This document shows, piece after piece, positions 1-64,000 of a stretch of 64,000 nucleotides of DNA. The notes beneath the pieces were generated by a model. The model was not told the DNA's origin. It saw only the letters and a program-made list of their open reading frames with translations, and searched no databases. Origin of the DNA: an uncultured Ignavibacteriota bacterium (GTDB lineage: Bacteria > Bacteroidota > Ignavibacteria > UBA10030 > BY39); assembly GCA_947085285.1 (NCBI GenBank), contig CAMTVZ010000138.1, positions 330 through 64,329 of the forward strand, in the 5' to 3' direction. A program made the position numbers and the translations under genes. The first letter of the stretch is position 1. Each line of letters opens with the position of its first letter.

Positions 1-630
1 TTGTTCGATGAGCCGCTAAGCAATCTCGATGCAAACCTGCGTGTTCAAATGCGAACCGAAATTTCGCGACTGCATCACCAAATTGAAACCACGATGATTT
101 ACGTAACGCACGACCAAGTGGAAGCAATGTCGATGGGCGACAGGATTGTTGTAATGAAAGACGGCTATATACATCAGGTTGATACACCACTAAACATATA
201 CAATAATCCCGTAAATAAATTTGTTGCTTCGTTTATCGGAAGTCCGACGATGAATTTTGTTGAAGGCACAATTCAAATTGATGATCAATTGAAGTTCACC
301 TCCCCCAGTAAAACTTTTACGTGTAATTTACCCGATGAATACAGAAACAAATTAGCTCCATATAAAAGTGAGAAAATTATATTAGGAATCCGACCTGAGC
401 ACATACACACTCAAATGAATTCGTCAACGTTGCAGGAGATAAAGGGGTTTATCGAAGTTATAGAAACGGTAGGTAACGAGATGTTTGTTTATTTCGCAAC
501 TGGAGAGAGGGAAAAGTTAGTGGCTCGTGTGCCCCCCGATAACCGGTTAAAAGTAAACGAAAACTTTCCGCTTTATATCGACACAACTAAATTACATTTT
601 TTTGATAAGGTAACAGAAAAAGCTGTATAA
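1..630 (+). CDS. Sugar ABC transporter ATP-binding protein (MalK/UgpC family), C-terminal part. The 5' end is truncated by the window edge.
   Basis: Walker B/D-loop [11 protein letters not shown] and H-loop YVTHDQ are present. The C-terminal TOBE-like regulatory domain follows. The frame is open at position 1. Confidence 0.75.
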
Positions 631-639
631 CAAGAACGA

Positions 640-1845
640 TCAAACTTCTGAAATTTTACGACAGATGTAAATATTATTTATTATTGGGTCGAAATGATGA
701 TGTGTTAGAATTTTTTCAATAGTCGAAAGAGTAACAATAAAACCAGCTTGTAAAAGTTTAATGCCGCTACCAGTACATAGATCGTTTGCTAATACCATAC
801 CCTCCCTGAGTTCATAGACGCTAATTTGTTGTTTATTATCCAGCCAAAAAGGATCGTTTGTAATGTGTAAATATTCTTCAAGCAATTGCATTACTCGCGG
901 GTCGAGTATCGTGCCTCGTGCTTTACGGACAGTTTCTATCAAATGATCGAGTTTGAAATCTGGTTTTGAGGTTTCTTGCTCAACAAGATTTACTGCTCTT
1001 AAAATTCTTGCCTCAATTGGAATATGCTGAGCTTGGAGCCTGTCGGGGTAACCTGTTCCGTCATAATTTTCTAACTGATGACGGATAACCAGACCCACAT
1101 TTTTTAATCTGCTAATCTTACCTATCAATAATTGCCCTAAAACCGGGAACTGGAACAACTTAGTTTTTTCGTCTTCCGACAAATCATAAAAATTCTTTTT
1201 TAGTATTTCATCGGAGAGTGTAATTTTTCCGATTTCTCGAAGTTGAATAGCCAATTCGATCGTCTTTTTTGTTTGAGCATCTAAACTTAATCTTTCAGTC
1301 ATCCAGCCAACCAATTCTTGTGCTTTCGAAGCTCTGACAGAAGCATTAGGGACGCGAAGTCCGATTAGCTGATTTAATAAATTTACCAATGCCAGCAATC
1401 CATCGTCTAATTCTTTGTTCAGTTGTTCTAATATTTTTTTATCATTTTTTAAAGTTTCTTGGAGTGATTTTATTCTTAAAAGTGCTTTTATTTTGGAATG
1501 AAGTTCTTCGGGGTTGAAAGGTTTCGTGATGAAATCATCGGCACCGACTTCTAAGCCTTTTATTTTAGTTTCGACTTCGGAAGCAACTGAAAGGATTACA
1601 AACATAGTATCGTACAGAAGGGGGTGTGATTTAATTTTTTTGCAAAAAGAGAAGCCATCTTCGTATGGCATGTAGTAATCTGAGAGGATAATGTCGGGTT
1701 GATTCTCCTCGGAAATTTTGAACGCTTGGATTGTATCGGTAGCTGTAAAAATTTTATAATGCGAGTTAACCTCCAATGCTCTTGAAATTTCATTTAAAAA
1801 CAGAGGTTCATCATCAATTATTAGTATTTTGAATTTTTTTTCCAT
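640..1845 (-). CDS. Response regulator with a receiver domain and a degenerate HD-GYP domain (GYP motif kept, HD dyad replaced).
   Basis: The N-terminus reads KILIIDDEP...ILSDYYMPYEDG, a REC domain. The C-terminus reads RHQLENYDGTGYPDRL, so the GYP motif is present. The expected LHDIGKI segment reads LREIGKI, so the HD dyad is absent. It sits 4 nt downstream of motB. Confidence 0.7.
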   Translation of the reverse strand: MEKKFKILIIDDEPLFLNEISRALEVNSHYKIFTATDTIQAFKISEENQPDIILSDYYMPYEDGFSFCKKIKSHPLLYDTMFVILSVASEVETKIKGLEVGADDFITKPFNPEELHSKIKALLRIKSLQETLKNDKKILEQLNKELDDGLLALVNLLNQLIGLRVPNASVRASKAQELVGWMTERLSLDAQTKKTIELAIQLREIGKITLSDEILKKNFYDLSEDEKTKLFQFPVLGQLLIGKISRLKNVGLVIRHQLENYDGTGYPDRLQAQHIPIEARILRAVNLVEQETSKPDFKLDHLIETVRKARGTILDPRVMQLLEEYLHITNDPFWLDNKQQISVYELREGMVLANDLCTGSGIKLLQAGFIVTLSTIEKILTHHHFDPIINNIYICRKISEV

Positions 1846-1849
1846 AAAC

Positions 1850-2617
1850 TTATCTCACATCAAATTTAATAATTATACTTATTCTGCGGTTGGATACATC
1901 GTTTGGGTTTTCAGCGTTACGAAGTTTTCTGTCGGCATAACCGCGTACTTCATCTATTTGAGAATCCTTAATTCCATTAGCAACCAAAACCCGACGAGCG
2001 CTATTCGATCGATCGGCGCTCAACTCAAAATTCGAATATCCGTCGCTTCTTTGATAAGGTCTACTGTCGGTATGTCCTTCAATAATAATGTGATTTGGTA
2101 GCTTGCCTACTTCTTTTGCGATGGCAGATAATATTTTTATAGCTTCAGGTTTTAGCTGAGCGTTTCCAATATCAAAAAAGAAGGATTCCGAGCCTTCGAG
2201 GAGTTCGATTCTCATTCCTTCTTTTACAATCTCTATTTTAATTTGCTCTAATAATTTTTTTAGGTTTGGTTCTTTAGTAAGTTCTCTCATAATAGCATTT
2301 GCCATCTCTTCTAATTTTTTTTCTTCACGTTTCAACATTTCGTCCTGAATTCTTTCTTTCACTATAGGAGAATCGCCCGAAAAAGTTCCAGTCCCTTTTG
2401 TGTTTTCAAAGAAAGCACCTGGGTCTTTAAAGTAGTTGGCTACATATTCTTTTATCTGCTTGCTTTGACCGACTATCCATAGCACAATAAACAAAGCCAT
2501 CATAGCTGTTACAAAATCGGCATAAGCCACTTTCCAGGCTCCGCCGTGATGAGCGGCGTGGTGCTTTTTATTTTTTCGTACAATTCGTACTGGTAAATCA
2601 TTATTCAAAGATTTCAT
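1850..2617 (-). CDS. motB: Flagellar stator protein MotB.
   Basis: A single transmembrane segment follows KVAYADFVTAMMALFIVLW. The C-terminus is OmpA-like (IIEGHTDSRPY). It follows motA directly. Confidence 0.85.
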   Translation of the reverse strand: MKSLNNDLPVRIVRKNKKHHAAHHGGAWKVAYADFVTAMMALFIVLWIVGQSKQIKEYVANYFKDPGAFFENTKGTGTFSGDSPIVKERIQDEMLKREEKKLEEMANAIMRELTKEPNLKKLLEQIKIEIVKEGMRIELLEGSESFFFDIGNAQLKPEAIKILSAIAKEVGKLPNHIIIEGHTDSRPYQRSDGYSNFELSADRSNSARRVLVANGIKDSQIDEVRGYADRKLRNAENPNDVSNRRISIIIKFDVR

Positions 2618-2629
2618 TTTAGATAATTC

Positions 2630-3505
2630 CTATTGTGTTGCTTTCTGTGTTGCTTTCAAAGATTTTACAGCTTCTTCTAATTCACTAAACGACGGACGCA
2701 CGTCATCAAAAATCACTCTACGGGCGAATTCAACTACGATAATTGGTGCGTTCCCTTTTGTATAAGCCACTACACCAGCTTTAATGCTTTCTAAATATCT
2801 ATGTTCTATTTGATTTAACAGTTCAAGATGAGTTGCAATCGGTTGAACAAATCCATACGATAAAAGGACCCCTAAGAAAGTACCTACAAGAGCGGCTGCA
2901 ACTTTTTGGCCGATTATTTCGGGCGGTCCGTCGATTGCCTGCATTGTAATAACAATTCCTAACACTGCCGCAACTATACCCAAGCCTGGCAGTGCATCTC
3001 CGATTTTTTGAATGATATTCGGTGCCGCTGAGCTTTCCTGGTGTTTAGTTTCGAGATCTGCCTCAAGTAATGCCTCTAGGTCGTGAGGAGGAACTCCGCC
3101 GCCGAGGAGTAATTTCATAGAATCACAAAAAAAGCTGATTGCATGATGTTGTTTTAACAGGAATGGATTTTTCGAAAAAATGGAGCTCTTCTCGGGCGAT
3201 TCAATATGCTGTTCAATATTAATAAGTCCATCGCGAGTGGCAAGGTTAAACAATTCGAACATACTCTTTAGCAAATTTAAATACTCCTGCTTAGTATATG
3301 GGTTGCCTTTAAAGATAAACCCAATACTCTTTGAAATTTTTTTTAAAATATGTAGAGGAGTTGATACTAATAGCGAGCCAATAGCAGCACCACCAATTAT
3401 CATAAATTCGCTCCACTGTAATAATACAAGTAATGGTCCTCCGTGCAGCAAATAGCCGCCCAGCACACCAATTATTACAACTGCTAAACCGATTATTACC
3501 AACAT
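2630..3505 (-). CDS. motA: Flagellar stator protein MotA.
   Basis: The membrane topology and C-terminal region match the MotA/TolQ/ExbB family. It is adjacent to motB. Confidence 0.85.
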   Translation of the reverse strand: MLVIIGLAVVIIGVLGGYLLHGGPLLVLLQWSEFMIIGGAAIGSLLVSTPLHILKKISKSIGFIFKGNPYTKQEYLNLLKSMFELFNLATRDGLINIEQHIESPEKSSIFSKNPFLLKQHHAISFFCDSMKLLLGGGVPPHDLEALLEADLETKHQESSAAPNIIQKIGDALPGLGIVAAVLGIVITMQAIDGPPEIIGQKVAAALVGTFLGVLLSYGFVQPIATHLELLNQIEHRYLESIKAGVVAYTKGNAPIIVVEFARRVIFDDVRPSFSELEEAVKSLKATQKATQ

Positions 3506-3514
3506 ATATCTACC

Positions 3515-3766
3515 TCATCTTTTAACATTTTTATTTGAATTTTCTTTGAGCATCCGGGCTGCTTGTATTACTGTACTCTTCAGAGTTTTCGCGGCTTCGG
3601 TATTATATCTCTCTATTTGGTCATATACTTCCGATCGAAATATTTTCACGTCATCGGGAGCTTCGAATCCTAACTTTACCTGTCCATCGGATATTTCTAA
3701 AATTTTGAGCTTAATATTTTTACTTATCACAATCGATTCGCTTATTTTTCTTGTCAATATTAACAT
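3515..3766 (-). CDS. csrA: Carbon storage regulator CsrA.
   Basis: MLILTRKISESIVIS...VKLGFEAPDDVKIFRSEVY is the canonical CsrA sequence. It lies immediately downstream of fliW. Confidence 0.9.
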   Translation of the reverse strand: MLILTRKISESIVISKNIKLKILEISDGQVKLGFEAPDDVKIFRSEVYDQIERYNTEAAKTLKSTVIQAARMLKENSNKNVKR

Positions 3767-3777
3767 AATATCCTCAT

Positions 3778-4182
3778 CTATTCAGGAATGGTTTCAAGTT
3801 TCAGCGAAAAATCATATCGTAGCTTTTCGTCCTCAAGAATTATTTGAACCCCCACCTGAGTATCGTTATCTATAATAATCGGGCTTCTCAAATTTAATGT
3901 CGAATCCTCAAATGGTTCGCGGAGTGTTGCAACAACAAACACACTTTTTTTACCTGGCATTTTGGGTATATAGTAATCAGGAATTATTAGGTTTGGTTCG
4001 ATTAGAGGAAGACTAAAATTCGAATCCTCAATTGAAACAAGCCAACGGAAGGGTTGAGAATCTTCGTCGTCAACAACTATAAATTTTTTTAAGTTTTCAA
4101 AACCGATAATCCCTTCAGGAAAATCTACTATGTGTTTTTCTTCGAACTCAAATTCGCCAAAATGATGGTTAAAATATTTCAT
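3778..4182 (-). CDS. fliW: Flagellar assembly factor FliW.
   Basis: The N-terminus IVDFPEGIIGFENLKKFIV and the RWLVSIED segment match the FliW family. It pairs with csrA as in Bacillus. Confidence 0.85.
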   Translation of the reverse strand: MKYFNHHFGEFEFEEKHIVDFPEGIIGFENLKKFIVVDDEDSQPFRWLVSIEDSNFSLPLIEPNLIIPDYYIPKMPGKKSVFVVATLREPFEDSTLNLRSPIIIDNDTQVGVQIILEDEKLRYDFSLKLETIPE

Positions 4183-4904
4183 TATAATTTCTCCTTTAAA
4201 TTATTTTCTTGAATTAAGTTTGTAACTATTACGATATCAACTCTTCTGTTACGGGCTCGATTTTCGGGTGTAGTATTAGGAACTATAGGATGATACTCGG
4301 AATAACCTGTAACAGAAATTTTTTCGGCTGTTAGCTTGTGTTTAGTAATAAGATAATATGCAGCTACTACCGCACGTTCAACCGATAAGTGCCAGTTCGA
4401 TGGAAATCGAGGTGTATTTATTGGAACATTGTCGGTATGCCCTTCGATTCTTATTTCGTTAGGCAAAGTCTGCAAAATTTTTGCCAGTGAATCGAGAACA
4501 GTTAACGAGTTGTTTTTTAATTCTGCCTTTCCGGTTTCGAATAATAATTCTTCCATCAAATGGACTGTAACACCTCGTTCGTTGTCGGTAACCGAAACTA
4601 ATCCTGAATTCACACTTGGTGCTAATGCATTTTTTATTTCGTCCTGGATTAATTTTTTTTCAATTTGGATTTCCGACAAGATAGGTTCGCGAACATCGAA
4701 TTTGCTTGACGGTAATATTTTTTCGGAGCTGCCGAAAATGCCCCCAAGGGCTGTAACAATTTTCGAATATCTATCACTATCTATCTTCGACATTGCATAC
4801 AATATCACAAATAAACCCAGTAATAATGTTATTAGGTCGGCATAGGTTAGAAGCCAGCGTTCGGTATTGTGAGTTTCATCTTTATTTATTTTTCTCTTAA
4901 TCAC
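4182..4904 (-). CDS. Second stator B subunit (MotB/MotS/PomB-like).
   Basis: The transmembrane segment reads RWLLTYADLITLLLGLFVIL. The OmpA C-terminus reads RIEGHTDNVPI. It is translationally coupled to the upstream MotA paralog. Confidence 0.75.
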   Translation of the reverse strand: MIKRKINKDETHNTERWLLTYADLITLLLGLFVILYAMSKIDSDRYSKIVTALGGIFGSSEKILPSSKFDVREPILSEIQIEKKLIQDEIKNALAPSVNSGLVSVTDNERGVTVHLMEELLFETGKAELKNNSLTVLDSLAKILQTLPNEIRIEGHTDNVPINTPRFPSNWHLSVERAVVAAYYLITKHKLTAEKISVTGYSEYHPIVPNTTPENRARNRRVDIVIVTNLIQENNLKEKL

Positions 4905-5680
4905 AGATTATGCCCCTTTTGACTTGAAGGGATCATACTTTCGAGTTTGGAACGAATAACTGAAGGCGACTCCCCCTGTTGGATAGCTATTACACTAACA
5001 ATATACATTTCTAACATTAATTGTTCTTCTGAATGAATTTGTTTCAACTTGTCGGCAATTGGCAACCAAACCAAATTTGCCATCAACACACCCCAAAGAG
5101 TTGCAACAAAAGCTGTTGCTATGTGTCGAATCAGTTCGTTCGGATCTTCGCCAGCAGCTGCTAATGTAGCAATCAAACCCATAACCGTACCAATAATTCC
5201 CATAGTTGGCGAATATCCCCCCATCCGTTGAAACAAACCAGAACCCTGGGCATGCCTTTCGGACAGGTAGTGGACCTCCATTTCAGCAATAGAGCGTAGA
5301 TCATCGGACTCGGTTCCGTCGATTGCTAATTGTAACATTTTTTTTAAGAATGGACTTTTTATATTTTCTATCTCTTTTTCGAGAACAAGTAAGCCTTCGC
5401 GGCGAGCAATAATTGCATAACTTACTAGTTCATCAATGGTTTGCTGAGTATCAAACCTCAGCGGGCGTATTACAAGAAGAATCAACTTGCCGAACATTAT
5501 AAATTTTTGAAAAGATGTGCCTATCAAAGCTGCGGCAAATGTGCCGCCGAATACTATGATCATTGCGGGCAAAAGAATTAATGCCCCAGTGCTACCACCT
5601 TCCAACATAAAGGATCCGAATATTGAACCGAATCCCAACAACAATCCACCTATTGTCCCTATGTCGTATGTTTTTTTCAT
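4901..5680 (-). CDS. Second stator A subunit (MotA/MotP/PomA-like).
   Basis: The four-TM MotA architecture is present. The conserved C-terminal region reads GIIGTVMGLI...ATLWGVLMANL. Confidence 0.75.
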   Translation of the reverse strand: MKKTYDIGTIGGLLLGFGSIFGSFMLEGGSTGALILLPAMIIVFGGTFAAALIGTSFQKFIMFGKLILLVIRPLRFDTQQTIDELVSYAIIARREGLLVLEKEIENIKSPFLKKMLQLAIDGTESDDLRSIAEMEVHYLSERHAQGSGLFQRMGGYSPTMGIIGTVMGLIATLAAAGEDPNELIRHIATAFVATLWGVLMANLVWLPIADKLKQIHSEEQLMLEMYIVSVIAIQQGESPSVIRSKLESMIPSSQKGHNL

Positions 5681-5681
5681 G

Positions 5682-6572
5682 TTATCTCAAATAGTCTAAT
5701 AATGTTTTGGGAATGATTCGCGCACCAACATTCATTGCTGCTTCAAGTGTCATTTCTTCCTGTTTCAATTTCACGATCGATTCGGCAATATCAGCATCCT
5801 GAAAATCAGAGAGTAATTTCAACAGGTTTACTTTGTTACTTTCAATTTGCTTTTCAAAATTATCGATTGTTTGATTTATTGAACCTAACTTACCCCCGAT
5901 ATCTGTTACATATTTGAAATGCTCTGAAATTGCTTGTATTTCCAGAGCTGTAGGGAGTTGACCGTTAAGCATGTTGTCTCTAATTTGAATCAGGTCGGTG
6001 AATATTTGATTTCCTCGGAAGGCTTCTTGACCGTTGATGTTTACAGTTTGAGATACACCTTCGCCAAAAGCAAATTTAATAGCACCCGATATACCGCTCG
6101 GGTTTACAGAAACGCTCGAACGATCAGCCGCCAAAACAAAAGGTGGTTGCAGGTTTTGTGTACCCCCGAAAATATATTTACCATTAAACTGTGTGTTGGC
6201 AATATGTACCGATTCGTCTAAAAGTTGATCGATTTTTTTGGCATAAATACTTAGTTCGTTCGACTGGGTACCATTCTTGGCGCGAACTAAAAGTTCTTTT
6301 ACTTCAGAAAGGATATTGGTAAAGTTATCGATTGCCAAACTTGTTGCATCGACGAAACTTTTCCCCTCTGAAATATTTTTCATATACTGTTCGGTCCTAT
6401 CGAGGGCACTCTGGAACAAAATTATTTTGTTTGCTGCTTCGGGATCGTCGGAAGGTTTGTTTACCCGTTTCGAGGTAGCAATTTGGGTTTGTAGCATTAC
6501 CAAACGATCGCGGCTACGATTTATGTTAGATAAAAAGTTTGATATAAATTTGTTTTCAGTTATACGCATCAT
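5682..6572 (-). CDS. flgL: Flagellar hook-associated protein 3, FlgL.
   Basis: The N-terminus MRITENKF...TQIATSKRVNKPSDDPEAA is a flagellin-like N domain. It follows flgK. Confidence 0.8.
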   Translation of the reverse strand: MMRITENKFISNFLSNINRSRDRLVMLQTQIATSKRVNKPSDDPEAANKIILFQSALDRTEQYMKNISEGKSFVDATSLAIDNFTNILSEVKELLVRAKNGTQSNELSIYAKKIDQLLDESVHIANTQFNGKYIFGGTQNLQPPFVLAADRSSVSVNPSGISGAIKFAFGEGVSQTVNINGQEAFRGNQIFTDLIQIRDNMLNGQLPTALEIQAISEHFKYVTDIGGKLGSINQTIDNFEKQIESNKVNLLKLLSDFQDADIAESIVKLKQEEMTLEAAMNVGARIIPKTLLDYLR

Positions 6573-7939
6573 TACACCATATTTAATATTGTTTGATATA
6601 ATTCATTAACACTGTTTACAACTTTTGCTGCTGCGTCGAATGACCTTTGATATTTAATCATATTAGTCATTTCTTCGTCGATTGAAACACCCGATACCGC
6701 CTGCCTCTGGTTTTCCAATTGACTAATGACTAAATCGCTCATCTTTAAATTATTCCCTACAATGTTTATCTGTGAACCCAATCCGCTAACAAGTGAAGCA
6801 TAAAATTGTTTTAACGAAGTTGTACCGCCGTTTAGAATTTTTTCGTTTTCAATTCCGGCTATCGCCAAAGCTATTGCGTTATCACCAGGTGCACCGTCGG
6901 ATGAAGCCGTTATGTTGTTTAGATTATTAAGAATACTGGCTGCAATATCTATATCTGACGAACCGGTCCCGGTAAAGAAATTATTTCCTGTTGATGGAGG
7001 ATTGCCCAATCCATACCCGGAAGAGTGGATTGAATTAACTCTGTTAATTAAATTTGATGCAATCTGGTCGAGTTTGGTCAGAAAATCAGGGACGGTGGTA
7101 TTACGAACTTTTAAAATTCCGCTCAACTCCCCCGAATTAATGTTAACAGAGTTCCCCGTTAAACTGGAAACGATATTCAAACTGTTACCGACACGCTCTG
7201 TGCGAAGTTCAACTGCACCTGCTCGCGAGGCAATTACAACTCCACCAACCGAAACCATAGTTGACCCACGTCCATCCTCAGTAACTTTAATATTTACAAG
7301 CTTGGAGAGCTCCTCAATTTTCAAATCTCTTTGGTCTTTAGCATCGTTTGGCGAAATGTTATCTACCAGTTTGCTTGTAATTTGCAGATCGAGTTGACTG
7401 ATTTCTTTTGTGAGCTGATTAATCCGGCCGAGTTTATGTTCTATTTCGATGTCAGTATCGCTTATCAATTTTTTTAAGCCTTGATCTAATCTTTTGAACG
7501 ACCCTGTTAAATTTACACCTTGTTGAAGCACAATGTTCCTTATGCCAGTGCTGTCGGGATTTTTCGCAAGTTCGTTGAAACTACCAAAGAACTTACTCAT
7601 AGCTGAACTTAAACCAACATCTGTTGGTTCGTTTATAAGAGCTTCGATTTGCGAAAGATACTGCTGCTGTGCTACTAAATCGCCATTAAGCTGGTTATTA
7701 GTTCTGACCTGCTGGTCAATAAATTGATTACGGAGTCTGCCGATATAATCGACGGTAACACCTGTCCCGATTAGGCCGGCTTTTCGTTTTAGGGGCTGCG
7801 ATGCTACTAAATCGGCTCGTTGGCGAGTGTAGCCTGGTGTGTTTACATTAGCAATGTTGTGGCTTGTTACACTCATCGCAAGCCGCTGAGTTATTAACGC
7901 TCGACGAGCGCTCTCGAGTATGTCGGTTAATCCAGCCAT
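6572..7939 (-). CDS. flgK: Flagellar hook-associated protein 1, FlgK.
   Basis: The N-terminus reads LAMSVTSHNIANVNTPGYTRQRADL. Length is 455 aa. A conserved C-terminal helix is present. Confidence 0.85.
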   Translation of the reverse strand: MAGLTDILESARRALITQRLAMSVTSHNIANVNTPGYTRQRADLVASQPLKRKAGLIGTGVTVDYIGRLRNQFIDQQVRTNNQLNGDLVAQQQYLSQIEALINEPTDVGLSSAMSKFFGSFNELAKNPDSTGIRNIVLQQGVNLTGSFKRLDQGLKKLISDTDIEIEHKLGRINQLTKEISQLDLQITSKLVDNISPNDAKDQRDLKIEELSKLVNIKVTEDGRGSTMVSVGGVVIASRAGAVELRTERVGNSLNIVSSLTGNSVNINSGELSGILKVRNTTVPDFLTKLDQIASNLINRVNSIHSSGYGLGNPPSTGNNFFTGTGSSDIDIAASILNNLNNITASSDGAPGDNAIALAIAGIENEKILNGGTTSLKQFYASLVSGLGSQINIVGNNLKMSDLVISQLENQRQAVSGVSIDEEMTNMIKYQRSFDAAAKVVNSVNELYQTILNMV

Positions 7940-7948
7940 ATTTTTTTC

Positions 7949-8404
7949 CTAAACTCTACAATCAATAAGTTGTTTGGTGTGATTTTCAGTTATTAACTTA
8001 ACATTTTCGCGTACAAAGTTTAAAGCGTTCTCGATCAATAATTTATTTTCCTGATTAACAGCTTGTAGATTTTTAATTATATTAGAAAGCCGATTACCCA
8101 CTTTCATAAGCCTTTCGGCATCGTTCGGATGCAACTGGTTTGTGATATGCGATAGATGAATATCCGATTTGGTTTCAGAATTTGCATCGTTACCTGCAAT
8201 TTCTAAACAAAGCATTAAACGTGCAGCTTCAAGGTTCTCTAATGGCAACATCAGGTCATAGAATTGATTAATTAAATTGCTTAAGGCGGTAATATCATTA
8301 TAAATAATCGCAAGTTGTTGCATTCGTAAGTTGGGAGCAATTAATTCTGCAAGTTCGGCTTCCATCGTCATTACAGTTTCAAGTTCTTCAATCTTTTTTT
8401 TCAT
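7949..8404 (-). CDS. Putative flagellar export chaperone (FlgN-like).
   Basis: A 151 aa helical protein immediately upstream of flgK-flgL. This matches the position of flgN/yvyG in Bacillus. Confidence 0.45.
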   Translation of the reverse strand: MKKKIEELETVMTMEAELAELIAPNLRMQQLAIIYNDITALSNLINQFYDLMLPLENLEAARLMLCLEIAGNDANSETKSDIHLSHITNQLHPNDAERLMKVGNRLSNIIKNLQAVNQENKLLIENALNFVRENVKLITENHTKQLIDCRV

Positions 8405-9203
8405 TTATATTCTCCTGTTCTTTGAAATAATTGATAAAATTCATCACTTTTTCTATATAAAGTTTAGTTTCTTTATATGGGGGAACGCCCGAGTGTTTTT
8501 CAACCGCGCCCGGTCCGGCGTTGTAAGCAGCTAAAGCTAACTCAACATCGTTTTGGAATTCTTTTAGCATCTTTGCCAAATATTTGGTGCCTCCGTTTAT
8601 ATTTTCGACTGGATTCCAGACATCCTTGACCCCCATATCCGAAGCTGTGGAATCGATCATCTGCATCAGCCCCTTTGCATTTTTCGGCGACTTTGCATTT
8701 ACTTTACCCGCCGATTCGGTTGCAATAACTGCTTTTATTAATGTGCTATCAACATTGTGTTTAGCAGCTGCTTCGTTTATTAATTTTTCATAATTCTGAA
8801 TTCGATTTTTAATTGTATCGGCTGGAGTAATAAAGTTGGTCGGTTTATTAATTTCTGATTCCTTCGCATTTTCGTTTTTTACAACTCTATTTAAAGTTTC
8901 TGGTTTGGGCAATACCTCGCCAGTAAGTTGCCGATACAGCATCTCGCCGATACCGAAGCTGTTATTTTGTGAAATATGTTTAGCAAGTTCACTATCAAAT
9001 ACACTTTCTAATATATCGCCGCCGTAATTTTCGCCAAAGCCATCTGAATCTACCTGACTGGAACGCATACTCTTTAATAAATATCCAACCATAATCGCCT
9101 CAAAATCTTTTACAACTTTTTGCAATTTTAATTTTGATTGCTCGTCCAATTTATTTTGAGCCGACGACTGTGTATGATTAATATGTGTTGTTAGTATGTT
9201 CAC
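8388..9203 (-). CDS. flgJ: FlgJ-like protein with a rod-binding domain fused to an SLT lytic transglycosylase domain.
   Basis: The N-terminus reads FEAIMVGYLLKSMRSS...NSFGIGEMLYRQL, a rod-binding domain. The C-terminus reads ESAGKVNAKSPKNAKGLMQM...AAYNAGPGAV, an SLT motif. Confidence 0.7.
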   Translation of the reverse strand: MNILTTHINHTQSSAQNKLDEQSKLKLQKVVKDFEAIMVGYLLKSMRSSQVDSDGFGENYGGDILESVFDSELAKHISQNNSFGIGEMLYRQLTGEVLPKPETLNRVVKNENAKESEINKPTNFITPADTIKNRIQNYEKLINEAAAKHNVDSTLIKAVIATESAGKVNAKSPKNAKGLMQMIDSTASDMGVKDVWNPVENINGGTKYLAKMLKEFQNDVELALAAYNAGPGAVEKHSGVPPYKETKLYIEKVMNFINYFKEQENINEKKD

Positions 9204-9214
9204 TTTATTAAAGT

Positions 9215-10327
9215 TTAAATAATTATTAATTCAGCTTTAAGAGCACCGGCTTCTTTAAGTGCCTGGAATATGGCAATAATATCGCGCGGTGTAACTTTAA
9301 GTGCATTCAGAGTTTTTGCAACATCCTGAACTGTGGCAGCACCATCGAAAGCCAAAATTCGTGATGTATCGGCTTGTGCCGATAGTGTAGTTATCTGAGT
9401 TACTACAGTTTCGCCCTGTGAGAATGGTTGAGGTTGAGAAATTACCGGAACTGATTGTATCTCGATATTCAACTGACCGTGTGTAATTGCAACAGGTAAT
9501 ATCGTAACCCGTTCACCAATCACAACGGTGCCGGTTCGTTCGTTCAATACCACTTTTGCAGTAACATCAGGGGTAACTTCGAGTAATTCTATCGACGAAA
9601 TAAACTCAACAATTTTTCCATCTTCACGTTTGTCTGGCGGAATCGTTATAGTTACGTTCGAAGCATCACGTGCAATAGCTAAATTAGATGAAAATTGTTT
9701 GTTGACAGCTTCGGCAATCCTCATTGCAGAAGTAAAATCGGCTTGCGTCAAGACGATTGTAATGGAGGTATCTTTTGAGACATTGTTTACAAACGAACGT
9801 TCCATTATAGCTCCCCCGGGAATACGTCCTGCCGCTGTATGATTGCGGCGAATTTCGTTTCCACTTTGCCTTACACTAGTACCTCCAGTTGATACCGAAC
9901 CTTGAGCTATAGCATAAACTAAACCATCGGTACCAGAAAGTGGCGTCATTAGCAAAGTCCCCCCCTGTAAACTTGTTGCATCGCCGATCGACGATACCAC
10001 AACATCTATTAAGCCTCCTTCTTTTGCAAAATTTGGTACCGAGGCGGTAACCATAACAGCAGCAGCATTACGCAACCGTAAATCGTCGTGCGAAACAGTT
10101 ATACCGAACCGTTTTAACATCGATGAGATCGATTGAACTGTAAATGTCGACCTGTGAGTATCGCCTGTTCCGTTCAAGCCTACAACGACTCCGTAACCGA
10201 TTAATTGCTGATTCCTGACACCGTGAATGTAAGCCATATCTTTCAGACGCACTGCTGAAGTGGTTGAACTTATAAACACAATGTTCAATAGAAGGAATAC
10301 TAAAATGTTATTTGTCAGTTTGTTCAT
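9215..10327 (-). CDS. flgI: Flagellar P-ring protein FlgI. I moved the start to the Met that opens the signal peptide (MNKLTNNILVFLLLNIVFISS). The ORF track extends it to 10465.
   Basis: The C-terminus reads IAIFQALKEAGALKAELIII. The signal peptide begins at the ATG at 10327. The longer ORF would overlap flgH by 122 nt. Confidence 0.85.
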   Translation of the reverse strand: MNKLTNNILVFLLLNIVFISSTTSAVRLKDMAYIHGVRNQQLIGYGVVVGLNGTGDTHRSTFTVQSISSMLKRFGITVSHDDLRLRNAAAVMVTASVPNFAKEGGLIDVVVSSIGDATSLQGGTLLMTPLSGTDGLVYAIAQGSVSTGGTSVRQSGNEIRRNHTAAGRIPGGAIMERSFVNNVSKDTSITIVLTQADFTSAMRIAEAVNKQFSSNLAIARDASNVTITIPPDKREDGKIVEFISSIELLEVTPDVTAKVVLNERTGTVVIGERVTILPVAITHGQLNIEIQSVPVISQPQPFSQGETVVTQITTLSAQADTSRILAFDGAATVQDVAKTLNALKVTPRDIIAIFQALKEAGALKAELIII

Positions 10328-10343
10328 ATTATCTCCATTCATA

Positions 10344-10901
10344 TTAAAACAGAAAGTGAAAAAGTTTTGTAATCCAACCTGGACCTTGCGAACGTGATAC
10401 AAGCCCGCTTCCTTCGATAACAATTGAAGCATCAGCGATGTTGTAAGAATAGATACTATTATCAACCTGAATATCTGCTGGACGCACTATGCCAGAAATT
10501 TGTATTTTTTGTTCTTCGCCATTAATAGAAGATGTTTTAGCTCCTTTAATTATTAGATTGCCGTTTGGCATAACAGAATCGACGCGGGCACTCATTTTTG
10601 CACGGATGAAACCGCGGCTCAATGTTCCACCTTCTCCTTTAAACTGGTTTCCTGTGCCGATGCTTTGTTCTGGAATCGGGATATAAACGTTACCGCCAAC
10701 AGATATATCGCTCGACCTGCTTGCTGAAGTTCGAGCATCGTTCGAGGCTGTAGTAGCCTCGACAATCAAAATTGTTACCAAATCGCCTACACGCGATGCT
10801 TTCTGGTCGGCAACTAACGATCGGTTAACACTCTCGCGAAAATCTTGCGCACTCACGACCGATGCAAATAGAGTTATCATTATAATAATTTTATTTTTCA
10901 T
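10344..10901 (-). CDS. flgH: Flagellar L-ring lipoprotein FlgH.
   Basis: A signal peptide is present. LVADQKASRVGDLVTILIVE matches FlgH. It lies between flgA and flgI. Confidence 0.85.
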   Translation of the reverse strand: MKNKIIIMITLFASVVSAQDFRESVNRSLVADQKASRVGDLVTILIVEATTASNDARTSASRSSDISVGGNVYIPIPEQSIGTGNQFKGEGGTLSRGFIRAKMSARVDSVMPNGNLIIKGAKTSSINGEEQKIQISGIVRPADIQVDNSIYSYNIADASIVIEGSGLVSRSQGPGWITKLFHFLF

Positions 10902-10916
10902 ATTCGTATCCTTCGA

Positions 10917-11609
10917 TTAATCCAATTTAATTTCTACTGTTTTGTTATTTAAGACAACAGCTTTAAGTTTTTTACGCGATCCGATTTCTTCGACAGAGAT
11001 TATTTCGTTTATATCAGCATCTTCTTTTGCAATTACTTTAGTGGTGATTTTTACATATCTTGTGTTCACAACTAAATCGAGAATATTATGCCGTTTAACT
11101 GCCGGTTGATTTTCGAGCGAGCTTCCGAATAATATACTTCCCTCATTAATTATACGACGCGTTCGCTTTCCGTTTAATTCAGAACTTTCTTTTATCACAT
11201 CATTCGGAAGTGTGGTTGTTTCGATTTTTTTAAATGTTATTTTATCGTTTAGAACAGTTTCGTTTCGATTTATAAAGGTGGATGCAACTAAAACATTTTC
11301 AAAAGTTCTTATTTTAACTGATACAATTAACCTACGATAAAGATTTCGGCCACATATAATTTCGATAGGTAAACTAATGTTACCTTTAAATGCACTTCCG
11401 ATTTCGTCAACAATTCGCAAGCTATACTCATCGCAGGGGACTGTAATTCTCGAAGGAATATTTCGAAACTCCACCAAAATTTCTTTTGTGGTATCGGTGA
11501 TGTTGTTTCTGATATATTTTTCGACGAAACGCTCGATTTGCAATGATTGAATTTCAGTTTCGCCCAAGCAAACCGAAGTAAATAATATGATAAACGAAAA
11601 TACTTTCAT
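10917..11609 (-). CDS. flgA: P-ring assembly chaperone FlgA.
   Basis: A signal peptide is present. The C-terminus is SAF-like. It sits between flgG and flgH. Confidence 0.55.
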   Translation of the reverse strand: MKVFSFIILFTSVCLGETEIQSLQIERFVEKYIRNNITDTTKEILVEFRNIPSRITVPCDEYSLRIVDEIGSAFKGNISLPIEIICGRNLYRRLIVSVKIRTFENVLVASTFINRNETVLNDKITFKKIETTTLPNDVIKESSELNGKRTRRIINEGSILFGSSLENQPAVKRHNILDLVVNTRYVKITTKVIAKEDADINEIISVEEIGSRKKLKAVVLNNKTVEIKLD

Positions 11610-11614
11610 TAGAA

Positions 11615-12403
11615 TTAGCGTTTAATATTGTTAGCCATACCCATCATATCTTCTACAGTTTTGATGGTTTTAGAATTTATTTCGTACGCACGTTGAGCAG
11701 TTATCATGTTCACCATTTCGGCGACTATATCCACGTTCGATGATTCGAGGCTGCCTTGCATCAACTCGCCGAATCCTTCGCTTCCTGGAAGCTGAATTAT
11801 AGGCTGGCCTGAAGCCGGTGTTTCGACATAGAGGTTGTCGCCAATTGAACGCAGTCCTGCGTTATTCACAAATTTTGCTAACTCGATTTGTCCGAGCTTA
11901 ACTGGGGCTTTATCGCCAGCAACCTGAGCTTCGACAACACCGTCGCGCGATATGTTAATGCTCACAGTGCCGGCTGGGAGAGCTAACCCCGGTTCGATAA
12001 TATAGCCCTGCGATGTAACGAGCATTCCGTCGCCCGAAATTTTTAATGACCCGTCGCGCGTATAACCGATTGTATTATCGGGCCTACGTACTTGGAAAAA
12101 TCCTTCCCCCTGAATAGCAACGTCAAGCGGATTGTTAGTCGGTTGTATGTCCCCCTGCTCAAAACTTTTCAGAGTTGCAACCGGAACTGTTCCGTTACCA
12201 ATTTCAATCTCGGTTGCCGGTTTAACATTTGGCGATTGCGAATTTCCACTAACCTGCAAAGTCTGATACATCAAATCCTGAAATTCTGCCCTGCTCTTTT
12301 TGAATCCGGTAGTATTTACGTTTGCTAAATTATGGGCAATGATTTCCACATTCATTTGCTGGGCTGCCATTCCAGTAGTGGCCGATCTTAATGCTCTATT
12401 CAT
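11615..12403 (-). CDS. flgG: Distal rod protein FlgG.
   Basis: The N-terminus reads MNRALRSATTGMAAQQMNVEIIAHNLANVNTTGFK. The C-terminus reads VNMITAQRAYEINSK. Confidence 0.9.
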   Translation of the reverse strand: MNRALRSATTGMAAQQMNVEIIAHNLANVNTTGFKKSRAEFQDLMYQTLQVSGNSQSPNVKPATEIEIGNGTVPVATLKSFEQGDIQPTNNPLDVAIQGEGFFQVRRPDNTIGYTRDGSLKISGDGMLVTSQGYIIEPGLALPAGTVSINISRDGVVEAQVAGDKAPVKLGQIELAKFVNNAGLRSIGDNLYVETPASGQPIIQLPGSEGFGELMQGSLESSNVDIVAEMVNMITAQRAYEINSKTIKTVEDMMGMANNIKR

Positions 12404-12430
12404 ATATTTTATCCTTTCGTTTAATTATTA

Positions 12431-13174
12431 TTATAATTTTCCAACTTCAATTGCTTTTTGTAAAGTCTCGTCCTGTGTTTGAATTGCTTTTTGATTCGAT
12501 TCGAAACTTCGGGTCATCTCAATCATCGCTACCATTTCGGCAATTCCATCCACATTCGAGGCTTCGAGATAACCTTGCCTTACAACACTCAGATTCTCAA
12601 GCGGCTCGATTGTATGTGGGATAAGATTCGAGTTAAAAAGGGATTTCCCTTCTTTCGATAATTTTGATAAGTCTGCGAAATCAACGATACGAAGTTTGGC
12701 TACAGTTTTATCGTCCAAGATTATCTCCCCCGATTCGTCGATCAATAATTTTGCTCGTTTGAGATTTTCTTTTTCTGGCAATTGAATTTTTCCTTCTTTG
12801 CCTATTACAGGATATCCTTCAGCAGTAACAAGCAAGCCAGTCGAAGTTAAATCGAAATGCCCATCGCGTGTGTATCTCAACCCGTTTGGAGTTTCAACTA
12901 CAAAAAAACCTCTCCCTTGGATCGCTACATCTAACTGATTATTAGTGTTATTTAAGCTCCCTTCACTAAAATCGACATACTGCCGGGTAACCATACCTGA
13001 GGTATCGGGTTGTCCATTCAGTTGTTCGACTCCGGTTTCCTTAAGTATTTCTGTAAAAGCCGCATCTCGTTTATAACCGGTTGAATTAATATTGGCAAGG
13101 TTATTAGCAACAATTTCCATATTCACCATTTTCGAACGCATCCCCGCACTCGAATTATAGATACTTTTTATCAT
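12431..13174 (-). CDS. flgF: Proximal rod protein FlgF.
   Basis: Rod N and C domains are present (SSAGMRSKMVNMEIVANNLANINSTGYK; MIEMTRSFESNQK). Confidence 0.8.
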   Translation of the reverse strand: MIKSIYNSSAGMRSKMVNMEIVANNLANINSTGYKRDAAFTEILKETGVEQLNGQPDTSGMVTRQYVDFSEGSLNNTNNQLDVAIQGRGFFVVETPNGLRYTRDGHFDLTSTGLLVTAEGYPVIGKEGKIQLPEKENLKRAKLLIDESGEIILDDKTVAKLRIVDFADLSKLSKEGKSLFNSNLIPHTIEPLENLSVVRQGYLEASNVDGIAEMVAMIEMTRSFESNQKAIQTQDETLQKAIEVGKL

Positions 13175-13812
13175 ATTCTTTCCTTTACTAATTTTTTGTT
13201 CCCATATTCATTAAGTTTTAGAGCTAAAATTATTTCACCATTACCGATGCCAAATTTTTTTGCTGCGTTGATTATTTGTTGCTTGCTTTTACCTTTGACC
13301 GAAATAATAATGTTGTTATAATAATTTTTTTTCGGTTGTGCTGATTGAATTTTTTGAATTATGGATAATTCACCATAACCGCGGCCCATCTGTTGAGCAA
13401 AGCGGACACCTTCATCTACAGATTCTACATCAATGGCGTTCGTGGCTACGATTGGTTCTGATGGAGGTGTTTCGACTTTTTGTTTAGTTATTGACTGAGC
13501 TTTAGTTTTCTTTTTGAAATATTTCATAACGCCGAGTAGCATAATTCCATTCAAACCCAAGACTATTAAGATTGAAATGGTAAGTAAAACGATAAAGTTG
13601 TTTGGGTTTTCGATTATATTTTGATTAGATGATTTGTCAGAAACTTTTACTGTAGAATAAGGGACAGAATATTTTTCGGCAAAAATATATTTTTTAACTG
13701 CATCCGAACCGCAGGTAGATGCAGCAAAACAAATATTGCTGATTATAAACAGAATCGTAATTACAAGCAATGGTGAAGAAAATATTTTTATGTAATTTGT
13801 TTTATTAACCAT
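13171..13812 (-). CDS. Hypothetical membrane protein with a signal/TM segment, a second TM segment, and two C-terminal helix-extension-helix-like repeats.
   Basis: The repeats are VDEGVRFAQQMGRGYGELSIIQKIQ and QIINAAKKFGIGNGEIILALKL. It is translationally coupled between the GAF kinase and flgF. I do not recognise a family. Confidence 0.4.
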   Translation of the reverse strand: MVNKTNYIKIFSSPLLVITILFIISNICFAASTCGSDAVKKYIFAEKYSVPYSTVKVSDKSSNQNIIENPNNFIVLLTISILIVLGLNGIMLLGVMKYFKKKTKAQSITKQKVETPPSEPIVATNAIDVESVDEGVRFAQQMGRGYGELSIIQKIQSAQPKKNYYNNIIISVKGKSKQQIINAAKKFGIGNGEIILALKLNEYGNKKLVKERI

Positions 13813-15181
13813 TGTTTTTCCTTGTTGGTAGAGTAATTATAAAAGTAGTTCCTTTATCAATTTCGCTATATACTTGAATGTTTCCTTTGTGTTGATTGAT
13901 AATTCTTCTTGATATAGACAAGCCTAATCCGGTACCTTGATCTTTTGTTTTTGTAGTAAAAAATGGTAAAAATACTTTTTCCAAATTCTCCACAGAAATC
14001 CCTTTACCATTATCAGAAAATTTTATTACGACAAAATTGTTAACTAATTCAGAAGAAATACAAATCAAGCCCCCCTGAGGCATTGCGTCGCGGGCATTAA
14101 TCAACAGGTTCATGAACACTAGCTGAAGGTAAGTCGACTTACCAAAAATTGCCGGAATGTTTTGAGCCAAATTTAATTCAATCTTGATATTTAAGTAGGT
14201 AAAATCTTTTCTTACTGTATCTACTGCATTGCAAATAACATCATTTATTTTGACTATTTCAAAATCATTACCATACGAATCATCGCGGCAAAAATCTAAC
14301 AAGCGTTTCGAAATTAAAACGAGTTGTTCAATTTTTTGAGAGAATAAATCGATCCAATTTTCAGGTAGCAAGCCCCGTTTAGCCAAATCGAGTTGGAACA
14401 TCAAGTATTGAACGGGGGTTCGCATTTCGTGCATGATGCTGGCGGCTAACTCGCCCACGGCGGCAAGCTTCGATACTTGAATCATTCTTTCCTGCGACGA
14501 TTTAATTTCCTCGTTTGCCGAAATTAATTCTTGGTAAGTTCTCCAATTTTCGATTCCTACGGCAGCAAAATTTGTGAGCACCGATAAAAGTTGTATATCG
14601 AAATGTGAGAAACCTTGTTGTGGTTTTTCGGTATGAATTACATAAATACCGATTGGTTCGTTACGAATAATCAATGGAACAATAACAAAATTCCTTGTAG
14701 TATTTATATTGGTCAGATGATTTAAATCTGGAATAATTACAGTCTTTTTCTCAGATAAAACCCAATCCACAATTCCCGATTCGAGCTGCAGGTTTGCTTG
14801 TTTTTCTAAACCATTCATTTCTCTTTTTAAAAATGGTTCTAATTTATTCGTTTTTCGAGTGAATAAAAAAATATTTGAATCGACAACTGGAATAACCTGC
14901 TTAGTGAGTTCAATTAATGTATCGATTAACTTTCCAGGTTCAACCGAAGTGCTGATAACGTTCGAGAGACGTTGTAGAGCAATTATTTCTTCAAACGATT
15001 GCTTCAACTCGATGTTGCTTTCAGTGCGGCGATTAATTTCGAGTTTTAAAACCTCTATAGTTTTTTCAAGTCCTTTTATGTAAGTTTCTCGACTCTCAAC
15101 AAACTGTTCGAAATTTTCAAGCACTTCGTTCGTTAAAGCATTCGGTGTTATATTTTGAAATATTTGTGTTGGATTGTTCAT
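13805..15181 (-). CDS. Cytoplasmic sensor histidine kinase with a GAF domain, HisKA and HATPase_c.
   Basis: The H-box reads ELAASIMHEMRTP. The G-boxes read DNGKGIS and GTGLGLSISRRI. There is no N-terminal TM segment. Confidence 0.8.
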   Translation of the reverse strand: MNNPTQIFQNITPNALTNEVLENFEQFVESRETYIKGLEKTIEVLKLEINRRTESNIELKQSFEEIIALQRLSNVISTSVEPGKLIDTLIELTKQVIPVVDSNIFLFTRKTNKLEPFLKREMNGLEKQANLQLESGIVDWVLSEKKTVIIPDLNHLTNINTTRNFVIVPLIIRNEPIGIYVIHTEKPQQGFSHFDIQLLSVLTNFAAVGIENWRTYQELISANEEIKSSQERMIQVSKLAAVGELAASIMHEMRTPVQYLMFQLDLAKRGLLPENWIDLFSQKIEQLVLISKRLLDFCRDDSYGNDFEIVKINDVICNAVDTVRKDFTYLNIKIELNLAQNIPAIFGKSTYLQLVFMNLLINARDAMPQGGLICISSELVNNFVVIKFSDNGKGISVENLEKVFLPFFTTKTKDQGTGLGLSISRRIINQHKGNIQVYSEIDKGTTFIITLPTRKNNG

Positions 15182-16062
15182 TGAACACTCTCTTGAACTT
15201 GCACTGTATTGTTCTTTAAATTTTCTAAGTCGGTCTTAAAAATGTTTGTATATTTTTGAATAAACAAGTCTTGCTGTTCTTGAGTCTGCAAACCAAGAAC
15301 CTGAAGAGCCTCTCTATTAAAGTCGAGTTTTCCATCAAAGATAATCCCATCACATCCAACCTCTGATGCAAAAACGTCAGCAACATGTAGTAGCACAGTC
15401 ATTTCCTGATTTCGCTCCATCTTTGTTGGGTTATGATGATTTTTAATAGCATCAACTAAAGAATCGGGGAGGTTCCACCTTTCGGCAAGCCAACCTCCAA
15501 CTTGGGCATGCGATACGCCCAAAATTTTTTCTTCGGCTTCTAAGTAAGATACATTATATTTTTTTGCCAGCTTGATTATAGCTCTGAATTCATCTGGAAA
15601 ATATTTATGCAGCACCGAGATCCCCATATCGTGCAGCAGCCCTGCAACAAATAACTCCCCCGATACTCGATAGCCCACATCGCGGGCTAAACGGCGTGCA
15701 ATAACCGCGCTCGAAATCGAATGGTCCCAATAATTTTTTGCATCAAAATACTCGTCCGATTCCTGTTGTAGTGCATTCACCATAGCCACACTCATCACAA
15801 TTTCGCGTAAAGTTTCGAACCCAAGTATTATAATTGCAAATTCGATAGTAGAAATTTTTTTTGGAAAACCATAAAAGGGAGAATTACTTATCTTCAGCAC
15901 CTTTGCTGTTAATGATTGATCGGTAGATATAACTGCGCCAAGCTGAGCGGCACTCGTCTTGGGATTGTCCAAAAGTTGGGCTATCTCCAATGCAACAGAG
16001 GACAATGCGGGCAAATGAATAATTTTTTTAACTCTCTCACGTATTTGTAAAGGGCTTAGCAT
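15178..16062 (-). CDS. HDOD domain protein.
   Basis: LPALSSVALEIAQLLDNP...VISTDQSLTAKVLKISNSPFYGF is an HDOD signature. It lies directly downstream of fliA. Confidence 0.8.
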   Translation of the reverse strand: MLSPLQIRERVKKIIHLPALSSVALEIAQLLDNPKTSAAQLGAVISTDQSLTAKVLKISNSPFYGFPKKISTIEFAIIILGFETLREIVMSVAMVNALQQESDEYFDAKNYWDHSISSAVIARRLARDVGYRVSGELFVAGLLHDMGISVLHKYFPDEFRAIIKLAKKYNVSYLEAEEKILGVSHAQVGGWLAERWNLPDSLVDAIKNHHNPTKMERNQEMTVLLHVADVFASEVGCDGIIFDGKLDFNREALQVLGLQTQEQQDLFIQKYTNIFKTDLENLKNNTVQVQESVQ

Positions 16063-16064
16063 TT

Positions 16065-16784
16065 TTAATTACTCTCCATAGTTTTTCGTAGTTCTGATAT
16101 AATTCTTGAATGGATTTGAGCTACACGCCCTTCCGATATTTTCATAATTTTTCCGATCTCTGAATATGTCAATTCTTCATAATAGTATAGCGTAATAACA
16201 TCACGGTCGCGTTGCGGAAGTTGAGCTATTGCATCGATTAAACGATCTTTCTCTTCTTCAATGCGTAGCTTTTCGTATGGATCTGTTTCAATCTCGTCCG
16301 AGACAATATTCACACCTTCCTCTTCATCATCATGTAGTTTGATTTTTTCCATATTAACTAATCTCAATGTTGAGTTCTGAAAATTTTCATCAATTTCTTC
16401 TGAATATTCTCCACAATTGAACTTCTGTTCATTTCTTTCGATAGCTAGTTGTGCTTCGCGTTCTTTTTTTCTGACTGACCGTGGAACCCAGTCTAATTTC
16501 CTAAGTTCGTCTCGTATAGTTCCCCGTATTCTGATAATGGCATAAGTTTCGAACTTCACCCCTTTCGAAGCATCAAACTTTTCGAAAGCATCCAGTAAAC
16601 CAATCATTCCAAATTGGATTAAATCATTTTCTTCTAATATCGAAGTACCAGTTGTGATAGGTAAATTATATTTCCACACAGCATAGTTTACAAGCTTGCT
16701 GTATTCTTTAACTAATTCATCTCTCACTTCAATTGATTTTGTTTCTGAATACAATTCGATTATTTTGTAGTTATCCTTTTCCAT
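16065..16784 (-). CDS. fliA: Flagellar sigma factor FliA (sigma-28).
   Basis: The region 2 motif reads LIQFGMIGLLDAFEKFD. The region 4 HTH reads LTYSEIGKIMKISEGRVAQIHSRII. Confidence 0.85.
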   Translation of the reverse strand: MEKDNYKIIELYSETKSIEVRDELVKEYSKLVNYAVWKYNLPITTGTSILEENDLIQFGMIGLLDAFEKFDASKGVKFETYAIIRIRGTIRDELRKLDWVPRSVRKKEREAQLAIERNEQKFNCGEYSEEIDENFQNSTLRLVNMEKIKLHDDEEEGVNIVSDEIETDPYEKLRIEEEKDRLIDAIAQLPQRDRDVITLYYYEELTYSEIGKIMKISEGRVAQIHSRIISELRKTMESN

Positions 16785-16791
16785 TTTTGAA

Positions 16792-17025
16792 TTATTTTAT
16801 TTTGGTCTCGCTTTTATTTGCTTGATTTTGAGTACCATTTATACTCCCTCGATCGTTCACCAACAATCTAACTGTGAGCACAACTAATACCCCTGCAGCT
16901 ATAACACCCACAAAAATTATGAATGAACGCGAAAGGAGTTCAACAATCGAAATTTCCTGTAATCCAAAATAGACTATCGAAATGCAAAATGTGAGAATGC
17001 CTATTTGAAATATAACTTTATTCAT
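16792..17025 (-). CDS. Small two-TM membrane protein, function unknown.
   Basis: A 77 aa ORF with two hydrophobic spans. It fills the flhG-fliA gap exactly. Confidence 0.4.
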   Translation of the reverse strand: MNKVIFQIGILTFCISIVYFGLQEISIVELLSRSFIIFVGVIAAGVLVVLTVRLLVNDRGSINGTQNQANKSETKIK

Positions 17026-17026
17026 A

Positions 17027-17878
17027 TTATTTTACTGCCCATAAATTTGATTTAATTGATGAATTTAAAAATTTGTCTGCTATCCGTCCGGCTGATAATG
17101 AAAAAGCAGAATTAGGATATTCCTTAACAACCATCTTTTGGTTCAGCACTGTTTTTTGAACGTGGTAGTCGGCGGGAATAATTCCTATATACGGAATGTT
17201 TAAATTGAGAAATTTTTTCAGGGCAAGCTGAAGGTTTGAAACAGCCCTCTCGGCATCGGACTGGTTAATAACGTTGTTAACTAAAATTTTTATTTCAGAA
17301 TTTTTATTTGTTAGTGCTATTACTTTAATCAATGCATAAGCATCTACAATAGATGTAGGCTCTGAATTAGTAACTATAATTGTGTAATCCGAATGAGTTG
17401 CGTAGGCAACAATTTCTTTAGAGATACCCGCTGAAGTATCTATAAAGATATAATCGAATCTATTTTTTAAAAATTTAATTTTTTCGATTAAACGTAGCTG
17501 CATTTTTTCGTCAAATTGTGGGAAATCTAATTCACCTGAACTACCTGGAATAAGGAATAAATTAGGTGAGGGGGAAACCATTATATCTTCCAATTCTAAA
17601 TCGCCTCTTAACACCGAACTAATTTTAAATTTTGTTGATATCCCGAACAAGACATCGAGGTTTGCTAAATTTGAATCGGCATCGAAGAGACATACCGACT
17701 TACCCGCCTCGGCGAGTTTGGATGCAAGGTTTGCCGAAATTGTGCTTTTACCTACACCCCCTTTACCACTGGTAATTGTTACCATCTGTGAAGTAGTTGT
17801 TTTACTAGAAATTTGATATTTGTCGACTATGCGGCGCAAATTTTCAGCTTGGTCGTATGTAGCTACCGAGTTATGCAT
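17027..17878 (-). CDS. flhG: MinD-like ATPase FlhG (FleN/YlxH).
   Basis: The deviant Walker A reads ITSGKGGVGKSTISANLA. It follows flhF. Confidence 0.85.
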   Translation of the reverse strand: MHNSVATYDQAENLRRIVDKYQISSKTTTSQMVTITSGKGGVGKSTISANLASKLAEAGKSVCLFDADSNLANLDVLFGISTKFKISSVLRGDLELEDIMVSPSPNLFLIPGSSGELDFPQFDEKMQLRLIEKIKFLKNRFDYIFIDTSAGISKEIVAYATHSDYTIIVTNSEPTSIVDAYALIKVIALTNKNSEIKILVNNVINQSDAERAVSNLQLALKKFLNLNIPYIGIIPADYHVQKTVLNQKMVVKEYPNSAFSLSAGRIADKFLNSSIKSNLWAVK

Positions 17879-19148
17879 TTTCTAAAACACTTTTTAAAAT
17901 TAAATTTGCAATATGACTAGCCTCAGCTTTCATGATATCATCTGGAACGGATTGTCCGGTTGTTAAGTATGAAATCGGCAAACTATTGGATTGAGTAATA
18001 TTTAAGATTGACCCCATACCTGCAACCTCGTCGAGCTTTGAGAGAATTAATAAGTTGGGATTCAGCGTTTTATAATTTGCTATTATTTGATTGACCGCCA
18101 TTCTGTCGGTAACTGCACTCACTACAAGGTGAATTTCGTCGGGATTAGCTGCACTTACTAATTTTGCAAGCTCGTTTATTTCTTTTGTGTTCTTCTGATT
18201 TCTACCGACTGTATCAATGAATACAATATCTTTGTCTTTAAATTTTCGTAGTACCTTCGAAATTTCTGACGCACGATAAATGATTTCGATTGGAATATCG
18301 GCAATAGCGGCAAAGGTTTTAAGTTGTTCGATTGCTCCTATCCGATAAGTATCTACGGAAATGAGAGCAACATTTTGCCCGTCTAATATTTTATAGTTTG
18401 CTGCCAATTTTGCAATCGTAGTGGTTTTGCCAACACCGGTTGGACCTACAAGAGCAACGACTTTCGGTTTGCCAATAGTTTTATTAAAAGAAGTTCGAGT
18501 GTAAATATTTGTTGTAATGTTCTTCAACAATGCATCTTCAACGGCTTTCTCGTTTAACAAATCTTCGCCGCTTAAGCGGGCATAAACATTTTGAACCAAA
18601 TCGGCAGCTAATTTTTCGTCAACTCCTTGTTCGACAAGTCCTGCGTGAATGCTTTTCAAATTTTCTGGAAGCACTGGCATATTGGAATATTTCATTTGCT
18701 TCACTATTTCAGCAAGGGTCAATTTAATTTCATCGAACTCATCCTTCAATTTTATCATGTCGAAATAATTCCCCCCTTGTATAATATTAGGTTTAGGTCC
18801 ATTGGTATTTTGTAGTTTTTGTTGAAATAGTTCGGCTACGTTTTTTATACCTTCTACAGTATTGTTTACCATCCTCCCCTCCATATTATACATATTCACA
18901 TCATTACCTCTCAAAAGTTGTTTAGAATTTTTATCTAAATTGCTCGACGTGTAGGAATTATATTTTGGGCAAACGTCGTCATCAACAGCAGCAGTAATAA
19001 CATATTCTTCGCTATTTAGAAAATTTAATATTCCCCCACGTTTTATTTTGTTAGTTTCCAAAATAATAGCATCCGAACCGAATTCTTTTTTCATAAGATC
19101 GATTGCTTGTTTAATAGAATTTCCTTTAAATTTTCTAATATTCATCAT
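17871..19148 (-). CDS. flhF: SRP-type GTPase FlhF.
   Basis: VALVGPTGVGKTTTIAKLAA and DTYRIGAIEQL match the FlhF family. Confidence 0.85.
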   Translation of the reverse strand: MMNIRKFKGNSIKQAIDLMKKEFGSDAIILETNKIKRGGILNFLNSEEYVITAAVDDDVCPKYNSYTSSNLDKNSKQLLRGNDVNMYNMEGRMVNNTVEGIKNVAELFQQKLQNTNGPKPNIIQGGNYFDMIKLKDEFDEIKLTLAEIVKQMKYSNMPVLPENLKSIHAGLVEQGVDEKLAADLVQNVYARLSGEDLLNEKAVEDALLKNITTNIYTRTSFNKTIGKPKVVALVGPTGVGKTTTIAKLAANYKILDGQNVALISVDTYRIGAIEQLKTFAAIADIPIEIIYRASEISKVLRKFKDKDIVFIDTVGRNQKNTKEINELAKLVSAANPDEIHLVVSAVTDRMAVNQIIANYKTLNPNLLILSKLDEVAGMGSILNITQSNSLPISYLTTGQSVPDDIMKAEASHIANLILKSVLENA

Positions 19149-21231
19149 TTATCTCCAATTTTCCAATGAATTCTACTCCTGTTTCAGCTGGCAATTCAGT
19201 GAACGATAATACTGTTATATTCGGGAATGCCGTATGAATTAAACGATAAAAATATGGCCGCACAGTCGCAGGACACAAGATGATTGGCTGATAACCCGAT
19301 GTTATAGCATGTTCAATGTTATCTGAAATGCTGTTCTGAATTTCCTGAATAAGACGGGGAGATAGTCCCAAGCTTGGACTGCTTTCTCTTTGATTCTGAA
19401 GTGCGTTTGTAATTAACTTTTCTAATTTCGGGTCCATTGCAATTGCGTGAACAACTCCTTTATCATCTTGAAACAAGCGAGCTATAGTTTCAGACAAAGA
19501 ATGTCGGACGTATTCTGTTAAAACATCTACATTTTTTGTAACCCTTGCATAATCGACTAGCGATTCTAAAATCGTAGCAAGGTCGCGTATTGGAATTCCT
19601 TCCTTCAAGAGGTTTTGCAATACTTTTTGAACTACGCCTGTTGGGAGAAGTTCAGGTGTTAACTCTTCGACTACAGCTGGATATTCTTTTTTAAGATTTT
19701 CAACAAGCCTTTTTGTATCTTGGCGTCCAAGAATTTTATGTGCATTGCGTCGAAGAATTTCTTGCAGATGTGTGGATAAAACAGAAGGAGGTTCGACTAC
19801 AGTATAACCAAGCAATTCGGCCTGATCGCGTTGGTTAGATGTTATCCAAACTGCCGGTAAACCAAATGCCGGTTCTTTTACTTGAATTCCCTCCAGTTTA
19901 TTGTCGGATGAACCTGCATTAATAGCCAGGAAACGATCCATATAAAGAAAATCGGAATTTACAACATTGCCCCGAATTTTGACTATGTATTGGTTAGGAC
20001 TTAATTGAAGGTTATCGCGAACGCGCAAAGGCGGAATTATTATGCCGAGTTCAATTGCAATTTGCTTCCGTATATTTGTAATGCGGTTGAACAAGTCGCC
20101 CCCTTGCGATTCATCGACTAATGAGATAAGCCCAAAACCAATCTCAAGTTCGATAGGGTCAACCTGCAAATAATCTTCAATTTTTTCCTGAACTTCTGTA
20201 ACGGGGGTCTTATTTTCATCAATTGCCAATGCTTCAGCTTTAGTATTTTTCATTTTCACAAAACCTAGTACGCCGGTTGCACCGGAGAGCAATAAAAACG
20301 GAACGGTTGGGAGTCCTGGTATAATTGCAAACAGAAATAATGCACCTGCCGAAATCAACAAAGCTTTTGGGCTACCAATAATTTGCTCGTTTAGTTCATT
20401 ATCAAGTTGTTTTCCCGACGCACTACGTGTAACAACTATACCGGCAGAGGTTCCAACAATTAATGCCGGAATTTGAGTAACGAGCCCGTCGCCGATAGTT
20501 AAGAGGGAATAAGTTTGCAGGGCTGTTGAAAAATCCATTCCCTTTTGAGCCACGCCGATAATAAAGCCCCCCACAATATTAATCATAGTAATCAAGAGGC
20601 CTGCAATGGCGTCGCCTTTTACAAATTTACTTGCACCGTCCATGGCTCCATAAAATTCAGCCTCGCGCGCTATTTCGGCACGGCGTTCACGAGCGTCTTG
20701 TTCAGTAATTAAGCCAGCATTCATATCGGCATCAATCGCCATTTGTTTACCGGGCATAGCATCTAAAGTAAAACGAGCCGAAACCTCAGCTATACGCCCA
20801 GCCCCTTTTACAATAACGATGAATTGAATAATTAAAAGTATAAGGAAGATAATGAAGCCAACTACATAATTTCCCTTTACAACAAAATTACCGAATGCGT
20901 TAATAACTTCGCCAGCGTAAGCTTCCCCCAAAATTAAACGTGTGGAAGATATATTTAATGCCAGCCTGAAAATTGTAACAATCAGCAATAAACCGGGAAA
21001 AACTGACAATTCGAGAGGGTGCTTAATATAAAGAGCAACCATCAGAATCAGAATCGCAAAAGTGATATTCAAGGTAAGCAGAATATCCAGCACAATCGAA
21101 GGCATCGGCAAAATCATCAATGCGAGTATAACGATAACTCCAGCCGCAAGAATTATATGCGAAAACATACCAAATAATTTACTACCGTTGCCAGTTAAAT
21201 TGTTTGTGCTATTTGTTGATTTATTTTTCAC
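19135..21231 (-). CDS. flhA: Flagellar export gate protein FlhA.
   Basis: At 698 aa it has an N-terminal 8-TM domain and a C-terminal cytoplasmic domain. Confidence 0.95.
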   Translation of the reverse strand: MKNKSTNSTNNLTGNGSKLFGMFSHIILAAGVIVILALMILPMPSIVLDILLTLNITFAILILMVALYIKHPLELSVFPGLLLIVTIFRLALNISSTRLILGEAYAGEVINAFGNFVVKGNYVVGFIIFLILLIIQFIVIVKGAGRIAEVSARFTLDAMPGKQMAIDADMNAGLITEQDARERRAEIAREAEFYGAMDGASKFVKGDAIAGLLITMINIVGGFIIGVAQKGMDFSTALQTYSLLTIGDGLVTQIPALIVGTSAGIVVTRSASGKQLDNELNEQIIGSPKALLISAGALFLFAIIPGLPTVPFLLLSGATGVLGFVKMKNTKAEALAIDENKTPVTEVQEKIEDYLQVDPIELEIGFGLISLVDESQGGDLFNRITNIRKQIAIELGIIIPPLRVRDNLQLSPNQYIVKIRGNVVNSDFLYMDRFLAINAGSSDNKLEGIQVKEPAFGLPAVWITSNQRDQAELLGYTVVEPPSVLSTHLQEILRRNAHKILGRQDTKRLVENLKKEYPAVVEELTPELLPTGVVQKVLQNLLKEGIPIRDLATILESLVDYARVTKNVDVLTEYVRHSLSETIARLFQDDKGVVHAIAMDPKLEKLITNALQNQRESSPSLGLSPRLIQEIQNSISDNIEHAITSGYQPIILCPATVRPYFYRLIHTAFPNITVLSFTELPAETGVEFIGKLEINDEY

Positions 21232-21232
21232 T

Positions 21233-22309
21233 TTAGTTATTATTTTTCATTCGATAAACTAATGCTAACAATTGTGCTACAGCTTGGAACAGCTTTTCAG
21301 GAATTTGTTCCCCCACATCAACTGATTGATAAAGTAAGCGTGCTAATGGTTTATCTTCGATAACCGGCACATTATTTTCATTTGCTAAGTCTCGGATTTT
21401 TTGGGCTATAAGTTCGCCCCCCTTTGCCACTACTTTTGGCGCAGCCATTTTTTCAACATCATATTTTAAGGCTATAGCAATGTGAGTTGGGTTGGTTACA
21501 ACCACGTCGGCTTTGGGAACCTCCTGCATCATTCGTTTGTAAGCAATCTGACGCTGAATAGTTCGGATGCGACTCTTGATTAACGGATCGCCTTCGTTTT
21601 GTTTGTTCTCATCTTTTATTTCCTGCTTCGTCATCCTAAGTTCACGCTCATAATCATACCTTTGATATAAAAAATCTGCTAATGCTATAACGACGTAAGC
21701 AACACCAATCGTCATACTTATACCTAAGGTAGTTCGCCCGATGAAACCGACTATCGAATTTATATCGGCATCGGCTAATCCCATTGCTTCTTTCATTGCA
21801 TCACTCAGTGCAAAAAAAGCTATAATTCCCAAAAGCGAAATTTTGATTAAGCCCTTTAATAACTCAACCAGAGCTCTACTTGAGAACACAACTTTTTTGA
21901 TTCCATTAATCGGATTTAGTTTTTGCCAATTTGGCTTTAATGCTTCACTCGAAATTACAAAACCAACTTGAGTAAAGCTTGTGGTTAAACCTATTATCAC
22001 CAGACCTAACGATAAGGGGGCGAGAGAAAGAAGAACGCTACTTATGCTTTCGACAAACAACTTGTGAAAATTATTCGCCGTTAAATTGATACTTCCAGCG
22101 GTTGCAAATAATGCCCGCGAAGTTGAGGCGATTTGTTCGACAATTCCCGATCCGCTGAAATACAGAATGAACAGTCCAAAAAGCAGGATTACCGCCGAGT
22201 TCAAATCGATGCTCTTGGCAACTTTACCTTTTTTCCGCGAGTCTTCCTTTTTTTTCGGAGTTGCCGGTTCGGTTTTTTCTTGAAATTGACTGCCTTGTTC
22301 TTCTGCCAT
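21233..22309 (-). CDS. flhB: Flagellar export protein FlhB.
   Basis: The autocleavage motif appears as VVTNPTHIAIALKY. Length is 358 aa. Confidence 0.9.
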   Translation of the reverse strand: MAEEQGSQFQEKTEPATPKKKEDSRKKGKVAKSIDLNSAVILLFGLFILYFSGSGIVEQIASTSRALFATAGSINLTANNFHKLFVESISSVLLSLAPLSLGLVIIGLTTSFTQVGFVISSEALKPNWQKLNPINGIKKVVFSSRALVELLKGLIKISLLGIIAFFALSDAMKEAMGLADADINSIVGFIGRTTLGISMTIGVAYVVIALADFLYQRYDYERELRMTKQEIKDENKQNEGDPLIKSRIRTIQRQIAYKRMMQEVPKADVVVTNPTHIAIALKYDVEKMAAPKVVAKGGELIAQKIRDLANENNVPVIEDKPLARLLYQSVDVGEQIPEKLFQAVAQLLALVYRMKNNN

Positions 22310-22311
22310 CT

Positions 22312-23079
22312 TTACATTAATTCGATTAATTGAATGATATTGTTTTCGAAGACGCTCAACAATTTTTTAAAAGTATATATCAGTAACGGCGAGGTAACCA
22401 TGAGGGCAACTATACCTACACCGATTTTCAGGGGAAAACTTAAACTGAAGATGTGAAGCTGCGGCATCATACGAGAGAGGATACCCAGAACTATGTTAAC
22501 CAAAAAACCTGCTACAATTACTGGAGCCGCAATTTTAACAGCAATAACAAATACCAACCCAACCATTTCTATCATCTTGAACTGAACCGCTGTACTAATA
22601 ACGTATGACCCCAGCGGAACTGCCTGATAGCTTAATTGTAGGGCTTGAATTACAAAATGGTGCCCATTTATAGCAAGAAATATCAGCATCATAAAGAGAT
22701 ATAGAAACTCGCCAATTAATGGAAAGTTTTGATTTTCATTAGCATTGAAAACATTGGCAAATGAAAACCCCAGGTCGAATCCTATTAAATCACCTGCATA
22801 TCGAACTGCGGCAAAAATAAGCCCGGTTGCAAAGCCGATTATCAACCCAACTATAACTTCTTGTAAAATTAAAATTACGAGGGGAAATAATTGTAGATTT
22901 GTAATCACATCAGCATTTTGTGAAATCGGAAACATTACGAATGCTAAAAATATTCCGAGTCCGACTTTTAATTGCAGCGGAACCGTCTGATGACCGAACA
23001 ATGGCGCCAGAACTATCAACGAAGTAATTCGTGCGAACAAAAGGAGAAACGTGATAAATTGTGTGATGTATATTTCCAT
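22312..23079 (-). CDS. fliR: FliR.
   Basis: A polytopic membrane protein placed between fliQ and flhB. Confidence 0.85.
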   Translation of the reverse strand: MEIYITQFITFLLLFARITSLIVLAPLFGHQTVPLQLKVGLGIFLAFVMFPISQNADVITNLQLFPLVILILQEVIVGLIIGFATGLIFAAVRYAGDLIGFDLGFSFANVFNANENQNFPLIGEFLYLFMMLIFLAINGHHFVIQALQLSYQAVPLGSYVISTAVQFKMIEMVGLVFVIAVKIAAPVIVAGFLVNIVLGILSRMMPQLHIFSLSFPLKIGVGIVALMVTSPLLIYTFKKLLSVFENNIIQLIELM

Positions 23080-23348
23080 TAATTTATTAAAGTTGGAATT
23101 TGATTAAAAAGATTTTTTGTAAACGACACCATAATATCAATCATCCATGGAAACAATAATACTATAATTAGACCGGTAATAACTATTTTCGGAATAAATG
23201 TAAGTGTAAACTCTTGAATTGAAGTAGCCGCCTGAAAGATAGAGATTACCAAGCCGACAATAAGCGACATTATTAAAATTGGAGCTGACACTAACAACAT
23301 TGTATAAAGTGCTTCACGAAAAAGATGTATTATAAATTCTTCTGTCAT
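23079..23348 (-). CDS. fliQ: FliQ.
   Basis: An 89 aa two-TM protein. Size and position match FliQ. Confidence 0.9.
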   Translation of the reverse strand: MTEEFIIHLFREALYTMLLVSAPILIMSLIVGLVISIFQAATSIQEFTLTFIPKIVITGLIIVLLFPWMIDIMVSFTKNLFNQIPTLIN

Positions 23349-23366
23349 ACTTGCATTCCTAAAATT

Positions 23367-24116
23367 TTATTTAAAACTATTCATTAAAGAACCGACTAAT
23401 AAATTCCAACCGTCAACAAGAATAAAGAGGAGAACTTTGAACGGGAGCGAAATCATAATAGGGGGTAACATCATCATCCCCATCGACATCAGCACGCTTG
23501 CCACCACCAGATCAATTATCAGAAAGGGAATAAAAATTATAAAGCCGATTTGAAAACCTGTTCTAAGTTCGCTAATCGCATAGGCTGGAACGAGCACATA
23601 AGTTGGAATATCATTCCGGTTTTCCGGTTTTTCAAGCTTTGCCATTTTTACAAACAATGCCAGATCTTCTTCGCGTGTGTGTTTGAACATAAACTCACGT
23701 AACGGTTCAACACCCTTGTCGTACGCTTGCTGAAGATTTATTTTATTATTAAGATACGGTTGTAATGCTACTTCGTTGATTTTGTTCCAAGTAGGTGCCA
23801 TGATAAAGAATGTCAGAAACAGAGCCAAGCCTATCATTATTTGGGCAGGCGGCATTTGCGGAGTTCCTAATGCTTGTTTGGTAAAGTGAAAAACTATTAT
23901 AATGCGTGTAAAGGCTGTGGTTAAAATTAAGATTGCCGGAGCCAACGAAAGAATAGTCATTAAAAAAAGGATTTGCAAGGTAAGCGAAACATCTTGGGGA
24001 TTAGCAGCCTTGCCTACTTCGACCGACAATTTTGGGAACGGCATTGTTTCGGGTTGGGCTGCTGCACTTCCAACGAGAACAATAGTAAAAAATAATATAT
24101 GTAAAAATCTATTCAT
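23367..24116 (-). CDS. fliP: FliP.
   Basis: A signal peptide is followed by conserved FliP TM regions (FTRIIIVF...GLALFLTFFIM). Confidence 0.9.
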   Translation of the reverse strand: MNRFLHILFFTIVLVGSAAAQPETMPFPKLSVEVGKAANPQDVSLTLQILFLMTILSLAPAILILTTAFTRIIIVFHFTKQALGTPQMPPAQIMIGLALFLTFFIMAPTWNKINEVALQPYLNNKINLQQAYDKGVEPLREFMFKHTREEDLALFVKMAKLEKPENRNDIPTYVLVPAYAISELRTGFQIGFIIFIPFLIIDLVVASVLMSMGMMMLPPIMISLPFKVLLFILVDGWNLLVGSLMNSFK

Positions 24117-24517
24117 TATTTACCGTCCTTAAGCTTTGATACTGCCGAACTTAGATATTTGCTGAACACAGAAATAAGCCCCGAGTTTTCCGATGCGAAC
24201 CCTTCTTGCTTTTCAGCAAGAAGCCCCGCTTCGTTACCTTGACCCATCTTATCAACGTTTTCCTTATCGCTAATTTCAGTTAAATTAAAAATTCCTTTTT
24301 CGGTTACTCCGACTACAAATATTTTATTCAACACTTTTAACACATATATAGTATGCCGTGGCTGCAGCGATTGTCTTCCTAATACTTCGATATTTATGGA
24401 GTTTTTTACTGATATCTTTCCGTTAAGAGAATAATTTTTAAAACCCCAGGCAATAGCGAGCATTAAACCGAGCACGGCTAAAAGGGAAAATAGAGTTTTT
24501 ATTAATACCGATTCCAT
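24116..24517 (-). CDS. fliO: FliO (FliZ-like).
   Basis: A single TM segment is followed by the LGRQSLQPRHTIYVLKVLNKIFVVGVTEKGI motif. Confidence 0.6.
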   Translation of the reverse strand: MESVLIKTLFSLLAVLGLMLAIAWGFKNYSLNGKISVKNSINIEVLGRQSLQPRHTIYVLKVLNKIFVVGVTEKGIFNLTEISDKENVDKMGQGNEAGLLAEKQEGFASENSGLISVFSKYLSSAVSKLKDGK

Positions 24518-24519
24518 TC

Positions 24520-24837
24520 TTATTGCCCAAAATTCTTTATGCGTTCCTTAGCATCTGCAATATCCGTAACGCGAATACCAAATTGTTTATCAATCACTAC
24601 AACTTCACCTTCAGCCATCTTCTTTCCGTTCACAATTATGTCGAGTGCTTCCCCAACTCTTTTATCCAGCTCGATAACTGTACCACGCTGAAGCTCGAGA
24701 ACTTCTTTTATCTTCAACGAAGTTCTGCCTAATTCGATTGATACAGGAAGTTGAAGGTCCATGAGTAAATCGAGTTTAATTTCCCCTTCACCATTAGTAG
24801 GCTTCGATTCGAGTTGTTGAAATTCCATATCTTGCAT
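24520..24837 (-). CDS. fliN: Switch protein FliN.
   Basis: SpoA-type C-terminus: GTVIELDKRVGEALDIIVNGKKMAEGEVVVID. Confidence 0.85.
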   Translation of the reverse strand: MQDMEFQQLESKPTNGEGEIKLDLLMDLQLPVSIELGRTSLKIKEVLELQRGTVIELDKRVGEALDIIVNGKKMAEGEVVVIDKQFGIRVTDIADAKERIKNFGQ

Positions 24838-24853
24838 AATAAATTTCCTTTCC

Positions 24854-25831
24854 TTATTCTGTAGATGTATTTGTTATACTGACTGCCAAGTGTCCATTCG
24901 ATACGCCCGGTTTTCCTTTTAATTTTAGTTTATTTCCTATCATAATGGTTACTTCGCCATTTACAGGAATTTTCGTACGTATAATATCCCCCAGCTTTAA
25001 CTCAAGTAGTTCTCGAATCGACACTGTGGATGTGGCAAGCACAACTACACTCTCTAATGTAGTTTGATACAATTGTTGTTTTACATATTCACTATGAGGT
25101 TTATTTGCTTTTTTGGCTTTCTGTTTATCTTCTATATCGCTGTTTAAATTAGAAAGCATTTTATTTATAGCTGCAATCGGATAAACGATATTCAAATTGA
25201 AATTATGTTTCTCGAAAATTATTTCGAAGGATGTAATAAGCATTACTTCGGTTGGAAGCGATATCTGAAGATATTCGGAGTCGGTTTCAAATCGATTCAT
25301 CGAGAAAGTGCTGATACTGTGTTTTTCCCAAGCGCACTGAAGTTCGTTAAGAATTTTTTCGGCAACTTTTTTGAAAACCATTTGTTCGAGAAGTGTTAAT
25401 GTGCGGGATTTAAAGTTAGCCTCCTGTCGACCGCCTAAGAGACTTGCGACAATAAATAGAGCAAAACTTGAGTTAAACTCAATAATTGCGGAAGCATCAA
25501 ATTGGTTGATTGTAAAAACATAAGCAGCAACCGGGTTAGGAACGGTGAGGAGGTATTCAGAAAGATAAAGCGAATTTGTTCCGAGTGGATTTATTGAAAT
25601 CTGTTTTTCTAAATTTGAAAAGAAATATTTTTCGACATTGACCGCAAATTTTTTATTAACAGTCTGTAATACTCGAAGCTGATTTTCAGGAAGTTGCTGC
25701 GGACTTTGGAAATCGAATTTCTTCGCTTCTATATTTTTACCTTGCTTATCAATATTACTGCTTACTACGCTAACAGATGCCGCCTCAGTAAGCAAAACAT
25801 CTATTTCCTGTTGTGTTAATAATTTCGACAT
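24854..25831 (-). CDS. fliM: Switch protein FliM.
   Basis: The N-terminus reads LTQQEIDVLL. Length is 325 aa. The C-terminal FliN-like domain is present. Confidence 0.85.
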   Translation of the reverse strand: MSKLLTQQEIDVLLTEAASVSVVSSNIDKQGKNIEAKKFDFQSPQQLPENQLRVLQTVNKKFAVNVEKYFFSNLEKQISINPLGTNSLYLSEYLLTVPNPVAAYVFTINQFDASAIIEFNSSFALFIVASLLGGRQEANFKSRTLTLLEQMVFKKVAEKILNELQCAWEKHSISTFSMNRFETDSEYLQISLPTEVMLITSFEIIFEKHNFNLNIVYPIAAINKMLSNLNSDIEDKQKAKKANKPHSEYVKQQLYQTTLESVVVLATSTVSIRELLELKLGDIIRTKIPVNGEVTIMIGNKLKLKGKPGVSNGHLAVSITNTSTE

Positions 25832-25842
25832 TTGAAAAGTAA

Positions 25843-26358
25843 TTACTGAATTATGAATTTGCTGAAATACACATTCGTTGGTTTCCCGAGTTTCAATATC
25901 TTTGCTATCTCTGCTGATATTTCTTTTCGTATCGCATCACGTTTCGACATATCTGCTAATTCCTCTAAATGTTTGCTTCCTAAAACTGTGTTCAAAATAT
26001 CTCTCACAACAATTTCTTTATTTTGAATTTCACGCAACACTTCGGTCGAAGGGACTTCAACACCAATTGTTGTCAAAAGAAATTTCGCTCCACCTGACGA
26101 AGCGGGGTTAATGATTAAATCTTTTAATACAAACATTTGTAGATCCACAGGTGGGGCATGCTCAGTTTCTAAAGGCAATGTCTCTGTCTTTTGCGATACT
26201 ACTGCGGGAGCAATTAATTTTGCCACTAAAAAATAGACGACCACTATCTGCACAATCAAAATAGGGAGGCCAATAATTAATATTTTTTTGAACAAATCTG
26301 CTTTTTTAGGAGATTCGTTTGTTGGGTTTGATTCAATTGTTGCTGTTTCGTTTTCCAT
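25843..26358 (-). CDS. fliL: FliL.
   Basis: A single-TM basal-body protein. It is the first gene after a 202-nt intergenic region. Confidence 0.75.
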   Translation of the reverse strand: MENETATIESNPTNESPKKADLFKKILIIGLPILIVQIVVVYFLVAKLIAPAVVSQKTETLPLETEHAPPVDLQMFVLKDLIINPASSGGAKFLLTTIGVEVPSTEVLREIQNKEIVVRDILNTVLGSKHLEELADMSKRDAIRKEISAEIAKILKLGKPTNVYFSKFIIQ

Positions 26359-26380
26359 AATATTTTTTTTTCACTATTAA

Positions 26381-26396
26381 TTCAATTCTTGTGCCA
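26381..26396 (-). promoter_or_regulatory. Putative sigma-54 promoter of the fliL-fliM-...-flhA operon (TGGCAC-N5-TTGAA).
   Basis: The minus strand reads TGGCACAAGAATTGAA, about 22 nt upstream of the fliL ATG. It has the same box and the same -12 variant as upstream of flgB. The leader would be very short. Confidence 0.4.
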
Positions 26397-26461
26397 AGCC
26401 ATTTTCTTACGTATTCATTGAAAAAATAGATTTTTAGATGGTAATAACTGTTCTGTGGCGA

Positions 26462-26489
26462 ATATCGGGCAGGTGTTGGATAAAATATA
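26462..26489 (-). promoter_or_regulatory. Sigma-28-like promoter upstream of fliL that parallels the flagellin promoter.
   Basis: The minus strand reads TATA-N15/16-(G)CCCGATAT and contains the CCGATA core. The plus-strand layout mirrors the flagellin region. The same G-tract motif sits immediately 5' of it. Confidence 0.3.
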
Positions 26490-26503
26490 GGGGGATAAAG
26501 AAT
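26490..26503 (-). promoter_or_regulatory. G-tract motif copy 3 (plus strand GGGGGATAAAGAAT), upstream of fliL.
   Basis: It abuts the sigma-28-like -35 and lies about 100 nt upstream of the sigma-54-like box. Confidence 0.4.
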
Positions 26504-26560
26504 TTATGATATAATTGAGTGTAGAATATTAGCCAAGTTAACTCTGCCGGATTGTGTATG

Positions 26561-27787
26561 TTATGGAATGGAATATTTTACACGTATAGGCTCTTTGATC
26601 GAGTCGCTCTTTTGCCATTGAAGAATCATTTTAATAAAAGTCTCGGTTAATATCGAGTATGAGCGAATTAGACACAGCCCATTTCTTGTTACGATATCCT
26701 GCATTAAAATCATTCCTGCCTGTAGCTCTTCAACGGTAACGTATTTTTCAACTTCATTCTTTTGTTGTTGGCTTTGCTCTGTTCCGAAAAATAAGTTCAA
26801 TAATTCTGGGTCATAAATATCGTTAGTGCTTACTAATTTTTTGTATAAATCACTCCCCTTATTATTCAAAGATATAAGTTTATCCATATCAATTAAGATA
26901 CGAAGCAACCGTGAGCCAAGAGGTAATTCGTTTCGACATACTTTTTCGAGTACCGGTTCCCCCTTTCCACTGTAATCTTTTTTACTAAAACGAATAATTC
27001 GTGCTACATTTTTAAATTTTGGTATGTTCTCAATCAGAGCCGCACCAAGAAGCTGGTGATTTTTTGCTTCAGCAAACCTTTCGATAGCCGATAGTCCCTC
27101 TTTGTTAAGTATAACTTGTATCCATGCTGGCAAAACAGCCACGCCAATATTGAATAAATCGAAAGCACTTTCAATCTCCCAACGTTCTAATTCACTTAAG
27201 GGGGGCAATTTTTTCAAAAAAACATTCCCTAATTGTCGTACTCGCATTGTTTGAGCATTTGCCTCGGGATTGATATAGACAATTAAGTCGCTCAGCAAGC
27301 GAACAGTACCACCAACTGTTCCACTGAGAAGCTCGTTAAGTTGAGAGTTTTTCGACTTAAGTACATTCAGTAAATATTTGTTTTCTTGTAATAGATTGTA
27401 TTTTTCAAGAGAATCTCTGAGTAGTTTTTTTAGGTCGTTATCATTCCATGGTTTATTTATATAATGACTGATTTTACCGATATTGATTGCCCGCAGTGTG
27501 TCGTCGAAATCGGCATACCCTGTAATCATTATTCGGATTGTTTCAGGGGAATATTCTGACACGGTTTGTAGTACTTTAACTCCATCTACTACCGGCATTC
27601 TCTGGTCTGAAAATACTACTGCGAAAGGGCCATGTAGATTGAGATAATCCTCTATTCTCTCAGATTTATCAAGAAGATGAATGTCGCAGTTTTCGTTGCG
27701 CATAAGGGAGCGAAAAGCCGAAAGAAGATTAGGTTCGTCATCAACATATAGAATTTTTCGATTTTGAGTATAAGTATCAGTTAGCAT
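26561..27787 (-). CDS. Response regulator with a receiver domain and a highly degenerate HD-GYP-like C-terminal domain.
   Basis: The REC domain reads ILYVDDEPN...FSDQRMPVVDG. The C-terminus reads DYSGKGEP where DGSGYP would be expected. No HD dyad is present. Confidence 0.6.
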   Translation of the reverse strand: MLTDTYTQNRKILYVDDEPNLLSAFRSLMRNENCDIHLLDKSERIEDYLNLHGPFAVVFSDQRMPVVDGVKVLQTVSEYSPETIRIMITGYADFDDTLRAINIGKISHYINKPWNDNDLKKLLRDSLEKYNLLQENKYLLNVLKSKNSQLNELLSGTVGGTVRLLSDLIVYINPEANAQTMRVRQLGNVFLKKLPPLSELERWEIESAFDLFNIGVAVLPAWIQVILNKEGLSAIERFAEAKNHQLLGAALIENIPKFKNVARIIRFSKKDYSGKGEPVLEKVCRNELPLGSRLLRILIDMDKLISLNNKGSDLYKKLVSTNDIYDPELLNLFFGTEQSQQQKNEVEKYVTVEELQAGMILMQDIVTRNGLCLIRSYSILTETFIKMILQWQKSDSIKEPIRVKYSIP

Positions 27788-27790
27788 AAA

Positions 27791-28984
27791 TTAAACCTTG
27801 ATTTTATTTAGCCATTTTTCTATAACATCCTGATTTTCGGCAGCATCGTTCAATTCTAACATTTCAGCGATCTGCATAATTTTAGAAATTTCGTTTCCAT
27901 TTTGATTAATATGATGGGATACTACAGCATCGATAATTTCTTCAGGATAATTCCATAGACGTAAAAGCTCGGCACTTATTTGTTCATGAGAAATTGGAAA
28001 AATTTTTTTGTCGGCTTCTGACAGTTTTATTTTTTCAGATTTTTGGATTGAAAGCATTTTTTCGTACTTCTCAAAATCTGAACAGATTCTGACTAACAAC
28101 CCAATATCTTGTAGCATCGATGCCACGTAAACTGTTTGTGAATCAACGGGGGTGCTCCAATGGGCCGATACCTCTTTCGCAAACAATGCACGTTTTAAAG
28201 CATTATCCCAAAATATTTCGACCTGTTTTTGAACTTCATCTGGTAAATCTTTCATCAAATTCTGATACATATCGATCGCTAAGGCGAGAATTTGTACGTA
28301 CGAGGTCCCTATAAAAATGATAGCATCCCTAATGCTTGAAATATGTTTATAAGAAGCGTAATAAACAGAATTAGCAATTTGTAATACTTTAGCTATAAGT
28401 ACCGGGTTTTGCCTGACCTCTTCGACAAGTTCGTTGAGGGAGCTTTCTTTTTTATTTAAAAAAGAATGGAATCGTTCGTTAAACTTTTTTGAGGGGGGTA
28501 AATTATTGAACTTCAATAAAACATCCGACAACTTTTCGCTACGTAGTTCGTTTTGCAGTTTTATCGTTTTCGAAATGTAGTTCTTTAGCGTTGCATCGTC
28601 CCACGGTTTTAAAAAGTATTGATTAGCCAATCCATTACTCAACGCATCTAAAATTATTTCTTTTTCTTCATAACCACTTACTATTACACGAATAGCATCG
28701 GGGCAAATTTCTTTTGCCACTCTTAACAAATCAAGCCCCCCTATTTCAGGCATTCGCATGTCGGTTAGAATTATATCCACATTATAATTTTCGAACTGAG
28801 AAATTGCTTCTTTGGCAGAAGTAAATTGTAAAATGTTATAACCCTCATGTCGAAACAACCGACTTAATGCCGAAAGTATGGCTTGCTCGTCATCTATAAA
28901 AAATAATGTTGTTTGAACATTAAACGATAATTTTTGAATTTCTTTTTTTTCAGAATTAAACATTTTTATTCTATAGGCTCCCAT
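27791..28984 (-). CDS. Response regulator with a receiver domain and an HDOD domain.
   Basis: The REC domain reads LFFIDDEQAI...LTDMRMPEIGG. The HDOD domain reads NELVEEVRQNPVLIAKVLQIANSVYYAS. Confidence 0.75.
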   Translation of the reverse strand: MGAYRIKMFNSEKKEIQKLSFNVQTTLFFIDDEQAILSALSRLFRHEGYNILQFTSAKEAISQFENYNVDIILTDMRMPEIGGLDLLRVAKEICPDAIRVIVSGYEEKEIILDALSNGLANQYFLKPWDDATLKNYISKTIKLQNELRSEKLSDVLLKFNNLPPSKKFNERFHSFLNKKESSLNELVEEVRQNPVLIAKVLQIANSVYYASYKHISSIRDAIIFIGTSYVQILALAIDMYQNLMKDLPDEVQKQVEIFWDNALKRALFAKEVSAHWSTPVDSQTVYVASMLQDIGLLVRICSDFEKYEKMLSIQKSEKIKLSEADKKIFPISHEQISAELLRLWNYPEEIIDAVVSHHINQNGNEISKIMQIAEMLELNDAAENQDVIEKWLNKIKV

Positions 28985-31760
28985 TTGTGTGTGGGAGGGT
29001 TATTCGGAATTTTGTCCCTTTATTTACTTCACTTTCAACAGTGAGTGTGCCTTTATGTTTTTGTATAATTGTCTTTGATATCCATAACCCGAGCCCTGTA
29101 CCTTTGCCAACAGCTTTAGTAGTAAAAAATGGATCGAAAATTTTATTCAAATGTTCGATAGCAATCCCACTTCCGTTATCGGAAATTTCAATAATAGCGT
29201 TCTTATCTTCAGCAAAAGTTTTGATTTTAATAAATCCTTTTTCGGGTATAGCTTGAGCAGCATTCACTAATAAATTAGTAAAGACTTGCTTAAGTTCGCC
29301 CGGATTGCACTTTATGAGAGGAAGAGAACTATATTCTTTTTTGATGTCAGCTTTATATTTTATTTCATTCCATACTAATGTTAAAGTATCCTCAATAGCA
29401 TCATGAATATTACTATCAATAAATTTATCGTCACCTTTATGCGAAAACACCCGTAGCTTATCGACTATAGTCTTAATTCTTTGTGTTCCTTCTCTTGTCT
29501 CTGCAATAAGTTTATTAAAATCTTGCACAATAAAAGTAATATCAACTCGGCGTTCCAAGTCTCGTAGATCTTGCAAGAGTGCCTGTACTTCTGGTCCCTC
29601 ATTCACAAACATACCAAGAATTTGCCATTTCCTTAAAACATTCGTCAGATCTTCGATATATTCCCCAAAACGATTCAGATTGCTCGAAACAAATGCGAGG
29701 GGGTTGTTAATCTCGTGAGCAATTCCGGCTGTTAACTGTCCGATTGACGCCATTTTTTCTGATTGTATTAGGTGTTCCTGCATCTCTTTAATATTCTCGA
29801 TCATACTTTCTAATTCTTGGTTTCGCTTTAGTAGTTCCAATTCGAGAGCTTTTCGTTTCGAGATATCTCGAACAACTGCCTGGATTATTTTTTTCCCATC
29901 TAATTCCATCGCAGTTAGGAGGACTTCTGAAGGGAAATCGGTTCCATCTTTACGCCGATGTACCCATTCAAAACAGTTATTTCCTTTTTCGAGAGCGTAA
30001 TTAATTTGCTGATTTGCAAGTTGTTTTGAGTCGATATTTCCAAATTGCATCGGAGGCGAAACTTCTGCAAGATTTTGTTTACAAAATTCTTCTTTCGAGG
30101 TATAACCAAACATAGTCAGAGTTGCGTTGTTGCAATCAAAAAAACCATTTTCATCCAGAAGCATTACTGCGTTGCCGGTCGATTCATAAAGAGTACGGAA
30201 TTTTATTTCAGAATTTCTTATTGCTTCTTCTGCCATCATCTGCTCAGTTATATTTTCTATTATTCCCTCAAAAAATAATATTTCACCCGTGTCGTTCAGC
30301 TGAACCCGTTCATTCAAATTAACATATATAACGCTCCCATCTTTTTTCTTTAATTTGATTTTAAGATTCTCAGTTTTTTTTCTTTCTTTAGTTCTTTCAA
30401 GTACACTCTTCCGATCGGCTGGGTCGTAATATAGTTGCGTTGGAATATCAATACTCATTAAATCTTCTGCCGATTTATATCCTAACATTTTAACAAGTGC
30501 CCGATTTACTTTTATAAACTTACCATCTTGACTCGTTCGGAATATCCCATGGACAGCGTTTTCAAATATCGACCTGTAATCTTCTTCCGATTGTTTAAGT
30601 GCCTCTTCAATTTTCTTTCTTTCAGTAATATCTTCCCACAAACTCTCAAAAAACAGGATGTTGCCAGCCTCGTCTTCTACAATTCTTTTATCTAATTTCA
30701 CGTTTATAAGACTGCCATCTTTTTTTTTCAACACTAGTTCATAATTTTTTATACTTTTCTTCTCTATTAATTGGGAATGTAGATTAGCTTGGTCTGATGG
30801 ATTTAAATATATTTGAGTAGTAATATCGAGACTCATCAACTCTTCTTCCGACTCATATCCTAACATTTTAACCAAGGCTGGATTTACTTTGATGAACTTA
30901 CCATCTGCACTTGTTCGAGCAATTCCTTGAATAGCATTTTCAAAAATTGTTCTATAATCTCGTTCCGATTGTTTTAACTCCTCTTCGATTTTTTTTCGAG
31001 CTGTAATATCTTGCATAATACAAACAAAACCTACAAATTCTTTTTTTGAGTTACGTCTTGAAGAAATCGAGGTTTCGAAAAAACGAGTTCCATTCAACGA
31101 TTTTAGATTCCATTCGAACATTACATTCGGTTCGATCTTAGCCCGTTCCGAGGCAATCTCGAAAAGGTCGCCATTCTTTTCGCCTAATACTTCATATACA
31201 GTTTTGTTTTTATAACGGTTAAAATCTATTCCGTATATGTGTGTCATTTGTCCGTATGCTTCTTTAAAACGTAAATCTTCGTCAAGTGTAAAAACTATGC
31301 CGCTGATGGAGTCGAGGATGGTTCGCATTAATTCCTCGTTTTCGCGCAAAGTAATTTCAGCTTTTTCCTTTTGATCGATGAAGTTTTTATTTGAGATGGC
31401 TTGTTCGATAGCAGGAATGAAACGAGTAAAATTAGTTTTCATGATGTAATCGGTGGCACCGGCTTTGATCAATCCAACTGCCAGTTCTTCGTCCAAAGCC
31501 CCGGTAACAAAGATAAACGGAACAGAAGGGGCGTGCTGTTTAGCAAGTTGAAGTGCGAGCATCCCATCGAAATCGGGAATCGAATAATCCGAAAGAATAA
31601 CATCGGGTTTAAAATTTTCGAGTGCATCTAAAAAACTGTCACGCGTAGAAACTAACTTAGAAGTAAATTGCAAATGGTTAGTTTCGAAAAATTCATTATA
31701 AAGATTGAAGAATTCTTCATCATCTTCTATAATTAAAATGTGTATTTTTTCTTTCGACAC
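28971..31760 (-). CDS. Hybrid sensor kinase: N-terminal receiver, three or four PAS domains, HisKA, HATPase_c. It appears to start at a GTG codon.
   Basis: The REC domain reads ILIIEDDEE...LSDYSIPDFDG. PAS blocks repeat as QDITARKKIEE and EDITERKKIEE. The H-box reads AHEINNPLAF. The G-box reads GTGLGLWISKTI. Confidence 0.85.
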   Translation of the reverse strand: MSKEKIHILIIEDDEEFFNLYNEFFETNHLQFTSKLVSTRDSFLDALENFKPDVILSDYSIPDFDGMLALQLAKQHAPSVPFIFVTGALDEELAVGLIKAGATDYIMKTNFTRFIPAIEQAISNKNFIDQKEKAEITLRENEELMRTILDSISGIVFTLDEDLRFKEAYGQMTHIYGIDFNRYKNKTVYEVLGEKNGDLFEIASERAKIEPNVMFEWNLKSLNGTRFFETSISSRRNSKKEFVGFVCIMQDITARKKIEEELKQSERDYRTIFENAIQGIARTSADGKFIKVNPALVKMLGYESEEELMSLDITTQIYLNPSDQANLHSQLIEKKSIKNYELVLKKKDGSLINVKLDKRIVEDEAGNILFFESLWEDITERKKIEEALKQSEEDYRSIFENAVHGIFRTSQDGKFIKVNRALVKMLGYKSAEDLMSIDIPTQLYYDPADRKSVLERTKERKKTENLKIKLKKKDGSVIYVNLNERVQLNDTGEILFFEGIIENITEQMMAEEAIRNSEIKFRTLYESTGNAVMLLDENGFFDCNNATLTMFGYTSKEEFCKQNLAEVSPPMQFGNIDSKQLANQQINYALEKGNNCFEWVHRRKDGTDFPSEVLLTAMELDGKKIIQAVVRDISKRKALELELLKRNQELESMIENIKEMQEHLIQSEKMASIGQLTAGIAHEINNPLAFVSSNLNRFGEYIEDLTNVLRKWQILGMFVNEGPEVQALLQDLRDLERRVDITFIVQDFNKLIAETREGTQRIKTIVDKLRVFSHKGDDKFIDSNIHDAIEDTLTLVWNEIKYKADIKKEYSSLPLIKCNPGELKQVFTNLLVNAAQAIPEKGFIKIKTFAEDKNAIIEISDNGSGIAIEHLNKIFDPFFTTKAVGKGTGLGLWISKTIIQKHKGTLTVESEVNKGTKFRITLPHTNGSL

Positions 31761-31814
31761 TTTGCGACTTTCATTATTATTCGTCTAATTAATTTTATTT
31801 TCGCCGATTGTTTA

Positions 31815-31846
31815 TTGCTGCGAATTCTTTTCAGAATCCGCAGCAA
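31815..31846 (-). other. Long perfect stem-loop immediately 3' of flgE.
   Basis: The sequence is ttgctgcgaattct-tttc-agaatccgcagcaa, about 13 bp with one mismatch. No adjacent U-tract is present. Confidence 0.5.
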
Positions 31847-31864
31847 CAAAACACATCAACAATT

Positions 31865-33130
31865 TTAACGTTTAATATTTACAACCTCAGTTAAAAATTC
31901 ATCACTCGTAGTAATAACTCGTGCGTTAGCCTGAAAACCTCGTTGAGCAGTAATCATCTTTGTAAATTCATCTGCTAAATCTACGTTCGATTGTTCGAGC
32001 CCGCCTGAGACTAAAATTGAATTTGAAGCGCCCCCTGGATTAAAAATTACCGGCATACCGGCATTACTTCCAATTTCGTACATATTATCCCCGATTCGGA
32101 GTAATCCTGATGGATTGTTGAATTCAGCCAGCATAATTTGACCTAAAGCTTGAACAGTGCCGTTTGAGAATGAGCCAAGAATTTTTCCGTTCTGATCAAT
32201 TGAAATATCGTTCAACGATCCTGCAGCATAACCATCCTGTTCCGTTGGCGACACGTTGGATAGTCCGTTGGTTTGAGTTATACCTGAAAAAATTCCTGGC
32301 GTACCAGCATTAAGAGAAATCGCTAAAGGTGAAGCACCGTTATTAGGATTAAGATTCAAGGCCGAAGCACCTCCAGCGTATGTAAATGTTTGTAAAGTTC
32401 CATCCGAATTGAAAGTAGCAACACCACTTCCGCCGGATGTAATAGTAACAGGAGCTTGGCTATTGGCAGTCCAGGTCCATTCGTTTGCGTTCACAGTCTT
32501 TGTGAAAGTTACTGTAACTGCATGTCTGTTTCCTAATGAATCGAAAACAGTTAACGAAGTGTTAACCGAAGTGCCGGTTTGGGCTGCCGAATCTAGGTTT
32601 CCAGATAGTTTGATATTGCTCGTAGCGCGGGCTGGGGACTTGGTATCGAAAGCAATCACTAAGTTTTCCAACCTGTTGCCGGTGGGAATGTTACCTGTTG
32701 CATCGGCTAACTTACCTTGAAGTATAGCACCTGTGCCGGGAGATACTATTCTACCCATTGCATCAATTTTGAAACCGCCGTCGCGGGTATAATAATTTTT
32801 TCCGTTTTTATTAACTACAAAAAAACCGGTCCCTTGAATTGCAAGGTCGGTTGCCTGATCGGTCGATTCGATATTGCCTTGATGGAAGAGGGTATCGACA
32901 CGAAGGGTAGCCATGCCTAAACCGACTTGAATTGGGTTCGAGCCACCGTTTTCGTTAGTAGGGAGCGAGCCAGCCCTTAAAGTTTGTGCAAACATTTCGC
33001 CGAAGGTTGCCCTCCCCGCTTTAAAACCGATTGTATTAATATTCGCAATATTATTACCTATAACATCCATCATTAATTGATGATTACGAAGTCCTGAGAC
33101 TCCAGCTGATAGTGATCTTAAAAATGCCAT
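31865..33130 (-). CDS. flgE: Flagellar hook protein FlgE.
   Basis: The N-terminus reads MAFLRSLSAGVSGLRNHQLMMDVIGNNIANINTIGFK. The C-terminus reads TKMITAQRGFQANARVI. Confidence 0.9.
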   Translation of the reverse strand: MAFLRSLSAGVSGLRNHQLMMDVIGNNIANINTIGFKAGRATFGEMFAQTLRAGSLPTNENGGSNPIQVGLGMATLRVDTLFHQGNIESTDQATDLAIQGTGFFVVNKNGKNYYTRDGGFKIDAMGRIVSPGTGAILQGKLADATGNIPTGNRLENLVIAFDTKSPARATSNIKLSGNLDSAAQTGTSVNTSLTVFDSLGNRHAVTVTFTKTVNANEWTWTANSQAPVTITSGGSGVATFNSDGTLQTFTYAGGASALNLNPNNGASPLAISLNAGTPGIFSGITQTNGLSNVSPTEQDGYAAGSLNDISIDQNGKILGSFSNGTVQALGQIMLAEFNNPSGLLRIGDNMYEIGSNAGMPVIFNPGGASNSILVSGGLEQSNVDLADEFTKMITAQRGFQANARVITTSDEFLTEVVNIKR

Positions 33131-33245
33131 AATTATGGTTCCTTTATTTTTTTATTGTTGATTAATTACCAAGCTTCTGTCGTTCGGCTCGGTAAGGGCT
33201 TCCATAAATGGACCAGCCCAATTGTTGTTTAGTTAATTATAAAAT

Positions 33246-33635
33246 TCATGATGCAATTACTGCACTGTCGATATTCGTGAATACATTTTGTTTCAACGAC
33301 TCGTTATCTATTGTCGTTATTATTGTTCTGTTTTTTACACTTACTATAAATGCCATATCGCGCAGTATCACCAGCGATTCTTGCGCACCTTTTAATTCAG
33401 CTTTATCGACTGCGGCTTCTAATTTTAAAAAATCGATGCTGCTTAATTCTATTTGTCTCGACTCGAGCCGTTCTTTGGCGTGCTTCGAAAACTTTAACTT
33501 GTTAAGCTCTTTCTGAAATATGTTTTCGAATGACCGCTCATTCGGTATTTCGATGGTTTTGTTGTTAGGTAAACCATTTACTCCGCCTATCGGAACAAAC
33601 GGAACATTCACACCATTTATTGTTGTATCCGTCAT
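33246..33635 (-). CDS. Small flagellar-operon protein between flgD and flgE, probably the family I recall as TIGR02530.
   Basis: A 129 aa protein with the motif FSKHAKERLESRQI. Its position matches the flgD-orf-flgE arrangement I recall from Clostridia and Spirochaetes. Confidence 0.45.
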   Translation of the reverse strand: MTDTTINGVNVPFVPIGGVNGLPNNKTIEIPNERSFENIFQKELNKLKFSKHAKERLESRQIELSSIDFLKLEAAVDKAELKGAQESLVILRDMAFIVSVKNRTIITTIDNESLKQNVFTNIDSAVIAS

Positions 33636-33639
33636 AATT

Positions 33640-34311
33640 TTATCCTTGCATAATTTCTAATATTGAAGATAATCGTACTTCGATTCCATTCACCAAAAAC
33701 ACAGCACCTTCAGCTTTATATCGTACCGATGTTACAGTACCAAAAATGTATGGCGATGCATTAATTTTTTTTCCGTTTATGTCTTTACTTTCCACTTCGA
33801 ATCTGTACCTACCATTCGCAGCATTCTCGCCTTGTTCGTTCTTTCCGTTCCAAACAATCTGGTTATCGCCTTTCGCAACAGGTCCGCTGATTGTTCTCAC
33901 AAGGTTCCCTTTTTCATCAAATATCTTGATGGTTGACGAAGCTGCGGCTTCAGGAAGCGAAAATCCAAGCTTAACTTCGTTTCCTGTGAAGTTTATTTCG
34001 TTCACACTCGAACGAACCTGCTTGCCCACAAACGCAGCTGCGAGTGCATTATTTATAGATTGAGCAATAACCGCGTTAGTATCCAAGCTTTGCATTAAAC
34101 TCGATTTAATATTGTGCAATTGCTCAACCGAACTAAACTGGGCTAACTGGGCTGCGAACTCGGTTCCTTTCATCGGATTCATAGGGTCCTGATGCCTTAG
34201 CTGCATTATGAGCATTTTGAGAAAATCATCTTTTCCCAAAGTAGTTGTACGATTTGTTGCTTGAGTGTTTTTAGTAAAATTTGTTGTCGTATTTGTTATT
34301 GCATTTGACAT
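33640..34311 (-). CDS. flgD: Hook capping protein FlgD.
   Basis: LGKDDFLKMLIMQLRHQDPMNPM matches the FlgD family. Confidence 0.85.
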   Translation of the reverse strand: MSNAITNTTTNFTKNTQATNRTTTLGKDDFLKMLIMQLRHQDPMNPMKGTEFAAQLAQFSSVEQLHNIKSSLMQSLDTNAVIAQSINNALAAAFVGKQVRSSVNEINFTGNEVKLGFSLPEAAASSTIKIFDEKGNLVRTISGPVAKGDNQIVWNGKNEQGENAANGRYRFEVESKDINGKKINASPYIFGTVTSVRYKAEGAVFLVNGIEVRLSSILEIMQG

Positions 34312-34324
34312 TGATTCTCCTTCA

Positions 34325-35578
34325 CTAAATTAAATATTCGATAGTGTTGTAGCCCAGCATCTTAATTGATTCCTCTGCTTCCTCAACTAGTTCATTATAT
34401 GCTGCCGCATTATTTGGGTTATCGTTTTGCTTTTTATGATTATTAAATGATGCTGAATTACCACTCGTAAATATATCGATTTGTTGAACATCAATTCCGC
34501 GAGCTAACAGTGAATCGCGTAACTGCGGCATGTGCGATTCAATAATTGTTTTTACGGCTGTATGAGGTACTTCAATCTTTACGGTTGCCTTACTCTCTTC
34601 CATTCTGACTTTTAAATTAAGCTCTCCCAAGTTTTCGGGATGGAGTTTCATTTTCATTTCCGATATTTCGTTTTTTAAATTAAGCACAATAGTTTTAATT
34701 ATGTTATCAGCGTCGCTTTGTGTAATTGCTGATACAGGAACTTGGAGAACACTATCCGGATGTTTTGTTCCAACTGGTTGATTGTCGAATAAAGATTGAA
34801 AATTTCCCAAATTGAATAAATTCGTTTTCGGTGTAACCGTCGTTGTTGCTATGCCTTCGCTTTGCGAAATCACAGTTTTATCTCGTGCTACTTCGTTATT
34901 TATCGATTTATCTTTAATCTCTGTTTTTGCTGTAACTGGTTCTTGTTGTTGCTTCTCGATTTTTTTTATTTGCGATAAAGGGATATTAGCATCATCGAAA
35001 GACGTTTCTGCTTGAATTTCAGATTTAGATTTTTCAATTTGAATTACCGGTTTTATAGCTGTTGCAACCATTTGTGTAGTCGTTAATAATTCAGGAGAGT
35101 TGAGTCCTTTTAATGCTTGTGTAATATTCTGTTGATAAACAGATGCACTAAACTTTGAGATCAGCTCCGTTTCGATACCAATGTTTTCGTTGTGCATTTT
35201 TAGATTTTCGATTACACCGATTTCTACAGTAGATTGTTTGTTAGTGTTCAATATATTTTTTTCGGTTGGTAAGTTTTTTTCGTTCGTCATAATCGTTTGT
35301 TTATCGGGGAGATCAACCCATAATGTTGAGGGAACAATTTTGTTCCCCTGGTCGGCTTTCAGGCTCGAAATATTTTCATTCGTCGCTGTTAATTGTTGAG
35401 TGTTTAATTCATTCAATACAGTTGGTGTAACGAGTTTGCGTGTTTGGTCGGTAACCCCAGCCGACAACTCCATTAACAATGCCGAGAAAGTGGGGTTTGA
35501 TTCTGTAATATTTACGGGCGGCTCAATTTCTAATATCTCAGCATTAGGTTTGATAATATTGATAGTTGGCATATTCAT
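34325..35578 (-). CDS. fliK: Hook-length control protein FliK.
   Basis: The C-terminal Flg_hook domain reads LHPENLGELNLKVRMEESKATVKIEV. The N-terminus is long and low-complexity. Confidence 0.75.
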   Translation of the reverse strand: MNMPTINIIKPNAEILEIEPPVNITESNPTFSALLMELSAGVTDQTRKLVTPTVLNELNTQQLTATNENISSLKADQGNKIVPSTLWVDLPDKQTIMTNEKNLPTEKNILNTNKQSTVEIGVIENLKMHNENIGIETELISKFSASVYQQNITQALKGLNSPELLTTTQMVATAIKPVIQIEKSKSEIQAETSFDDANIPLSQIKKIEKQQQEPVTAKTEIKDKSINNEVARDKTVISQSEGIATTTVTPKTNLFNLGNFQSLFDNQPVGTKHPDSVLQVPVSAITQSDADNIIKTIVLNLKNEISEMKMKLHPENLGELNLKVRMEESKATVKIEVPHTAVKTIIESHMPQLRDSLLARGIDVQQIDIFTSGNSASFNNHKKQNDNPNNAAAYNELVEEAEESIKMLGYNTIEYLI

Positions 35579-36114
35579 TTCATTAATTCGATTGCTTTTT
35601 CAGGTTCAAGCAAGCTTAATATCTTTGCAGCTTGCCGTTTTTTCATGTTTTTTAGAATTATTTTAGCCTCCTCGATTTCCATTTGTTGTATAATACGCGA
35701 AGCATTATCAGCACTCATCGCTTCCAATAGCTTTACCGTTGCTATGTTATTTGCATTTTTAGTGCTGTCGGATATTTTCGCAATATCAGCAGACTGGCGA
35801 ATTAATTCATCAAATTTTTTCTGTTGATTTTCCAGTTCCAATTTTAACAAATGTTTGCTATCGACTTTTTGCATAATAGGGGATGTGTCGGGTTTAGTTT
35901 GTTGGGCTAATGAATCGGCATTTTGTGCAATGAGACTATCGGTTTGAACTTTTTGAACTGTCGACACTGTATCGGTAACACTAATATTATTAGTACTTGT
36001 GAATAATTCCGGCTTCACAGCAACTAATAAAAGTGCAATCTGTAGAATAAAAAAGAGAGATAAAAATGATACCAAAATGTAAATTCCTATACTTTTCATA
36101 ATTTTAGAATACAA
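35575..36114 (-). CDS. Flagellar protein with a C-terminal MgtE-N-like domain (YlxF/FlbB-like).
   Basis: The C-terminus reads AKIILKNMKKRQAAKILSLLEPEKAIELMK. Its position between fliJ and fliK matches ylxF in B. subtilis. Confidence 0.5.
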   Translation of the reverse strand: MYSKIMKSIGIYILVSFLSLFFILQIALLLVAVKPELFTSTNNISVTDTVSTVQKVQTDSLIAQNADSLAQQTKPDTSPIMQKVDSKHLLKLELENQQKKFDELIRQSADIAKISDSTKNANNIATVKLLEAMSADNASRIIQQMEIEEAKIILKNMKKRQAAKILSLLEPEKAIELMK

Positions 36115-36547
36115 TCTTTATTCGTTGAGCCAATACATCAATTTGGTTCTGTAAAATTTTTTCATTTTCGTTAGCAATTTCTTCAGAATGTTTTTCATTT
36201 AATTTTTCAATTATCTTTTTAGATTTTGTTTTTTCTGTCAGCTCTACTCGTTTATCATCTTCTTGGTCTATGATATTTTCTATAACTTCTTCTTGTTCTT
36301 GTATCTGATGAGAAAGCGACCTTAAATATGCTTGATGGTATTGTAAATCGCGAGCGTTCGCAGAGATAGTTTGACGAGTTTCTGCAATAGCGGCATCGTT
36401 TACTTTTATTAGATTGTTTAAGTTTTCAGTTTCCACTTCCCGTTTATTCTGAATTGCTACAAGTTCACGATGCGCCTTTTCTTCGAGATACTTTTTTATT
36501 TTAGATACACATTTTAATTGAGCTTGGTTTTTTGTCATCTTTAACAA
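36104..36547 (-). CDS. fliJ: Export chaperone FliJ.
   Basis: A 147 aa coiled-coil protein immediately after fliI. Confidence 0.65.
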   Translation of the reverse strand: MLKMTKNQAQLKCVSKIKKYLEEKAHRELVAIQNKREVETENLNNLIKVNDAAIAETRQTISANARDLQYHQAYLRSLSHQIQEQEEVIENIIDQEDDKRVELTEKTKSKKIIEKLNEKHSEEIANENEKILQNQIDVLAQRIKIVF

Positions 36548-36552
36548 TCCAT

Positions 36553-37911
36553 TTATAATAATTTTAAGATACGATTTATACTTTCGTTGTAGTCGGCATA
36601 TTCTTCAGAGCTTTGTTGAAGAAATGCTTTTATCTTCGGCATATTAAGAAGAGCTTCATCAATTTTCGGGTTGCTGCCTTTAACATAGGCACCAATATTT
36701 ATCAAGTCTTCGGCTTCACGATAAGCAGCCATTAATTCAAAAACCCTCTGTACAGCTTGCCTGTGTTCGACTGAAGTAATAGAAGGCATAACACGACTAA
36801 TGCTTTCGAGAACATCGATAGCAGGATAGTGACCGGCAGAAGCCAATCGACGGGATAAAACAATATGCCCGTCGAGAATTGAGCGCACTGTATCTGCAAT
36901 CGGGTCGCGCATATCATCTCCTTCAACTAAAACAGTGTACATCCCTGTGATACTTCCCTTTTTAGCATTACCTGCCCGTTCGAGTAATTTGGGGAGTAGA
37001 GCAAACACCGATGGGGTATATCCTTTTGTTGTAGGGGGTTCGCCAATTGCAAGTCCAACTTCGCGTTGCGCCATAGCTAAGCGGGTAACCGAATCCATCA
37101 TCAGCATAACATCCGATCCTTTATCTCTAAAATATTCGGCAATAGCGGTAGCCATAAATCCAGCTTTTATACGCAGAAGTGCGGCTTGGTCGCTTGTAGC
37201 AACTACCACTACCGAACGTTGTAAACCTTCCTTTCCAAGTTCGCGTTCTAAAAATTCCCCCACCTCGCGTCCTCTTTCGCCAACAAGGGCTATAACATTT
37301 ACATCTGCTTGGGTATTGCGAGCAATCATACCGAGAGTTACACTTTTTCCAACTCCGCTCCCAGCAAAAATACCGATTCGCTGCCCCTTACCGCAAGTCA
37401 ACATTGCATCAATTGATCTGATACCAGTAGCTATCGAGCTTGTTATTCGCTGGCGATCGAGAGGGTTGGGAGGAAGAGAATAAACAGACCTGATTTCGTC
37501 TGCATCGATTGGACCTTTTCCGTCGATCGGATGCCCCAATCCGTCAATCACTCTTCCGAGTAATGCATCGCCGACCGGAACCGAAAGAGGATGCCCAGTA
37601 GCAACAATCTCGCTTCCGGGGCTTACTTTTCCGACTTCCCCTAAAGCCATTGAAAGAACGCGGTTATCCCGAAATCCCACCACTTCGGAACGACAAACAA
37701 CTTCCCCCTCTTTTGATTTGATTTCGCAGACTTCGCCAAGAGATGAATTTGGGCCAACAGACTCGATTACCAAACCAATAACTTGAGTTACTCTGCCATT
37801 TACCTTGAGTAAATCGATCCTTCCGAGCTGAGAAAGACTGGCATCCAGAAAATCATACTGACCGATATCGGTAATAGCAATTTGGTCGTCGTTTATTTCG
37901 TATGCAAACAT
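36553..37911 (-). CDS. fliI: Flagellum-specific ATPase FliI.
   Basis: Walker A reads GIFAGSGVGKSVTLGMIARN. Walker B reads VMLMMDSVTRLAMAQRE. Confidence 0.95.
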   Translation of the reverse strand: MFAYEINDDQIAITDIGQYDFLDASLSQLGRIDLLKVNGRVTQVIGLVIESVGPNSSLGEVCEIKSKEGEVVCRSEVVGFRDNRVLSMALGEVGKVSPGSEIVATGHPLSVPVGDALLGRVIDGLGHPIDGKGPIDADEIRSVYSLPPNPLDRQRITSSIATGIRSIDAMLTCGKGQRIGIFAGSGVGKSVTLGMIARNTQADVNVIALVGERGREVGEFLERELGKEGLQRSVVVVATSDQAALLRIKAGFMATAIAEYFRDKGSDVMLMMDSVTRLAMAQREVGLAIGEPPTTKGYTPSVFALLPKLLERAGNAKKGSITGMYTVLVEGDDMRDPIADTVRSILDGHIVLSRRLASAGHYPAIDVLESISRVMPSITSVEHRQAVQRVFELMAAYREAEDLINIGAYVKGSNPKIDEALLNMPKIKAFLQQSSEEYADYNESINRILKLL

Positions 37912-37915
37912 AAAT

Positions 37916-38608
37916 CTATTGTAATGAGATATTGTTTATCAATACATCTTCGAGTTTTGTCAGTTGCGATGTTATTCTCGCATCAACATTTCCTGATTCA
38001 CTTTCTATGATGCAACTTCCTCGTTCAATCTTTTCATCAGTTTCTATTGCAATCTCACGTATCGAATCGGAACTACCTTGGAGAATTGATTTTTGAGACC
38101 GCACAAGTTCGGCATCATCCGGATTAATTCGTATCTTTACTTGTTCAACTCCAACAATTCTGCTGAGTGCATCTTTAATTTGGCTCAACACAATTTCAGA
38201 CCCCAACATTATAGCTCGTTTAACAATTTTTTCTGCAACAGCGATTGCAAACTTTAATACAATGTATTCTGATTTTCTATGCAGATGCACAAATTGGTCG
38301 TGCATGCTTGAAATTAATTTCTGCATTCTGTTCTTTTCGTTTTCAAGTAATGCTTCGTATGTTTGGCGCATTACTTCTTCAGCTTTGATAATCCCTTCTT
38401 CGTAACCCCTCCGGTAATCTTCGTCTGCCCTTGCTGAGACTGGCTCTGACAATTCAGATTGGTTTTCATTCGAAACATTATCTTGTTCAACTTCAGTATT
38501 GTCCCACGGCACAAACTTGCCCTCATAATTTTCGACAAGTAAGATCTCGAGACCGTTAATGCTGTTTGACTTTAAAATATTAGACAAGAATTTCCTCCTT
38601 TCCGCCAC
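37916..38608 (-). CDS. fliH: FliH.
   Basis: A 230 aa acidic, coiled-coil protein between fliG and fliI. Confidence 0.7.
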   Translation of the reverse strand: MAERRKFLSNILKSNSINGLEILLVENYEGKFVPWDNTEVEQDNVSNENQSELSEPVSARADEDYRRGYEEGIIKAEEVMRQTYEALLENEKNRMQKLISSMHDQFVHLHRKSEYIVLKFAIAVAEKIVKRAIMLGSEIVLSQIKDALSRIVGVEQVKIRINPDDAELVRSQKSILQGSSDSIREIAIETDEKIERGSCIIESESGNVDARITSQLTKLEDVLINNISLQ

Positions 38609-39605
38609 GTCCTGATACGACTATTTCCCCCTGTTCTTCGAGGTTTTTAACAATTTCGATAATTCTTTGTTGCGCTGCTTCAACATCCTTCAATCGAACA
38701 GGTGCCATGTATTGCAACTCTTCTTTTACAAGTTCTTGGGCTCGTTCCGACATATTAGAAAAAATCTTCTGCTTCATCGTTTCGTCGGCAACCTTTAACG
38801 ATATTGCCAAATCTTTTTTATCAATTTCCCGCAATATTCTCTGGATGCCGCGACTGTCAATTTTTATGAGGTCTTCAAATTGGAACATCATTTTCTTTAC
38901 ATCGCCCGACAGAATTTCATCTTTCTGGTCGAGGTGTTCCAAAATAGATTTAGAAGTAAGGTTATCGCAGTTGTTTAATATTTGAGCCACCAATTTTTTC
39001 CCCACGATAGACTGTTTTTCGGTCCCATGTTCGGAAGAAATCAGATTGTTTACGATACTTTCGATTTCGTGGAGAATATTTTTAGGAACTTTCTCTATGG
39101 AAGCCATTCGGTAACTTACATCGTTTCGTGTATCGGTGGGAAAGAACTCGATAACTTCCCCCGCTTTTTCAGCCTCCAGATGTAAAAGTATAATTGCTGC
39201 TGTTTGAGGATGCTCCTCCATTAAAAGTTTGGCAATCTTCTCGCTTTCGATGGCATTTAATTTCTCGAACGATTTAGAGCTCCCTTTAAATTTTACCTTT
39301 TCGATAATTTCTCCTGCTTTTGATTTGCCTAAGGATTGCTCGAGAAATTTTTTAGCCCCCAACTCCCCCCCCTGAATGAAAATTTTATTGGTAGCAGCTA
39401 ATTGAAAAAATTCCTTATAAACTTGATCGACATGGTTGTCTGAAACATTTTTTAAACCGGTAATTTCGCGTGTAATCTCTTCGATTTCTTTTTGCGAAAA
39501 GTATTTCATTAATTTTGCTACGGTTTCTACATCAAGCGAGAGCAAAAATAAAGCTGCTTTTTGCTTTTTAGTTAATTTTTCAGATGTCTCTTTTTTATCA
39601 GGCAT
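38580..39605 (-). CDS. fliG: Rotor protein FliG.
   Basis: The N-terminus reads LTKKQKAALFLLSLDVETVAKLMKYFSQKEIEEI. The C-terminal torque helix region is present. Confidence 0.9.
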   Translation of the reverse strand: MPDKKETSEKLTKKQKAALFLLSLDVETVAKLMKYFSQKEIEEITREITGLKNVSDNHVDQVYKEFFQLAATNKIFIQGGELGAKKFLEQSLGKSKAGEIIEKVKFKGSSKSFEKLNAIESEKIAKLLMEEHPQTAAIILLHLEAEKAGEVIEFFPTDTRNDVSYRMASIEKVPKNILHEIESIVNNLISSEHGTEKQSIVGKKLVAQILNNCDNLTSKSILEHLDQKDEILSGDVKKMMFQFEDLIKIDSRGIQRILREIDKKDLAISLKVADETMKQKIFSNMSERAQELVKEELQYMAPVRLKDVEAAQQRIIEIVKNLEEQGEIVVSGRGGKEEILV

Positions 39606-41101
39606 TATTCCTCATCAGCTAACCAAGCTTTTAATAAGCGCGAAGCTTCTTCCGGATTATTATTCAATAACTCGGCAACTACTTCGCGCCGGTTCCCTTG
39701 ATTTAAAATAGCATCGTATTTTCCTTGCAACGCAGATGGTGCTAATGCAGCAATACCCTCAATAGAATTATCAGTGTTCTTAAATCTTTTTAAAAGCGAC
39801 AATAAAATAACAACCGCGGCCCCCATTGCTATTGCAATAATTAGTAATTTAATCCAATCATCATATTTTGTTACAGGGTCGATCTGATATTGAAAATCAT
39901 CATTTATATTTTCAACTGCAAAAGGAAGATTTACAACTGATATTTCGTCGCCTCGCTGAACATTATAACCGACCGCTCTTTTTACAACTTCCGATATTTT
40001 CATTAATTCATCTTCAGTTCGAGGTTCATTCTCGGTAACAGTCTCGTTGCCTTTTGTTACAACTTTTTGTTTTCCGTTCACAGTAACCGCAATAGATATG
40101 CGTTTGATACTCCCTTGATTTTCAATTATTCTTTCAATTTCTTTATTTATTTCATAATTAGTAACAGTATTGGTACGAATCGATGAAGGGGACGAATCTT
40201 TGGAAGTTGTTTTATCTTCACTTAGCTGCTCGCTTCGTATTGCAGTATTTTCAGGGTCGTATTTTTCCATCGTTCTTTCAACTTGTCTGAAATCGAGTTC
40301 GGCATTCACCTGAACAATTGCATTGTTTGCACCTAACACTCCGTCGAGCAGTGATTGTGCTTTGCTTGTAAGAGATGCTTCAACCTGATGTTGGAGTTCG
40401 TATTGCGCAGCGGTGAGCGAGGCAAAATTATTTTGCTTGTTGTTATTAGATAATAACATCCCACGCGAATCGACTACCGTTACATTTTCCGGATCCAAGC
40501 CTTCGACGCTACTCGAAATTAAATGAACAATCCCTTGAATTGTTTCGGGGCTCGGAGCTTTTCCTGTTCGTAATTTTAAAATCACTGAAGCAGTGGGTGG
40601 CTTTTCGTCTTCCTTAAATAATTTTCTTTCGGGCAATACTATATGCACACGAGCCCCTTCCACTTCGCCAATTTGAAGAATCGTTCGAGCTAATTCTCCT
40701 TCTAAAGCTCGTCGATAATTTACTTTTTGAACAAAATCTGAAATTCCTAAATTCGTTTTGTCGAATATTTCGTAGCCAACAATACTCGACTGTGGAAGCC
40801 CCTCGCCGGCAAGCGATAACCTTAAATCGTATATAATTTCCTTTGGAACTAATATAGTTGAGCCGTTTCCTTCGAGTTTATAAGCTATCGATTTCTCTTT
40901 TAATTTTTCAACTATTTTTGAGGCATCCTGCGGTGCTAAATTACTGAAGAGAGTTCCATAATCGGGACTATTTACAAACATCACCAACGATATTACTGCA
41001 ATAAGGGTTACAACTAAAACTCCTGCAATAATCAGCTTTTGCGAAGTAGAAAGTTTTTTAAAAAACTCAAACGATTGATTTAAATTTAGTTCCTTATCCA
41101 T
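39605..41101 (-). CDS. fliF: MS-ring protein FliF.
   Basis: At 498 aa it has an N-terminal TM segment, a YscJ-like periplasmic domain and a C-terminal TM segment. Confidence 0.9.
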   Translation of the reverse strand: MDKELNLNQSFEFFKKLSTSQKLIIAGVLVVTLIAVISLVMFVNSPDYGTLFSNLAPQDASKIVEKLKEKSIAYKLEGNGSTILVPKEIIYDLRLSLAGEGLPQSSIVGYEIFDKTNLGISDFVQKVNYRRALEGELARTILQIGEVEGARVHIVLPERKLFKEDEKPPTASVILKLRTGKAPSPETIQGIVHLISSSVEGLDPENVTVVDSRGMLLSNNNKQNNFASLTAAQYELQHQVEASLTSKAQSLLDGVLGANNAIVQVNAELDFRQVERTMEKYDPENTAIRSEQLSEDKTTSKDSSPSSIRTNTVTNYEINKEIERIIENQGSIKRISIAVTVNGKQKVVTKGNETVTENEPRTEDELMKISEVVKRAVGYNVQRGDEISVVNLPFAVENINDDFQYQIDPVTKYDDWIKLLIIAIAMGAAVVILLSLLKRFKNTDNSIEGIAALAPSALQGKYDAILNQGNRREVVAELLNNNPEEASRLLKAWLADEE

Positions 41102-41106
41102 AATTA

Positions 41107-41412
41107 TTATACCTGCATCCTCATTATTTCACGGTATGCATCTATTGCTTTGTTGCGCACTTCCATCAATAACTCGAAACTAGTTTTTGCTTTTTCTGCG
41201 GCAATCATTACCTCGTGTAAATCAATTGGATCGCCTTTTACCAATTTTTCTACAGCTTCTCCGGCTTGAGCTTGCAAATTATTTACAGCCGCCGTTGCTT
41301 CTTTTAAAGTTTCGCCAAACGATTTGTTGGTTTCTTGAATCGCTTCGTTTATTTTCTGTTTCTTTTGCATAGCATCGTTCGGTAACAATGTTAATCTGTT
41401 GCTGATTTTCAT
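41107..41412 (-). CDS. fliE: FliE.
   Basis: The 101 aa protein ends in DLHEVMIAAEKAKTSFELLMEVRNKAIDAYREIM. Confidence 0.8.
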   Translation of the reverse strand: MKISNRLTLLPNDAMQKKQKINEAIQETNKSFGETLKEATAAVNNLQAQAGEAVEKLVKGDPIDLHEVMIAAEKAKTSFELLMEVRNKAIDAYREIMRMQV

Positions 41413-41414
41413 AT

Positions 41415-41663
41415 CTATCCTTTCCTGTCGATTACTGTTCCAACCTGCATTTTTTTTGGAGTTCCTGATTTGCTGTAAAAATATTCTTCCCGAATTTCCT
41501 TCGAAGCTTCGGGAAAAACCTTTTCAAAAAATTTTGTTTCGGCCTTTGATAAAATTTCGTTCTTAATGTTCTCTGTAATTTGAAAATTAGCCTTGTCGGC
41601 TTTCTTATATTTATTTACCAAAAGCGATTGGGTGATTGATGATTTTATTTCGTTAACATTCAT
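41415..41663 (-). CDS. Hypothetical 82 aa lysine-rich protein inserted between flgC and fliE.
   Basis: A tightly packed ORF with 3-nt gaps on both sides. I recognise no family. The canonical flgB-flgC-fliE triplet is interrupted here. Confidence 0.4.
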   Translation of the reverse strand: MNVNEIKSSITQSLLVNKYKKADKANFQITENIKNEILSKAETKFFEKVFPEASKEIREEYFYSKSGTPKKMQVGTVIDRKG

Positions 41664-41666
41664 TAA

Positions 41667-42164
41667 TCAAATCTCCAGACTGTCTTTAGCTATACTTTTT
41701 TCAGCATTAATAACAGTTACGTTGGCTTCGTAAGCTCGTGAGGCTGAAATCATATTCACCATTTCAGCCACTATGTTTACATTTGGGAGGCGAACATAAC
41801 CGTCTTGGTTCGCATCGGGGTGAGTGGGGTCGTAAACCATTTTTAAATGCGAATCGTCCTCTTCAACCTCTATTTCGATCGATTTTACAGGGTTTTGAGA
41901 AACTGGTGTTTCGATTTCCGCCACTGATATATGATTAGGATTTGTTGTACTTAGCGAAGCGCTATGTTCGCGAATTGTGCTTAGAAACGACTGCTTCGAT
42001 GTTTGTTTTACTTGAACTACTTTTCGTTTGTAAGGCAAACCCTCTTCGGTTCGTGTCGTTTCAGTATTTGCAATATTTTCAGCGATTGCATCCATACGTT
42101 TGCGTTGCACTTTCAAACCGAATGCTGCAACATTTAGCCCGGAAAAAATTTTTTCTAGTTTCAT
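41667..42164 (-). CDS. flgC: Proximal rod protein FlgC.
   Basis: The N-terminus reads FSGLNVAAFGLKVQRKRMDAIAENIANTETTRT. The C-terminus reads VNMISASRAYEANVTVI. Confidence 0.9.
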   Translation of the reverse strand: MKLEKIFSGLNVAAFGLKVQRKRMDAIAENIANTETTRTEEGLPYKRKVVQVKQTSKQSFLSTIREHSASLSTTNPNHISVAEIETPVSQNPVKSIEIEVEEDDSHLKMVYDPTHPDANQDGYVRLPNVNIVAEMVNMISASRAYEANVTVINAEKSIAKDSLEI

Positions 42165-42583
42165 GAATATCCTTTTATACTTTTTTGAATACCTTTAAAA
42201 CTATCGGCAATAATTCGTGCAGCAAACTTAAACCTGATTTGATTTTTTGCTAACTCAGCCATTTCTAAATCGATGTCCACATCGTTAATACCGCTTTTTA
42301 GTTCATTGTCGCTATTCCCCTCCACAGAATTTTCAACTACTTTTGGATTTAGATCCGTAAACTTTGAAGAGTTTATAGGAATATGATCAGGATGAGTGCA
42401 GCCATCTATGTTGGAATTTTTCGACATCGCTAAGTTTAGTTCTTCCTCAAATCTTACACTTTTACTTTTGTATCCTTCTGTAGTAATGTTTGCAATATTC
42501 AATGCGATTGTTTTTTGACGGAGCGAATAAGCATCGAGGGCTTTGCTCAACAACGGTATTTTTGTCTTGTTGAAAATATTCAT
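42161..42583 (-). CDS. flgB: Proximal rod protein FlgB.
   Basis: The N-terminus reads LDAYSLRQKTIALNIANITTEGYK. The C-terminus reads MAELAKNQIRFKFAARI. Confidence 0.85.
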   Translation of the reverse strand: MNIFNKTKIPLLSKALDAYSLRQKTIALNIANITTEGYKSKSVRFEEELNLAMSKNSNIDGCTHPDHIPINSSKFTDLNPKVVENSVEGNSDNELKSGINDVDIDLEMAELAKNQIRFKFAARIIADSFKGIQKSIKGYS

Positions 42584-42804
42584 TTGCTATCCTTAAATAA
42601 CGAAGCTGGAATCGCCAGCGATGTTCCACAGCAATCTATTTGATGTGTAAATATCAACAACCCTTCCGGTCGCAAACCCAAATGTATTTTTTTTCTGTCT
42701 ATCATGTGTCCATTAAAATCGATATCCTGGTCATTCAAAAAGGTTTCTTTCGATTCCCAGCTTTTTCCACATAAAGTACAGTTTTTAAAAACTTTATTTC
42801 GCAT
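42580..42804 (-). CDS. Small Cys-containing protein with CxxC and a CC pair, possibly a zinc ribbon. It is the first ORF of the flgB operon.
   Basis: The 74 aa protein starts MRNKVFKNCTLCGKSW and ends QIDCCGTSLAIP. It overlaps the flgB start by 4 nt. Its ATG lies about 20 nt downstream of the putative sigma-54 box. Confidence 0.4.
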   Translation of the reverse strand: MRNKVFKNCTLCGKSWESKETFLNDQDIDFNGHMIDRKKIHLGLRPEGLLIFTHQIDCCGTSLAIPASLFKDSK

Positions 42805-42831
42805 ATATTCTTTTTGTTTTTAAAACATATG

Positions 42832-42847
42832 TTCAAACGATGTGCCA
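42832..42847 (-). promoter_or_regulatory. Putative sigma-54 promoter of the flgB operon (TGGCAC-N5-TTGAA).
   Basis: The minus strand reads TGGCACATCGTTTGAA, about 28 nt upstream of the first ATG (42804). The -12 element reads TTGA, not TTGC. A sigma-54 activator is encoded immediately upstream. Confidence 0.5.
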
Positions 42848-42999
42848 CGAAGAAATTTTATTGAAATAGGCAATTAATTAGAAAAATAGAACAGTATTTG
42901 GAGACTATTAGACAAACTGTTAACTATTAGCCAACGGATGTAAATTAGATAGTGAGGTGTACAAAAGAATAAGCAGCTACAGAAATAATATTGTTTTTT

Positions 43000-43015
43000 G
43001 GGGGGGATAATGAAC
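43000..43015 (-). promoter_or_regulatory. G-tract motif copy 2 (plus strand GGGGGGGATAATGAAC), about 155 nt upstream of the flgB sigma-54 box.
   Basis: A G7 homopolymer inside the same motif. Confidence 0.4.
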
Positions 43016-43192
43016 AGGCAAGGAGTTTTTTTGCTAGTGAGAGGTATCGTCAAGCTAACACGGTGGTTGGGCAAGCTTAATATCCACAATTAGAGACCTC
43101 TTAAAAAAAATTAAATCTCTAATGAATTAATCATTTGGGTAGAACACGTGCGAAGTATCACATCGGTAGATAAACACCGATTATTATCAGTG

Positions 43193-44608
43193 TTAATTTA
43201 ACGATTGTATTTTAGCTGTTTTATCTGTGTCGATCCCTAATTGTTCCATTCTATAACGAAGTTTCGACCTCGATATACCTAAAATTTTAGCTGCTTGAAC
43301 TTGATTACCATTAGTTAGGATCAAAGTTTTTAGGATTAGATCTTTAACCACCTTCTCCATTTTGATTCCAGTGGGCGGAATATCAAGGTTATATTCGCTG
43401 TTTGTCGATCTTTTTTCTTCGTGTTTATGTACAACGGGGTCTAAAAAATAAAAATGGTCAACCTCGATAATAGGGCAATCGTTAAGAAGATTTACTCGCT
43501 CGATCGCATTTCGTAATTCACGAACATTACCTTTCCAGCGGTATGCTTGCAGATACTCGATAGCTTCCTTGCTAATTTTGATAGCCGGTTTACCAAAACG
43601 TTTACTAAATTCTTCTTGGAATGCAGCGGTAATGGGAGGTATATCTTCGGGGCGCTCACGTAGTGGTGGAATATGAATACTTGCAACGTTAATGCGGTAA
43701 TAGAGGTCTTCGCGAAATCTGCCAGCTGCAACTTCCTTGGCAAGGTTGCGATTAGTAGCGGCAATAATTCGTACATCTACTTTTATTTCAGTATTCCCTC
43801 CAAGTCGGTAAAATTTCTTCTCCTCGAGGACACGTAACAGTTTGACTTGCATCTCAAGTGAGAGTTCTCCAATTTCATCTAACAAAATAGTACCACCGTC
43901 AGCAAGTTCAAATTTTCCAAGTTTCATTTTCTCCGAAGCTCCAGTAAAAGCTCCTTTCTCGTATCCAAATAATTCGCTTTCAGCCAAATCTTTTGGAATG
44001 GCACCACAATTTATTGTGATAAAGAGATTATCAGCACGATTGCTTTTTTCATAAATATAACGGGCAATTAGCTCTTTTCCCGTACCGCTCTCGCCTTCAA
44101 GTAAAACAGTTGTGTTGCTTTTGGCTAACTTGTTTGCAACCTGCAGAACTTTGTGCATTTTATCGCTTTTATAAATTATGCCTAAGTGTGAGCGAGTTTC
44201 TTCTAGCTCCTCTTTGAGTAAACTTACCTGATTTATCAACCGGTGTTGCAACAAAGCTTTTTCAATTATGATTTTTAGTCTATTCAAATCTATCGGCTTT
44301 TCAATAAAATCTTCGGCCCCTTCTTTCATTGCCTCGACCGCAAGATTAACATTAGCTTGTCCGGTAATCATAACAACAGGTATTTTCCAACCCTCCTTAT
44401 TAATTTTCTTTAAAAGCTGAATTCCGTTTAATTCTCCTAAATATACATCCAATAAAATAATATCGGGGTGTGTTTGTGCCAGAACTGAAAACAAATTTTT
44501 TCCGGCAAAACAGCTACTTACATCGTAGCCCCAAGTAGTGAGGATTTTTTCAAACGTTTGGACGATCATTGGTTCGTCGTCGACAACTAAAATTTTTTTC
44601 TTACTCAT
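43193..44608 (-). CDS. Sigma-54-dependent response regulator (NtrC family: REC, AAA+ sigma-54 activation domain, Fis HTH), FleR/FlgR/FlrC-like.
   Basis: The REC domain reads ILVVDDEPM...LLDVYLGELNG. Walker A reads LLEGESGTGKELIARYIY. The GAFTGA motif appears as EKGAFTGAS. The HTH reads AAKILGISRSKLRYRMEQLGI. Confidence 0.9.
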   Translation of the reverse strand: MSKKKILVVDDEPMIVQTFEKILTTWGYDVSSCFAGKNLFSVLAQTHPDIILLDVYLGELNGIQLLKKINKEGWKIPVVMITGQANVNLAVEAMKEGAEDFIEKPIDLNRLKIIIEKALLQHRLINQVSLLKEELEETRSHLGIIYKSDKMHKVLQVANKLAKSNTTVLLEGESGTGKELIARYIYEKSNRADNLFITINCGAIPKDLAESELFGYEKGAFTGASEKMKLGKFELADGGTILLDEIGELSLEMQVKLLRVLEEKKFYRLGGNTEIKVDVRIIAATNRNLAKEVAAGRFREDLYYRINVASIHIPPLRERPEDIPPITAAFQEEFSKRFGKPAIKISKEAIEYLQAYRWKGNVRELRNAIERVNLLNDCPIIEVDHFYFLDPVVHKHEEKRSTNSEYNLDIPPTGIKMEKVVKDLILKTLILTNGNQVQAAKILGISRSKLRYRMEQLGIDTDKTAKIQSLN

Positions 44609-45645
44609 ATATTATTCTTTTGTGAAAAAATTATACGTGTTATTAAGCCACCGTCGGGCGATTTTTCGACTTGCATTTTTGCATTATTGCACATCAGAAA
44701 ATCGGTAGTAAAGGGTTTGGTAGCTTCGCTTGATTTTATGAAATAGCCAACACTCATATTAAAATTTGCATTAAATTCTTCTATCGAAACGCCAGAATTT
44801 GAATCTTTAATAACAACAAAAATACTGTACGGTGGTAAGGCAGGTTTGGCGAATGATAATTCTAAAATTCCGCTCGTTACTGTAATTCGCGAATTTTCAG
44901 GGGAATAGTAAATTACTGTTTTCAATATATTTTTGAAAGCTTCTGTAATTTGTTTGGAATTAATTTTAATCGCTGGTAAATCTTCGTCTAAATGTAAATC
45001 AAGTTGTAGGTTCTTCTCTTTTATTGGAATAAGAATTGCTTGTATTGCTTCCATCATTAAACTATTTACATCATGGTCGGTTTGTGTATTATCGCCAAGG
45101 TGTATAAGGGATGCTATCCGTTCCAGAATGTTAGTAATTCTGTTGCTCGCCTTTATAGCAAAATTGATTTCGGCCCGATCTTTATCGTGTCCGGTTTGTT
45201 GAAGAAATTGCAAATTCATTATAATAATACCTAAGGGGTTGCGAATTTCGTGTACTATGCGAGCAGTAAAATTTGATAAATTAGAAAAAAATTGTTGAAA
45301 CGAATTTATCTTTTTTTTAAAATTTTCAGAAGATATTTCCTGAATGAATAACGCAACCTCGTTGTTGGCTAAACCACCGATGTGACTGACGATAATGTAA
45401 ATATCGAAAATGTTGTTATTTTTAGTTTTTAAATAATACTCGCCCGATTTAAAAGTTTTTGTGTCTACAGCCTTGCTGGCATCGGCATCTTCATAAATTG
45501 GAAATGTTTGTAAATTAAGAATCTCGATTTCCGAAAAACCAAATAATTGAAGAGCCGATTCGTTAATATCAACCACCCTTGCCTCATTCGTGTTAACTAT
45601 AATAACTGGATTTTTTATAGTTTTTATAAAATCAACTATGTTCAT
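44605..45645 (-). CDS. Cytoplasmic PAS-type sensor histidine kinase paired with the sigma-54 activator (FleS/FlgS-like).
   Basis: The H-box reads ARIVHEIRNPLGII. The HATPase D-box reads VIKDSNSGVS. There is no TM segment. It overlaps the regulator start by 4 nt. Confidence 0.8.
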   Translation of the reverse strand: MNIVDFIKTIKNPVIIVNTNEARVVDINESALQLFGFSEIEILNLQTFPIYEDADASKAVDTKTFKSGEYYLKTKNNNIFDIYIIVSHIGGLANNEVALFIQEISSENFKKKINSFQQFFSNLSNFTARIVHEIRNPLGIIIMNLQFLQQTGHDKDRAEINFAIKASNRITNILERIASLIHLGDNTQTDHDVNSLMMEAIQAILIPIKEKNLQLDLHLDEDLPAIKINSKQITEAFKNILKTVIYYSPENSRITVTSGILELSFAKPALPPYSIFVVIKDSNSGVSIEEFNANFNMSVGYFIKSSEATKPFTTDFLMCNNAKMQVEKSPDGGLITRIIFSQKNNI

Positions 45646-45683
45646 TAAATTATTAACAGGAAAATTTTAAATTATAATGATGG

Positions 45684-45712
45684 TTATTATATAAAAAATT
45701 TGGGTAATAAAC
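45684..45712 (-). promoter_or_regulatory. Possible sigma-70-type promoter for the kinase/sigma-54-activator operon.
   Basis: The minus strand reads TTGTTT-N17-TATAAT, about 40 nt upstream of the kinase ATG. A G-tract motif lies just 5' of the -35. Confidence 0.25.
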
Positions 45713-45716
45713 AACA

Positions 45717-45730
45717 GAGGGGGAAAATGA
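45717..45730 (-). promoter_or_regulatory. G-tract motif copy 4 (plus strand GGGGGAAAATGAAG), upstream of the kinase/sigma-54-activator operon.
   Basis: It lies 4 nt 5' of the putative -35. Confidence 0.35.
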
Positions 45731-45781
45731 AGCCCTTTTCGCTGAGAGCGAAATTTATTGATATAACTATGCCGTAGCGAA

Positions 45782-46045
45782 CTAAGAAGGTTCGTTTTTT
45801 AAATCTTTTAAAACCTTCTCTGCAATTTTTTCTAAAACTTCGTACTGATCATAAAACCCTTCTTTAAGTTTTTTTTCGATCTCTTCTAATTGTTTTACTT
45901 TTTGATCTTTTGCGAGAGCACGAGCTGCTTCCGATATGTTCACCTTGTCGGTGTCCGACGGCTTGGTATTTTCGGTCGGCTTCGTTTTCTTTAATTTCGG
46001 TATCTCGACCGGATATCCACTTTTATTTATTTTATTAATAGTCAT
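45782..46045 (-). CDS. flgM: Anti-sigma-28 factor FlgM.
   Basis: The 87 aa protein ends in ISEAARALAKDQ...KLKEGFYDQYEVLEKIAEKVLKD, which resembles the sigma-28-binding helices. Confidence 0.7.
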   Translation of the reverse strand: MTINKINKSGYPVEIPKLKKTKPTENTKPSDTDKVNISEAARALAKDQKVKQLEEIEKKLKEGFYDQYEVLEKIAEKVLKDLKNEPS

Positions 46046-46057
46046 AATAATCTCTTT

Positions 46058-46462
46058 TTATTTGTACGATGCAATTGCTTTTTGAATTGTAGCTTTTTTA
46101 ATTAATTCGATCAATTCGTTTTTTTTTGTGTCGAGCGTGTAAGATAACAATTCGTTACTGTTACGTAATTCTTCAAATAGGGGTAAAAATATTTCATTCA
46201 GTTTGTCTTTTACTTCTATGCTTGTAGTAAAATAATAAATTTTCTCTTTTAATAAAACTGCCCGATTTAATAACACTTCTCGTTTTTCTATCAGCTCGGT
46301 TGCTTTATCGTATTCCTCATTCGCAATACATTGTGTGAGGAAAGAAGTAATTGAGTTGATATTTTCGCAAATCTGCCTTTGTTCAACGATAAATTTTTCG
46401 ATGTTGCTGATCGCAGTTTTATATTCAAATGTATAACTCGTATTTATGTTACGATTTTTCAT
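46058..46462 (-). CDS. Putative flagellar chaperone (FlgN/FliT-like), all-helical, 134 aa.
   Basis: It sits between flaG and flgM. It has helical heptad character. No motif is decisive. Confidence 0.3.
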   Translation of the reverse strand: MKNRNINTSYTFEYKTAISNIEKFIVEQRQICENINSITSFLTQCIANEEYDKATELIEKREVLLNRAVLLKEKIYYFTTSIEVKDKLNEIFLPLFEELRNSNELLSYTLDTKKNELIELIKKATIQKAIASYK

Positions 46463-46784
46463 CGACCAGCAGTCCTATAAATTTTGCAATATTTTCAGAA
46501 ATCTTCCTCAATTCCTTGGGAGGGATTTCTTTTATTACTTCATTAGTTTCAGAATCTATCAATCTGATTATTACTTTTTTAGTTTTTTCGTCTATCGAGA
46601 AAGTTAAATTAATTTTATACTGACTGATTTTTTCGTTTATTATTTTTGTCAGTTCAATAATTTTTTCGACAGATAAATTATCTTCAGCTTTTTGTATTAT
46701 TCTACTTTTACGGCTAAGCCCCTTATCGTTCGTATCGACCACGCCCGATTTATTAATTTGCGATATGTTTTCGATAGATTTCAT
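46449..46784 (-). CDS. flaG: FlaG family protein.
   Basis: The C-terminus reads TFSIDEKTKKVIIRLIDSETNEVIKEIPPKELRKI. It is next to fliD. Confidence 0.6.
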   Translation of the reverse strand: MKSIENISQINKSGVVDTNDKGLSRKSRIIQKAEDNLSVEKIIELTKIINEKISQYKINLTFSIDEKTKKVIIRLIDSETNEVIKEIPPKELRKISENIAKFIGLLVDEKS

Positions 46785-46790
46785 AAAATA

Positions 46791-48218
46791 TTACCAACCT
46801 GCCATAATGTTTCGCACAAGTTGCTGTTGTTGAGTAATCATAGATAAAATATTTTGAATCTTATTTAGGTCGTTCCGAAAATTATTTACTTTTTTGTTAA
46901 TCTGTACTTCTGTCAATTTAATCCGGTTGTCGAGATTTTTGATTTGTGTATTAATACCATCGTTTGATTTATCGACAACGCCACCCGAACTTATAAAATT
47001 CTGCAATAAATCTTTCAACCGAACCGCAATTCCATTTGAAGAGTTAAAAAGATCAGTTACCTTATTGGGGTTATTTGTCAGAGCCTCATCTAAAGCTGAG
47101 CTATTGCTTATACTTAAAGTTCCATCTTTAGCAGCGGTTATTCCAATCTGTGATAGAGATCCGGGGTTTTCGGGGTTTAAATTAGTTACAAAACCCTCAA
47201 CAGTTGTTCTGAGTTTTAGTCGAAGATTAATAAAAACAGAATCGCCAGACAATATTTGTCGAACGCCAGTACTACCATCGACTGCAGTTTTAGCTTTAAT
47301 AAACTTTATTACACTGTTATATTCTTCTATAAATTTTTGAATTTTCAATTTTAGCTTTTCTGTGTCACGCATAACACTCAGGGTAATTGGAAGTTCGTTT
47401 TCGCTTTGAACACTTTTCAATTCAAACGTTAGCCCCGAAATTACGTCGTTTACCATATTTGAACTGCGAACTATATCAATACCATTTAATTTAAAACGTG
47501 CATCAAGTTCCGAGACTTGATTGTATAAATAGCCGCCGGCATTTCCGGAGGTTACCGTTCGTGAATTTAGTACCGACTGGCTCAATCCGATGCTACTTAA
47601 TAAACCTTCTCCCGTTTCATATAATGATATTGCATTTGTCGAACCTGTTTCTGTACTGTTCAATACTAGACGGCTCGTCGTGGATGTTACTGCAATAACC
47701 GAAGCTTTCAACTTTAAACCTAACCCATTAACAGCGGTAGAAATTTTTGTCAATACAGAATTATTGGCTTCTCCTTCAGACAAATTAACTGATATTTCTT
47801 TTTCTTGACCGTTAATTGAAACACTAAACAAGTGCGTGCCGGCGCCGGCAGTATCTACGATCGAATTACTGTCCCTTTCTATCGCTCCTGAAATTAGAGA
47901 ATCAGATTTTGCCAAACTGCTTACTGATAAACTATAACTTCCTAAAGCGTCGGCAGATGAAGCAGTAGCCGAAACTACATTAGTGTTTGAAGACGATACT
48001 TTATAGCCGATAAGATTCGTCGACGCTCCATCTACACTCATATCTTTAACCTGGTTAAAGAAGGAATTTAGCTTCATTTTCATTTCAGAAAGTACATTAA
48101 GGCGTACTTTCAATGTGGTCTTTCTATTTTCCAATGAAGTGATAGGTTTACGTAAGCTTAAGCGATACTTTTGAACTAATCCATCGATCGATGCCGACAA
48201 TGATGATACATCAGTCAT
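46791..48218 (-). CDS. fliD: Filament cap protein FliD.
   Basis: The N-terminus reads ASIDGLVQKYRLSLRKPITSLENRKTTLKVRLNVLSEMKMKLNSF. Length is 475 aa. The C-terminal helix is present. Confidence 0.85.
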   Translation of the reverse strand: MTDVSSLSASIDGLVQKYRLSLRKPITSLENRKTTLKVRLNVLSEMKMKLNSFFNQVKDMSVDGASTNLIGYKVSSSNTNVVSATASSADALGSYSLSVSSLAKSDSLISGAIERDSNSIVDTAGAGTHLFSVSINGQEKEISVNLSEGEANNSVLTKISTAVNGLGLKLKASVIAVTSTTSRLVLNSTETGSTNAISLYETGEGLLSSIGLSQSVLNSRTVTSGNAGGYLYNQVSELDARFKLNGIDIVRSSNMVNDVISGLTFELKSVQSENELPITLSVMRDTEKLKLKIQKFIEEYNSVIKFIKAKTAVDGSTGVRQILSGDSVFINLRLKLRTTVEGFVTNLNPENPGSLSQIGITAAKDGTLSISNSSALDEALTNNPNKVTDLFNSSNGIAVRLKDLLQNFISSGGVVDKSNDGINTQIKNLDNRIKLTEVQINKKVNNFRNDLNKIQNILSMITQQQQLVRNIMAGW

Positions 48219-48226
48219 AACTTATC

Positions 48227-48586
48227 TCATCTATTTAATTTAAAAGCATCAACCCAACTTGAGCGGAGTTCTTCAAAAACTAACTCAACTTCCTCGAAAT
48301 TACCTTTACGCAGGCAACGTTTGCAATAATCGTATAATTGGAAAAGTTGAACAGCAATTTCGTTATTATCGAAATTCAGCGAGCTGATAAGTTCGGTTAA
48401 TACACGTTGTGCGAGCCGGAGGTCATGTTTTTTACATGCAACTATTTCGGTGTCGTATAATTTTCTGATCACTTCAACTGGCGAAAGGTTCAGGAGTTGT
48501 TCCTTTTGATAGGTTTTAACTGCCGCTGCAACAATTCCATTTTTCACATTTGATTCGGTGTTATTTATAGTTTCCTGACGATACAT
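48227..48586 (-). CDS. fliS: Flagellin chaperone FliS.
   Basis: YQKEQLL...ELISSLNFD...LFQLYDYCKRCL...SSWVDAF aligns with the FliS family. Confidence 0.8.
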   Translation of the reverse strand: MYRQETINNTESNVKNGIVAAAVKTYQKEQLLNLSPVEVIRKLYDTEIVACKKHDLRLAQRVLTELISSLNFDNNEIAVQLFQLYDYCKRCLRKGNFEEVELVFEELRSSWVDAFKLNR

Positions 48587-48629
48587 TTTATCATTTTATT
48601 AAAGTTAGTTATTGAGTTTAATAAAGAAG

Positions 48630-48671
48630 AAACCCGTCCGATAAAAATCAAATCGGACAGGTTTCTTTTTA
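48630..48671 (-). terminator. Hairpin terminator or attenuator between flagellin and fliS.
   Basis: A 13-bp stem (AAACCCGTCCGAT/ATCGGACAGGTTT, one mismatch) is flanked by T-rich sequence on both strands. It starts 8 nt after the flagellin stop. Confidence 0.5.
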
Positions 48672-48678
48672 CGCATGA

Positions 48679-49503
48679 TTAACGGAACAATGATAAGAAT
48701 ACTTGTGGTGAACTGTTTGCTTGAGCTAATTGAGCTGTAGCAGTCTGTTGTAAGAACTGTAATTTTACTGCAGCGATTTGCTCTTTTGCAACGTCGGCAT
48801 CAAGTATACGGCTTTTTGCAGCTTCCGTATTGGTGATCGCGGTTGTCAGGTTTGTTTCTTTTATCGACAAACGATTAACTGCGGCACCGATTTTTCCGAT
48901 TTCCGCATTAACAGTTTGCAATGCTGTATCAACTGTTAAACCTGCAACGTTAGACCTAGTAATTGAACCACCGGCGGTACCCAACAAAGCAGATGAACCT
49001 ACAGAAGCACCGAAGGCAACTGTGAATATTTCGGTTGAAGCTTCGCCAACCTGGAAATCTACGGAATAACTTCCGTTTAAGAGAGTTGTACCGTTGAATT
49101 TGGTTTGCGCCACGATATCGTCAATTTCTGTTGCTAATTGGTCGATTTCTGAAGCTATTGCGTCTTGCTCGTCGTTGCCCATAGCACCATTGTTAAAGCG
49201 GGCTTGTTTTTCTTTTATTTGAACGAGAATATCGGCAATTGTTTGATAACCACCTTCGGCGACACCATAAACGCTCTGTGCATCTCCAACGTTATCCAAA
49301 GCCATGCTCATAGCACGAACGCGGCCCTCCATTTTCTTGGAAATGACATAACCCGACGCATCGTCGGCTGCTGTGTTGATTCGCTTACCGCTGGCAAGTC
49401 GAAGTTGATGAATTCCCATCTCACGATTTACAGTGTTTAAAGCATTGAGTGCGTTAAATGCAGAGATGTTAGTATTGATTCTTGAACCTGATGAAAATGA
49501 CAT
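48679..49503 (-). CDS. fliC: Flagellin. It is short (274 aa, mainly the D0/D1 domains).
   Basis: The N-terminus reads RINTNISAFNALNALN...LASGKRINTAADDASGYVISKKM. The C-terminus reads AQANSSPQVFLSLFR. A sigma-28 promoter lies upstream. Confidence 0.9.
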   Translation of the reverse strand: MSFSSGSRINTNISAFNALNALNTVNREMGIHQLRLASGKRINTAADDASGYVISKKMEGRVRAMSMALDNVGDAQSVYGVAEGGYQTIADILVQIKEKQARFNNGAMGNDEQDAIASEIDQLATEIDDIVAQTKFNGTTLLNGSYSVDFQVGEASTEIFTVAFGASVGSSALLGTAGGSITRSNVAGLTVDTALQTVNAEIGKIGAAVNRLSIKETNLTTAITNTEAAKSRILDADVAKEQIAAVKLQFLQQTATAQLAQANSSPQVFLSLFR

Positions 49504-49509
49504 AAATAA

Positions 49510-49552
49510 CCTCCATGTTATTTGTTATTGTTAGTTTTGGGCATCCATGCCC
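49510..49552 (-). promoter_or_regulatory. Flagellin 5' leader with two GGA motifs, one in a hairpin loop and one over the Shine-Dalgarno. These are candidate CsrA binding sites.
   Basis: The leader reads GGGCATGGATGCCC (stem GGGCA/TGCCC, loop TGGA) and CATGGAGG, which overlaps the RBS GGAGG 6 nt before the ATG. csrA and fliW are present in the locus. Confidence 0.45.
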
Positions 49553-49602
49553 GTTGTTTAGTTGTTTATTATTTAAAGGAGCTACTTAACTCCTCTACTT
49601 AT

Positions 49603-49629
49603 ATTATCGGCAGGATTTTAAAAATCTTT
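49603..49629 (-). promoter_or_regulatory. Sigma-28 (FliA) promoter of the flagellin gene: TAAA-N15-GCCGATAA.
   Basis: The minus strand reads TAAAGATTTTTAAAATCCTGCCGATAA. This is a perfect consensus with a 15-nt spacer, about 100 nt upstream of the flagellin ATG. fliA is encoded in the window. Confidence 0.75.
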
Positions 49630-49643
49630 AGGGGGGATATGAA
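49630..49643 (-). promoter_or_regulatory. G-tract motif copy 1 (plus strand GGGGGGATATGAAT), abutting the -35 of the flagellin sigma-28 promoter.
   Basis: One of four intergenic copies of GGGGG(G)AWAWWGAA in this AT-rich window. Confidence 0.4.
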
Positions 49644-49646
49644 TAA

Positions 49647-49676
49647 AATAAAAAAGCCCCAACATTAAGATGGGGC
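49647..49676 (-). terminator. Rho-independent terminator of the lipoprotein transcript.
   Basis: The stem AGCCCCA/TGGGGCT (7 bp, 9-nt loop) is followed on the minus strand by TTTTTTATTTTATT. It ends just before the sigma-28 promoter. Confidence 0.6.
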
Positions 49677-49904
49677 TTTGTAATAATGCCCGCTCGCTTT
49701 CAGACTTCGGGCGGGGAGTATTACTATTTGATTAATAACATCCGTTTTGCTTGAACAAAGCGGTCGTTGGAATATTGTCAGTTCATCACAGAAAACTGAT
49801 AAATGTAAATTCCGCTCGCTACTTTAGAGTCTGATGCGTTAGTACCATTCCACTCAACCGAACGATTTCCCCGGAAGCATTTGCGATGTATTTCCGAATT
49901 CAAC

Positions 49905-51188
49905 TTACGGTTTAGTGGTAAAAGTAAATGTTTGTGAATATGTATAACCCAAATCGGAGGTCATCTCACGCATCCACTTAATGAACGTATTCGATGCAGC
50001 ATAATCAGTAGAAGGAATTGGTAAATACCGGTAAACCGACCAAGAATAAAGTGTATTTACGGGTAACCCCAATCCGTGTACTGAAAAATCGGGTATCTTT
50101 AAGTTTGAAGCTCTTGTGAAGATATAATATCTTGGGCTGTTAGCAACTGAAGAATACATTTGAACAATATTTACACCTTCGCCTGTACCTTGACTCCACG
50201 TAAATTCAGAATTATAATCTATATTGGAAGAACTATGAGGAGGTAACGCTAAACGTGGTGCGGACTCGAGCGTAACATTTACATTTGTTGACCCGGCGCT
50301 TATTCCTAATTTTGTGAAAGAAGTACCTATGGTGTTAGGTGTGCTGCTCATCGAAGCATCTGCCCGAATTCCGAATTGAACACCCGATATATTGGGAACA
50401 GCAAAATTAAAATTATTCGAAACGATTGGGGCATACTCGCTCCGCAAACCAATCTTGGCATTTTCGAATATAATAAAAAGGAAGCGTGAAGAAATCGAAT
50501 AACCTGCAGGAATATTTACAACACCAGTAATCGTTACATCGGGTGGGTCAACCACTTCAGTCGTTGAGAAATTTTGATTGCTATAACTTGCACCGTTTTG
50601 AACTGTAAGCGATTTTGAGGCATATCCGTCGAAGGTGGTTGGGTTACCCGTAATGTCAGTAGAAAACCTCAATAAGATTAATTTACCAATTAAAGTATTG
50701 GATGTATCAAACCAGCGGGCATTCAAAGTGTAAGCACCAGTTGTCGGGTCAGCTGTTGCTAAAGAATAGTTAGCGCCACTTACAAAGTAAATCCTGGTTG
50801 TTCTGCCCGATGCAGCAGGGGCTGTGCCAGTGATGGTTGCACTTTTCGATATAGACGGGAAAGAGAGATAGAGGAGTTTGGGGTCGGGACGATTCAAACC
50901 CTGATATATCATAGCAACTTTCCCCGTACTTACTACCACCGATATATCATACGGAACAGTTACGTTCGGTATTGAGAAAGTTCCGGCGGCGCTAGTAGTT
51001 ACAGCAGACTTACCGGGAATGATTACAGCAGCTCCGCTCACTGGTGATCCAAAGTAATCTTTTACAAAACCACTTACCGTGATCGGTCCAAGGGCTCCTT
51101 CTTCTTTTTCGCATCCAAAAAACATAAAACCAAGCAACAATGTTGCAATAAAAATAATAAATATATTTTTCATAATTATACTCCACAT
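49905..51188 (-). CDS. Secreted lipoprotein with carboxypeptidase-regulatory-like beta domains. Function unknown.
   Basis: A signal peptide with lipobox (LLLGFMFFGC) is present. The segment ITVSGFVKDYFGSPVSGAAVIIPG resembles a carboxypeptidase-regulatory-like beta domain. Confidence 0.6.
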   Translation of the reverse strand: MWSIIMKNIFIIFIATLLLGFMFFGCEKEEGALGPITVSGFVKDYFGSPVSGAAVIIPGKSAVTTSAAGTFSIPNVTVPYDISVVVSTGKVAMIYQGLNRPDPKLLYLSFPSISKSATITGTAPAASGRTTRIYFVSGANYSLATADPTTGAYTLNARWFDTSNTLIGKLILLRFSTDITGNPTTFDGYASKSLTVQNGASYSNQNFSTTEVVDPPDVTITGVVNIPAGYSISSRFLFIIFENAKIGLRSEYAPIVSNNFNFAVPNISGVQFGIRADASMSSTPNTIGTSFTKLGISAGSTNVNVTLESAPRLALPPHSSSNIDYNSEFTWSQGTGEGVNIVQMYSSVANSPRYYIFTRASNLKIPDFSVHGLGLPVNTLYSWSVYRYLPIPSTDYAASNTFIKWMREMTSDLGYTYSQTFTFTTKP

Positions 51189-51259
51189 AAAAATTTTTTA
51201 AATTGCTAATTAATTTCTGTTGGCATTTTATTGTGCCTTTCAAACTAAACCAGGATATT

Positions 51260-51829
51260 TTAATCTGGATAAACTATTGGAGGTGGTTGTTTCTTCTCCT
51301 CTTTTTTAGTGAGAAGAAGTACTGCAACCACAGCCCCAACCACTGCAACACCGGCACCTACTATAACCCAGGTGTTCTCATACCACGCAGTATCTTTTTT
51401 TTGTTCATCGGCAGCTTGTGGTTCTTCTGGCTGTTGACTTCGTATTTTTTCTACTAAAGCTACATAAGTCGGTGTGTCTTTATCAGGGTTAGGTGTATAG
51501 GTGGGAACTAACTCTAATAGCTTTCTTATTGCATTTTCAGCCTGTTCCTGATAGTCTTTTCCAAGATATACTTTTGCAAGCAATTCGTGAGCACGTGCTC
51601 GTTCTTGCTTGGTTATGCTGCTCTCTTTCAAACAATTGTTCAGAATTGTTATCGCATCATCAAATAGTCCCTCGTAAAACTTTTGCTCAGCTTGCTTTAT
51701 TTTCTCATCACAACTACTCTGCGTTTGTGCCATTATCGGAGTGAGAGTCGGTAGCACAAAAGCAAATATAATAACTCCGATTATTCCAGCAGTAACTTTT
51801 CGATACCTGTACAACAACTTACCAATCAT
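51260..51829 (-). CDS. TPR-like membrane protein.
   Basis: An N-terminal TM segment and a C-terminal TM segment (WVIVGAGVAVVGAVVAVLLL) flank TPR-like helices (ELLAKVYLGKDYQEQAENAIRKLLELVP). Confidence 0.55.
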   Translation of the reverse strand: MIGKLLYRYRKVTAGIIGVIIFAFVLPTLTPIMAQTQSSCDEKIKQAEQKFYEGLFDDAITILNNCLKESSITKQERARAHELLAKVYLGKDYQEQAENAIRKLLELVPTYTPNPDKDTPTYVALVEKIRSQQPEEPQAADEQKKDTAWYENTWVIVGAGVAVVGAVVAVLLLTKKEEKKQPPPIVYPD

Positions 51830-51860
51830 ACATCCTCCAATTTAATTTTAGTATTTTACT

Positions 51861-54374
51861 TTACTTTTTCTTTAGTGAAAATTTTAAGGGTTGATCTAAA
51901 TCTTTTTCAAAATTTATATTCTTTACACCATCAACGAGTGTGTAACCATCCAAGCGAACTTCAATTTTGTGCAAACCACTCCTCACTTTAATTTGAGCCG
52001 GTGTTTGTTTGCCCTCGGATTTATCGTCCACAAATATTTCTGCACGTAGCGGGCTTCCTGCATCATCGAAAGCAGTAATTGTTAAGGCACACATTTTATC
52101 AAAGTCGGCTAATATTTCGAGTGATTCTTCGGCTTTAATATTTATTGATTTTTCCCAAGTTCCGTATTTTGGGTGGGTAATTTTTATTTTACGTGTTCCG
52201 GAAGGAACATCTACATTAACCGGAACATCTGTATCTGATTTTTTTAACTGGTCGTCTACGTAAATCGAACCGTAAGGTTTGGCACGGAGTTTCAACTTAC
52301 CTATCATCGGTACTAAATTCTTACTGATAGTATATGTTTGCTTTTGTAATATGTTGAGAGTTGTGTCGAAATCCTTAAATCCATCCTTTTGCATTTTAAA
52401 TCTATGTCTGCCCGATGCAACCTTTTGGTTCATAAGCGGTGTAACACCAATCTCTTTTCCATCCATAATTATGGGAACACCCACTGGCTGCGAAGTTATA
52501 TTAATAAATCCGGCTGGAGATAATTTGACATCGATGGTTACCGGTTTATTGCCGATTATTCGAACAACCTGTTCGTAATCTTCAAAGTCGGGTCCAGCAA
52601 TGATTTTAATTTTGTGATAACCAGGCTGAATGAGACTATCTCTGTATGGGGTTTGCCCAATTTCCATTTCACCAATAAATACTTTAGCCCCCGGCGGCTC
52701 CGAATTGATTATCAATCTTTCAACCATAGCAGCTGCGCCAGTAGGTGCAAGATTATATCGGAGGTTTTTATTTTCTCCCTGCTTTAAATCAATCTCTTCT
52801 GTTTTTTCTCCATAAATTGGATGGATTACAAGAATGCGATGTTTACCTATTGAACGTTCGATGCTCGCAAGTTGAAAAGGTGGAATTGTATCTTTATCAA
52901 TAACCACGATAGCATCTGGAGGCATTACTGAAATAGACAATATCCCTGATGGTATTAAATTAAAATTTAATTGATAGTGCTGCCCATTGGTGGTAACGAT
53001 AGAAGTTTCGGCTGCGAAGAAATCTTTCTTGTGAACTTTTATTAATAATTTACCCACATCAACGGTGAATTCTTCTAAGGGGGTGTTTTTTCCAGTTGGT
53101 GCGTCGTTTACTGTAACTACGGCTCCGGGGGGTTGGGTGAAAATTGAAATTGTAGTTTTATCGGGTGAAAAAACAAAATACCACAGACCGATTAATAAGG
53201 CTGCAATTCCGAATACTGCAACCCTAATAAACTTTTTAGGGCTTGATAAGAGGGATTCGATTTTTTTACCAAACCAAAAAATAATTGCAGTTGCTAATCC
53301 GGTAAGCAACGAACTTGCAACTTTTTCTTTAGTCTGCTTGGACATTTGGATCCCAACTCCTCGTTTAGGGGCTGACCTTGCAACTGTTTCTTGCCCTGAT
53401 GCTTTTACTCTTATTGTTGTACGTTTTTTTAGAATTTGTGGAATAACAACATTCCATCGAACATCTTTAACATTCGATTTAAAAGTAAGGATTGAAATAA
53501 TTGATTTTAAAAAGTTCTCAATTGAAGAGGGACGTTTGTGAGGGTCAGTCATCAGAGCATTTTCGAGGACTGAGGAAATTCCTGACCACGGCTCGCCTTC
53601 GTTGCGGAAGGAGAGGTCGTATCCTTCTAATAATCTGAATGTTAATGCAGCAATCGAGTAAATATCGGATTGTTCGTTAACCGAATCGCCGCGTTTGTCC
53701 TCGGGCGAATAGTAGCCTTGCTTGATTTGTATGGCTTCGTCGGAAGGTAGATTTTTAAACGGCACTCCAATGTTGGCAAGAGTAACTAATAAATTTCCCT
53801 CATCGTCTAAACTTAGTATGATGTTGCCGGGGGCTAAATCTCTGATCCAAATTCTTTGACTATGAGCGGCTGAAACTGCCTTTGCAACTTGGTTAATTAT
53901 TTTGATTGTGTCGTTGGGCGAGAGGCGGTTTTGTTTATCGAGCACTTCGGCTAATGAAACACCTTGTATTAAATCGGTAACAATATACGGGCGGGGCTCA
54001 TCGTCAACATATGTGGTACCGAAACGAATATTTTGAAGAAATAGATGTCCGGGAAAACGTTCTGACAGGTATTTTAACATTTCAGCTTTAAACTGAAATT
54101 GTTGTGAAACGTTCTCGTTGTAAATTAGCTTTTTGTGTAATACACGGATTGCTACTAATTTATTTTTTTCGGTATCGAATGCCTCGTATGTAGTGTTAAA
54201 ATCGCCCCTGACGAAAAACGAACGCAATTCGTAATTTCCGAAGTATCGCCGAGTTAAAAGATTGAATTCGTCGGTAGAAAGTTTAACCGTAACTTTTCGA
54301 CGTTTATAAAAAATTATTCCTGCCACTAAAACGATTAAAATTCCGAATATTAATATAACTATCCAGATATCCAA
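51861..54374 (-). CDS. Transmembrane Ser/Thr-kinase-like protein with four or five C-terminal PEGA repeats. It is probably a pseudokinase.
   Basis: The N-terminal TM segment precedes a kinase fold in which the catalytic motifs are altered: VAIK reads VAIRVL, HRDLKPxN reads IRDLAPGN, DFG reads NIG. PEGA-like repeats include PPGAVVTVNDAPTG, PPGAKVFIGEMEIGQTPY and SQPVGVPIIMDGKEIGVTPL. Confidence 0.75.
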   Translation of the reverse strand: MDIWIVILIFGILIVLVAGIIFYKRRKVTVKLSTDEFNLLTRRYFGNYELRSFFVRGDFNTTYEAFDTEKNKLVAIRVLHKKLIYNENVSQQFQFKAEMLKYLSERFPGHLFLQNIRFGTTYVDDEPRPYIVTDLIQGVSLAEVLDKQNRLSPNDTIKIINQVAKAVSAAHSQRIWIRDLAPGNIILSLDDEGNLLVTLANIGVPFKNLPSDEAIQIKQGYYSPEDKRGDSVNEQSDIYSIAALTFRLLEGYDLSFRNEGEPWSGISSVLENALMTDPHKRPSSIENFLKSIISILTFKSNVKDVRWNVVIPQILKKRTTIRVKASGQETVARSAPKRGVGIQMSKQTKEKVASSLLTGLATAIIFWFGKKIESLLSSPKKFIRVAVFGIAALLIGLWYFVFSPDKTTISIFTQPPGAVVTVNDAPTGKNTPLEEFTVDVGKLLIKVHKKDFFAAETSIVTTNGQHYQLNFNLIPSGILSISVMPPDAIVVIDKDTIPPFQLASIERSIGKHRILVIHPIYGEKTEEIDLKQGENKNLRYNLAPTGAAAMVERLIINSEPPGAKVFIGEMEIGQTPYRDSLIQPGYHKIKIIAGPDFEDYEQVVRIIGNKPVTIDVKLSPAGFINITSQPVGVPIIMDGKEIGVTPLMNQKVASGRHRFKMQKDGFKDFDTTLNILQKQTYTISKNLVPMIGKLKLRAKPYGSIYVDDQLKKSDTDVPVNVDVPSGTRKIKITHPKYGTWEKSINIKAEESLEILADFDKMCALTITAFDDAGSPLRAEIFVDDKSEGKQTPAQIKVRSGLHKIEVRLDGYTLVDGVKNINFEKDLDQPLKFSLKKK

Positions 54375-54449
54375 GATTTAAATTCTTTCTAATATTTTTT
54401 GAAAAGTTACATTGTAATTTAACATTTTTTAAGGTATTGTCAAATAAAA

Positions 54450-54884
54450 TTAGTACGACTTAGGACTCGATGATAAAGGTTCGATACAGGGTAAATTATC
54501 AACGATCCCCTCGAGGCTATGACTTTGCTGTCTTGCAACACAGTTATCGTAGTCGAACCATTCTAACCGAGAGCGGATTTCAGGATCTTTACCAGCTTCA
54601 ATCGCTTCTTCTATATCTTCCTTCAATTCTCTTACAAGGCGGCGGAAGTCTTCAAAATGCCGTCTTTCGTGGGCTACCACTTCTGCGGCTTCAGTATTGT
54701 TAAGCTCCTCACTGATTAAAATTCGTGTCAAAAATGAAACTGTCAGGATCTCATCCTGCAAACTAGCTTCCCACGTATAATCGAAACAACCTCTATCTTC
54801 ATCAGGCATTATGCTTTGAATCTCGCTTATGCTCACCTTTTCGGGTGAGGGGGCTGTTGTGTGTCCGCTAAAATGTACTTGCAT
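54450..54884 (-). CDS. Hypothetical acidic protein with an HExxH motif, possibly zincin-like (DUF4157-like).
   Basis: The sequence reads VVAHERRHFEDF. It lies downstream of the contractile-system genes. The family call is an inference only. Confidence 0.4.
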   Translation of the reverse strand: MQVHFSGHTTAPSPEKVSISEIQSIMPDEDRGCFDYTWEASLQDEILTVSFLTRILISEELNNTEAAEVVAHERRHFEDFRRLVRELKEDIEEAIEAGKDPEIRSRLEWFDYDNCVARQQSHSLEGIVDNLPCIEPLSSSPKSY

Positions 54885-55082
54885 GAATATAAGTTCTCAA
54901 TTTATTTTATAACAGGTCGACTTTCTTTTAGCGTATGTAGAATCGGCTGCGGTGTAAGCCATTCTTTAACTGGGAATTCTCCTTTGTCCTCGATGTTGAA
55001 TAACATTGATTATTGATGAGAATAGAACTGCACAAAATTTGCAAAAAGAAAATCGAGAATTTAAAAATATTTATTTTATGTT

Positions 55083-56681
55083 TTAACATGCCGGTGAGCG
55101 ACCATAGTGATCAGGATTGGTTATATTTGGAACAACTAAATTACCATTAGCATCCCGCAACTCCCGGCGTACTTCAATTCTCTTTCTTCGTCCTGTAAAA
55201 AGTTTTCTGTATCTTCGACCAGTGAAACTTTGGCGATAAATTACACTCCCATCACGCTGTCGCATCCGTTGTATTTCTCCAGCAGACCATGACCAATTAT
55301 CAAAATCAGTTCCACTAGCGTCTTCTTCATTTCCCCAACCTTCTCTATTCCAAGCCTCTTCAAGCTCTGGGAAAATGTTTCCGTCTTCATCAGGTCTTTC
55401 TTCATAATCAATATACCTATGTATAGAAAAGGTTTGTAAATTGCCGAGGGACCAATTCCATTCATCATAACGAGTTCGAAAAGTGTCATCAGAGTTTTCC
55501 CATCCTTCATCGTCCCAAGCATTCTGCAAATCTTGTAGAAAATTATGATTACGCTCTGGTCTATCGGCGTATCCTATATACATAGGAAGTGATTCAGTGT
55601 CATAACGCTTGCGATATTTTCTATCCCTTAACATTGTTCGCCATTGTTCATCTGTGGCAATATCTGGATATTTTTCTTGGAAACGTGCAATACAAGTTGC
55701 TTCATTCGGTTCAATTGTGCCGGGGACGTAGAAATAAAAGAATTCTATAAAATACTCTTGAGCAGTTACGTTCCCATTCCTACTCTCATATGAATACCAT
55801 TGAATATATTTAGGTGCATAAATAGTAGAACGACCCCCAAAAAGATTTCTTATTTCATCGAGTAATTCTTGGCTATTGCCGAGAGAGCATCCACGAATGA
55901 CTATAGTAGATTCATTATCGAGTTGTGTATCATCTGGTGCTACTAACCTTTCATCCTCAGCATTATCTCTAAGCATTTGAGGAGTTACATGGCGTGTTCT
56001 GGAATCTGCACGGAAGAGCTTAATTAACCACTCTGATTCATTACCATGACTTACAATATTCACTTGTCCCCATGTGCCGTATCCTAAACGAGCTGATTCA
56101 GTGTGAAGATATGTAAATATCTCTTCGACGCTTGAACGAGCAAATACCCCATCAGCGTTTATCCTCCAGTAATGGGAGGCGGCAGTAAAATAACCGCGAC
56201 TTCCGGTAATAAACGAAATAATGGGTCTATCTTGAACAAAATTACGCACAAAAGCGAGTGTCGCAGTACGAAAGCTTTTTCGACGCCCATCAATGCGTCC
56301 GTTTACTTCAAGTTGTATCTCAAAGATTCCCTGCTCTCGCTCATTACGAGCACCTGGAATTGGGAGTTCATAGACTGTATCTTCTGGTTCACCATCAATA
56401 TGTATACGTAATATTGGTGCACCTTCTGCGGCTCTTGCGCGACGTGAAATAGCACCAGTAAATTGCCCATCAACAATTTGACCTGTGAATTCTACAATAA
56501 AATCATCGCTACCTCCACCAGATTCGGTTACAGCTTCACTCCCTCTTCCCCAACGATCAACTTCTTTAAGAGTCAAAACAACATCACTTGCACTATCAGG
56601 TGAATCGAAAATAATTGAAAGAGTTTCCGATAAATTGTTGAGAACCCCGGGATAAAGTATAGCGTGAAATTCACTCATCAC
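55083..56681 (-). CDS. Hypothetical 532 aa protein with two tandem W/D/E-rich repeats and a basic C-terminal tail. It is a candidate injected cargo.
   Basis: The repeats are NAWDDEGWENSDDTFRTRYDEWNWSLGNLQ and EAWNREGWGNEEDASGTDFDNWSWSAGEIQ. Its composition is R/D/E/W-rich, unlike the K/I/N-rich neighbours. Its start overlaps the next gene. Confidence 0.5.
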   Translation of the reverse strand: MMSEFHAILYPGVLNNLSETLSIIFDSPDSASDVVLTLKEVDRWGRGSEAVTESGGGSDDFIVEFTGQIVDGQFTGAISRRARAAEGAPILRIHIDGEPEDTVYELPIPGARNEREQGIFEIQLEVNGRIDGRRKSFRTATLAFVRNFVQDRPIISFITGSRGYFTAASHYWRINADGVFARSSVEEIFTYLHTESARLGYGTWGQVNIVSHGNESEWLIKLFRADSRTRHVTPQMLRDNAEDERLVAPDDTQLDNESTIVIRGCSLGNSQELLDEIRNLFGGRSTIYAPKYIQWYSYESRNGNVTAQEYFIEFFYFYVPGTIEPNEATCIARFQEKYPDIATDEQWRTMLRDRKYRKRYDTESLPMYIGYADRPERNHNFLQDLQNAWDDEGWENSDDTFRTRYDEWNWSLGNLQTFSIHRYIDYEERPDEDGNIFPELEEAWNREGWGNEEDASGTDFDNWSWSAGEIQRMRQRDGSVIYRQSFTGRRYRKLFTGRRKRIEVRRELRDANGNLVVPNITNPDHYGRSPAC

Positions 56682-57123
56682 TTACATTCTCCCATCCTTT
56701 CTGATCAATGTCTCGAATCACTATTTCTTTGCCGCTTTCTTCATCGGTGCTAAGCTGGGTTACGTCTTCATAAGATTCTTCTTGAAATAGCAAATAGTCA
56801 GGTATTCTTATAAGACAACGTATAATATGGGTAGGCGTTGATGGGATAACAGTTGAAAAGCTTCCCTCAATATCAAGTCGATAGTCTCCTGGGGGAACAT
56901 TCTGACACTCGATTAAACCATCTCCATCAGTTCTTCCCTCCACAACACAATTGTTAGGGAGATGAATGCGATAAGATTTATTTGCAATGGGAACAGCCCC
57001 CGAATTACTCTTCAATAAAAGCGAAATATGACTTAACTTTGTCCTTAATATCAATGTATTATATGCATCGATATCATTAGTGCTGAGAGAAATATTTACT
57101 TCTGTATTCATACTAATACACAT
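56671..57123 (-). CDS. Hypothetical protein with a carboxypeptidase-regulatory-like (transthyretin-fold) domain.
   Basis: YRIHLPNNCVVEGRTDGDGLIECQNVPPGDYRLDIEG matches the domain. Confidence 0.45.
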   Translation of the reverse strand: MCISMNTEVNISLSTNDIDAYNTLILRTKLSHISLLLKSNSGAVPIANKSYRIHLPNNCVVEGRTDGDGLIECQNVPPGDYRLDIEGSFSTVIPSTPTHIIRCLIRIPDYLLFQEESYEDVTQLSTDEESGKEIVIRDIDQKGWENVSDE

Positions 57124-57132
57124 TTAAAATAA

Positions 57133-57795
57133 CTAACATCCATAAACTTCTTTTAATTTTGAACATGTTTTTTCATCCAATTGACCATTCGGCGTTAATC
57201 CGTTTTTTCTCTGAAATATCTTTATTGCTGCCTCTGTACGTGGACCTTTGATACCATCAATTGAACCACAGCGATATCCTAAATTTGTGAGTCTCGCTTG
57301 CACTCCTGTAATTTCTTCAATTGGATCAAGAGAGCTTATTTTTAATATCCATGTGTAATTATCACCTAACACATTTTGTTTATTCACGGTTAATTTACCT
57401 TCGGTGATATTCGAAGGAGCTTCGTTTTCAAGTAAGCCTTTATCATTTGTCGTACCATCGAAAGTTTCACTGCCTAACTGTAATTTGTACGACACATTTG
57501 CAAGTGGATTCCCATCTTCATCTTTAAGAATTATTCTCAAATATGTGTGTTGATTTTTAAATTTAATTTTTACTTTCTTCCCTGTATCGATGTTTTCGAC
57601 TTTTGATTTTTTATCTGGAATAACTACTTTGTCACCTGGGAAAATTATATTTGGATTTGGCCTCTTATTTTTTAAATCTTTATTATCTGGATGCTCATAA
57701 ATAGTTTTCCAATTTTTAAACTCATATTTTTTTGCAATACTCGCTAAACACTCCCCTTGTTTTACTATGTGTACTTTGCTCATGTATAGCTCCAA
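57133..57795 (-). CDS. LysM plus peptidoglycan-binding (PG_binding_1-like) protein, as found in phage-tail and contractile injection loci (gpX/Afp7-type).
   Basis: The N-terminal LysM reads HIVKQGECLASIAKKYEFKNWKTIYEHPDN...IFPGDKVVIP. The C-terminus reads ITGVQARLTNLGYRCGSIDGIKGPRTEAAIKIFQRKNGLTPNGQLD. Confidence 0.8.
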   Translation of the reverse strand: MELYMSKVHIVKQGECLASIAKKYEFKNWKTIYEHPDNKDLKNKRPNPNIIFPGDKVVIPDKKSKVENIDTGKKVKIKFKNQHTYLRIILKDEDGNPLANVSYKLQLGSETFDGTTNDKGLLENEAPSNITEGKLTVNKQNVLGDNYTWILKISSLDPIEEITGVQARLTNLGYRCGSIDGIKGPRTEAAIKIFQRKNGLTPNGQLDEKTCSKLKEVYGC

Positions 57796-58440
57796 TTATT
57801 TTATTTCCCATTCTCCGGAATCAATTTCCGGAAAAGTAATTTTACAAGTTCCAGGCTCAACACCTTCGAGTTTTATTTTACCTTTTGCATCAACAACACC
57901 TCTTTTTATAGACCCATCGGGCAATTCAATCTCGTACTTTTCACCTATCATCGGTTTTCCATCTTCATCTGTTACATCAACTTCAATCCAATCAGTTTTC
58001 TTTTTTTCTTCTTTCTTAGAAGATTTCTGTTCAGATTTTTTAGGAGGTGGAGATGAGGTTTTTTTCTCGCTTGATTTTATTTCCGGTTGAGGGGGAACAG
58101 CAAACGGCGGCATAATAACAGGTGGTGCACCCGGCATCACTTCACCTATCAAAACAGTTGGACATCCCACTACAATCGTCCCACCGTGTGCACAACTATC
58201 GCCCATTCGCGCAGCAGGTTTTCCACCAATCATCACACCAGTCGAACCTTTTACAATTACATCTGGCGGACCAACACACGTTGCCATATCGCCCATAACA
58301 GCGGCAGGCAAACCACCGATGAGTACATTAGGAACCCCAGGTCCAGTTATAGGACCACCAACATGTGGAATTGGTGGAACGCCCGGTGTTACCATCGGGC
58401 ATACGTGCATATCACTTATACGTGCGGCTGGTTGTCCCAT
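57796..58440 (-). CDS. PAAR-repeat spike-tip protein with a Pro/Lys-rich linker and a C-terminal domain of about 60 aa.
   Basis: Three PAAR-type repeats are present (GQPAARISD, GLPAAVMGD, GKPAARMGD) with the conserved Cys/His pattern. The C-terminal extension makes it 214 aa. Confidence 0.85.
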   Translation of the reverse strand: MGQPAARISDMHVCPMVTPGVPPIPHVGGPITGPGVPNVLIGGLPAAVMGDMATCVGPPDVIVKGSTGVMIGGKPAARMGDSCAHGGTIVVGCPTVLIGEVMPGAPPVIMPPFAVPPQPEIKSSEKKTSSPPPKKSEQKSSKKEEKKKTDWIEVDVTDEDGKPMIGEKYEIELPDGSIKRGVVDAKGKIKLEGVEPGTCKITFPEIDSGEWEIK

Positions 58441-58454
58441 ATTTAGATTTTAGA

Positions 58455-59315
58455 TTAATTTTTTTCACCAAAAAGTGTATCAACATATTCATCATATTCA
58501 CTCTCAACAATACCCAATCGGTCTTTACCTAAAGAAGCGCGTCCCAAAACAAACCCACTGGTTTCTAATAAAATTTGAATTCGTGCGTGAAAATAAAACG
58601 GCTCGGCAAATTCTACAAGCCGGTACAATTTTTTACTTACACCTGCTTCTTCAGCCCAACCTGCTTCTTGAAGTTTTTCGAGTGTTCTTACATTTATCGG
58701 TCCGATTGTGATGTTGTAAAACTTCGGACGCGACTTGAATTTTTTTCCAAGTACAAAATCTTTCCCGATTGTTGAATGATTATCCTTCTTACCTAATTTA
58801 GATTGAAGTTCGTCCGGGATTGGTCGCTCCTGATATTCTAAATCCTTAACAACGACGGGGACAGGAAGCTGAGTTGAACACTCTAACATCGTGCGAACAA
58901 GTGTAGCAATTCCATCGGTATGTCCCCAGGTTTCGTGTGCATGAACATAATTTTTTAAAAATACTTCAGCTTGATCGTCAGTGAGAGATGAGATGAAATC
59001 TATGTACCATTCGGGACATAACGCTGAGGTATATTGGCGAAGATAATCGGGAATATTTTCGTGCAACGTCTCGAAAGTCTGCGATTGCTCGTCTCTATCA
59101 GCAAACAGACGAGGAAAAGATTGCAAAAGCGCATAACGTGAATGCTCCATGCTGTTCAAGCCCGCATCTTGTATGAGCCGTTCAATTATACGCAAAGCCT
59201 TTACGGCATTTGAAGTTCCGACGGATTCATCCTTATCGAGTAGTCCGATTGGCAGAAGGTCTTCAAGCGAAGCAATCTGAAGTGGAATTTCTATTTTTTC
59301 TATCTCATCCATCAT
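58455..59315 (-). CDS. Putative baseplate protein (TssG/gpI/Afp12-like).
   Basis: It is translationally coupled (ATGA) downstream of the TssF/gpJ-like gene. Position and size fit. I have no motif proof. Confidence 0.35.
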   Translation of the reverse strand: MMDEIEKIEIPLQIASLEDLLPIGLLDKDESVGTSNAVKALRIIERLIQDAGLNSMEHSRYALLQSFPRLFADRDEQSQTFETLHENIPDYLRQYTSALCPEWYIDFISSLTDDQAEVFLKNYVHAHETWGHTDGIATLVRTMLECSTQLPVPVVVKDLEYQERPIPDELQSKLGKKDNHSTIGKDFVLGKKFKSRPKFYNITIGPINVRTLEKLQEAGWAEEAGVSKKLYRLVEFAEPFYFHARIQILLETSGFVLGRASLGKDRLGIVESEYDEYVDTLFGEKN

Positions 59316-60823
59316 TCTTCCGCAGAAACAAGTTTTATTCTAATAAAATTACCATTAACTGTTCTGCTCTTTAAATATAACCCAAGCAGTCTTTCAAAGT
59401 AGCTTTTATCGGGTTCAGATAAGAGTGCACCGTCGTTAACTGGGACTGAAATTTCGGTGAACGGAGTTAAAAATCCTTTAACACGCCCGACTTTTTCTTC
59501 GAATGCAATATTGTTTGATTTAACTAAATCGTTTCGATGGCTAAATGGAGGATAACCAACGATAGCAGCGCGTAAATCATCTTTAGTTAGCCAGCGATGG
59601 CGGCTTGCAAGAAGCGACCGGAAATAATTCCAGATGTGTTCTTTATTATTCAGTGCCTCAATCCGATGGGTTGGAGTTAATGACTGTGCACTTTTTACTC
59701 TTTCATCTATTCCTTGATACAGTCCGAAGCTTCTTCCCGATGCAATGTTGATACAATCATCTCCTATATCGTACTGGCAATAGTGTACTTTCACTGTGCC
59801 CGAAGGCGGTGGCGAAAAAGCAAAAACAACTTCGTCCTTATGAATATCGACTGATGTAGTATATTGAAACGGATAACCCGGATCCAGAACTGTAGCAGCA
59901 TTCAAATATTCAATCGGCGGGTCTGAACCGAGGTCTGTAACTGAAGTAATAATTGTTTCCTTTGACTTATGGGCAGTAATCGGAATGTTATACCGAAATT
60001 GATCAACGGGCAGGGCAAGTGCTTCCATCTCTACCATATTCCAGGCTAGGAATGAATTGAGGACAAGCTTCTTTTCCAAATCTTGTGCGAACTCACCGAG
60101 TCCCGGAAAAGGAATCCATATCAAATCATCTTTTGATTTGCTTGATGAAGCCGCGATGAAGATATCGAAAGGAATTTTTATGAAGCGGGAATCATAAGGA
60201 GTAAGAAAGAAATCATCGACGATGTTGTAGTTGCCCGGATATTTAGTTCTAATAACTGACTTTTTATTATTCTCGAGAACTTTAAAACCTGCAGCTTGCG
60301 TAATGCGACAGCGAAGTCGTTCCACTAACAACGGATCAACATCGCCTGTGAATATACTTATTTCACCGTTTTCTATCTCTTGAAGATTAGAAGTGAAAAT
60401 GTTAAAGCCAAGCATCAAGTCGTCGCCATAGCTGTCAACCCGAACATCGTTCGTATTGGCAGGAACAATCCAGGTCGGATACTGAGGAGCGAATAAAACT
60501 TTTGTTCCTTCTTTATCTTGAACATTAAAATAATGAGGTTGCTCCAACCACACAGGCTGTGCGGTTTTAACTTCACGTAAAGTAGATTGCAGAACAACAT
60601 AAGCCGGACCCGGAAACATCTGTCCAAACAAATGACGGCGAAGCACTTCAAACAATCCGTCGGAAACCTGATCGCTACGCTGTGCATAGGTTGATAAAAG
60701 GAGTTGATCCTGTACTTCCCCCTGATACGCTTCAAGAGTTTGTAAGATTGTAGTGAGTATAGGATCTTTTATATCGCCTTTATACTGACTAATAAAACGA
60801 GATTTAAAATCAGTAAACGTCAT
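59312..60823 (-). CDS. Putative baseplate protein (TssF/baseplate-J/gp6-like).
   Basis: A 503 aa protein between the gp25-like gene and the TssG-like gene. This is the conserved order gp25-gp6-gp7 (TssE-F-G). Confidence 0.4.
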   Translation of the reverse strand: MTFTDFKSRFISQYKGDIKDPILTTILQTLEAYQGEVQDQLLLSTYAQRSDQVSDGLFEVLRRHLFGQMFPGPAYVVLQSTLREVKTAQPVWLEQPHYFNVQDKEGTKVLFAPQYPTWIVPANTNDVRVDSYGDDLMLGFNIFTSNLQEIENGEISIFTGDVDPLLVERLRCRITQAAGFKVLENNKKSVIRTKYPGNYNIVDDFFLTPYDSRFIKIPFDIFIAASSSKSKDDLIWIPFPGLGEFAQDLEKKLVLNSFLAWNMVEMEALALPVDQFRYNIPITAHKSKETIITSVTDLGSDPPIEYLNAATVLDPGYPFQYTTSVDIHKDEVVFAFSPPPSGTVKVHYCQYDIGDDCINIASGRSFGLYQGIDERVKSAQSLTPTHRIEALNNKEHIWNYFRSLLASRHRWLTKDDLRAAIVGYPPFSHRNDLVKSNNIAFEEKVGRVKGFLTPFTEISVPVNDGALLSEPDKSYFERLLGLYLKSRTVNGNFIRIKLVSAEE

Positions 60824-61286
60824 GTGTTTCCTCGATAATATTCCAAGGACCTATTGTTCCTGCTTTCAGTCCTTTTTCGCTTCTTGATATTTTAAATTTG
60901 TAAACATATTCTTTATTCTCGGTTCGGAATTTAATTCCATTTTCTTCCCGCTCATCGCCAATCAAGTTCACATCATAGATTTCTGCAATATCTCCAAACC
61001 AGTTATTAACTTCGTTTTTAATAATTTGTTCGAGCGACCTGCGTTTGTCTTCTTCCATAATATCGCAGAATCGGGCGCTCATTCCCATATTGTAGAATTG
61101 AACCCACATAGCACGGATACCGGGAGATGGTAATTTGAGATATTCGCCAGCACCTGATAAAACAAATAATCTAAGTCGCGAGCCGACAATATTCTCTTCA
61201 GTACTTGCCCGTTGGAAAGTACCAATCGGCGATAATGTTAATGGAATATGTAAAACTGCCATGTTAATTAATTTGTACCATTGCAC
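60810..61286 (-). CDS. gp25/TssE-like baseplate wedge protein.
   Basis: TEENIVGSRLRLFVLSGAGEYLKLPSPGIRAMW fits the GPW_gp25 signature (eeNI..lL.T..GER...P.fG). It is 158 aa and directly follows VgrG. Confidence 0.55.
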   Translation of the reverse strand: MQWYKLINMAVLHIPLTLSPIGTFQRASTEENIVGSRLRLFVLSGAGEYLKLPSPGIRAMWVQFYNMGMSARFCDIMEEDKRRSLEQIIKNEVNNWFGDIAEIYDVNLIGDEREENGIKFRTENKEYVYKFKISRSEKGLKAGTIGPWNIIEETHDVY

Positions 61287-63021
61287 CTTTGATTACGTTT
61301 GTAGCTGCTGCCGACGATTCGACTTGAGTACCTTCTACCTTTACAGACATTGAAGATTTAAGTTCTGCTGAAGATGAGCCAGCAAGTGTAAGTTTATTGC
61401 CTGCTGTTGCTTCAATATCTTGTGCATTGACTTCAGTTTTGGAAGTTGCAGAAATTTCGATTTTGTCAGCTTTCATTTCAATTTTATCATCGGCATTTAT
61501 TTTTATCGTTTTTGCATGAACTTCCACTGTGCCGTCGCTCGATTCGATGAAGATTTTTGGACCTTTGTGTTCCATCCGTATAAGGTTCTCGCCGTTCGGC
61601 ATGGTGATCAAGATTTGCTCAGAACCTTTTTTTTCAATAACTCGAATTTCCGAGCCGGAAGATGTTTTTGCTATCAGCACTTCTTCAGTACCATTATCTG
61701 TTTTACAATCGGGTTTGTTTTCGCTGTGGTAGAGTGAGCCGATGACTACAGGAAGCGATGTGTTGCCGTGTTCGCATCCCACCAAAACCTGATCGTATAT
61801 GCGTGGAGTAAAGTGCGAGCCGTGGTCCGAACCGGCAAAAGGTGTTAACACACGAGCCCAAGCATGTGCACTCCCCTCTGTATCCCATAGATAACGAATT
61901 TGTACTCTGCCAATATTTGCTGGGTCTTTATTATCAATTACTTCAGCGGGTTGTAAAAGCCCCATATACTCGCGTTCGTCGGTGGCTAATTTGCGCATCA
62001 CAGAATCTTTGACCGCACCTTTGAATGAGGCGTTATAAACATTACCTTTGAATTCGGCTTCTAATTCCACCACCACAAATTTATCTTTCAAGATTGGATG
62101 TTCAGGAGCTTCGATCACACGACCTATCGTAACCATCGGATGATTTGTAGTCCCTGTTACATTTATATGCAAGCCATTATAAAATGCTTGTTGATGCTTC
62201 ACAAATTTTTCAAACTCACTTTTTTCAGTAATTGGTTCTTTGTAAATTTCGGTTGGCTCTTTGTGTAATTCATTCGATTTTTTGAAAATTTTTGAACCGA
62301 ACGGATGATTTGGGGCAGCATAGCTACCAGAGTTCACTACTAAGTCGGACGATTCAGAGTGTTTCTGATAATCATACGGAACTCCGTGGAACCTTGTATC
62401 GCCTAAAAAACAATTCAACCGAACATTAGAAATATTTTCCAACCCTAACTTTACTTCCGTTGTTCCACTCAATTTGGGTTCATATCGGAATGTTTCGCCG
62501 TCGTGGTAAAAAACACAGCCGTCGTAACGTGCAAGCCGCTTTAAGAATTCATAATCAGTTTCGTCGTACTGATGTAAAAATCGAAACTTTACCCCGTCAG
62601 ATGGTCCAGTTAATGAATTTGCAAATGATTTATTTTTGACGATTGTATTCACCACATCGAAGGCAGACATATTGACAAAGGATTTATGTTTTTCGACGAA
62701 GTTAAGAGAATGATCTTCCGACATCGCTTGAATGATAAGATTACCTGTCTCGAGATGAAGGTTGTGTATGATGCCGATGTATTTTTTGGAGATGCTGTTA
62801 TCCAATTGATCTAATACGGTGAGTTCTAATTTTTCGCCGAGCCATAAGGATACTGCTTTATCAAAAACAGAATTACACTCGGCTTCATCGAATCCGAGGG
62901 CAAGTCGTATTTTACAATGCGAAAAAAGTGATTGCCACATGTTGGCGCTAACGAAACGCAAACCGTGTGGCTTTCCGTTTATTGTAGCATTTACAATTAT
63001 ATTAGTTACTTTAGAAGCCAT
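61264..63021 (-). CDS. vgrG: VgrG-like spike protein (phage gpD/gp27 fused to a gp5 OB-fold), followed by a C-terminal beta-helix-like repeat.
   Basis: QYDETDYEFLKRLARYDGCVFYHDGE is the VgrG/gpD hallmark. AEVIDNKDPANIGRVQIRYLWDTEGSAHAWARVLTPFAGSDHGSHFTPRIYDQVLVGCEHGNTSLPVVIGSLY is the gp5 OB-fold. Confidence 0.9.
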   Translation of the reverse strand: MASKVTNIIVNATINGKPHGLRFVSANMWQSLFSHCKIRLALGFDEAECNSVFDKAVSLWLGEKLELTVLDQLDNSISKKYIGIIHNLHLETGNLIIQAMSEDHSLNFVEKHKSFVNMSAFDVVNTIVKNKSFANSLTGPSDGVKFRFLHQYDETDYEFLKRLARYDGCVFYHDGETFRYEPKLSGTTEVKLGLENISNVRLNCFLGDTRFHGVPYDYQKHSESSDLVVNSGSYAAPNHPFGSKIFKKSNELHKEPTEIYKEPITEKSEFEKFVKHQQAFYNGLHINVTGTTNHPMVTIGRVIEAPEHPILKDKFVVVELEAEFKGNVYNASFKGAVKDSVMRKLATDEREYMGLLQPAEVIDNKDPANIGRVQIRYLWDTEGSAHAWARVLTPFAGSDHGSHFTPRIYDQVLVGCEHGNTSLPVVIGSLYHSENKPDCKTDNGTEEVLIAKTSSGSEIRVIEKKGSEQILITMPNGENLIRMEHKGPKIFIESSDGTVEVHAKTIKINADDKIEMKADKIEISATSKTEVNAQDIEATAGNKLTLAGSSSAELKSSMSVKVEGTQVESSAAATNVIKGAMVQIN

Positions 63022-63319
63022 AAGTCACCTGATTATCTAATTACAAAAAAGTAAGATATTAAGGGGTTGTGTAAAAATTATATATAATGAACTCAACCCC
63101 GCATAGAAAAATCCAATTCCAAGGCTGACCAAAAAGTAAGCAACTTGTCATTGTGTGGAGTCCCGCGAAACGCGGGACGACGAAGCCTGCCCGGGCAGGC
63201 GGGCAATCTCTCAATTCAATTGAAAAACGACACGTTCAGATTGCTTCTCACGACAAAAGTCGGGATCACAATGACTTTTAGTCAGCCCGAACAAATAATT
63301 CAGTCAACAGCCAACCTTT

Positions 63320-63979
63320 TTACTTACTGCCTTCTTTCCAATGCTCAGAATCGGTAGAAACCAGATACATGTTCAATTGGCGAATCGCATTCTTGTATTT
63401 CACATTTATACGAATATCGATAGCCTGATTGTTCACGGAGCCGTCAGGATTGGTAACTACATCAACTCCTTCAACCTTTCCATATTCTAACATCTTAGAA
63501 GGACCGCCGGTATTGTGCATAAGGAATTTCTGAATTGCCGACTGAATCTGGTCACGACTTGACTGCTCGTTTGGAACGAATGTGCGTCCGTTCAGATAAT
63601 GCAGAACAACTTTTGCAATGTACTCATCGCATCGTTTTACGGTGTACTGATCCATTCCTTCATCTCCCTGACCGCTCGCTAAGTATAAAGTATCAACGCC
63701 CCAGAACACAAGACCTTCATAGAAAGCTACGGGGATAAGAGCTTTGTTGAACTTCATCTGTTGACCGCCACGAATATTCCACTTCATTTCTAATGGGGAT
63801 CCATCGGGAGTTGGTATTTTTATTTCGTGCGGTTTATTTGCCTGAGCGATATGGATACCTTCCTTTATATCACCTTTGTATATTTTCCCAGCAAGAATTC
63901 CGGCGGGGTTAATGTACAGGTCGCCAAGTTCCTTTTCGAAGCGATTTGCACGACGAATTCTGAGTGGATTAGCAACCAC
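63320..63979 (-). CDS. Partial gene immediately upstream of vgrG. It is possibly a tube-initiator or sheath-family component. Its 5' end lies beyond the window.
   Basis: The frame stays open to the window edge. The C-terminus reads GVDVVTNPDGSVNNQAIDIRINVKYKNAIRQLNMYL. The call rests on position only. Confidence 0.3.
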   Translation of the reverse strand: MVANPLRIRRANRFEKELGDLYINPAGILAGKIYKGDIKEGIHIAQANKPHEIKIPTPDGSPLEMKWNIRGGQQMKFNKALIPVAFYEGLVFWGVDTLYLASGQGDEGMDQYTVKRCDEYIAKVVLHYLNGRTFVPNEQSSRDQIQSAIQKFLMHNTGGPSKMLEYGKVEGVDVVTNPDGSVNNQAIDIRINVKYKNAIRQLNMYLVSTDSEHWKEGSK

Positions 63980-64000
63980 CGAAATATGTTGCTTTATTGG

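Follow-up and report, generated by a model that had tools for sequence, protein, structure and literature searches.

Within the window (the whole stretch of DNA analysed, 64,000 nucleotides in length), three minus-strand ORFs encoding proteins of 150, 532 and 144 aa were found between the gene of a LysM protein and that of a Ser/Thr kinase (Table 1). Their coordinates and motifs were confirmed as originally predicted, as was the gap of 198 nt between the ORFs of the 532-aa and 144-aa proteins. An overlap of 11 nt between the 150-aa and 532-aa genes, also predicted, holds if the latter starts at a GTG codon; databases call the ATG one codon later, giving a protein of 531 aa and an overlap of 8 nt (ATGAGTGA). 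None of the three proteins had a significant match in Pfam or NCBIfam, in agreement with the earlier view that none belonged to a described family. Promoter and terminator sites between positions 54000 and 58600 were no more numerous than in shuffled sequence, and no terminator was identified in the 198-nt gap.

Table 1. Features of the T6SS cargo region and its surroundings (positions of the window)
Feature	Position	Strand	Evidence or remark
Ser/Thr kinase with six PEGA domains	51861..54374	-	Pkinase 1.1e-17, PEGA 2.3e-52
144-aa cytosolic protein	54450..54884	-	fixed flank of cargo slot
Invariant HExxH of the 144-aa protein	54657-54671	-	
Predicted variable cargo island	54903-57795		
34-codon remnant of TM+SPOR gene	54902..55006	-	scar; right-hand edge of predicted acquired cassette
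532-aa protein, predicted T6SS cargo effector	55083..56681	-	ORF; 531 aa from ATG
Conserved basic C-terminal tail, residues 486-532	55086..55226	-	FTGRRxRIEVRR...GRSP
Two W-rich 33-aa repeats, residues 384-416 and 439-471	55269..55532	-	variable insert
Alpha/beta core of putative toxin domain, residues 147-345	55647..56243	-	His212 56046-56048, Cys265 55887-55889
N-terminal beta-sandwich, residues 1-146	56244..56681	-	proposed spike-loading domain
150-aa transthyretin-like partner	56671..57123	-	146 aa from downstream ATG; translationally coupled to 532-aa gene
LysM/transthyretin-like/PG_binding_1 protein, 220 aa	57133..57795	-	PG_binding_1 5.3e-14, LysM 2.7e-4
PAAR spike-tip protein	57796..58440	-	PAAR_motif 1.1e-23, CarboxypepD_reg 0.049
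Transthyretin-like C-terminal domain of PAAR, residues ~150-205	57826-57993	-	similar to 150-aa protein
T6SS core genes	58455..63021	-	TssG, TssF-like, TssE-like, VgrG
TssG	58455-59315	-	PF06996/TIGR03347
TssF-like, 503 aa	59312-60823	-	label from gene position only
TssE-like, 158 aa	60810-61286	-	label from gene position only
VgrG	61264-63021	-	PF05954+PF04717/TIGR03361
TssC sheath protein fragment	63320..63979	-	Bacteroidota-type model PF17541, E 1.1e-12

A single block was found to hold TssG, VgrG and PAAR, identified with Pfam and NCBIfam models (PF05488 in the case of PAAR), with the end of the window (64000) falling inside this cluster, on a source contig of 64771 bases. In the related locus L004, a PF17541 TssC, a PF17642 TssD and ClpV were present. 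The original prediction had placed the three genes in an eCIS locus. However, no DUF4157 match was obtained among all scanned proteins of the window, and as TssG, the PF17541 TssC fragment, VgrG and PAAR were found, the contractile machine beside the cargo genes is assigned on gene content to the Bacteroidota-type type VI secretion system (T6SSiii), with eCIS excluded.

Loci for comparison were gathered by a genome scan with close alignment (4 loci) and by a metagenome scan. In the sister loci L005, L007 and L008, core genes were found to be 83-94 % identical to those of the window (88-94 % for the TssE-like, TssF-like, TssG and VgrG genes), but everything between PAAR and the 144-aa gene was swapped for other content. 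Genes following LysM in the sister loci were non-homologous to those of the window, encoding proteins of 251, 767 and 528 aa in one locus set and of 219, 342 and 223 aa in another. As the sisters replace this stretch while keeping the core, it can be recognised as a variable cargo slot, and the region from the remnant to the LysM gene is thus predicted to be a variable cargo island of a Bacteroidota-type T6SS. The first gene of the island is that of the LysM protein, which possesses no signal peptide and is 31-57 % identical to its counterparts in the sister loci (core genes approximately 88 %) and 82 % identical to that of locus L002. This gene had implicitly been counted with the injection module; its position inside the variable region, its identity values and its PG_binding_1 domain indicate instead that it is not a part of the machine.

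In L002, the block of PAAR, LysM, 150-aa and 532-aa genes was found at 82-86 % identity in a different genomic context. There, the block is followed by a 180-aa gene whose first ~32 codons align with what is left of a TM+SPOR gene in the window, a stretch of 34 codons; the homology ends ~18 nt short of the start codon (ATG) of the 144-aa gene. Judged from these alignments, the cassette is one gained by exchange, with the remnant of a foreign downstream gene marking horizontal transfer. The original prediction of horizontal acquisition is thereby upheld, but not by the evidence of GC content on which it relied. The 532-aa gene, described as visibly richer in GC, is so only marginally (0.408 vs 0.378 for the window), and the genes of VgrG (0.401), TssG (0.404), PAAR (0.443) and flagellin (0.433) were reported as equal to or above it. 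Of the 14 genes compared, it had the second-lowest GC3 (0.255; LysM gene 0.249), which suggests that the GC excess is due to R/D/E/G/W codons and not to foreign codon usage. Comparison of GC and GC3 across these 14 genes gave no sign of foreign origin, and no match to the 532-aa protein was obtained among plasmids with tblastn.

All three genes had been proposed as cargo, and looking for the same trio downstream of VgrG and PAAR in related genomes had been suggested as a check. The proposal was borne out for the 150-aa and 532-aa genes, which occupy the slot after VgrG/PAAR and recur together in unrelated genomes, but not for the 144-aa gene, which is missing from every other locus bearing the pair. 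In the sister loci it lies beside the same Ser/Thr kinase (84-86 % identity; a conserved neighbour downstream of it) with entirely different cargo. Given its absence with the pair elsewhere and its presence with unrelated cargo, the 144-aa protein is regarded as a fixed flank and not as cargo. Its HExxH motif was kept in 15 of 15 homologues, as had been anticipated, and its identity to the sister loci was 61-76 % vs 84-94 % for its neighbours. The suggestion that it is DUF4157-like failed beyond the five-residue motif: nothing was matched in Pfam at E<=0.1, DUF4157 included, and alignment of the 144-aa family with seven DUF4157 segments (hhalign) gave a probability of 3.6 % over 13 aligned columns. 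A search of its confident structural model against the PDB with Foldseek returned nothing with E <0.3. Only ~65 residues of ImmA/IrrE-type (M78) zinc peptidases (CapP, PprI) align with it; in comparison to these it is half the size, lacks an HTH or partner domain and has no sequence or Foldseek match. The 144-aa protein is probably zinc-dependent and is a candidate zincin metallopeptidase.

The 532-aa protein was predicted to have no signal peptide and no TM segment. Its two W-rich repeats, previously noted as tandem, are real, with 15 of 33 residues identical (45 %) and a Smith-Waterman score of 103 against 29 +/- 5.7 for shuffled sequences, none of 1000 shuffles scoring as high. They are not strictly tandem, however, as 22 residues separate the copies, and distant homologues possess a single copy only. 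The basic tail is invariant in close homologues and is present in 103 of 153 family representatives, with R506 (80 %), P518 (97 %) and G527 (93 %) conserved family-wide.

Seven close homologues of the 532-aa protein were found, and its putative toxin domain defines a family of 664 representative clusters (50 % identity; E<=1e-3). Residues H212, C265 and G268 were conserved in 143 of 143 representatives, with Y296 (97 %), A168 (96 %) and D255 (90 %) near-invariant across the same set. The histidine and cysteine, 53 residues apart, each follow a hydrophobic strand (VNIVSHG, TIVIRGC). An N-terminal beta-sandwich was present in 84 of 153 representatives, while others have DUF4157, VIT+VWA or unknown sequence of up to 1400 residues at the N-terminus. 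Among 65 larger proteins in which the domain is C-terminal, six possess an N-terminal eCIS_core/DUF4157 (P0169, P0138, P0123, P0142, P0152 and P0130). A single C-terminal domain joined to differing N-terminal delivery domains is typical of polymorphic toxins, and the domain would appear to behave as one. The DUF4157 fusions imply eCIS delivery into the target cytoplasm, and this sits uneasily with a target in the cell wall.

The invariant residues may be catalytic, and the most probable identity of the His/Cys domain is that of a cysteine hydrolase (a peptidase or amidase). Sequence searches of the PDB gave chance matches only, whether made with the protein alone, with a profile of 7 sequences or with a core profile of 35, and the AF2 model of the core had a pLDDT <50. 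Only DUF4347 (PF14252) was recurrently matched among Pfam families, always below threshold: three of 35 members matched at E 0.016-0.03, the best reaching 14.7 bits where the cut-off is 24.6, and the 532-aa protein of the window itself was unmatched. In one member, residues 63-135, which include the His and Cys, aligned with positions 44-116 of the 164 in the profile. Strands and helices alternate in the core, and a hydrophobic strand precedes both the His-Gly and the Gly-Cys. The core may therefore resemble DUF4347 and, by motif, the clan CD cysteine peptidases (caspase/CHAT-like), with which the sequence pattern and its invariance fit. CX5R phosphatase, sortase, papain/NlpC-P60 and L,D-transpeptidase were also considered for the His/Cys pair, and were set aside by reasoning from the order of the residues or from secondary-structure prediction. 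With no counterpart in Pfam or the PDB, the family is best described as a predicted new effector family of a kind already known. Among proteins with a DUF4347, PA0256 has been put forward as a substrate of a T6SS (PMC8262886).

In all loci that include DNA upstream of the 532-family gene, the ORF immediately before this gene was matched by a domain HMM of the 150-aa protein. The pair was seen in at least 12 distinct organisms (window/L001, L002/L010, L003/L020, L004, L011, L012, L014, L015, L016, L018, L019, L021/L022, L023, L024, L025 and L026), and from this distribution the two genes are considered an obligate pair. Upstream of it, PAAR and/or VgrG was found in L004, L015, L019, L023 and L024, and homologues of the LysM protein in L010 (which shares its contig with L002), L011, L012, L015, L023, L025 and L026. 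The carboxypeptidase-regulatory or transthyretin character first ascribed to the 150-aa protein from a motif is weakly but consistently indicated: the protein matched SpaA (E 0.078, below the gathering threshold) and the C-terminal domain of a PAAR protein (blastp E 1.8e-7), which itself matched CarboxypepD_reg at 3.6e-5 (below the gathering threshold), and homologous domains in partner proteins matched SpaA at 0.0019-0.0057, also below gathering thresholds. In some loci this domain is free-standing and in others it is fused to PG_binding_1 and/or OmpA. The partner in L019 carries both (OmpA 2.7e-10, PG_binding_1 5e-16), those in L018, L020 and L022 carry PG_binding_1, and those in L011, L012, L015 and L026 gave weak OmpA matches. 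No signal peptide was detected in any of the peptidoglycan-binding fusions. The pair is also carried by an archaeon without a T6SS (archaeal contigs GCA_024256265.1 and Ga0315314_1000012), in which its GC is elevated relative to the flanks; loading onto a T6SS therefore cannot be the sole role of the partner.

No immunity gene was identified in the window, and the 198-nt gap contains no intact gene. All-against-all comparison of downstream ORFs revealed no family common to loci of different organisms, with the exception of one that is non-adjacent in L015. The absence of a conserved immunity gene is unusual for an antibacterial T6SS effector.

The reading that we favour, and hold to be reasonably probable, is that the 532-aa protein is a T6SS cargo effector with a loading and a toxin domain, that the 150-aa protein is its obligate partner and that the 144-aa protein lies outside the module. 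The beta-sandwich of residues 1-146 would act as the loading domain, and the core of the toxin domain would present the invariant His212 and Cys265 with the nearly invariant Asp255. The 150-aa module has apparent homologues in the C-terminal part of the PAAR tip protein and in the domain at the middle of the LysM/PG_binding_1 protein, and such transthyretin-like modules may link the effector to the PAAR/VgrG spike. As partners in other lineages are fused to peptidoglycan-binding domains without an export signal, the partner may be fired along with the effector and hold it on the wall of the target cell.

The 150-aa protein could instead confer immunity, inhibiting in the cytosol its cognate 532-aa toxin, which would then act in the target cytoplasm, a destination that the DUF4157 fusions imply. 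Its gene alone always co-occurs with the effector gene, to which it is translationally coupled, and no other candidate was found; it also lacks a signal peptide, has an acidic tail to set against the basic tail of the effector, and is retained by the archaeal genome without a T6SS. However, a position upstream of the effector is usual for adaptors and not for immunity genes, homology to the C-terminal domain of PAAR is at odds with such a role, and repeated fusion to peptidoglycan-binding domains would be pointless for a cytoplasmic inhibitor. We regard this explanation as doubtful. A tentative and similarly unlikely proposal is that the pair forms a machine-independent two-component cell-wall toxin, in which a transthyretin-like, peptidoglycan-binding subunit would be co-delivered with a new Cys/His hydrolase and would dock it on the target sacculus. 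It would be used by T6SS bacteria of several phyla, and the archaeon would have captured the module as an anti-bacterial weapon; an immunity protein would be unnecessary, since the enzyme would act only if docked from the outside or in a wall foreign to it.

The lack of an immunity gene would also suit a pair that is no toxin at all, but an accessory for peptidoglycan remodelling or anchoring that aids the passage of the T6SS or another envelope structure through the producer's own wall. LysM, PG_binding_1 and OmpA domains do surround the pair, and other T6SSs possess accessory peptidoglycan enzymes or anchors such as TagX and TagL. Without export signals, however, these proteins could not reach the producer periplasm by Sec, close relatives with the same machine swap the module for unrelated cargo, and markers of eCIS toxins occur fused to the domain. 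The module also occurs in an archaeon, and archaea are not known to have bacterial-type murein. This role is considered highly unlikely. The proposal that all three genes are effectors trailing an eCIS operon, with a DUF4157-like HExxH protein, agrees with their location at the 3' end of a contractile-system block, with the invariance of the HExxH and with a 144-aa gene that always abuts the slot and diverges faster than its neighbours. It is largely refuted, with very little probability left to it, by TssG and TssC in the machine, by a 144-aa gene that parts company with the pair elsewhere and accompanies unrelated cargo in the sisters, and by undetectable DUF4157 homology. Finally, the 532-aa protein might be a non-enzymatic structural protein decorating the spike, with His and Cys binding metal or stabilising the fold, given that no catalytic fold was recognised (AF2, PDB) and that some Bacteroides effectors are required for spike assembly (PMC13402684). 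This is very improbable: across 143 very diverse sequences the His, Cys and Gly never vary and the Asp and Tyr seldom do, and the domain recurs after delivery domains that are unrelated, both features being typical of a toxin active site.

If the 532-aa protein is a cargo effector as favoured above, a large family of toxin domains with catalytic candidates H212, C265 and D255 is defined, with delivery predicted by T6SS and also, for members fused to DUF4157, by eCIS. The sister loci likewise offer what appears to be a clean natural case of exchange of a cargo cassette, in which the scar at the junction can still be seen. The toxins of eCIS have been described with an N-terminal DUF4157 and a C-terminal toxin domain (Geller et al., PMC8213781), an architecture shared by the six family members with a DUF4157; unlike these, the 532-aa protein of the window lacks a DUF4157 and belongs with a T6SS. 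Loading of effectors onto the spike by way of transthyretin-like domains is established for VgrG1-Tle1 of EAEC and VgrG2b-Tla3-Tle3 of P. aeruginosa (PMC6560169, PMC7376260), and the cargo complex BtpeA-BtaeB-BtapC on VgrG of the Bacteroides fragilis T6SSiii (PDB 9jdh, 9jg8) is also among the closest systems. In common with the Tle1 and Tle3 systems, the effector gene here lies just downstream of spike genes, a transthyretin-like domain is C-terminal on a spike component and a small partner gene precedes the effector. The systems differ in that the toxin domain here is unrelated to lipases, there is no immunity gene, and the transthyretin-like domain is on PAAR and not on VgrG. In addition, the partner is transthyretin-like and not DUF2875, DUF4123 or DUF1795, and it occurs joined to peptidoglycan-binding domains in other lineages. 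Such a partner, often fused in this way without an export signal, would represent a new class of adaptor or targeting protein for T6SSs of the Bacteroidota type.

The three genes that the original prediction had put forward as candidate cargo of an eCIS were all found in place on the minus strand, together with the motifs quoted for them (table below). The machine encoded beside them is a type VI secretion system (T6SS) of the Bacteroidota kind and not an eCIS, while two of the three genes were upheld as cargo of a contractile machine; the observation was confirmed and its interpretation was right in part. The nearest relatives in the databases are labelled Bacteroidota MAGs.

Coordinates of features in the window and in loci retrieved from databases (L numbers)
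Feature	Locus	Position	Strand	Remark
144-aa ORF (HExxH)	window	54450-54884	minus	as originally described
532-aa ORF	window	55083-56681	minus	as originally described
150-aa ORF	window	56671-57123	minus	as originally described
LysM/PG_binding_1 protein	window	57133-57795	minus	first gene upstream of the trio
PAAR with C-terminal carboxypeptidase-regulatory-like domain	window	57796-58440	minus	
TssG	window	58455-59315	minus	
503-aa and 158-aa proteins	window		minus	occupy the TssF and TssE positions
VgrG	window	61264-63021	minus	
TssC fragment	window	window edge		matches TssC model PF17541
Remnant of TM+SPOR gene	window	54902-55006	minus	first 34 codons
Ser/Thr kinase, six PEGA domains	window	51861-54374	minus	
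Flagellin, FliD, flagellar rod genes	window	46791-49503 and 41667-42583	minus	
342-395-aa + 217-223-aa proteins	L008; L004	6215-7967; 12825-14700		
758-767-aa + 528-aa proteins	L005 (also L006, L007); L013	4110-6386; 5616-7997		
FHA-like gene (by eye) after effector	L015	5372-6385		
DcrB/PsbP-fold protein	L004; L024	11403-11855; 4044-4562		E 4e-6; E 1e-12
Archaeal pair	L003; L020	9186-11383; 6153-8479		

The 11-nt overlap reported between the 150-aa and 532-aa genes holds from a GTG start, but is 8 nt (ATGAGTGA) with the ATG start used by database gene calls. The W-rich similarity within the 532-aa protein is real (residues 384-416 and 439-471, 15/33 residues identical; Smith-Waterman score 103 versus 29 +/- 5.7 for 1000 shuffles), but the segments lie 22 residues apart rather than strictly in tandem, and distant homologues possess a single copy.

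The 532-aa protein is the founding member of a toxin-domain family that is large, uncurated and tied to an obligate transthyretin-like partner. Only seven close homologues were identified, and 664 clusters at E<=1e-3 emerged when a profile was searched against 1.84 billion representatives. AF2 (seven sequences) modelled residues 1-146 confidently as a beta-sandwich and gave no confident model for the rest. This sandwich was found in 84/153 representatives; in the remainder, the part from about residue 146 on follows other N-termini, among them DUF4157/eCIS_core (6/65 such proteins) and VIT+VWA (one). A toxin placed C-terminal to DUF4157 is the architecture reported for eCIS toxins (PMC8213781). 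Among 143 representatives of the toxin core, H212, C265 and G268 were invariant (143/143), with Y296 (97 %), A168 (96 %) and D255 (90 %) also conserved. A hydrophobic strand precedes both the His and the Cys (VNIVSHG, TIVIRGC), and strands and helices alternate in the predicted secondary structure. Searches of PDB and Pfam with the protein and its family returned nothing significant; the only recurrent Pfam signal was a sub-threshold DUF4347 in 3/35 members, one match spanning both His and Cys. For one DUF4347 protein, PA0256, a role as T6SS substrate has been suggested (PMC8262886). We read the domain as a putative Cys/His hydrolase, possibly of caspase/CHAT-like layout, with catalysis and fold both predicted from these patterns.

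To trace the partner, an HMM built from the 150-aa protein was run against the six-frame ORFs of 17 further loci with a family member. Where a locus includes DNA upstream of the family gene, the ORF immediately preceding that gene always ends in the 150-aa domain, and the two genes usually overlap. The domain is free-standing (140-165 aa) in the window, L002, L004, L024 and L025, lies at the C-terminus of PG_binding_1 proteins in L003/L020, L018 and L022, and terminates OmpA-like proteins of about 460 aa in L011, L012, L015, L026 (weak matches) and L019, where an OmpA domain (2.7e-10) and PG_binding_1 (5e-16) were both detected. PAAR and/or VgrG genes were located upstream of the pair in L004, L015, L019, L023 and L024, and seven loci have LysM/PG_binding_1 homologues further upstream. 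The host organisms, Myxococcales MAGs among them, span 38 to 72 % GC.

One host is an archaeon: in L003, a 257-kb contig, the pair is surrounded by fibrillarin, Nop5, CTP-dependent riboflavin kinase and an archaeal-type ProRS, and L020, an independent 321-kb JGI assembly, is identical to it downstream. In both, a PG_binding_1-transthyretin fusion is followed by the 532-family gene, with no T6SS genes nearby. The GC content of the pair (0.448, flanks 0.37-0.39) would fit acquisition from bacteria.

Five sister loci (L005-L009), found via homologues of the 144-aa protein, share the order VgrG-TssE-TssF-TssG-PAAR-[variable]-142 aa-kinase-190-427. Identity to the window is 88-94 % for VgrG/TssE/TssF/TssG, 83-87 % for PAAR and 84-86 % for the kinase, yet only 31-57 % for the LysM protein, beyond which the genes bear no relation to those of the window (767+528 aa in L005-L007, 342+223 aa in L008/L009). 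With the core conserved and the contents replaced, sequence comparison indicates a cargo island, exchanged between close relatives, that begins with the LysM gene and ends shortly before the 144-aa gene. The PAAR-LysM-150-532 block recurs at 82-86 % identity in L002, in another genomic context, where a 180-aa TM+SPOR gene and then housekeeping genes come after it. The 198-nt gap in the window retains the first 34 codons of such a TM+SPOR gene, and homology to L002 stops about 18 nt before the 144-aa start codon. This scar is direct evidence of cassette acquisition and marks the recombination junction of the island. Horizontal acquisition, originally argued from GC-richness, is therefore retained on other evidence: the 532-aa gene (0.408; window 0.378) is equalled or exceeded in GC by VgrG, TssG, PAAR and flagellin, and in GC3 (0.255) it ranks near the bottom of the 14 genes compared.

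Other cargo was also observed in the slot. The 342-395-aa protein has His and Cys motifs of its own (VVYSGHA, HFGCST), and the 223-aa protein of L008 has a lipoprotein-like N-terminus and looks like an immunity protein; this pair, without Pfam match, recurs in distant L004 (E 5e-50 and 1e-26) and is likely an effector-immunity pair. The 758-767-aa protein has a weak C-terminal reprolysin-like metallopeptidase match (E 0.003); in a Myxococcales MAG, a relative has PG_binding-like repeats as well. In L015, a metagenomic locus, the FHA-like gene is followed by another PAAR and LysM set, which suggests tandem cassettes. The DcrB/PsbP-fold proteins, which accompany PAAR/effector genes, may be Eag-like chaperones.

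The 144-aa protein is not cargo, being absent from all other 150/532 loci and present with the kinase beside unrelated cargo; nor was its proposed likeness to DUF4157 borne out (no Pfam match; hhalign probability 3.6 %). Its 15 homologues (51-81 % identity, all about 142 aa) share H72, E73, H76, D79, D111, D113, N114, H122 and C133, and in the confident AF2 model (pLDDT 92) two long helices come after a small beta-sheet, HExxH lying close to where the first helix begins. Compared with L005, L007 and L008, the gene is 61-76 % identical and the genes on both sides 84-94 %. This divergence does not track cargo, as L005 and L007 share the same cargo yet differ in this gene (61 % versus 76 %). We treat the protein as a fixed cytosolic neighbour of the slot, probably zinc-binding; it might serve in regulation or in the processing of cargo, which is only a guess. 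On its 3' side lie the kinase, two more genes, then flagellin and FliD. The kinase directly follows the T6SS block, is kept in all sister loci and may be a PpkA-like regulator of firing. The flagellar genes lie <3 kb from the T6SS-associated block, with a sigma-54 response regulator and a PAS histidine kinase between. Flagella in a lineage that bears a Bacteroidota label would point to an Ignavibacteria-like organism.

In the simplest model, a chain of transthyretin-like modules would load the N-terminal domain of the effector onto the spike tip. PAAR, the LysM protein and the 150-aa protein of this locus all bear related modules, the 150-aa domain resembling the PAAR C-terminal domain (E 1.8e-7 to the L004 PAAR) and the middle of the LysM protein. 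No signal peptide or membrane segment was predicted in partner, PAAR or LysM proteins. Because it is repeatedly fused to three kinds of signal-less peptidoglycan-binding domain, the partner may travel with the effector and act in the target periplasm; a substrate in the cell wall or periplasm would be consistent with this. Counting against this model are the absence of an immunity gene (ORF comparison found no gene conserved across organisms downstream of 532-family genes), the DUF4157 fusions, which imply cytoplasmic delivery, and the occurrence of the pair in an archaeon. The main rival makes the 150-aa domain a cytosolic immunity protein.

The missing immunity gene and the signal-less peptidoglycan-binding partners, one of them archaeal, are the unusual features of this system. 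Transthyretin-like domains borne on the spike are known from E. coli and P. aeruginosa, in which they recruit effectors, directly or via adaptors (PMC6560169, PMC7376260).

Follow-up and report, generated by a model that had tools for sequence, protein, structure and literature searches.

The window, the whole 64,000-nt stretch analyzed here, comes from an uncultured Ignavibacteriales bacterium. Between positions 57133 and 64000 it carries a coupled minus-strand run comprising the 3' end of tssC, vgrG, a tssE-like gene, tssF, tssG, a PAAR gene and a LysM/PG-binding gene (Table 1). The first-pass annotation of this region counted "eight proteins" and listed seven; all the listed ORFs were found on that strand where it had placed them. 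The genes are tightly packed: 1 nt separates vgrG from the tssE-like gene, which overlaps tssF by 14 nt; tssF and tssG overlap by 4 nt, tssG and the PAAR gene are 14 nt apart, and the PAAR and LysM genes directly abut. The motifs reported for this run were likewise present in the translations, namely, the VgrG hallmark with the gp5 OB-fold block (VLTPFAGSDHGSHFTPRIYDQVLVGCEHG), the motif of the gp25-like gene (EENIVGSRLRLFVLSGAGEYLKLPSPG) and three P-A-A-R/V repeats.

Table 1. Features of the locus, listed in the direction of transcription
Feature	Position	Strand	Evidence
tssC, 3' part (large sheath subunit), C-terminal 226 residues	63320..64000	-	Pfam TssC PF17541, 48.1 bits, E 1.1e-12
tssC-vgrG spacer	63022..63319	-	Alignment with L002/L003/L011
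vgrG (tssI), spike, 585 aa	61264..63021	-	Pfam Phage_GPD 4.2e-10; Phage_base_V 1.6e-19
tssE-like (gp25-like) baseplate wedge gene, 150 aa	60810..61262	-	Probable
tssF (gp6-like baseplate wedge), 503 aa	59312..60823	-	Fold match
tssG (baseplate), 286 aa	58455..59315	-	Pfam T6SS_TssG E 7.7e-9, 35.7 bits (cut-off 24.6)
PAAR spike tip, 214 aa	57796..58440	-	PAAR_motif 1.1e-23
LysM-middle domain-PG_binding_1 protein, 220 aa	57133..57795	-	PG_binding_1 5.3e-14; LysM 2.7e-4
Strain-specific gene, 150 aa, candidate adaptor or cargo partner	56671..57123	-	Seen only in the window and a 100% identical Logan contig
Strain-specific gene, 532 aa, candidate toxin effector	55083..56681	-	Slot position after PAAR
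144-aa protein with invariant H-E-R-x-H motif	54450..54884	-	Immediately precedes the pseudokinase gene
Transmembrane Hanks-type pseudokinase with periplasmic PEGA repeats	51861..54374	-	Pkinase 1.1e-17; PEGA 2.3e-52 (four stretches)
TssQ-like membrane protein, 189 aa	51260..51829	-	NCBIfam TssQ_fam NF038027, E 1e-6, 29.2 bits (below cut-off of 65)
427-aa protein, lipoprotein-like signal and CarboxypepD_reg-like domain, tentative member	49905..51188	-	CarboxypepD_reg 1.2e-5, below cut-off

The partial tssC gene is cut by the window edge, its reading frame staying open to base 64000. Its product was 87% identical to residues 252 to 477 of the full-length 477-aa TssC of a related locus, L008 (tblastn), and full-length TssC orthologues matched PF17541 with 100.6 bits; no sequence match to TssC was found in the PDB. 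In the spacer that follows, the ~100 nt adjoining vgrG (63022-63120) form a leader that is near-identical in three related loci, the remainder being variable. G+C-rich hairpins at ~63160-63200 are specific to the window, and the spacer gave no Rfam match. A TGG-N9-TGC element with sigma-54-like spacing was seen at 63101-63115, a pattern that is not enriched across the window.

VgrG combines a gp27-like hub, a gp5 OB-fold and a C-terminal beta-helix, matched the NCBIfam TssI/VgrG model TIGR03361 at E 1.1e-28 (under its cut-off) and carried no toxin domain. The tssE-like ORF (60810-61286) encodes 158 aa if translation starts at a GTG and 150 aa if it starts at an ATG (61262). Its product matched no Pfam or NCBIfam model, GPW_gp25 included, found no profile bridge and gave a poor structure model; the motif is present, and we regard it as a probable TssE/gp25-like wedge protein. 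The 503-aa protein had been called TssF/baseplate-J-like. It also lacked any Pfam or NCBIfam match, Baseplate_J included, and was confirmed as TssF/gp6-like by its modeled fold (AF2 pLDDT 81, pTM 0.76), for which the best Foldseek hits in the PDB were the TssF chains 6n38_H/I (E 2.3e-16 and 1.1e-15, TM 0.50-0.55), followed by gp6-like proteins of extracellular contractile injection systems (eCIS) and phages. Within its family, 3 of 46 members weakly matched Pfam T6SS_TssF (best E 4.5e-4), and hhalign against TssF of T6SSiii gave P 2.1e-3. TssG matched TIGR03347 at 7.1e-10, under its cut-off. Profile searches with Phage_GPD, Phage_base_V, PAAR_motif, LysM and PG_binding_1 thus recovered the expected domains, and those with GPW_gp25 and Baseplate_J did not; VgrG, PAAR and TssG scored over the Pfam cut-offs. 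VgrG, TssG, PAAR and LysM plus PG_binding_1 are confirmed by these hits, and the original reading of the region as the half of a contractile injection machine that holds spike and baseplate was upheld.

In the PAAR protein, a Lys/Pro-rich linker leads to a C-terminal, beta-sandwich-like extension of ~70 aa, in which CarboxypepD_reg was weakly matched (residues 153-203, E 0.049). This C-terminal domain (residues 147-214) was 44% identical to the product of a stand-alone 82-aa gene adjoining the LysM/PG-binding gene in L004. The LysM/PG-binding gene itself is kept after a PAAR gene or a gene resembling the PAAR C-terminal domain in five related loci (L002, L004, L010, L011 and L012). Its LysM match (21.3 bits) was barely over the cut-off. 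The protein has no hydrophobic segment and hence no signal peptide or transmembrane helix, so that it could get to peptidoglycan only by secretion; it is thus likely a secreted cargo or accessory protein.

Near-identical loci differ in the set of genes that separates PAAR from the 144-aa gene. The 150-aa strain-specific gene is absent from all other related loci, and its product gave a weak prealbumin-like SpaA match (E 0.078) and nothing else. It overlaps by 11 nt the 532-aa gene, whose product lacks homologues in all the related loci, gave no sequence match in Pfam, NCBIfam or the PDB and has no transmembrane segment. In related loci, the slot of the 532-aa gene is filled by other genes (772 plus 528 aa, or 345 plus 225 aa), and DUF4123/Tla1-type adaptors are present. 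We infer that the cargo is encoded in this variable slot, with the LysM/PG-binding protein and the 150-aa/532-aa pair as candidates.

The locus had been taken to end at 57133; however, its conserved parts run on to ~51260, through the strain-specific cargo, a small HExxH protein, the pseudokinase and a TssQ-like protein. Orthologues of the 144-aa protein (61-76% identity) are encoded at the equivalent place in L002, L010, L011 and L012 and share an AHER[RQ]H motif; a weak match to the putative metallopeptidase family DUF6782 was seen (E 0.065). The TssQ-like protein consists of an N-terminal transmembrane helix, a helical/TPR-like domain and a C-terminal transmembrane helix (residues 16-34 and 155-173). 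An orthologue in L013 matched TssQ_fam too (E 5.9e-6), and the gene adjoins the pseudokinase gene there and in L010, L011 (two copies) and L012. The 427-aa protein, whose hydrophobic N terminus ends in FFGC, is conserved in L011 only (86% identity).

The pseudokinase, a conserved component of the system, has transmembrane segments at residues 3-21 and 385-403; in the loci of Ignavibacteriales, Kapaibacterium and other MAGs, its gene is found downstream of tssG/PAAR. Its linkage to a T6SS locus and its layout (cytoplasmic Hanks-type domain, transmembrane helix, periplasmic domain) recall PpkA, so that it might be an active Ser/Thr kinase of the PpkA/TagE type (described in PMC13584744), a regulator switching the system on by threonine phosphorylation and not a structural anchor. 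We consider this unlikely. In an alignment with PknB, the VAIK Lys is replaced by Arg, HRDLKPxN reads IRDLAPGN, and the DFG motif is absent. The orthologues likewise lack the VAIK (beta3) Lys, which is Arg or Ser in all lineages, and there is no catalytic-loop Lys either; nor is the catalytic Asp conserved, being Q, E or A in three lineages. Moreover, none of the loci showed a gene for an FHA-domain protein or a PP2C phosphatase.

The upstream half of the operon was taken from orthologous loci (88-92% protein identity), not from the window's own genome. The source contig appears to stop ~770 nt beyond the window, a member of the cluster lying on a contig of 64,771 nt. As the first-pass annotation had predicted, sheath, tube and ATPase genes lie there: directly upstream are genes for a TssK-like protein, a Ras-like GTPase, a ClpV-type unfoldase, a TssB-like protein and two Hcp-like tube proteins, giving the order tssK-GTPase-clpV-tssB-hcp-hcp-tssC-vgrG-tssE-tssF-tssG-PAAR. 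The ATPase is not a CDC48-like one of the eCIS kind but a ClpB/ClpV-type double AAA+ protein (Clp_N, two AAA domains and ClpB_D2-small). It scored 622 bits with TIGR03345 TssH (below the curated cut-off of 885) versus 691 bits with ClpB, and is named ClpV because of its position in the locus. The TssK-like protein matched TIGR03353 (E 1.4e-6, residues 9-262) and T6SSiii TssK (hhalign P 2.1e-4), the TssB-like protein gave an hhalign P of 1.8e-4, and the Hcp-like proteins reached 25.6 bits with Pfam TssD; TssB, TssK, Hcp and TssQ are thus putative assignments, all on sub-threshold scores.

The eCIS frame and the comparison of gene order with Afp/PVC proved inapplicable. VgrG, PAAR, gp25-like, gp6-like and LysM proteins are parts of eCIS too, gp6-like chains of eCIS are among the structural matches of the TssF model (E 1e-9 to 1e-5), and the weak match of Hcp1 to T4 gp19 (E 0.013) could be counted for an Afp/PVC/MAC-like eCIS or a T6SSiv-like system. 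However, the system combines a TssC-type sheath gene and a separate gene for a TssB-like protein with Hcp-like tube genes and a ClpV/ClpB-type ATPase, and it also encodes TssG and a TssK-like protein; for the 503-aa protein, the E-value of the TssF match is six to seven orders of magnitude better than that of the best eCIS chain. A phage-type sheath, tape measure, terminator/cap (including the DUF4255 protein that had been expected), gp7-like and tail fiber genes were absent from every related locus. An eCIS or T6SSiv-like system is therefore very improbable. The tail module of a prophage or R-type tailocin, whose baseplate and spike proteins would be homologous, has a still more negligible chance, as it is contradicted by what the orthologous loci encode: ClpV, the TssK-like protein, TssG and the PAAR/adaptor cargo region are specific to T6SS, and neither the window flank nor the related loci showed genes for capsid, portal, terminase, integrase, tape measure or lysis, in line with the lack of phage head or integration genes noted originally. 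The neighbors are instead toxin-antitoxin modules, T9SS cargo and, as had also been noted, flagellar genes (flagellin, FliD, FliF, FliG and FliI, downstream). The gene content argues against a free phage-tail-like particle, an Afp/PVC-type eCIS and a prophage tail and for a ClpV-recycled T6SS, and the region at 57133-64000 is very probably the spike, baseplate and toxin-cargo half of its operon.

The family was present in 11 of 185,579 species genomes, with synteny kept there and in many metagenome contigs. All carriers are MAGs from uncultured Ignavibacteria and Kapaibacteria, and we found no literature on the family. GTDB places both Ignavibacteria and Kapabacteria inside Bacteroidota, as NCBI does Kapaibacterium. 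This host phylum is among the points favoring an ordinary Bacteroidota T6SSiii whose TssN/O/P/R genes are located at other genomic sites or are too diverged for HMMs to find, with the kinase-like protein and GTPase as lineage-specific accessories. Indeed, TssC matches T6SSiii only, both through PF17541 and in a tblastn search of 72,556 plasmids (24-28% identity), and a TssQ-like protein is present. In addition, TssB and TssG of B. finegoldii also lack a Pfam match, and TssO, TssQ and TssR often escape HMMs in true T6SSiii (PMC10781749).

We nevertheless hold this to be a minority possibility. TssC identity was 40-75% within T6SSiii references of three classes and 55-82% within the new clade but 21-28% between them, and a neighbor-joining tree of TssC gave two clean clades. 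TssE, TssF and TssB were not recovered by curated family models, whereas TssE and TssF of T6SSiii are seen by Pfam/PGAP. The tssG-tssN-tssK and tssB-tssC adjacencies typical of T6SSiii are absent. HMMs from six T6SSiii loci, searched ~10 kb around the core genes and across the 64-kb window, found no relative of TssN, TssO, TssP, TssR or DUF5457 in the window or 20 related loci (and none of TssN or TssP within ~10 kb in any of the 11 species), nor did TssN, TssO, TssP or TssR occur in the precomputed Pfam lists of neighboring genes; the weak TssQ-like protein was the sole membrane-complex relative detected. The T6SSiii study reports that no membrane-complex homologues are detected outside T6SS loci (PMC10781749). 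The lineage thus appears to be deep-branching and undescribed, with T6SSiii as its nearest known relative, yet distinct.

In the mechanism that we propose for this T6SS, TssE/F/G/K wedges would assemble around VgrG-PAAR, and the Hcp tube and TssBC sheath would polymerize from this baseplate. Contraction of the sheath would expel Hcp-VgrG-PAAR, with the cargo bound to it, from the cell into a neighbor, and the contracted sheath would then be recycled by ClpV. Roles for the pseudokinase, GTPase, HExxH protein and cargo proteins are our inference; speculatively, the PEGA-domain pseudokinase and the TssQ-like protein may form the envelope anchor, and the Ras-like GTPase may control assembly.

Among known systems, eCIS (Afp, PVC, MAC, AlgoCIS) and T6SSiv (Amoebophilus) share homologous spike (VgrG/Afp8), PAAR, gp25-like and gp6-like proteins and a LysM-domain protein in the cluster, but they use a phage-type sheath and tube, tape measure, terminator cap and CDC48-like ATPase, lack TssB/TssC, ClpV, TssG and TssK, and have none of their specific parts in the window system. 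T6SSi of Pseudomonadota, with its TssJLM membrane complex and PpkA/TagE-Fha-PppA threonine phosphorylation pathway, is alike in overall machine, in TssB, C, D, E, F, G, H, I, K and PAAR, and in encoding a PpkA-like membrane protein with cytoplasmic Hanks-type and periplasmic domains. In contrast, TssJ, TssL, TssM, TssA and an FHA or PP2C partner were not found in the window system, its kinase-like domain lacks catalytic residues, and its TssC finds no T6SSi TssC in the PDB or on proteobacterial plasmids. An analogy, with a hypothetical structural role here, is offered by YukC/EssB of T7SSb, a bitopic or polytopic membrane pseudokinase whose cytoplasmic domain is a protein-interaction platform in the secretion core (bioRxiv 10.1101/2025.01.24.634720); T7SSb is an unrelated system of Gram-positive bacteria, and the likeness rests on the shared kinase fold. 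T6SSiii (Bacteroides fragilis GA3 and Flavobacterium johnsoniae type, with TssB-K and a TssNQOPR membrane complex) shares the TssC family PF17541/DUF5458, ClpV, Hcp, VgrG, PAAR, TssF, TssG, TssK-like and TssQ-like proteins, the lack of TssJ, TssL and TssM in the loci examined, and a host clade in the Bacteroidota/Ignavibacteriota branch of the FCB group. Compared with T6SSiii, the window system has far more diverged core proteins, no detectable TssN, TssO, TssP or TssR in its loci and a different gene order, and it adds conserved genes for a Ras-like GTPase, a PEGA-domain transmembrane pseudokinase and a small HExxH protein.

We found seven tightly packed minus-strand open reading frames (ORFs) between positions 57133 and 64000, exactly where the first-pass annotation had placed them, and every peptide motif quoted there was recovered in the translations. 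Spacings between the genes fit a single coupled transcription unit, as had been proposed: vgrG is separated from the tssE-like gene by 1 nt, this gene overlaps the gene for a 503-aa protein by 14 nt, the latter overlaps the gene for a 286-aa protein (tssG) by 4 nt, a gap of 14 nt precedes the PAAR gene, and the PAAR and LysM genes abut. The reading frame at the edge continues to base 64000 without an in-frame stop, so this gene is truly partial, as had been annotated. It encodes a TssC sheath subunit, since the window fragment matched PF17541 in Pfam (48 bits, E 1.1e-12). HMM searches with the other proteins recovered VgrG (Phage_base_V, 1.6e-19; Phage_GPD, 4.2e-10) and PAAR (PAAR_motif, 1.1e-23) above the Pfam cut-offs, TssG (PF06996, 35.7 bits with a cut-off of 24.6), PG_binding_1 (5.3e-14) and, marginally, LysM (21.3 bits), the last two in the LysM/peptidoglycan (PG)-binding protein. 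The expected domains were not recovered for the gp25-like (tssE-like) and 503-aa proteins of the window, which matched no Pfam or NCBIfam model. Coordinates are collected in the table.

Coordinates and sizes of the features discussed (L numbers, related loci from other genomes or metagenome contigs)
Feature	Locus	Position	Size	Remark
tssE-like gene	window	60810-61262, minus	150 aa	
Variable slot, first gene	window	56671-57123, minus	150 aa	different from the tssE-like protein
Variable slot, second gene	window	55083-56681, minus	532 aa	
144-aa gene	window	54450-54884, minus	144 aa	soluble protein
Kinase-like gene	window	51861-54374, minus	837 aa	
TssQ-like gene	window	51260-51829, minus	189 aa	
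427-aa gene	window	49905-51188, minus	427 aa	lipoprotein-like
Conserved vgrG leader	window	63022-63120, minus		
TGG-N9-TGC	window	63101-63115		in vgrG leader
Spacer hairpins	window	~63160-63200		
Spacer hairpins	L002	~7700-7730		
tssK-like gene	orthologous loci		453 aa	opens the cluster
clpV	orthologous loci		743-744 aa	Clp_N, two AAA domains, ClpB_D2-small
tssB-like gene	orthologous loci		176 aa	
hcp-like genes	orthologous loci		139-140 aa	two paralogues, between tssB-like gene and tssC
tssC	orthologous loci		476-477 aa	full-length
Ras-like GTPase gene	L008	8500-10674		
Ras-like GTPase gene	L009	4137-6305		
Ras-like GTPase gene	L017	19648-21495		
OmpA-like protein gene	L007	18671-20224		
OmpA-like protein gene	L014	17153-18625		
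OmpA-like protein gene	L018	920-2260		
Beta-propeller protein gene	L006	5683-9543	~1,290 aa	Kapaibacterium
Beta-propeller protein gene	L007	5656-9543	~1,290 aa	Kapaibacterium
Beta-helix protein genes	L012	328-7659		three genes

The T6SS genes pass directly into a large flagellar gene cluster; the flagellar neighborhood noted at first reading was found downstream, with flagellin, FliD, FliF, FliG, FliI and a sigma-54 activator. Across the window (1-64000), nearly all long ORFs lie on the minus strand and the cumulative GC skew drops steadily, consistent with a single replichore whose genes are strongly co-oriented.

The source contig, with an apparent length of 64,771 nt, would end about 770 nt outside the window, and exact-protein look-ups with VgrG and the TssE-like protein led to an identical Logan contig of 8.3 kb covering vgrG to the 532-aa gene only. 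The upstream half of the cluster was therefore read from orthologous loci. About 50 homologues of the 503-aa protein were found in 5.8 billion clusters, none with a Pfam domain and all from 'Bacteroidota', Ignavibacteria or Kapabacteria MAGs. The contigs bearing them showed a constant order: the 453-aa gene, a gene for a 722-aa P-loop protein, clpV, the 176-aa gene, two hcp-like genes, tssC, vgrG, the 150-aa gene, the 503-aa gene, tssG, PAAR, variable genes and the gene for a kinase-like membrane protein. The sheath, tube and ATPase genes that had been predicted upstream are present in these loci, outside the window, and the TssC fragment of the window aligned with residues 252-477 of TssC. 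With 88-94% identity to the window proteins, L002/L020, L009, L010, L011 and L012 are fair proxies for the missing half. In a scan of one genome per species, the family was present in 11 of 185,579 species, comprising Ignavibacteriales, Ignavibacteriaceae, Kapaibacterium, unclassified Bacteroidota MAGs and two bins labeled Hyphomicrobiales. L015 and L018, from bins labeled 'uncultured Hyphomicrobiales', carry the Bacteroidota-type system, which may reflect mis-binning instead of horizontal transfer to Alphaproteobacteria. The Kapaibacterium loci L006 and L007 have, between vgrG and the tssE-like gene, an inserted gene for a beta-propeller protein carrying a T9SS C-terminal sorting domain. L012 encodes three beta-helix proteins with T9SS sorting signals upstream of vgrG, at the usual place of the sheath module, indicating that the baseplate and sheath modules are separable.

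The region is part of a T6SS, which over the window and the orthologous loci comprises a TssB/TssC sheath, probable Hcp and ClpV, a TssK-like protein, TssF, TssG, VgrG-PAAR and a variable cargo region containing adaptors (DUF4123 in L004, a Tla1-like chaperone in L014). In the orthologous loci spanning the whole cluster we observed no phage-type sheath or tube, tape measure or terminator cap, and no CDC48-like AAA+ ATPase, gp7-like protein or tail fibers. Whereas eCIS of the Afp/PVC type have a phage-type sheath, the sheath here is TssC-type and the ATPase ClpV-type. Since eCIS hallmarks were absent from every locus, the eCIS framing of the first-pass annotation was abandoned, and its comparison with the Afp/PVC gene order and its prediction of a DUF4255 tail terminator are inapplicable to this machine. 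Gene content led us to reject the eCIS and T6SSiv readings, as well as a prophage or tailocin: genes for phage heads, integrase or lysis are absent, in agreement with the absence of head and integration genes noted at first reading. The T6SS is real and intact, is captured in part and belongs to an undescribed lineage; it is not categorically new, and nothing in the window itself is mechanistically surprising.

We then considered the diverged core proteins. An AlphaFold2 model of the 503-aa protein (pLDDT 81) had as its best Foldseek match in the PDB TssF (6n38 chains H/I, E 2e-16, TM ~0.5), followed by gp6-like proteins of Streptomyces CIS, PVC, Afp and phages T4 and P1, and 3 of the 46 family members weakly touched Pfam T6SS_TssF in a lenient scan. 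By its predicted fold, this protein is the baseplate wedge protein TssF, which bears out the original TssF/baseplate-J-like call. The 453-aa protein of the orthologous loci matched TIGR03353 TssK over residues 9-262 (E 1.4e-6, below the curated cut-off) and T6SSiii TssK in hhalign (P 2.1e-4), suggesting a TssK-like baseplate-to-membrane connector. The 176-aa protein was the top match of the T6SSiii TssB HMM, with a weak hhalign score against T6SSiii TssB (P 1.8e-4), and a full-length TssC orthologue reached 100.6 bits with PF17541; a two-component TssB/TssC sheath thus appears to be present, its TssB part being outside the window and weakly scoring. In the orthologous loci, one Hcp paralogue scored 25.6 bits with Pfam TssD (cut-off 25.8, E 1.2e-5), and the ClpV candidate scored 622 bits with TIGR03345 TssH, below the curated cut-off of 885, and higher, 691 bits, with the ClpB model. 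The ATPase family is ClpA/B/V-type as judged by these profiles, and the name ClpV rests on locus position.

For the proposed gp25/TssE-like wedge, the ORF and its quoted motif stood, but no HMM search gave a gp25 match. Lenient Pfam scans of all family members found nothing, hhalign with T6SSiii TssE was not significant, Foldseek of a low-confidence model gave no match, and among 1.84 billion representatives the family profile matched only 23 proteins, none of them linking it to gp25. When PDB sequences were searched with profiles, there was no meaningful match for the TssF-like, TssE-like, TssB-like and TssK-like families, nor for TssC and the 532-aa protein. TssE, TssF and TssB go unrecognized by the Pfam and NCBIfam models that we applied, and profile-based surveys with the same blind spot would miss the system.

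Comparison of near-identical loci revealed three zones after tssG. The first is the conserved pair of PAAR and LysM/PG-binding genes; in L004, the C-terminal ~70 residues of PAAR form a separate gene beside the LysM/PG-binding gene. The LysM/PG-binding protein has two PG-binding domains and lacks a signal peptide; most simply, it would be a T6SS substrate that acts in the target's periplasm. The second zone is a variable slot, encoding proteins of 150 and 532 aa in the window, 772 and 528 aa in L002, L010 and L012, and 345 and 225 aa in L011. At the sequence level, this changing gene content looks like the usual signature of effector exchange, and the 532-aa protein is the likeliest candidate for a strain-specific toxin. 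It carries two tandem W-rich repeats (…AWDDEGWENSDD…YDEWNWSLGNLQ and …AWNREGWGNEEDA…FDNWSWSAGEIQ); upstream of these, the pattern beta-strand-HG … beta-strand-GC (NIVSHGNE … VIRGCSLG) is reminiscent of a His/Cys dyad. Database searches gave no match in support of a function for this protein. The third zone is a conserved distal module of the 144-aa, kinase-like and TssQ-like proteins and, in one other locus, the lipoprotein-like protein. The T6SS thus appears to extend into this module, beyond the limit of 57133 set at first reading.

Of the tssC-vgrG spacer, the ~100 nt leading up to vgrG are near-identical among the window, L002/L003 and L011, and the rest is variable. This conserved leader contains a GGGGTTG...CAACCCC hairpin and a TGG-N9-TGC of sigma-54-like spacing, a pattern that showed no enrichment; it could serve the baseplate genes as a leader or internal promoter. 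The spacer also contains perfect G+C-rich hairpins that differ between genomes (GCCTGCCCGGGCAGGC and GTCCCGCGTTTCGCGGGAC in the window, CCCCTTCTCTTGCCAAGAGAAGGGG in L002 and L011). Lacking a T-run, they are not classical terminators, and an Rfam scan of 56000-64000, including these hairpins, gave no match. Scans for sigma-70 promoters and terminators performed no better than on shuffled sequence.

Hydrophobic segments are absent from all core proteins, and in the conserved set membrane proteins are confined to the distal module. The motif HER[RQ]H is invariant in the 144-aa protein, which also has conserved Cys/His residues and whose gene in Ignavibacteriales loci is always directly upstream of the kinase-like gene; this protein is a candidate minimal metallopeptidase, immunity protein or regulator. 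The kinase-like protein consists of a transmembrane (TM) helix, a Hanks-type domain, a second TM helix and at least four PEGA repeats. Alignment with PknB showed VAIR for VAIK (beta3 Lys to Arg), IRDLAPGN for HRDLKPxN, a degenerate glycine-rich loop and no DFG motif. The beta3 Lys is absent in 7 of 7 orthologues (Arg or Ser in Kapaibacterium and others), and the catalytic Asp is not conserved (Gln, Glu or Ala in Kapaibacterium and other orthologues). Since catalytic residues are replaced or absent, the protein is best called a putative pseudokinase. The loci contain no FHA or PP2C genes, and with the catalytic residues missing as well, a PpkA/TagE-type kinase switch was rejected as the main reading. 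A scaffolding role would fit better than PpkA-like phosphorylation; T7SSb YukC/EssB is an example of a pseudokinase in such a role in a different secretion system (bioRxiv 10.1101/2025.01.24.634720).

The P-loop protein (720-740 aa) is a predicted GTPase with a Ras-like G domain, invariant G1, G3 and G4 (GxxxxGK, DxxG, TKxD) and a C-terminal coiled coil. Its gene always accompanies the tssK-like gene: the pair precedes clpV in most loci and is relocated after the kinase-like gene in L017. To our knowledge, no GTPase has been reported as a T6SS component. In Kapaibacterium-type loci, genes adjoining clpV or the kinase-like gene encode proteins of 450-520 aa with a C-terminal OmpA-like PG-binding domain, which is also matched by TIGR03350, the long-form TssL OmpA model (E 1e-10 to 1e-13). 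In the lineage of the window, the LysM/PG_binding_1 protein is found in their place.

With the core components identified, function can be proposed from the established T6SS model. Wedges of TssE/F/G/K would form around VgrG-PAAR, polymerization would give the Hcp tube and the TssBC sheath, contraction would expel the spike and cargo into a neighboring cell, and ClpV would disassemble the contracted sheath. We hypothesize that the pseudokinase and the TssQ-like protein act as anchor and the GTPase as control. The system suggests that in sediments and bioreactors these flagellated, uncultured Ignavibacteria may antagonize other cells on contact.

In a tblastn search of 72,556 plasmids, TssC matched only TssC (DUF5458) of Bacteroidota T6SSiii, at 24-28% identity. 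The TssC of the new lineage is of the PF17541/DUF5458 type, as in T6SSiii, yet compared with six annotated T6SSiii loci it forms a separate clade: identity was 40-75% within the references, 55-82% within the new clade and 21-28% between them, and a neighbor-joining tree gave two clean clades. HMMs for TssN, TssO, TssP and TssR, each made from 2-5 sequences of the T6SSiii reference loci L021-L027, found no relative in the window or 20 related loci within ~10 kb around the core genes, the best score (E 0.004) being that of a soluble 528-aa protein with the PKD-containing TssP model. PF17555 and PF17561 were absent from precomputed annotations of neighboring genes, as were the TssJ, TssL and TssM Pfam families among the neighboring genes of related loci. 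The 189-aa protein matched NCBIfam TssQ_fam NF038027 (E 1e-6, 29.2 bits with a cut-off of 65), and its L013 orthologue did so at E 5.9e-6, below the cut-off; both have, like TssQ as described in PMC10781749, an N-terminal TM helix and behind it a helical domain. Gene order also differs from that of T6SSiii, taken from the reference loci and the same study, in which tssB-tssC and tssG-tssN-tssK are conserved adjacencies. Here, two hcp genes separate the tssB-like gene from tssC, the PAAR gene and cargo come after tssG in place of tssN-tssK, and the tssK-like gene is paired with the GTPase gene at the opposite cluster end. An ordinary T6SSiii, with TssN/O/P/R encoded elsewhere in the genome or unrecognizable, seems unlikely, and it keeps some weight because the search covered ~10 kb on each side of the core genes. 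The TssC divergence, the failure to find TssN/O/P/R and the different gene order lead us to read the system as a probable deep sister lineage of T6SSiii, not a member.

A 2026 review distinguishes four T6SS classes, of Pseudomonadota (i), Francisella (ii), Bacteroidota (iii) and Amoebophilus (iv), with class iii restricted to Bacteroidota (PMC13584744). NCBI taxonomy places Ignavibacteriales in a separate phylum, and no account of a T6SS in Ignavibacteriota or Kapabacteria turned up in full-text literature searches; the present locus documents one in Ignavibacteriota. What makes it of interest is how far it has diverged, that a canonical membrane complex is missing from the loci, and that the pseudokinase and GTPase are conserved; the latter two can be tested as candidate parts of a new module for anchoring or control. 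It is conceivable, if doubtful, that the Ignavibacteriales and Kapaibacteria loci represent a fifth architectural class that kept the phage-like core. Its anchor would be a TM pseudokinase with periplasmic PEGA repeats, not TssJLM or TssNOPR; the cytoplasmic domain of the pseudokinase would dock the TssK-like protein, the TssQ-like protein and PG-binding partners would assist the anchor, and the dedicated Ras-like GTPase beside tssK would govern assembly or positioning. As a deep relative of T6SSiii, the system is useful for understanding how membrane complexes were recruited to a phage-derived core and which core parts are truly indispensable.

Follow-up and report, generated by a model that had tools for sequence, protein, structure and literature searches.

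Transthyretin-Like Domains as Docking Elements of T6SS Spikes

Transthyretin-like (TTR) domains are a documented effector-docking element of T6SS spikes, as described for VgrG1 and Tle1 (PMC10715212) and for VgrG4b/VgrG5 and PldA/PldB (PMC6684961). The TTR domain of VgrG1, tethered by a flexible linker, engages the N-terminal strand of Tle1 through fold complementation (PMC10715212), and in VgrG4b and VgrG5, the TTR-like domains set the specificity for PldA or PldB, with an identity of 25% against 69% for the spike core (PMC6684961). A PAAR protein with a TTR domain, VCA0284 (PAAR-2) of V. cholerae, is encoded next to TseH and has likewise been proposed as an adaptor (PMC4453574). In vgrG loci, moreover, LysM and PG_binding_1 domains have been found either stand-alone or fused to the N-termini of toxins (Wang et al. 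2023; PMC10673891); a stand-alone LysM protein bridges VgrG and the downstream effector and is needed for their binding, and PG_binding_1 was reported as limited to gamma-proteobacteria (PMC10673891).

Here, we analyzed a window of 64 kb (64,000 nucleotides) from an uncultured Ignavibacteriota bacterium and describe a PAAR protein that, by analogy with these systems, we consider fairly likely to be an extended PAAR tip with a tethered cargo-docking domain on a Bacteroidota T6SS spike. As such, it is a well-constructed instance of an established design rather than a novel one. Its single TTR domain is placed on the PAAR tip, whereas EAEC VgrG1 contributes three of them to the VgrG trimer (PDB 6sjl/6sk0; PMC10715212, PMC10433429). 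It also differs from EAEC VgrG1 in having no DUF2345 region, a TTR domain of only 21% identity, and a proposed cargo unrelated to Tle1, but in both proteins the TTR domain ends at the C-terminus. With VCA0284, to which it is likened by domain order and not by sequence, it shares the succession of PAAR and TTR domains, a putative function as an adaptor, and a closely following gene of effector type; unlike VCA0284, it comes from a host with a putative Bacteroidota-type T6SS, carries a long low-complexity tether, and has a module found again in the genes downstream, a feature with no reported counterpart at VCA0284. [quoted passage not shown]

An Extended PAAR Protein Encoded within a T6SS Locus

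The initial annotation had recognized an extended PAAR protein at 57796-58440, which our analysis confirms and assigns to the minus strand. The minus-strand ORF fills this interval exactly, running from the ATG at 58440 to the stop codon at 57796-57798 and encoding 214 aa, and the plus-strand frame of the same interval has stop codons throughout. Residues 25-90 match the Pfam PAAR_motif (PF05488) with an E-value of 1.1e-23 and 83.6 bits against a cut-off of 27, and the AlphaFold2 model of the whole protein has a pLDDT of 85. A homolog search in 5.8 billion proteins returned 6,370 matches; among the 120 matches listed, most are proteins of 205-240 aa that align over 95-100% of the query, with identities of 45-88%. 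The full-length architecture is common to more than 100 cluster representatives at 45-88% identity, which, together with the PAAR_motif match, indicates that this is not a chance ORF. An independent assembly contig holds an identical copy of the gene in an unchanged gene order.

The N-terminal 100 residues form the PAAR cone (58141-58440, minus strand), recognizable by three PAAR-type repeats (QPAAR, LPAAV, and KPAAR) and by invariant His and Cys residues, namely H12, C14, H26, C55, and H85 in an alignment of 45 sequences. With these conserved residues, the cone is classified as a Zn-type PAAR with a putative metal site. In a Foldseek comparison, the PAAR part of the full-length model resembles 4jiw_D (target-normalized TM-score 0.81) and 4jiv_D (0.71), and the closest solved PAAR proteins in sequence, as found by phmmer, are 9rce_c (E = 1.8e-40) and 8gra_J (E = 5.6e-23). 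Of the 91 close PAAR relatives encoded in the collected loci, 64 lack an extension; the other 27 are extended, about 13 of them by this same C-terminal module, so that the protein can be regarded as an "evolved" PAAR.

The PAAR gene belongs to a same-strand run in which a TssC fragment and VgrG are followed by genes of 158 and 503 aa, by TssG, and by the PAAR gene itself. The C-terminal part of the sheath subunit TssC (63320-63979, minus; PF17541, E = 1.1e-12) belongs to a gene that runs off the window. It is followed by a VgrG spike of 585 aa devoid of any C-terminal extension (61264-63021, minus; Phage_base_V, E = 1.6e-19; Phage_GPD, E = 4.2e-10; TIGR03361, E = 1.1e-28). The 158-aa gene (60810-61286, minus) matches no Pfam or NCBIfam family and is placed in the TssE/gp25 position by gene order only, its place being like that of GPW_gp25 in locus L085. 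The 503-aa gene (59312-60823, minus), also with no family match in Pfam or NCBIfam, is likewise assigned to the TssF position by gene order only, a position held in L085 by the large gene between GPW_gp25 and TssG. The baseplate subunit TssG (58455-59315, minus) is recognized by PF06996 (E = 7.7e-9) and TIGR03347 (E = 7.1e-10). The window TssG and PAAR genes are 14 nt apart; in the related locus L082, an extra 360-aa coiled-coil-like gene (L082:8866-9948), absent from the window, is found between TssG and the PAAR-TTR gene. TssC, VgrG, and TssG thus stand on the strand of PAAR within 6 kb, and related contigs add ClpV and TssD. "Bacteroidota bacterium" is the name attached to the proteins sharing the 90%-identity cluster of the window VgrG, as well as to those 82% identical to the LysM/PG_binding protein described below. 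Given the matching TssC model PF17541, we regard the system as a putative Bacteroidota-type T6SS.

A Hypervariable Tether and a Folded C-Terminal Module

A Pro/Lys-rich linker followed by a C-terminal domain of about 60 aa had been read behind the PAAR core, and both quoted strings are found in the translation. The tether (residues 101-148; 57997-58140, minus strand) reads PGAPPVIMPPFAVPPQPEIKSSEKKTSSPPPKKSEQKSSKKEEKKK at residues ~103-148 and is rich in Pro, Lys, Ser, and Glu (11 Pro, 11 Lys, 7 Ser, and 5 Glu of 48 residues). In the AlphaFold2 full-length run, made with the 45-sequence alignment, the pLDDT is about 95 in the PAAR part, below 60 at residues 110-148, below 50 at residues 123-145, and 89-96 at residues 150-214, which is what the initial annotation had proposed to look at: the C-terminal region is confidently folded and not disordered throughout. 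Aligning the homologs, also suggested there, revealed that the extension is present and conserved in its C-terminal module, the linker part being hypervariable. In the 45-sequence alignment, the mean pairwise identity is 0.74 for PAAR, 0.15 for the linker, and 0.40 for the C-terminal module, with lengths of 97-101, 43-77, and 58-62 aa, respectively. The pattern of VgrG4b and VgrG5, a conserved spike part and a more divergent TTR domain, therefore recurs here with PAAR in the place of the spike core. The pTM of the full-length model (0.48) suggests no fixed packing of the predicted module on the PAAR cone.

The module itself (residues 149-214, running from TDWIEVDV to GEWEIK; 57799-57996, minus strand) is very likely a TTR domain of the T6SS-spike type. 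It has the five beta strands of a transthyretin-like (prealbumin-like) beta-sandwich, is predicted with a pLDDT of 90.7 when modelled alone, and lies, like the TTR domains of spikes, at the C-terminus behind a flexible linker (residues 149-214 of 214). Its consensus is W..L.D.DG.P..GE.Y...LPDG...G.TD..G....GI.PG.CKI.FP.L...W. When a profile of 30 module sequences was searched against all PDB sequences, the top match was the TTR domain of EAEC VgrG1 (6sjl_A, residues 781-833, E = 3.3e-5) and the second the C-terminal fragment of VgrG2b (6h56_A, E = 4.5e-5), with invasin, Cna-B, and SdrD ranking below both VgrG domains; the 222-aa PAAR protein 8gra was absent from the matches of this search. Foldseek on the module returned the same families at non-significant E-values. 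In Pfam, the module scores below the cut-offs of CarboxypepD_reg (PF13620; E = 0.0039, 17.9 bits against 32.3) and SpaA prealbumin-like (PF17802; E = 0.0069, 17.0 bits against 23.1), covering positions 2-54 of 82 and 4-55 of 91 of these models before the protein ends. These sub-threshold scores put the module in the superfamily, outside its curated families. NCBIfam and PHROGs have no model for it, beyond a weak match to phrog_5348 (function unknown; E = 0.0026).

The affinity with Cna-B, SpaA, and CarboxypepD_reg raises the question of a split Cna-B/SpyCatcher-like domain that would capture a strand covalently through an isopeptide bond. A single copy of the module reaches 17-18 bits against cut-offs of 23-32 over about two thirds of these models and has no isopeptide triad: across the 30 modules, no Lys, Asp, Asn, or Glu column attains 90% conservation, and the columns conserved at 90% or more are only P, Y, G, G, G, G, C, F, and P, so the expected Lys, Asp/Asn, and Glu are not among them. 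With the structural similarity present and the conserved triad absent, we regard this reading as hardly credible and have dropped it.

C-terminal toxins are common on evolved PAAR proteins, and neither Pfam nor NCBIfam assigns the extension to a family, two points in favor of its being the toxin domain of a "specialised effector" PAAR. However, as the initial annotation had already judged, it does not resemble a known toxin domain: it has no toxin-family match in Pfam or NCBIfam and consists of 60 all-beta residues with no conserved catalytic-type residues. The module is, moreover, homologous to adaptor TTR domains, and the next gene encodes a conserved LysM/PG_binding protein, no small immunity-like gene directly following. 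A toxin role of the extension is thus very improbable, and this reading was also set aside, for want of a toxin or catalytic signature.

A Generic Building Block and Its Possible Uses

At E <= 1e-3, the module profile matches 13,199 representative clusters in a library of 1.84 billion proteins, often in tandem, and giant adhesin-like repeat proteins are among the matches. Tandem-copy relatives exceed the Pfam thresholds of CarboxypepD_reg and SpaA. The module is therefore a generic building block and is not T6SS-specific, and its fold alone is a limited guide to its function. The profile also matched small stand-alone proteins of 159-220 aa made of two or three exact PAAR-type TTR modules with low-complexity linkers between them (P0173, P0180, P0187, P0192, P0193, P0207, P0213, P0216, P0227, and P0235 in the representative library). 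This family has no Pfam or NCBIfam model, P0187 matching phrog_5348 (E = 2.8e-8), and its members were found only on contigs of 1.3-4.4 kb. Directly after VgrG in the Zixibacteria locus L090, a 283-aa protein (L090:6245-7096) has one TTR module and no PAAR domain; this module is 47% identical to residues 135-211 of the window PAAR protein and lies inside a long Gly/Ser/Lys low-complexity sequence, making the protein a free-standing version of the tether and TTR module.

Such a broad distribution bears on two other readings of the module. The first, which is the main alternative to cargo docking, is that it recognizes a target or the envelope, either by binding a prey carbohydrate, peptidoglycan, or surface ligand after firing or by anchoring the tip, with no part in cargo loading. 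It draws on fold relatives among adhesin modules and modules that bind carbohydrates or ligands (Cna-B, invasin, SdrD B, CBM41, and macroglobulin domains), on the long tandem arrays that the same module forms in adhesin-sized proteins, and on neighbours at T6SS loci in which the module is combined with LysM, PG_binding_1, or OmpA peptidoglycan-binding domains. Overall, we consider it rather unlikely. The second would make the module a passive decoration, a spacer, or an assembly aid that touches the baseplate or VgrG with no cargo specificity. Beta-sandwich repeats of this kind are indeed common "beads" in many proteins, three tandem-copy proteins among the top matches of the profile begin with a DNA_circ_N baseplate-hub-like domain, and the 64 unextended PAAR ORFs among the 91 relatives do without any such module. 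Against this, the module is constant in length (58-62 aa) and retains 40% identity in Bacteroidota and Gemmatimonadota alike, beside a linker that varies freely, its presence correlates with specific downstream cassettes, and the pTM points away from a fixed packing on the cone. A passive role hence appears distinctly improbable. The cargo-docking reading, which the initial annotation had raised beside target binding and which our results support, draws in addition on the genes that follow.

A Recurrent Cassette Downstream of the PAAR-TTR Gene

In the 64-kb window, the module profile matches three ORFs only, namely the PAAR gene and its two immediate downstream neighbours. The first of these two (57133-57795, minus) is a 220-aa ORF, probably starting at the ATG at 57783 to give 216 aa, that encodes a LysM domain (E = 2.7e-4), a TTR-like module, and a PG_binding_1 domain (E = 5.3e-14), hereafter LysM-TTR-PGB. 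Its module (residues 82-137; 57385-57552, minus) is detected by hmmsearch with the PAAR-TTR profile (E = 3e-6), and hhalign aligns residues 83-142 to the TTR profile at 93.8%. No obvious signal peptide was seen by eye. The family comprises 64 clusters, nearly all of 207-231 aa. Homologs lie directly after the PAAR-TTR gene in L082/83, L084, and L085/86, and in L005 one is found within about 0.5 kb downstream of it with a second copy farther on; in L001, the homologous part (215 residues) is the N-terminal region of a 931-aa ORF. A profile of this partner found no LysM-TTR-PGB gene in L002, L003, L004, L012, and L015, and the pairing is thus not universal for PAAR-TTR proteins.

Elsewhere, LysM-TTR-PGB stands ahead of effector-like genes in L090, in L091, and on the contig of P0285. 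A T6SS locus of Zixibacteria has two copies of it, both located between VgrG and DUF4280, and in an orphan locus it is preceded by a 290-aa protein ending in a TTR module and followed by an 889-aa Het-C protein and a DUF7738 protein. In another arrangement, PAAR, a DcrB-like chaperone, and LysM-TTR-PGB are succeeded by a 975-aa protein with a faint Amidase_2 match. As a "leader" of diverse effector-like genes, the family is a candidate for effector recruitment or co-secretion. Like the LysM/PG_binding_1 proteins of Wang et al., it is encoded stand-alone before effector-like genes and once fused to a large ORF; unlike in the cases described by these authors, the upstream spike part is PAAR-TTR or another TTR protein, and the LysM protein itself bears a TTR-like module. 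The LysM-TTR-PGB proteins found here come from Bacteroidota and Zixibacteria, in contrast to the restriction of PG_binding_1 to gamma-proteobacteria reported previously (PMC10673891). The family is not among the entries of a 2026 review of T6SS accessory genes (PMC13584744).

The second gene encodes p150 (56671-57123, minus), a small protein of 150 aa built around a TTR-like module (conserved residues ~31-129) that is related to the PAAR C-terminus (BLASTP E = 5e-7; hhalign 95.9%). In the window as in L090, L092, and L093, p150-like modules are always immediately upstream of homologs of p532, an orphan 532-aa protein (55083-56681, minus) that is the best candidate for a cargo or effector. With only seven clusters in its family, p532 matched nothing in Pfam, NCBIfam, PHROG, or PDB sequences, shows no recognizable toxin domain, and is accompanied by no recognizable immunity gene. 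Its alignment has two sets of invariant residues, H212/G213 and R263/G264/C265, each after a hydrophobic stretch, in the motifs WG.VN.V.HG (H212) and V.RGC..G (C265), as well as a conserved extreme N-terminal EFHAxLTPG. With its invariant His/Cys pair, p532 may be a hydrolase. The two residues occur in the order His and then Cys, both behind a hydrophobic strand, an arrangement that recalls the cysteine peptidases of clan CD.

Despite the small size of its family, p532 recurs in similar surroundings. In L090, LysM-TTR-PGB is followed by an OmpA/PG_binding protein fused to a p150-like module and by a p532 homolog (35% identity, E = 3e-105), and in the T6SS locus L092, a PAAR-like protein with two TTR modules, a p150-like protein, and a p532-like protein lie beside ClpV, TssB, and TssC. 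In L093 (L093:7057-9383; GCA_024256265.1), a gene joining PG_binding_1 and a p150-like module directly precedes a p532 homolog; this contig is archaeal-looking, with fibrillarin/Nop5 genes, and the 17-kb stretch of it that we examined has no T6SS genes. The L093 pair may reflect a horizontal transfer of the cargo pair or a contaminant of the bin.

The close relative L082 has no p150 or p532 homolog. In their place, genes of 772 and 528 aa fill the interval bounded by the LysM gene on one side and the p144 and kinase genes on the other, all of these bordering genes being conserved; the slot is thus variable, as expected for cargo. The 144-aa protein p144 (54450-54884, minus) contains the HExxH string AHERRH and weakly matches DUF6782, a "putative metallopeptidase" family (E = 0.065); its L082 homolog, 68% identical, follows a different 528-aa gene, and p144 therefore borders the variable slot and does not form a pair with p532. 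Beyond the cargo region (49905-54374, minus), the window encodes a Ser/Thr kinase of 837 aa that ends in PEGA-type repeats, a TPR-like membrane protein of 189 aa, and a CarboxypepD_reg-like lipoprotein of 427 aa, a trio conserved in order in L082 that may be a T6SS-linked signalling module.

At more distant PAAR-TTR loci, the downstream genes differ, with transmembrane proteins, proteins with RQLVV..R.KPA N-termini, and DUF4123-sized genes, and the proposed set of partners is hence lineage-specific. The N-terminal, strand-like motif RQLVVxxRxKPA was found in proteins encoded directly downstream of PAAR-TTR (L012:1935-3842, L015:8636-10558, and L003:8673-8978) and is a candidate for the strand to which the TTR module docks. 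Near these proteins are genes of about 190 aa, likened to DUF4123 by size alone.

A Proposed Model for Cargo Docking on the Spike Tip

On the basis of the domain identities, fold, disorder, conservation, and recurrent synteny observed at this locus, we infer the physical docking of a cargo, its identity, its binding mode, and any enzymatic activity of p532. The PAAR cone would cap the VgrG trimer encoded about 3 kb upstream, and the disordered tether of about 48 residues would let the 60-residue TTR beta-sandwich swing beside the spike. The module, which is short and ends at the C-terminus, would bind its cargo by edge-strand or fold complementation, as the VgrG1 TTR domain does with Tle1. The conserved cassette next to the PAAR-TTR gene provides the candidate effectors, and LysM-TTR-PGB, p150, and p532 would constitute the downstream set of cargo, p532 being the probable cargo of the spike tip. 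The docking of this cassette could be direct or could pass through LysM-TTR-PGB and/or p150.

In a bolder proposal, which we hold tentatively and judge rather unlikely, the TTR-like module would be a shared "tag" that assembles a multi-protein cargo on the spike tip through TTR-TTR or strand-swap contacts, in the order PAAR-TTR, LysM-TTR-PG_binding, p150 (TTR), and p532, the last being a new peptidoglycan-directed effector family. If this were true, assembly by tag would be a way of loading that has not been described, one able to move between Bacteroidota and Zixibacteria and present even on an archaeal-looking contig, in a stretch of 17 kb with no T6SS genes.

From a broader perspective, earlier work has catalogued PAAR-TTR proteins and suggested that they are adaptors, but they appear to have been little studied outside Proteobacteria. 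In this regard, the locus offers a compact and testable case, with one tip protein, one tether, one 60-residue module, and three candidate partners. The LysM-TTR-PGB "leader" and the p150/p532 pair mark a recurrent and unannotated cargo cassette that may be more useful than the main finding: it takes the idea of "effector discrimination" by LysM and PG_binding domains beyond gamma-proteobacteria and could serve to mine new effectors in uncultured phyla.
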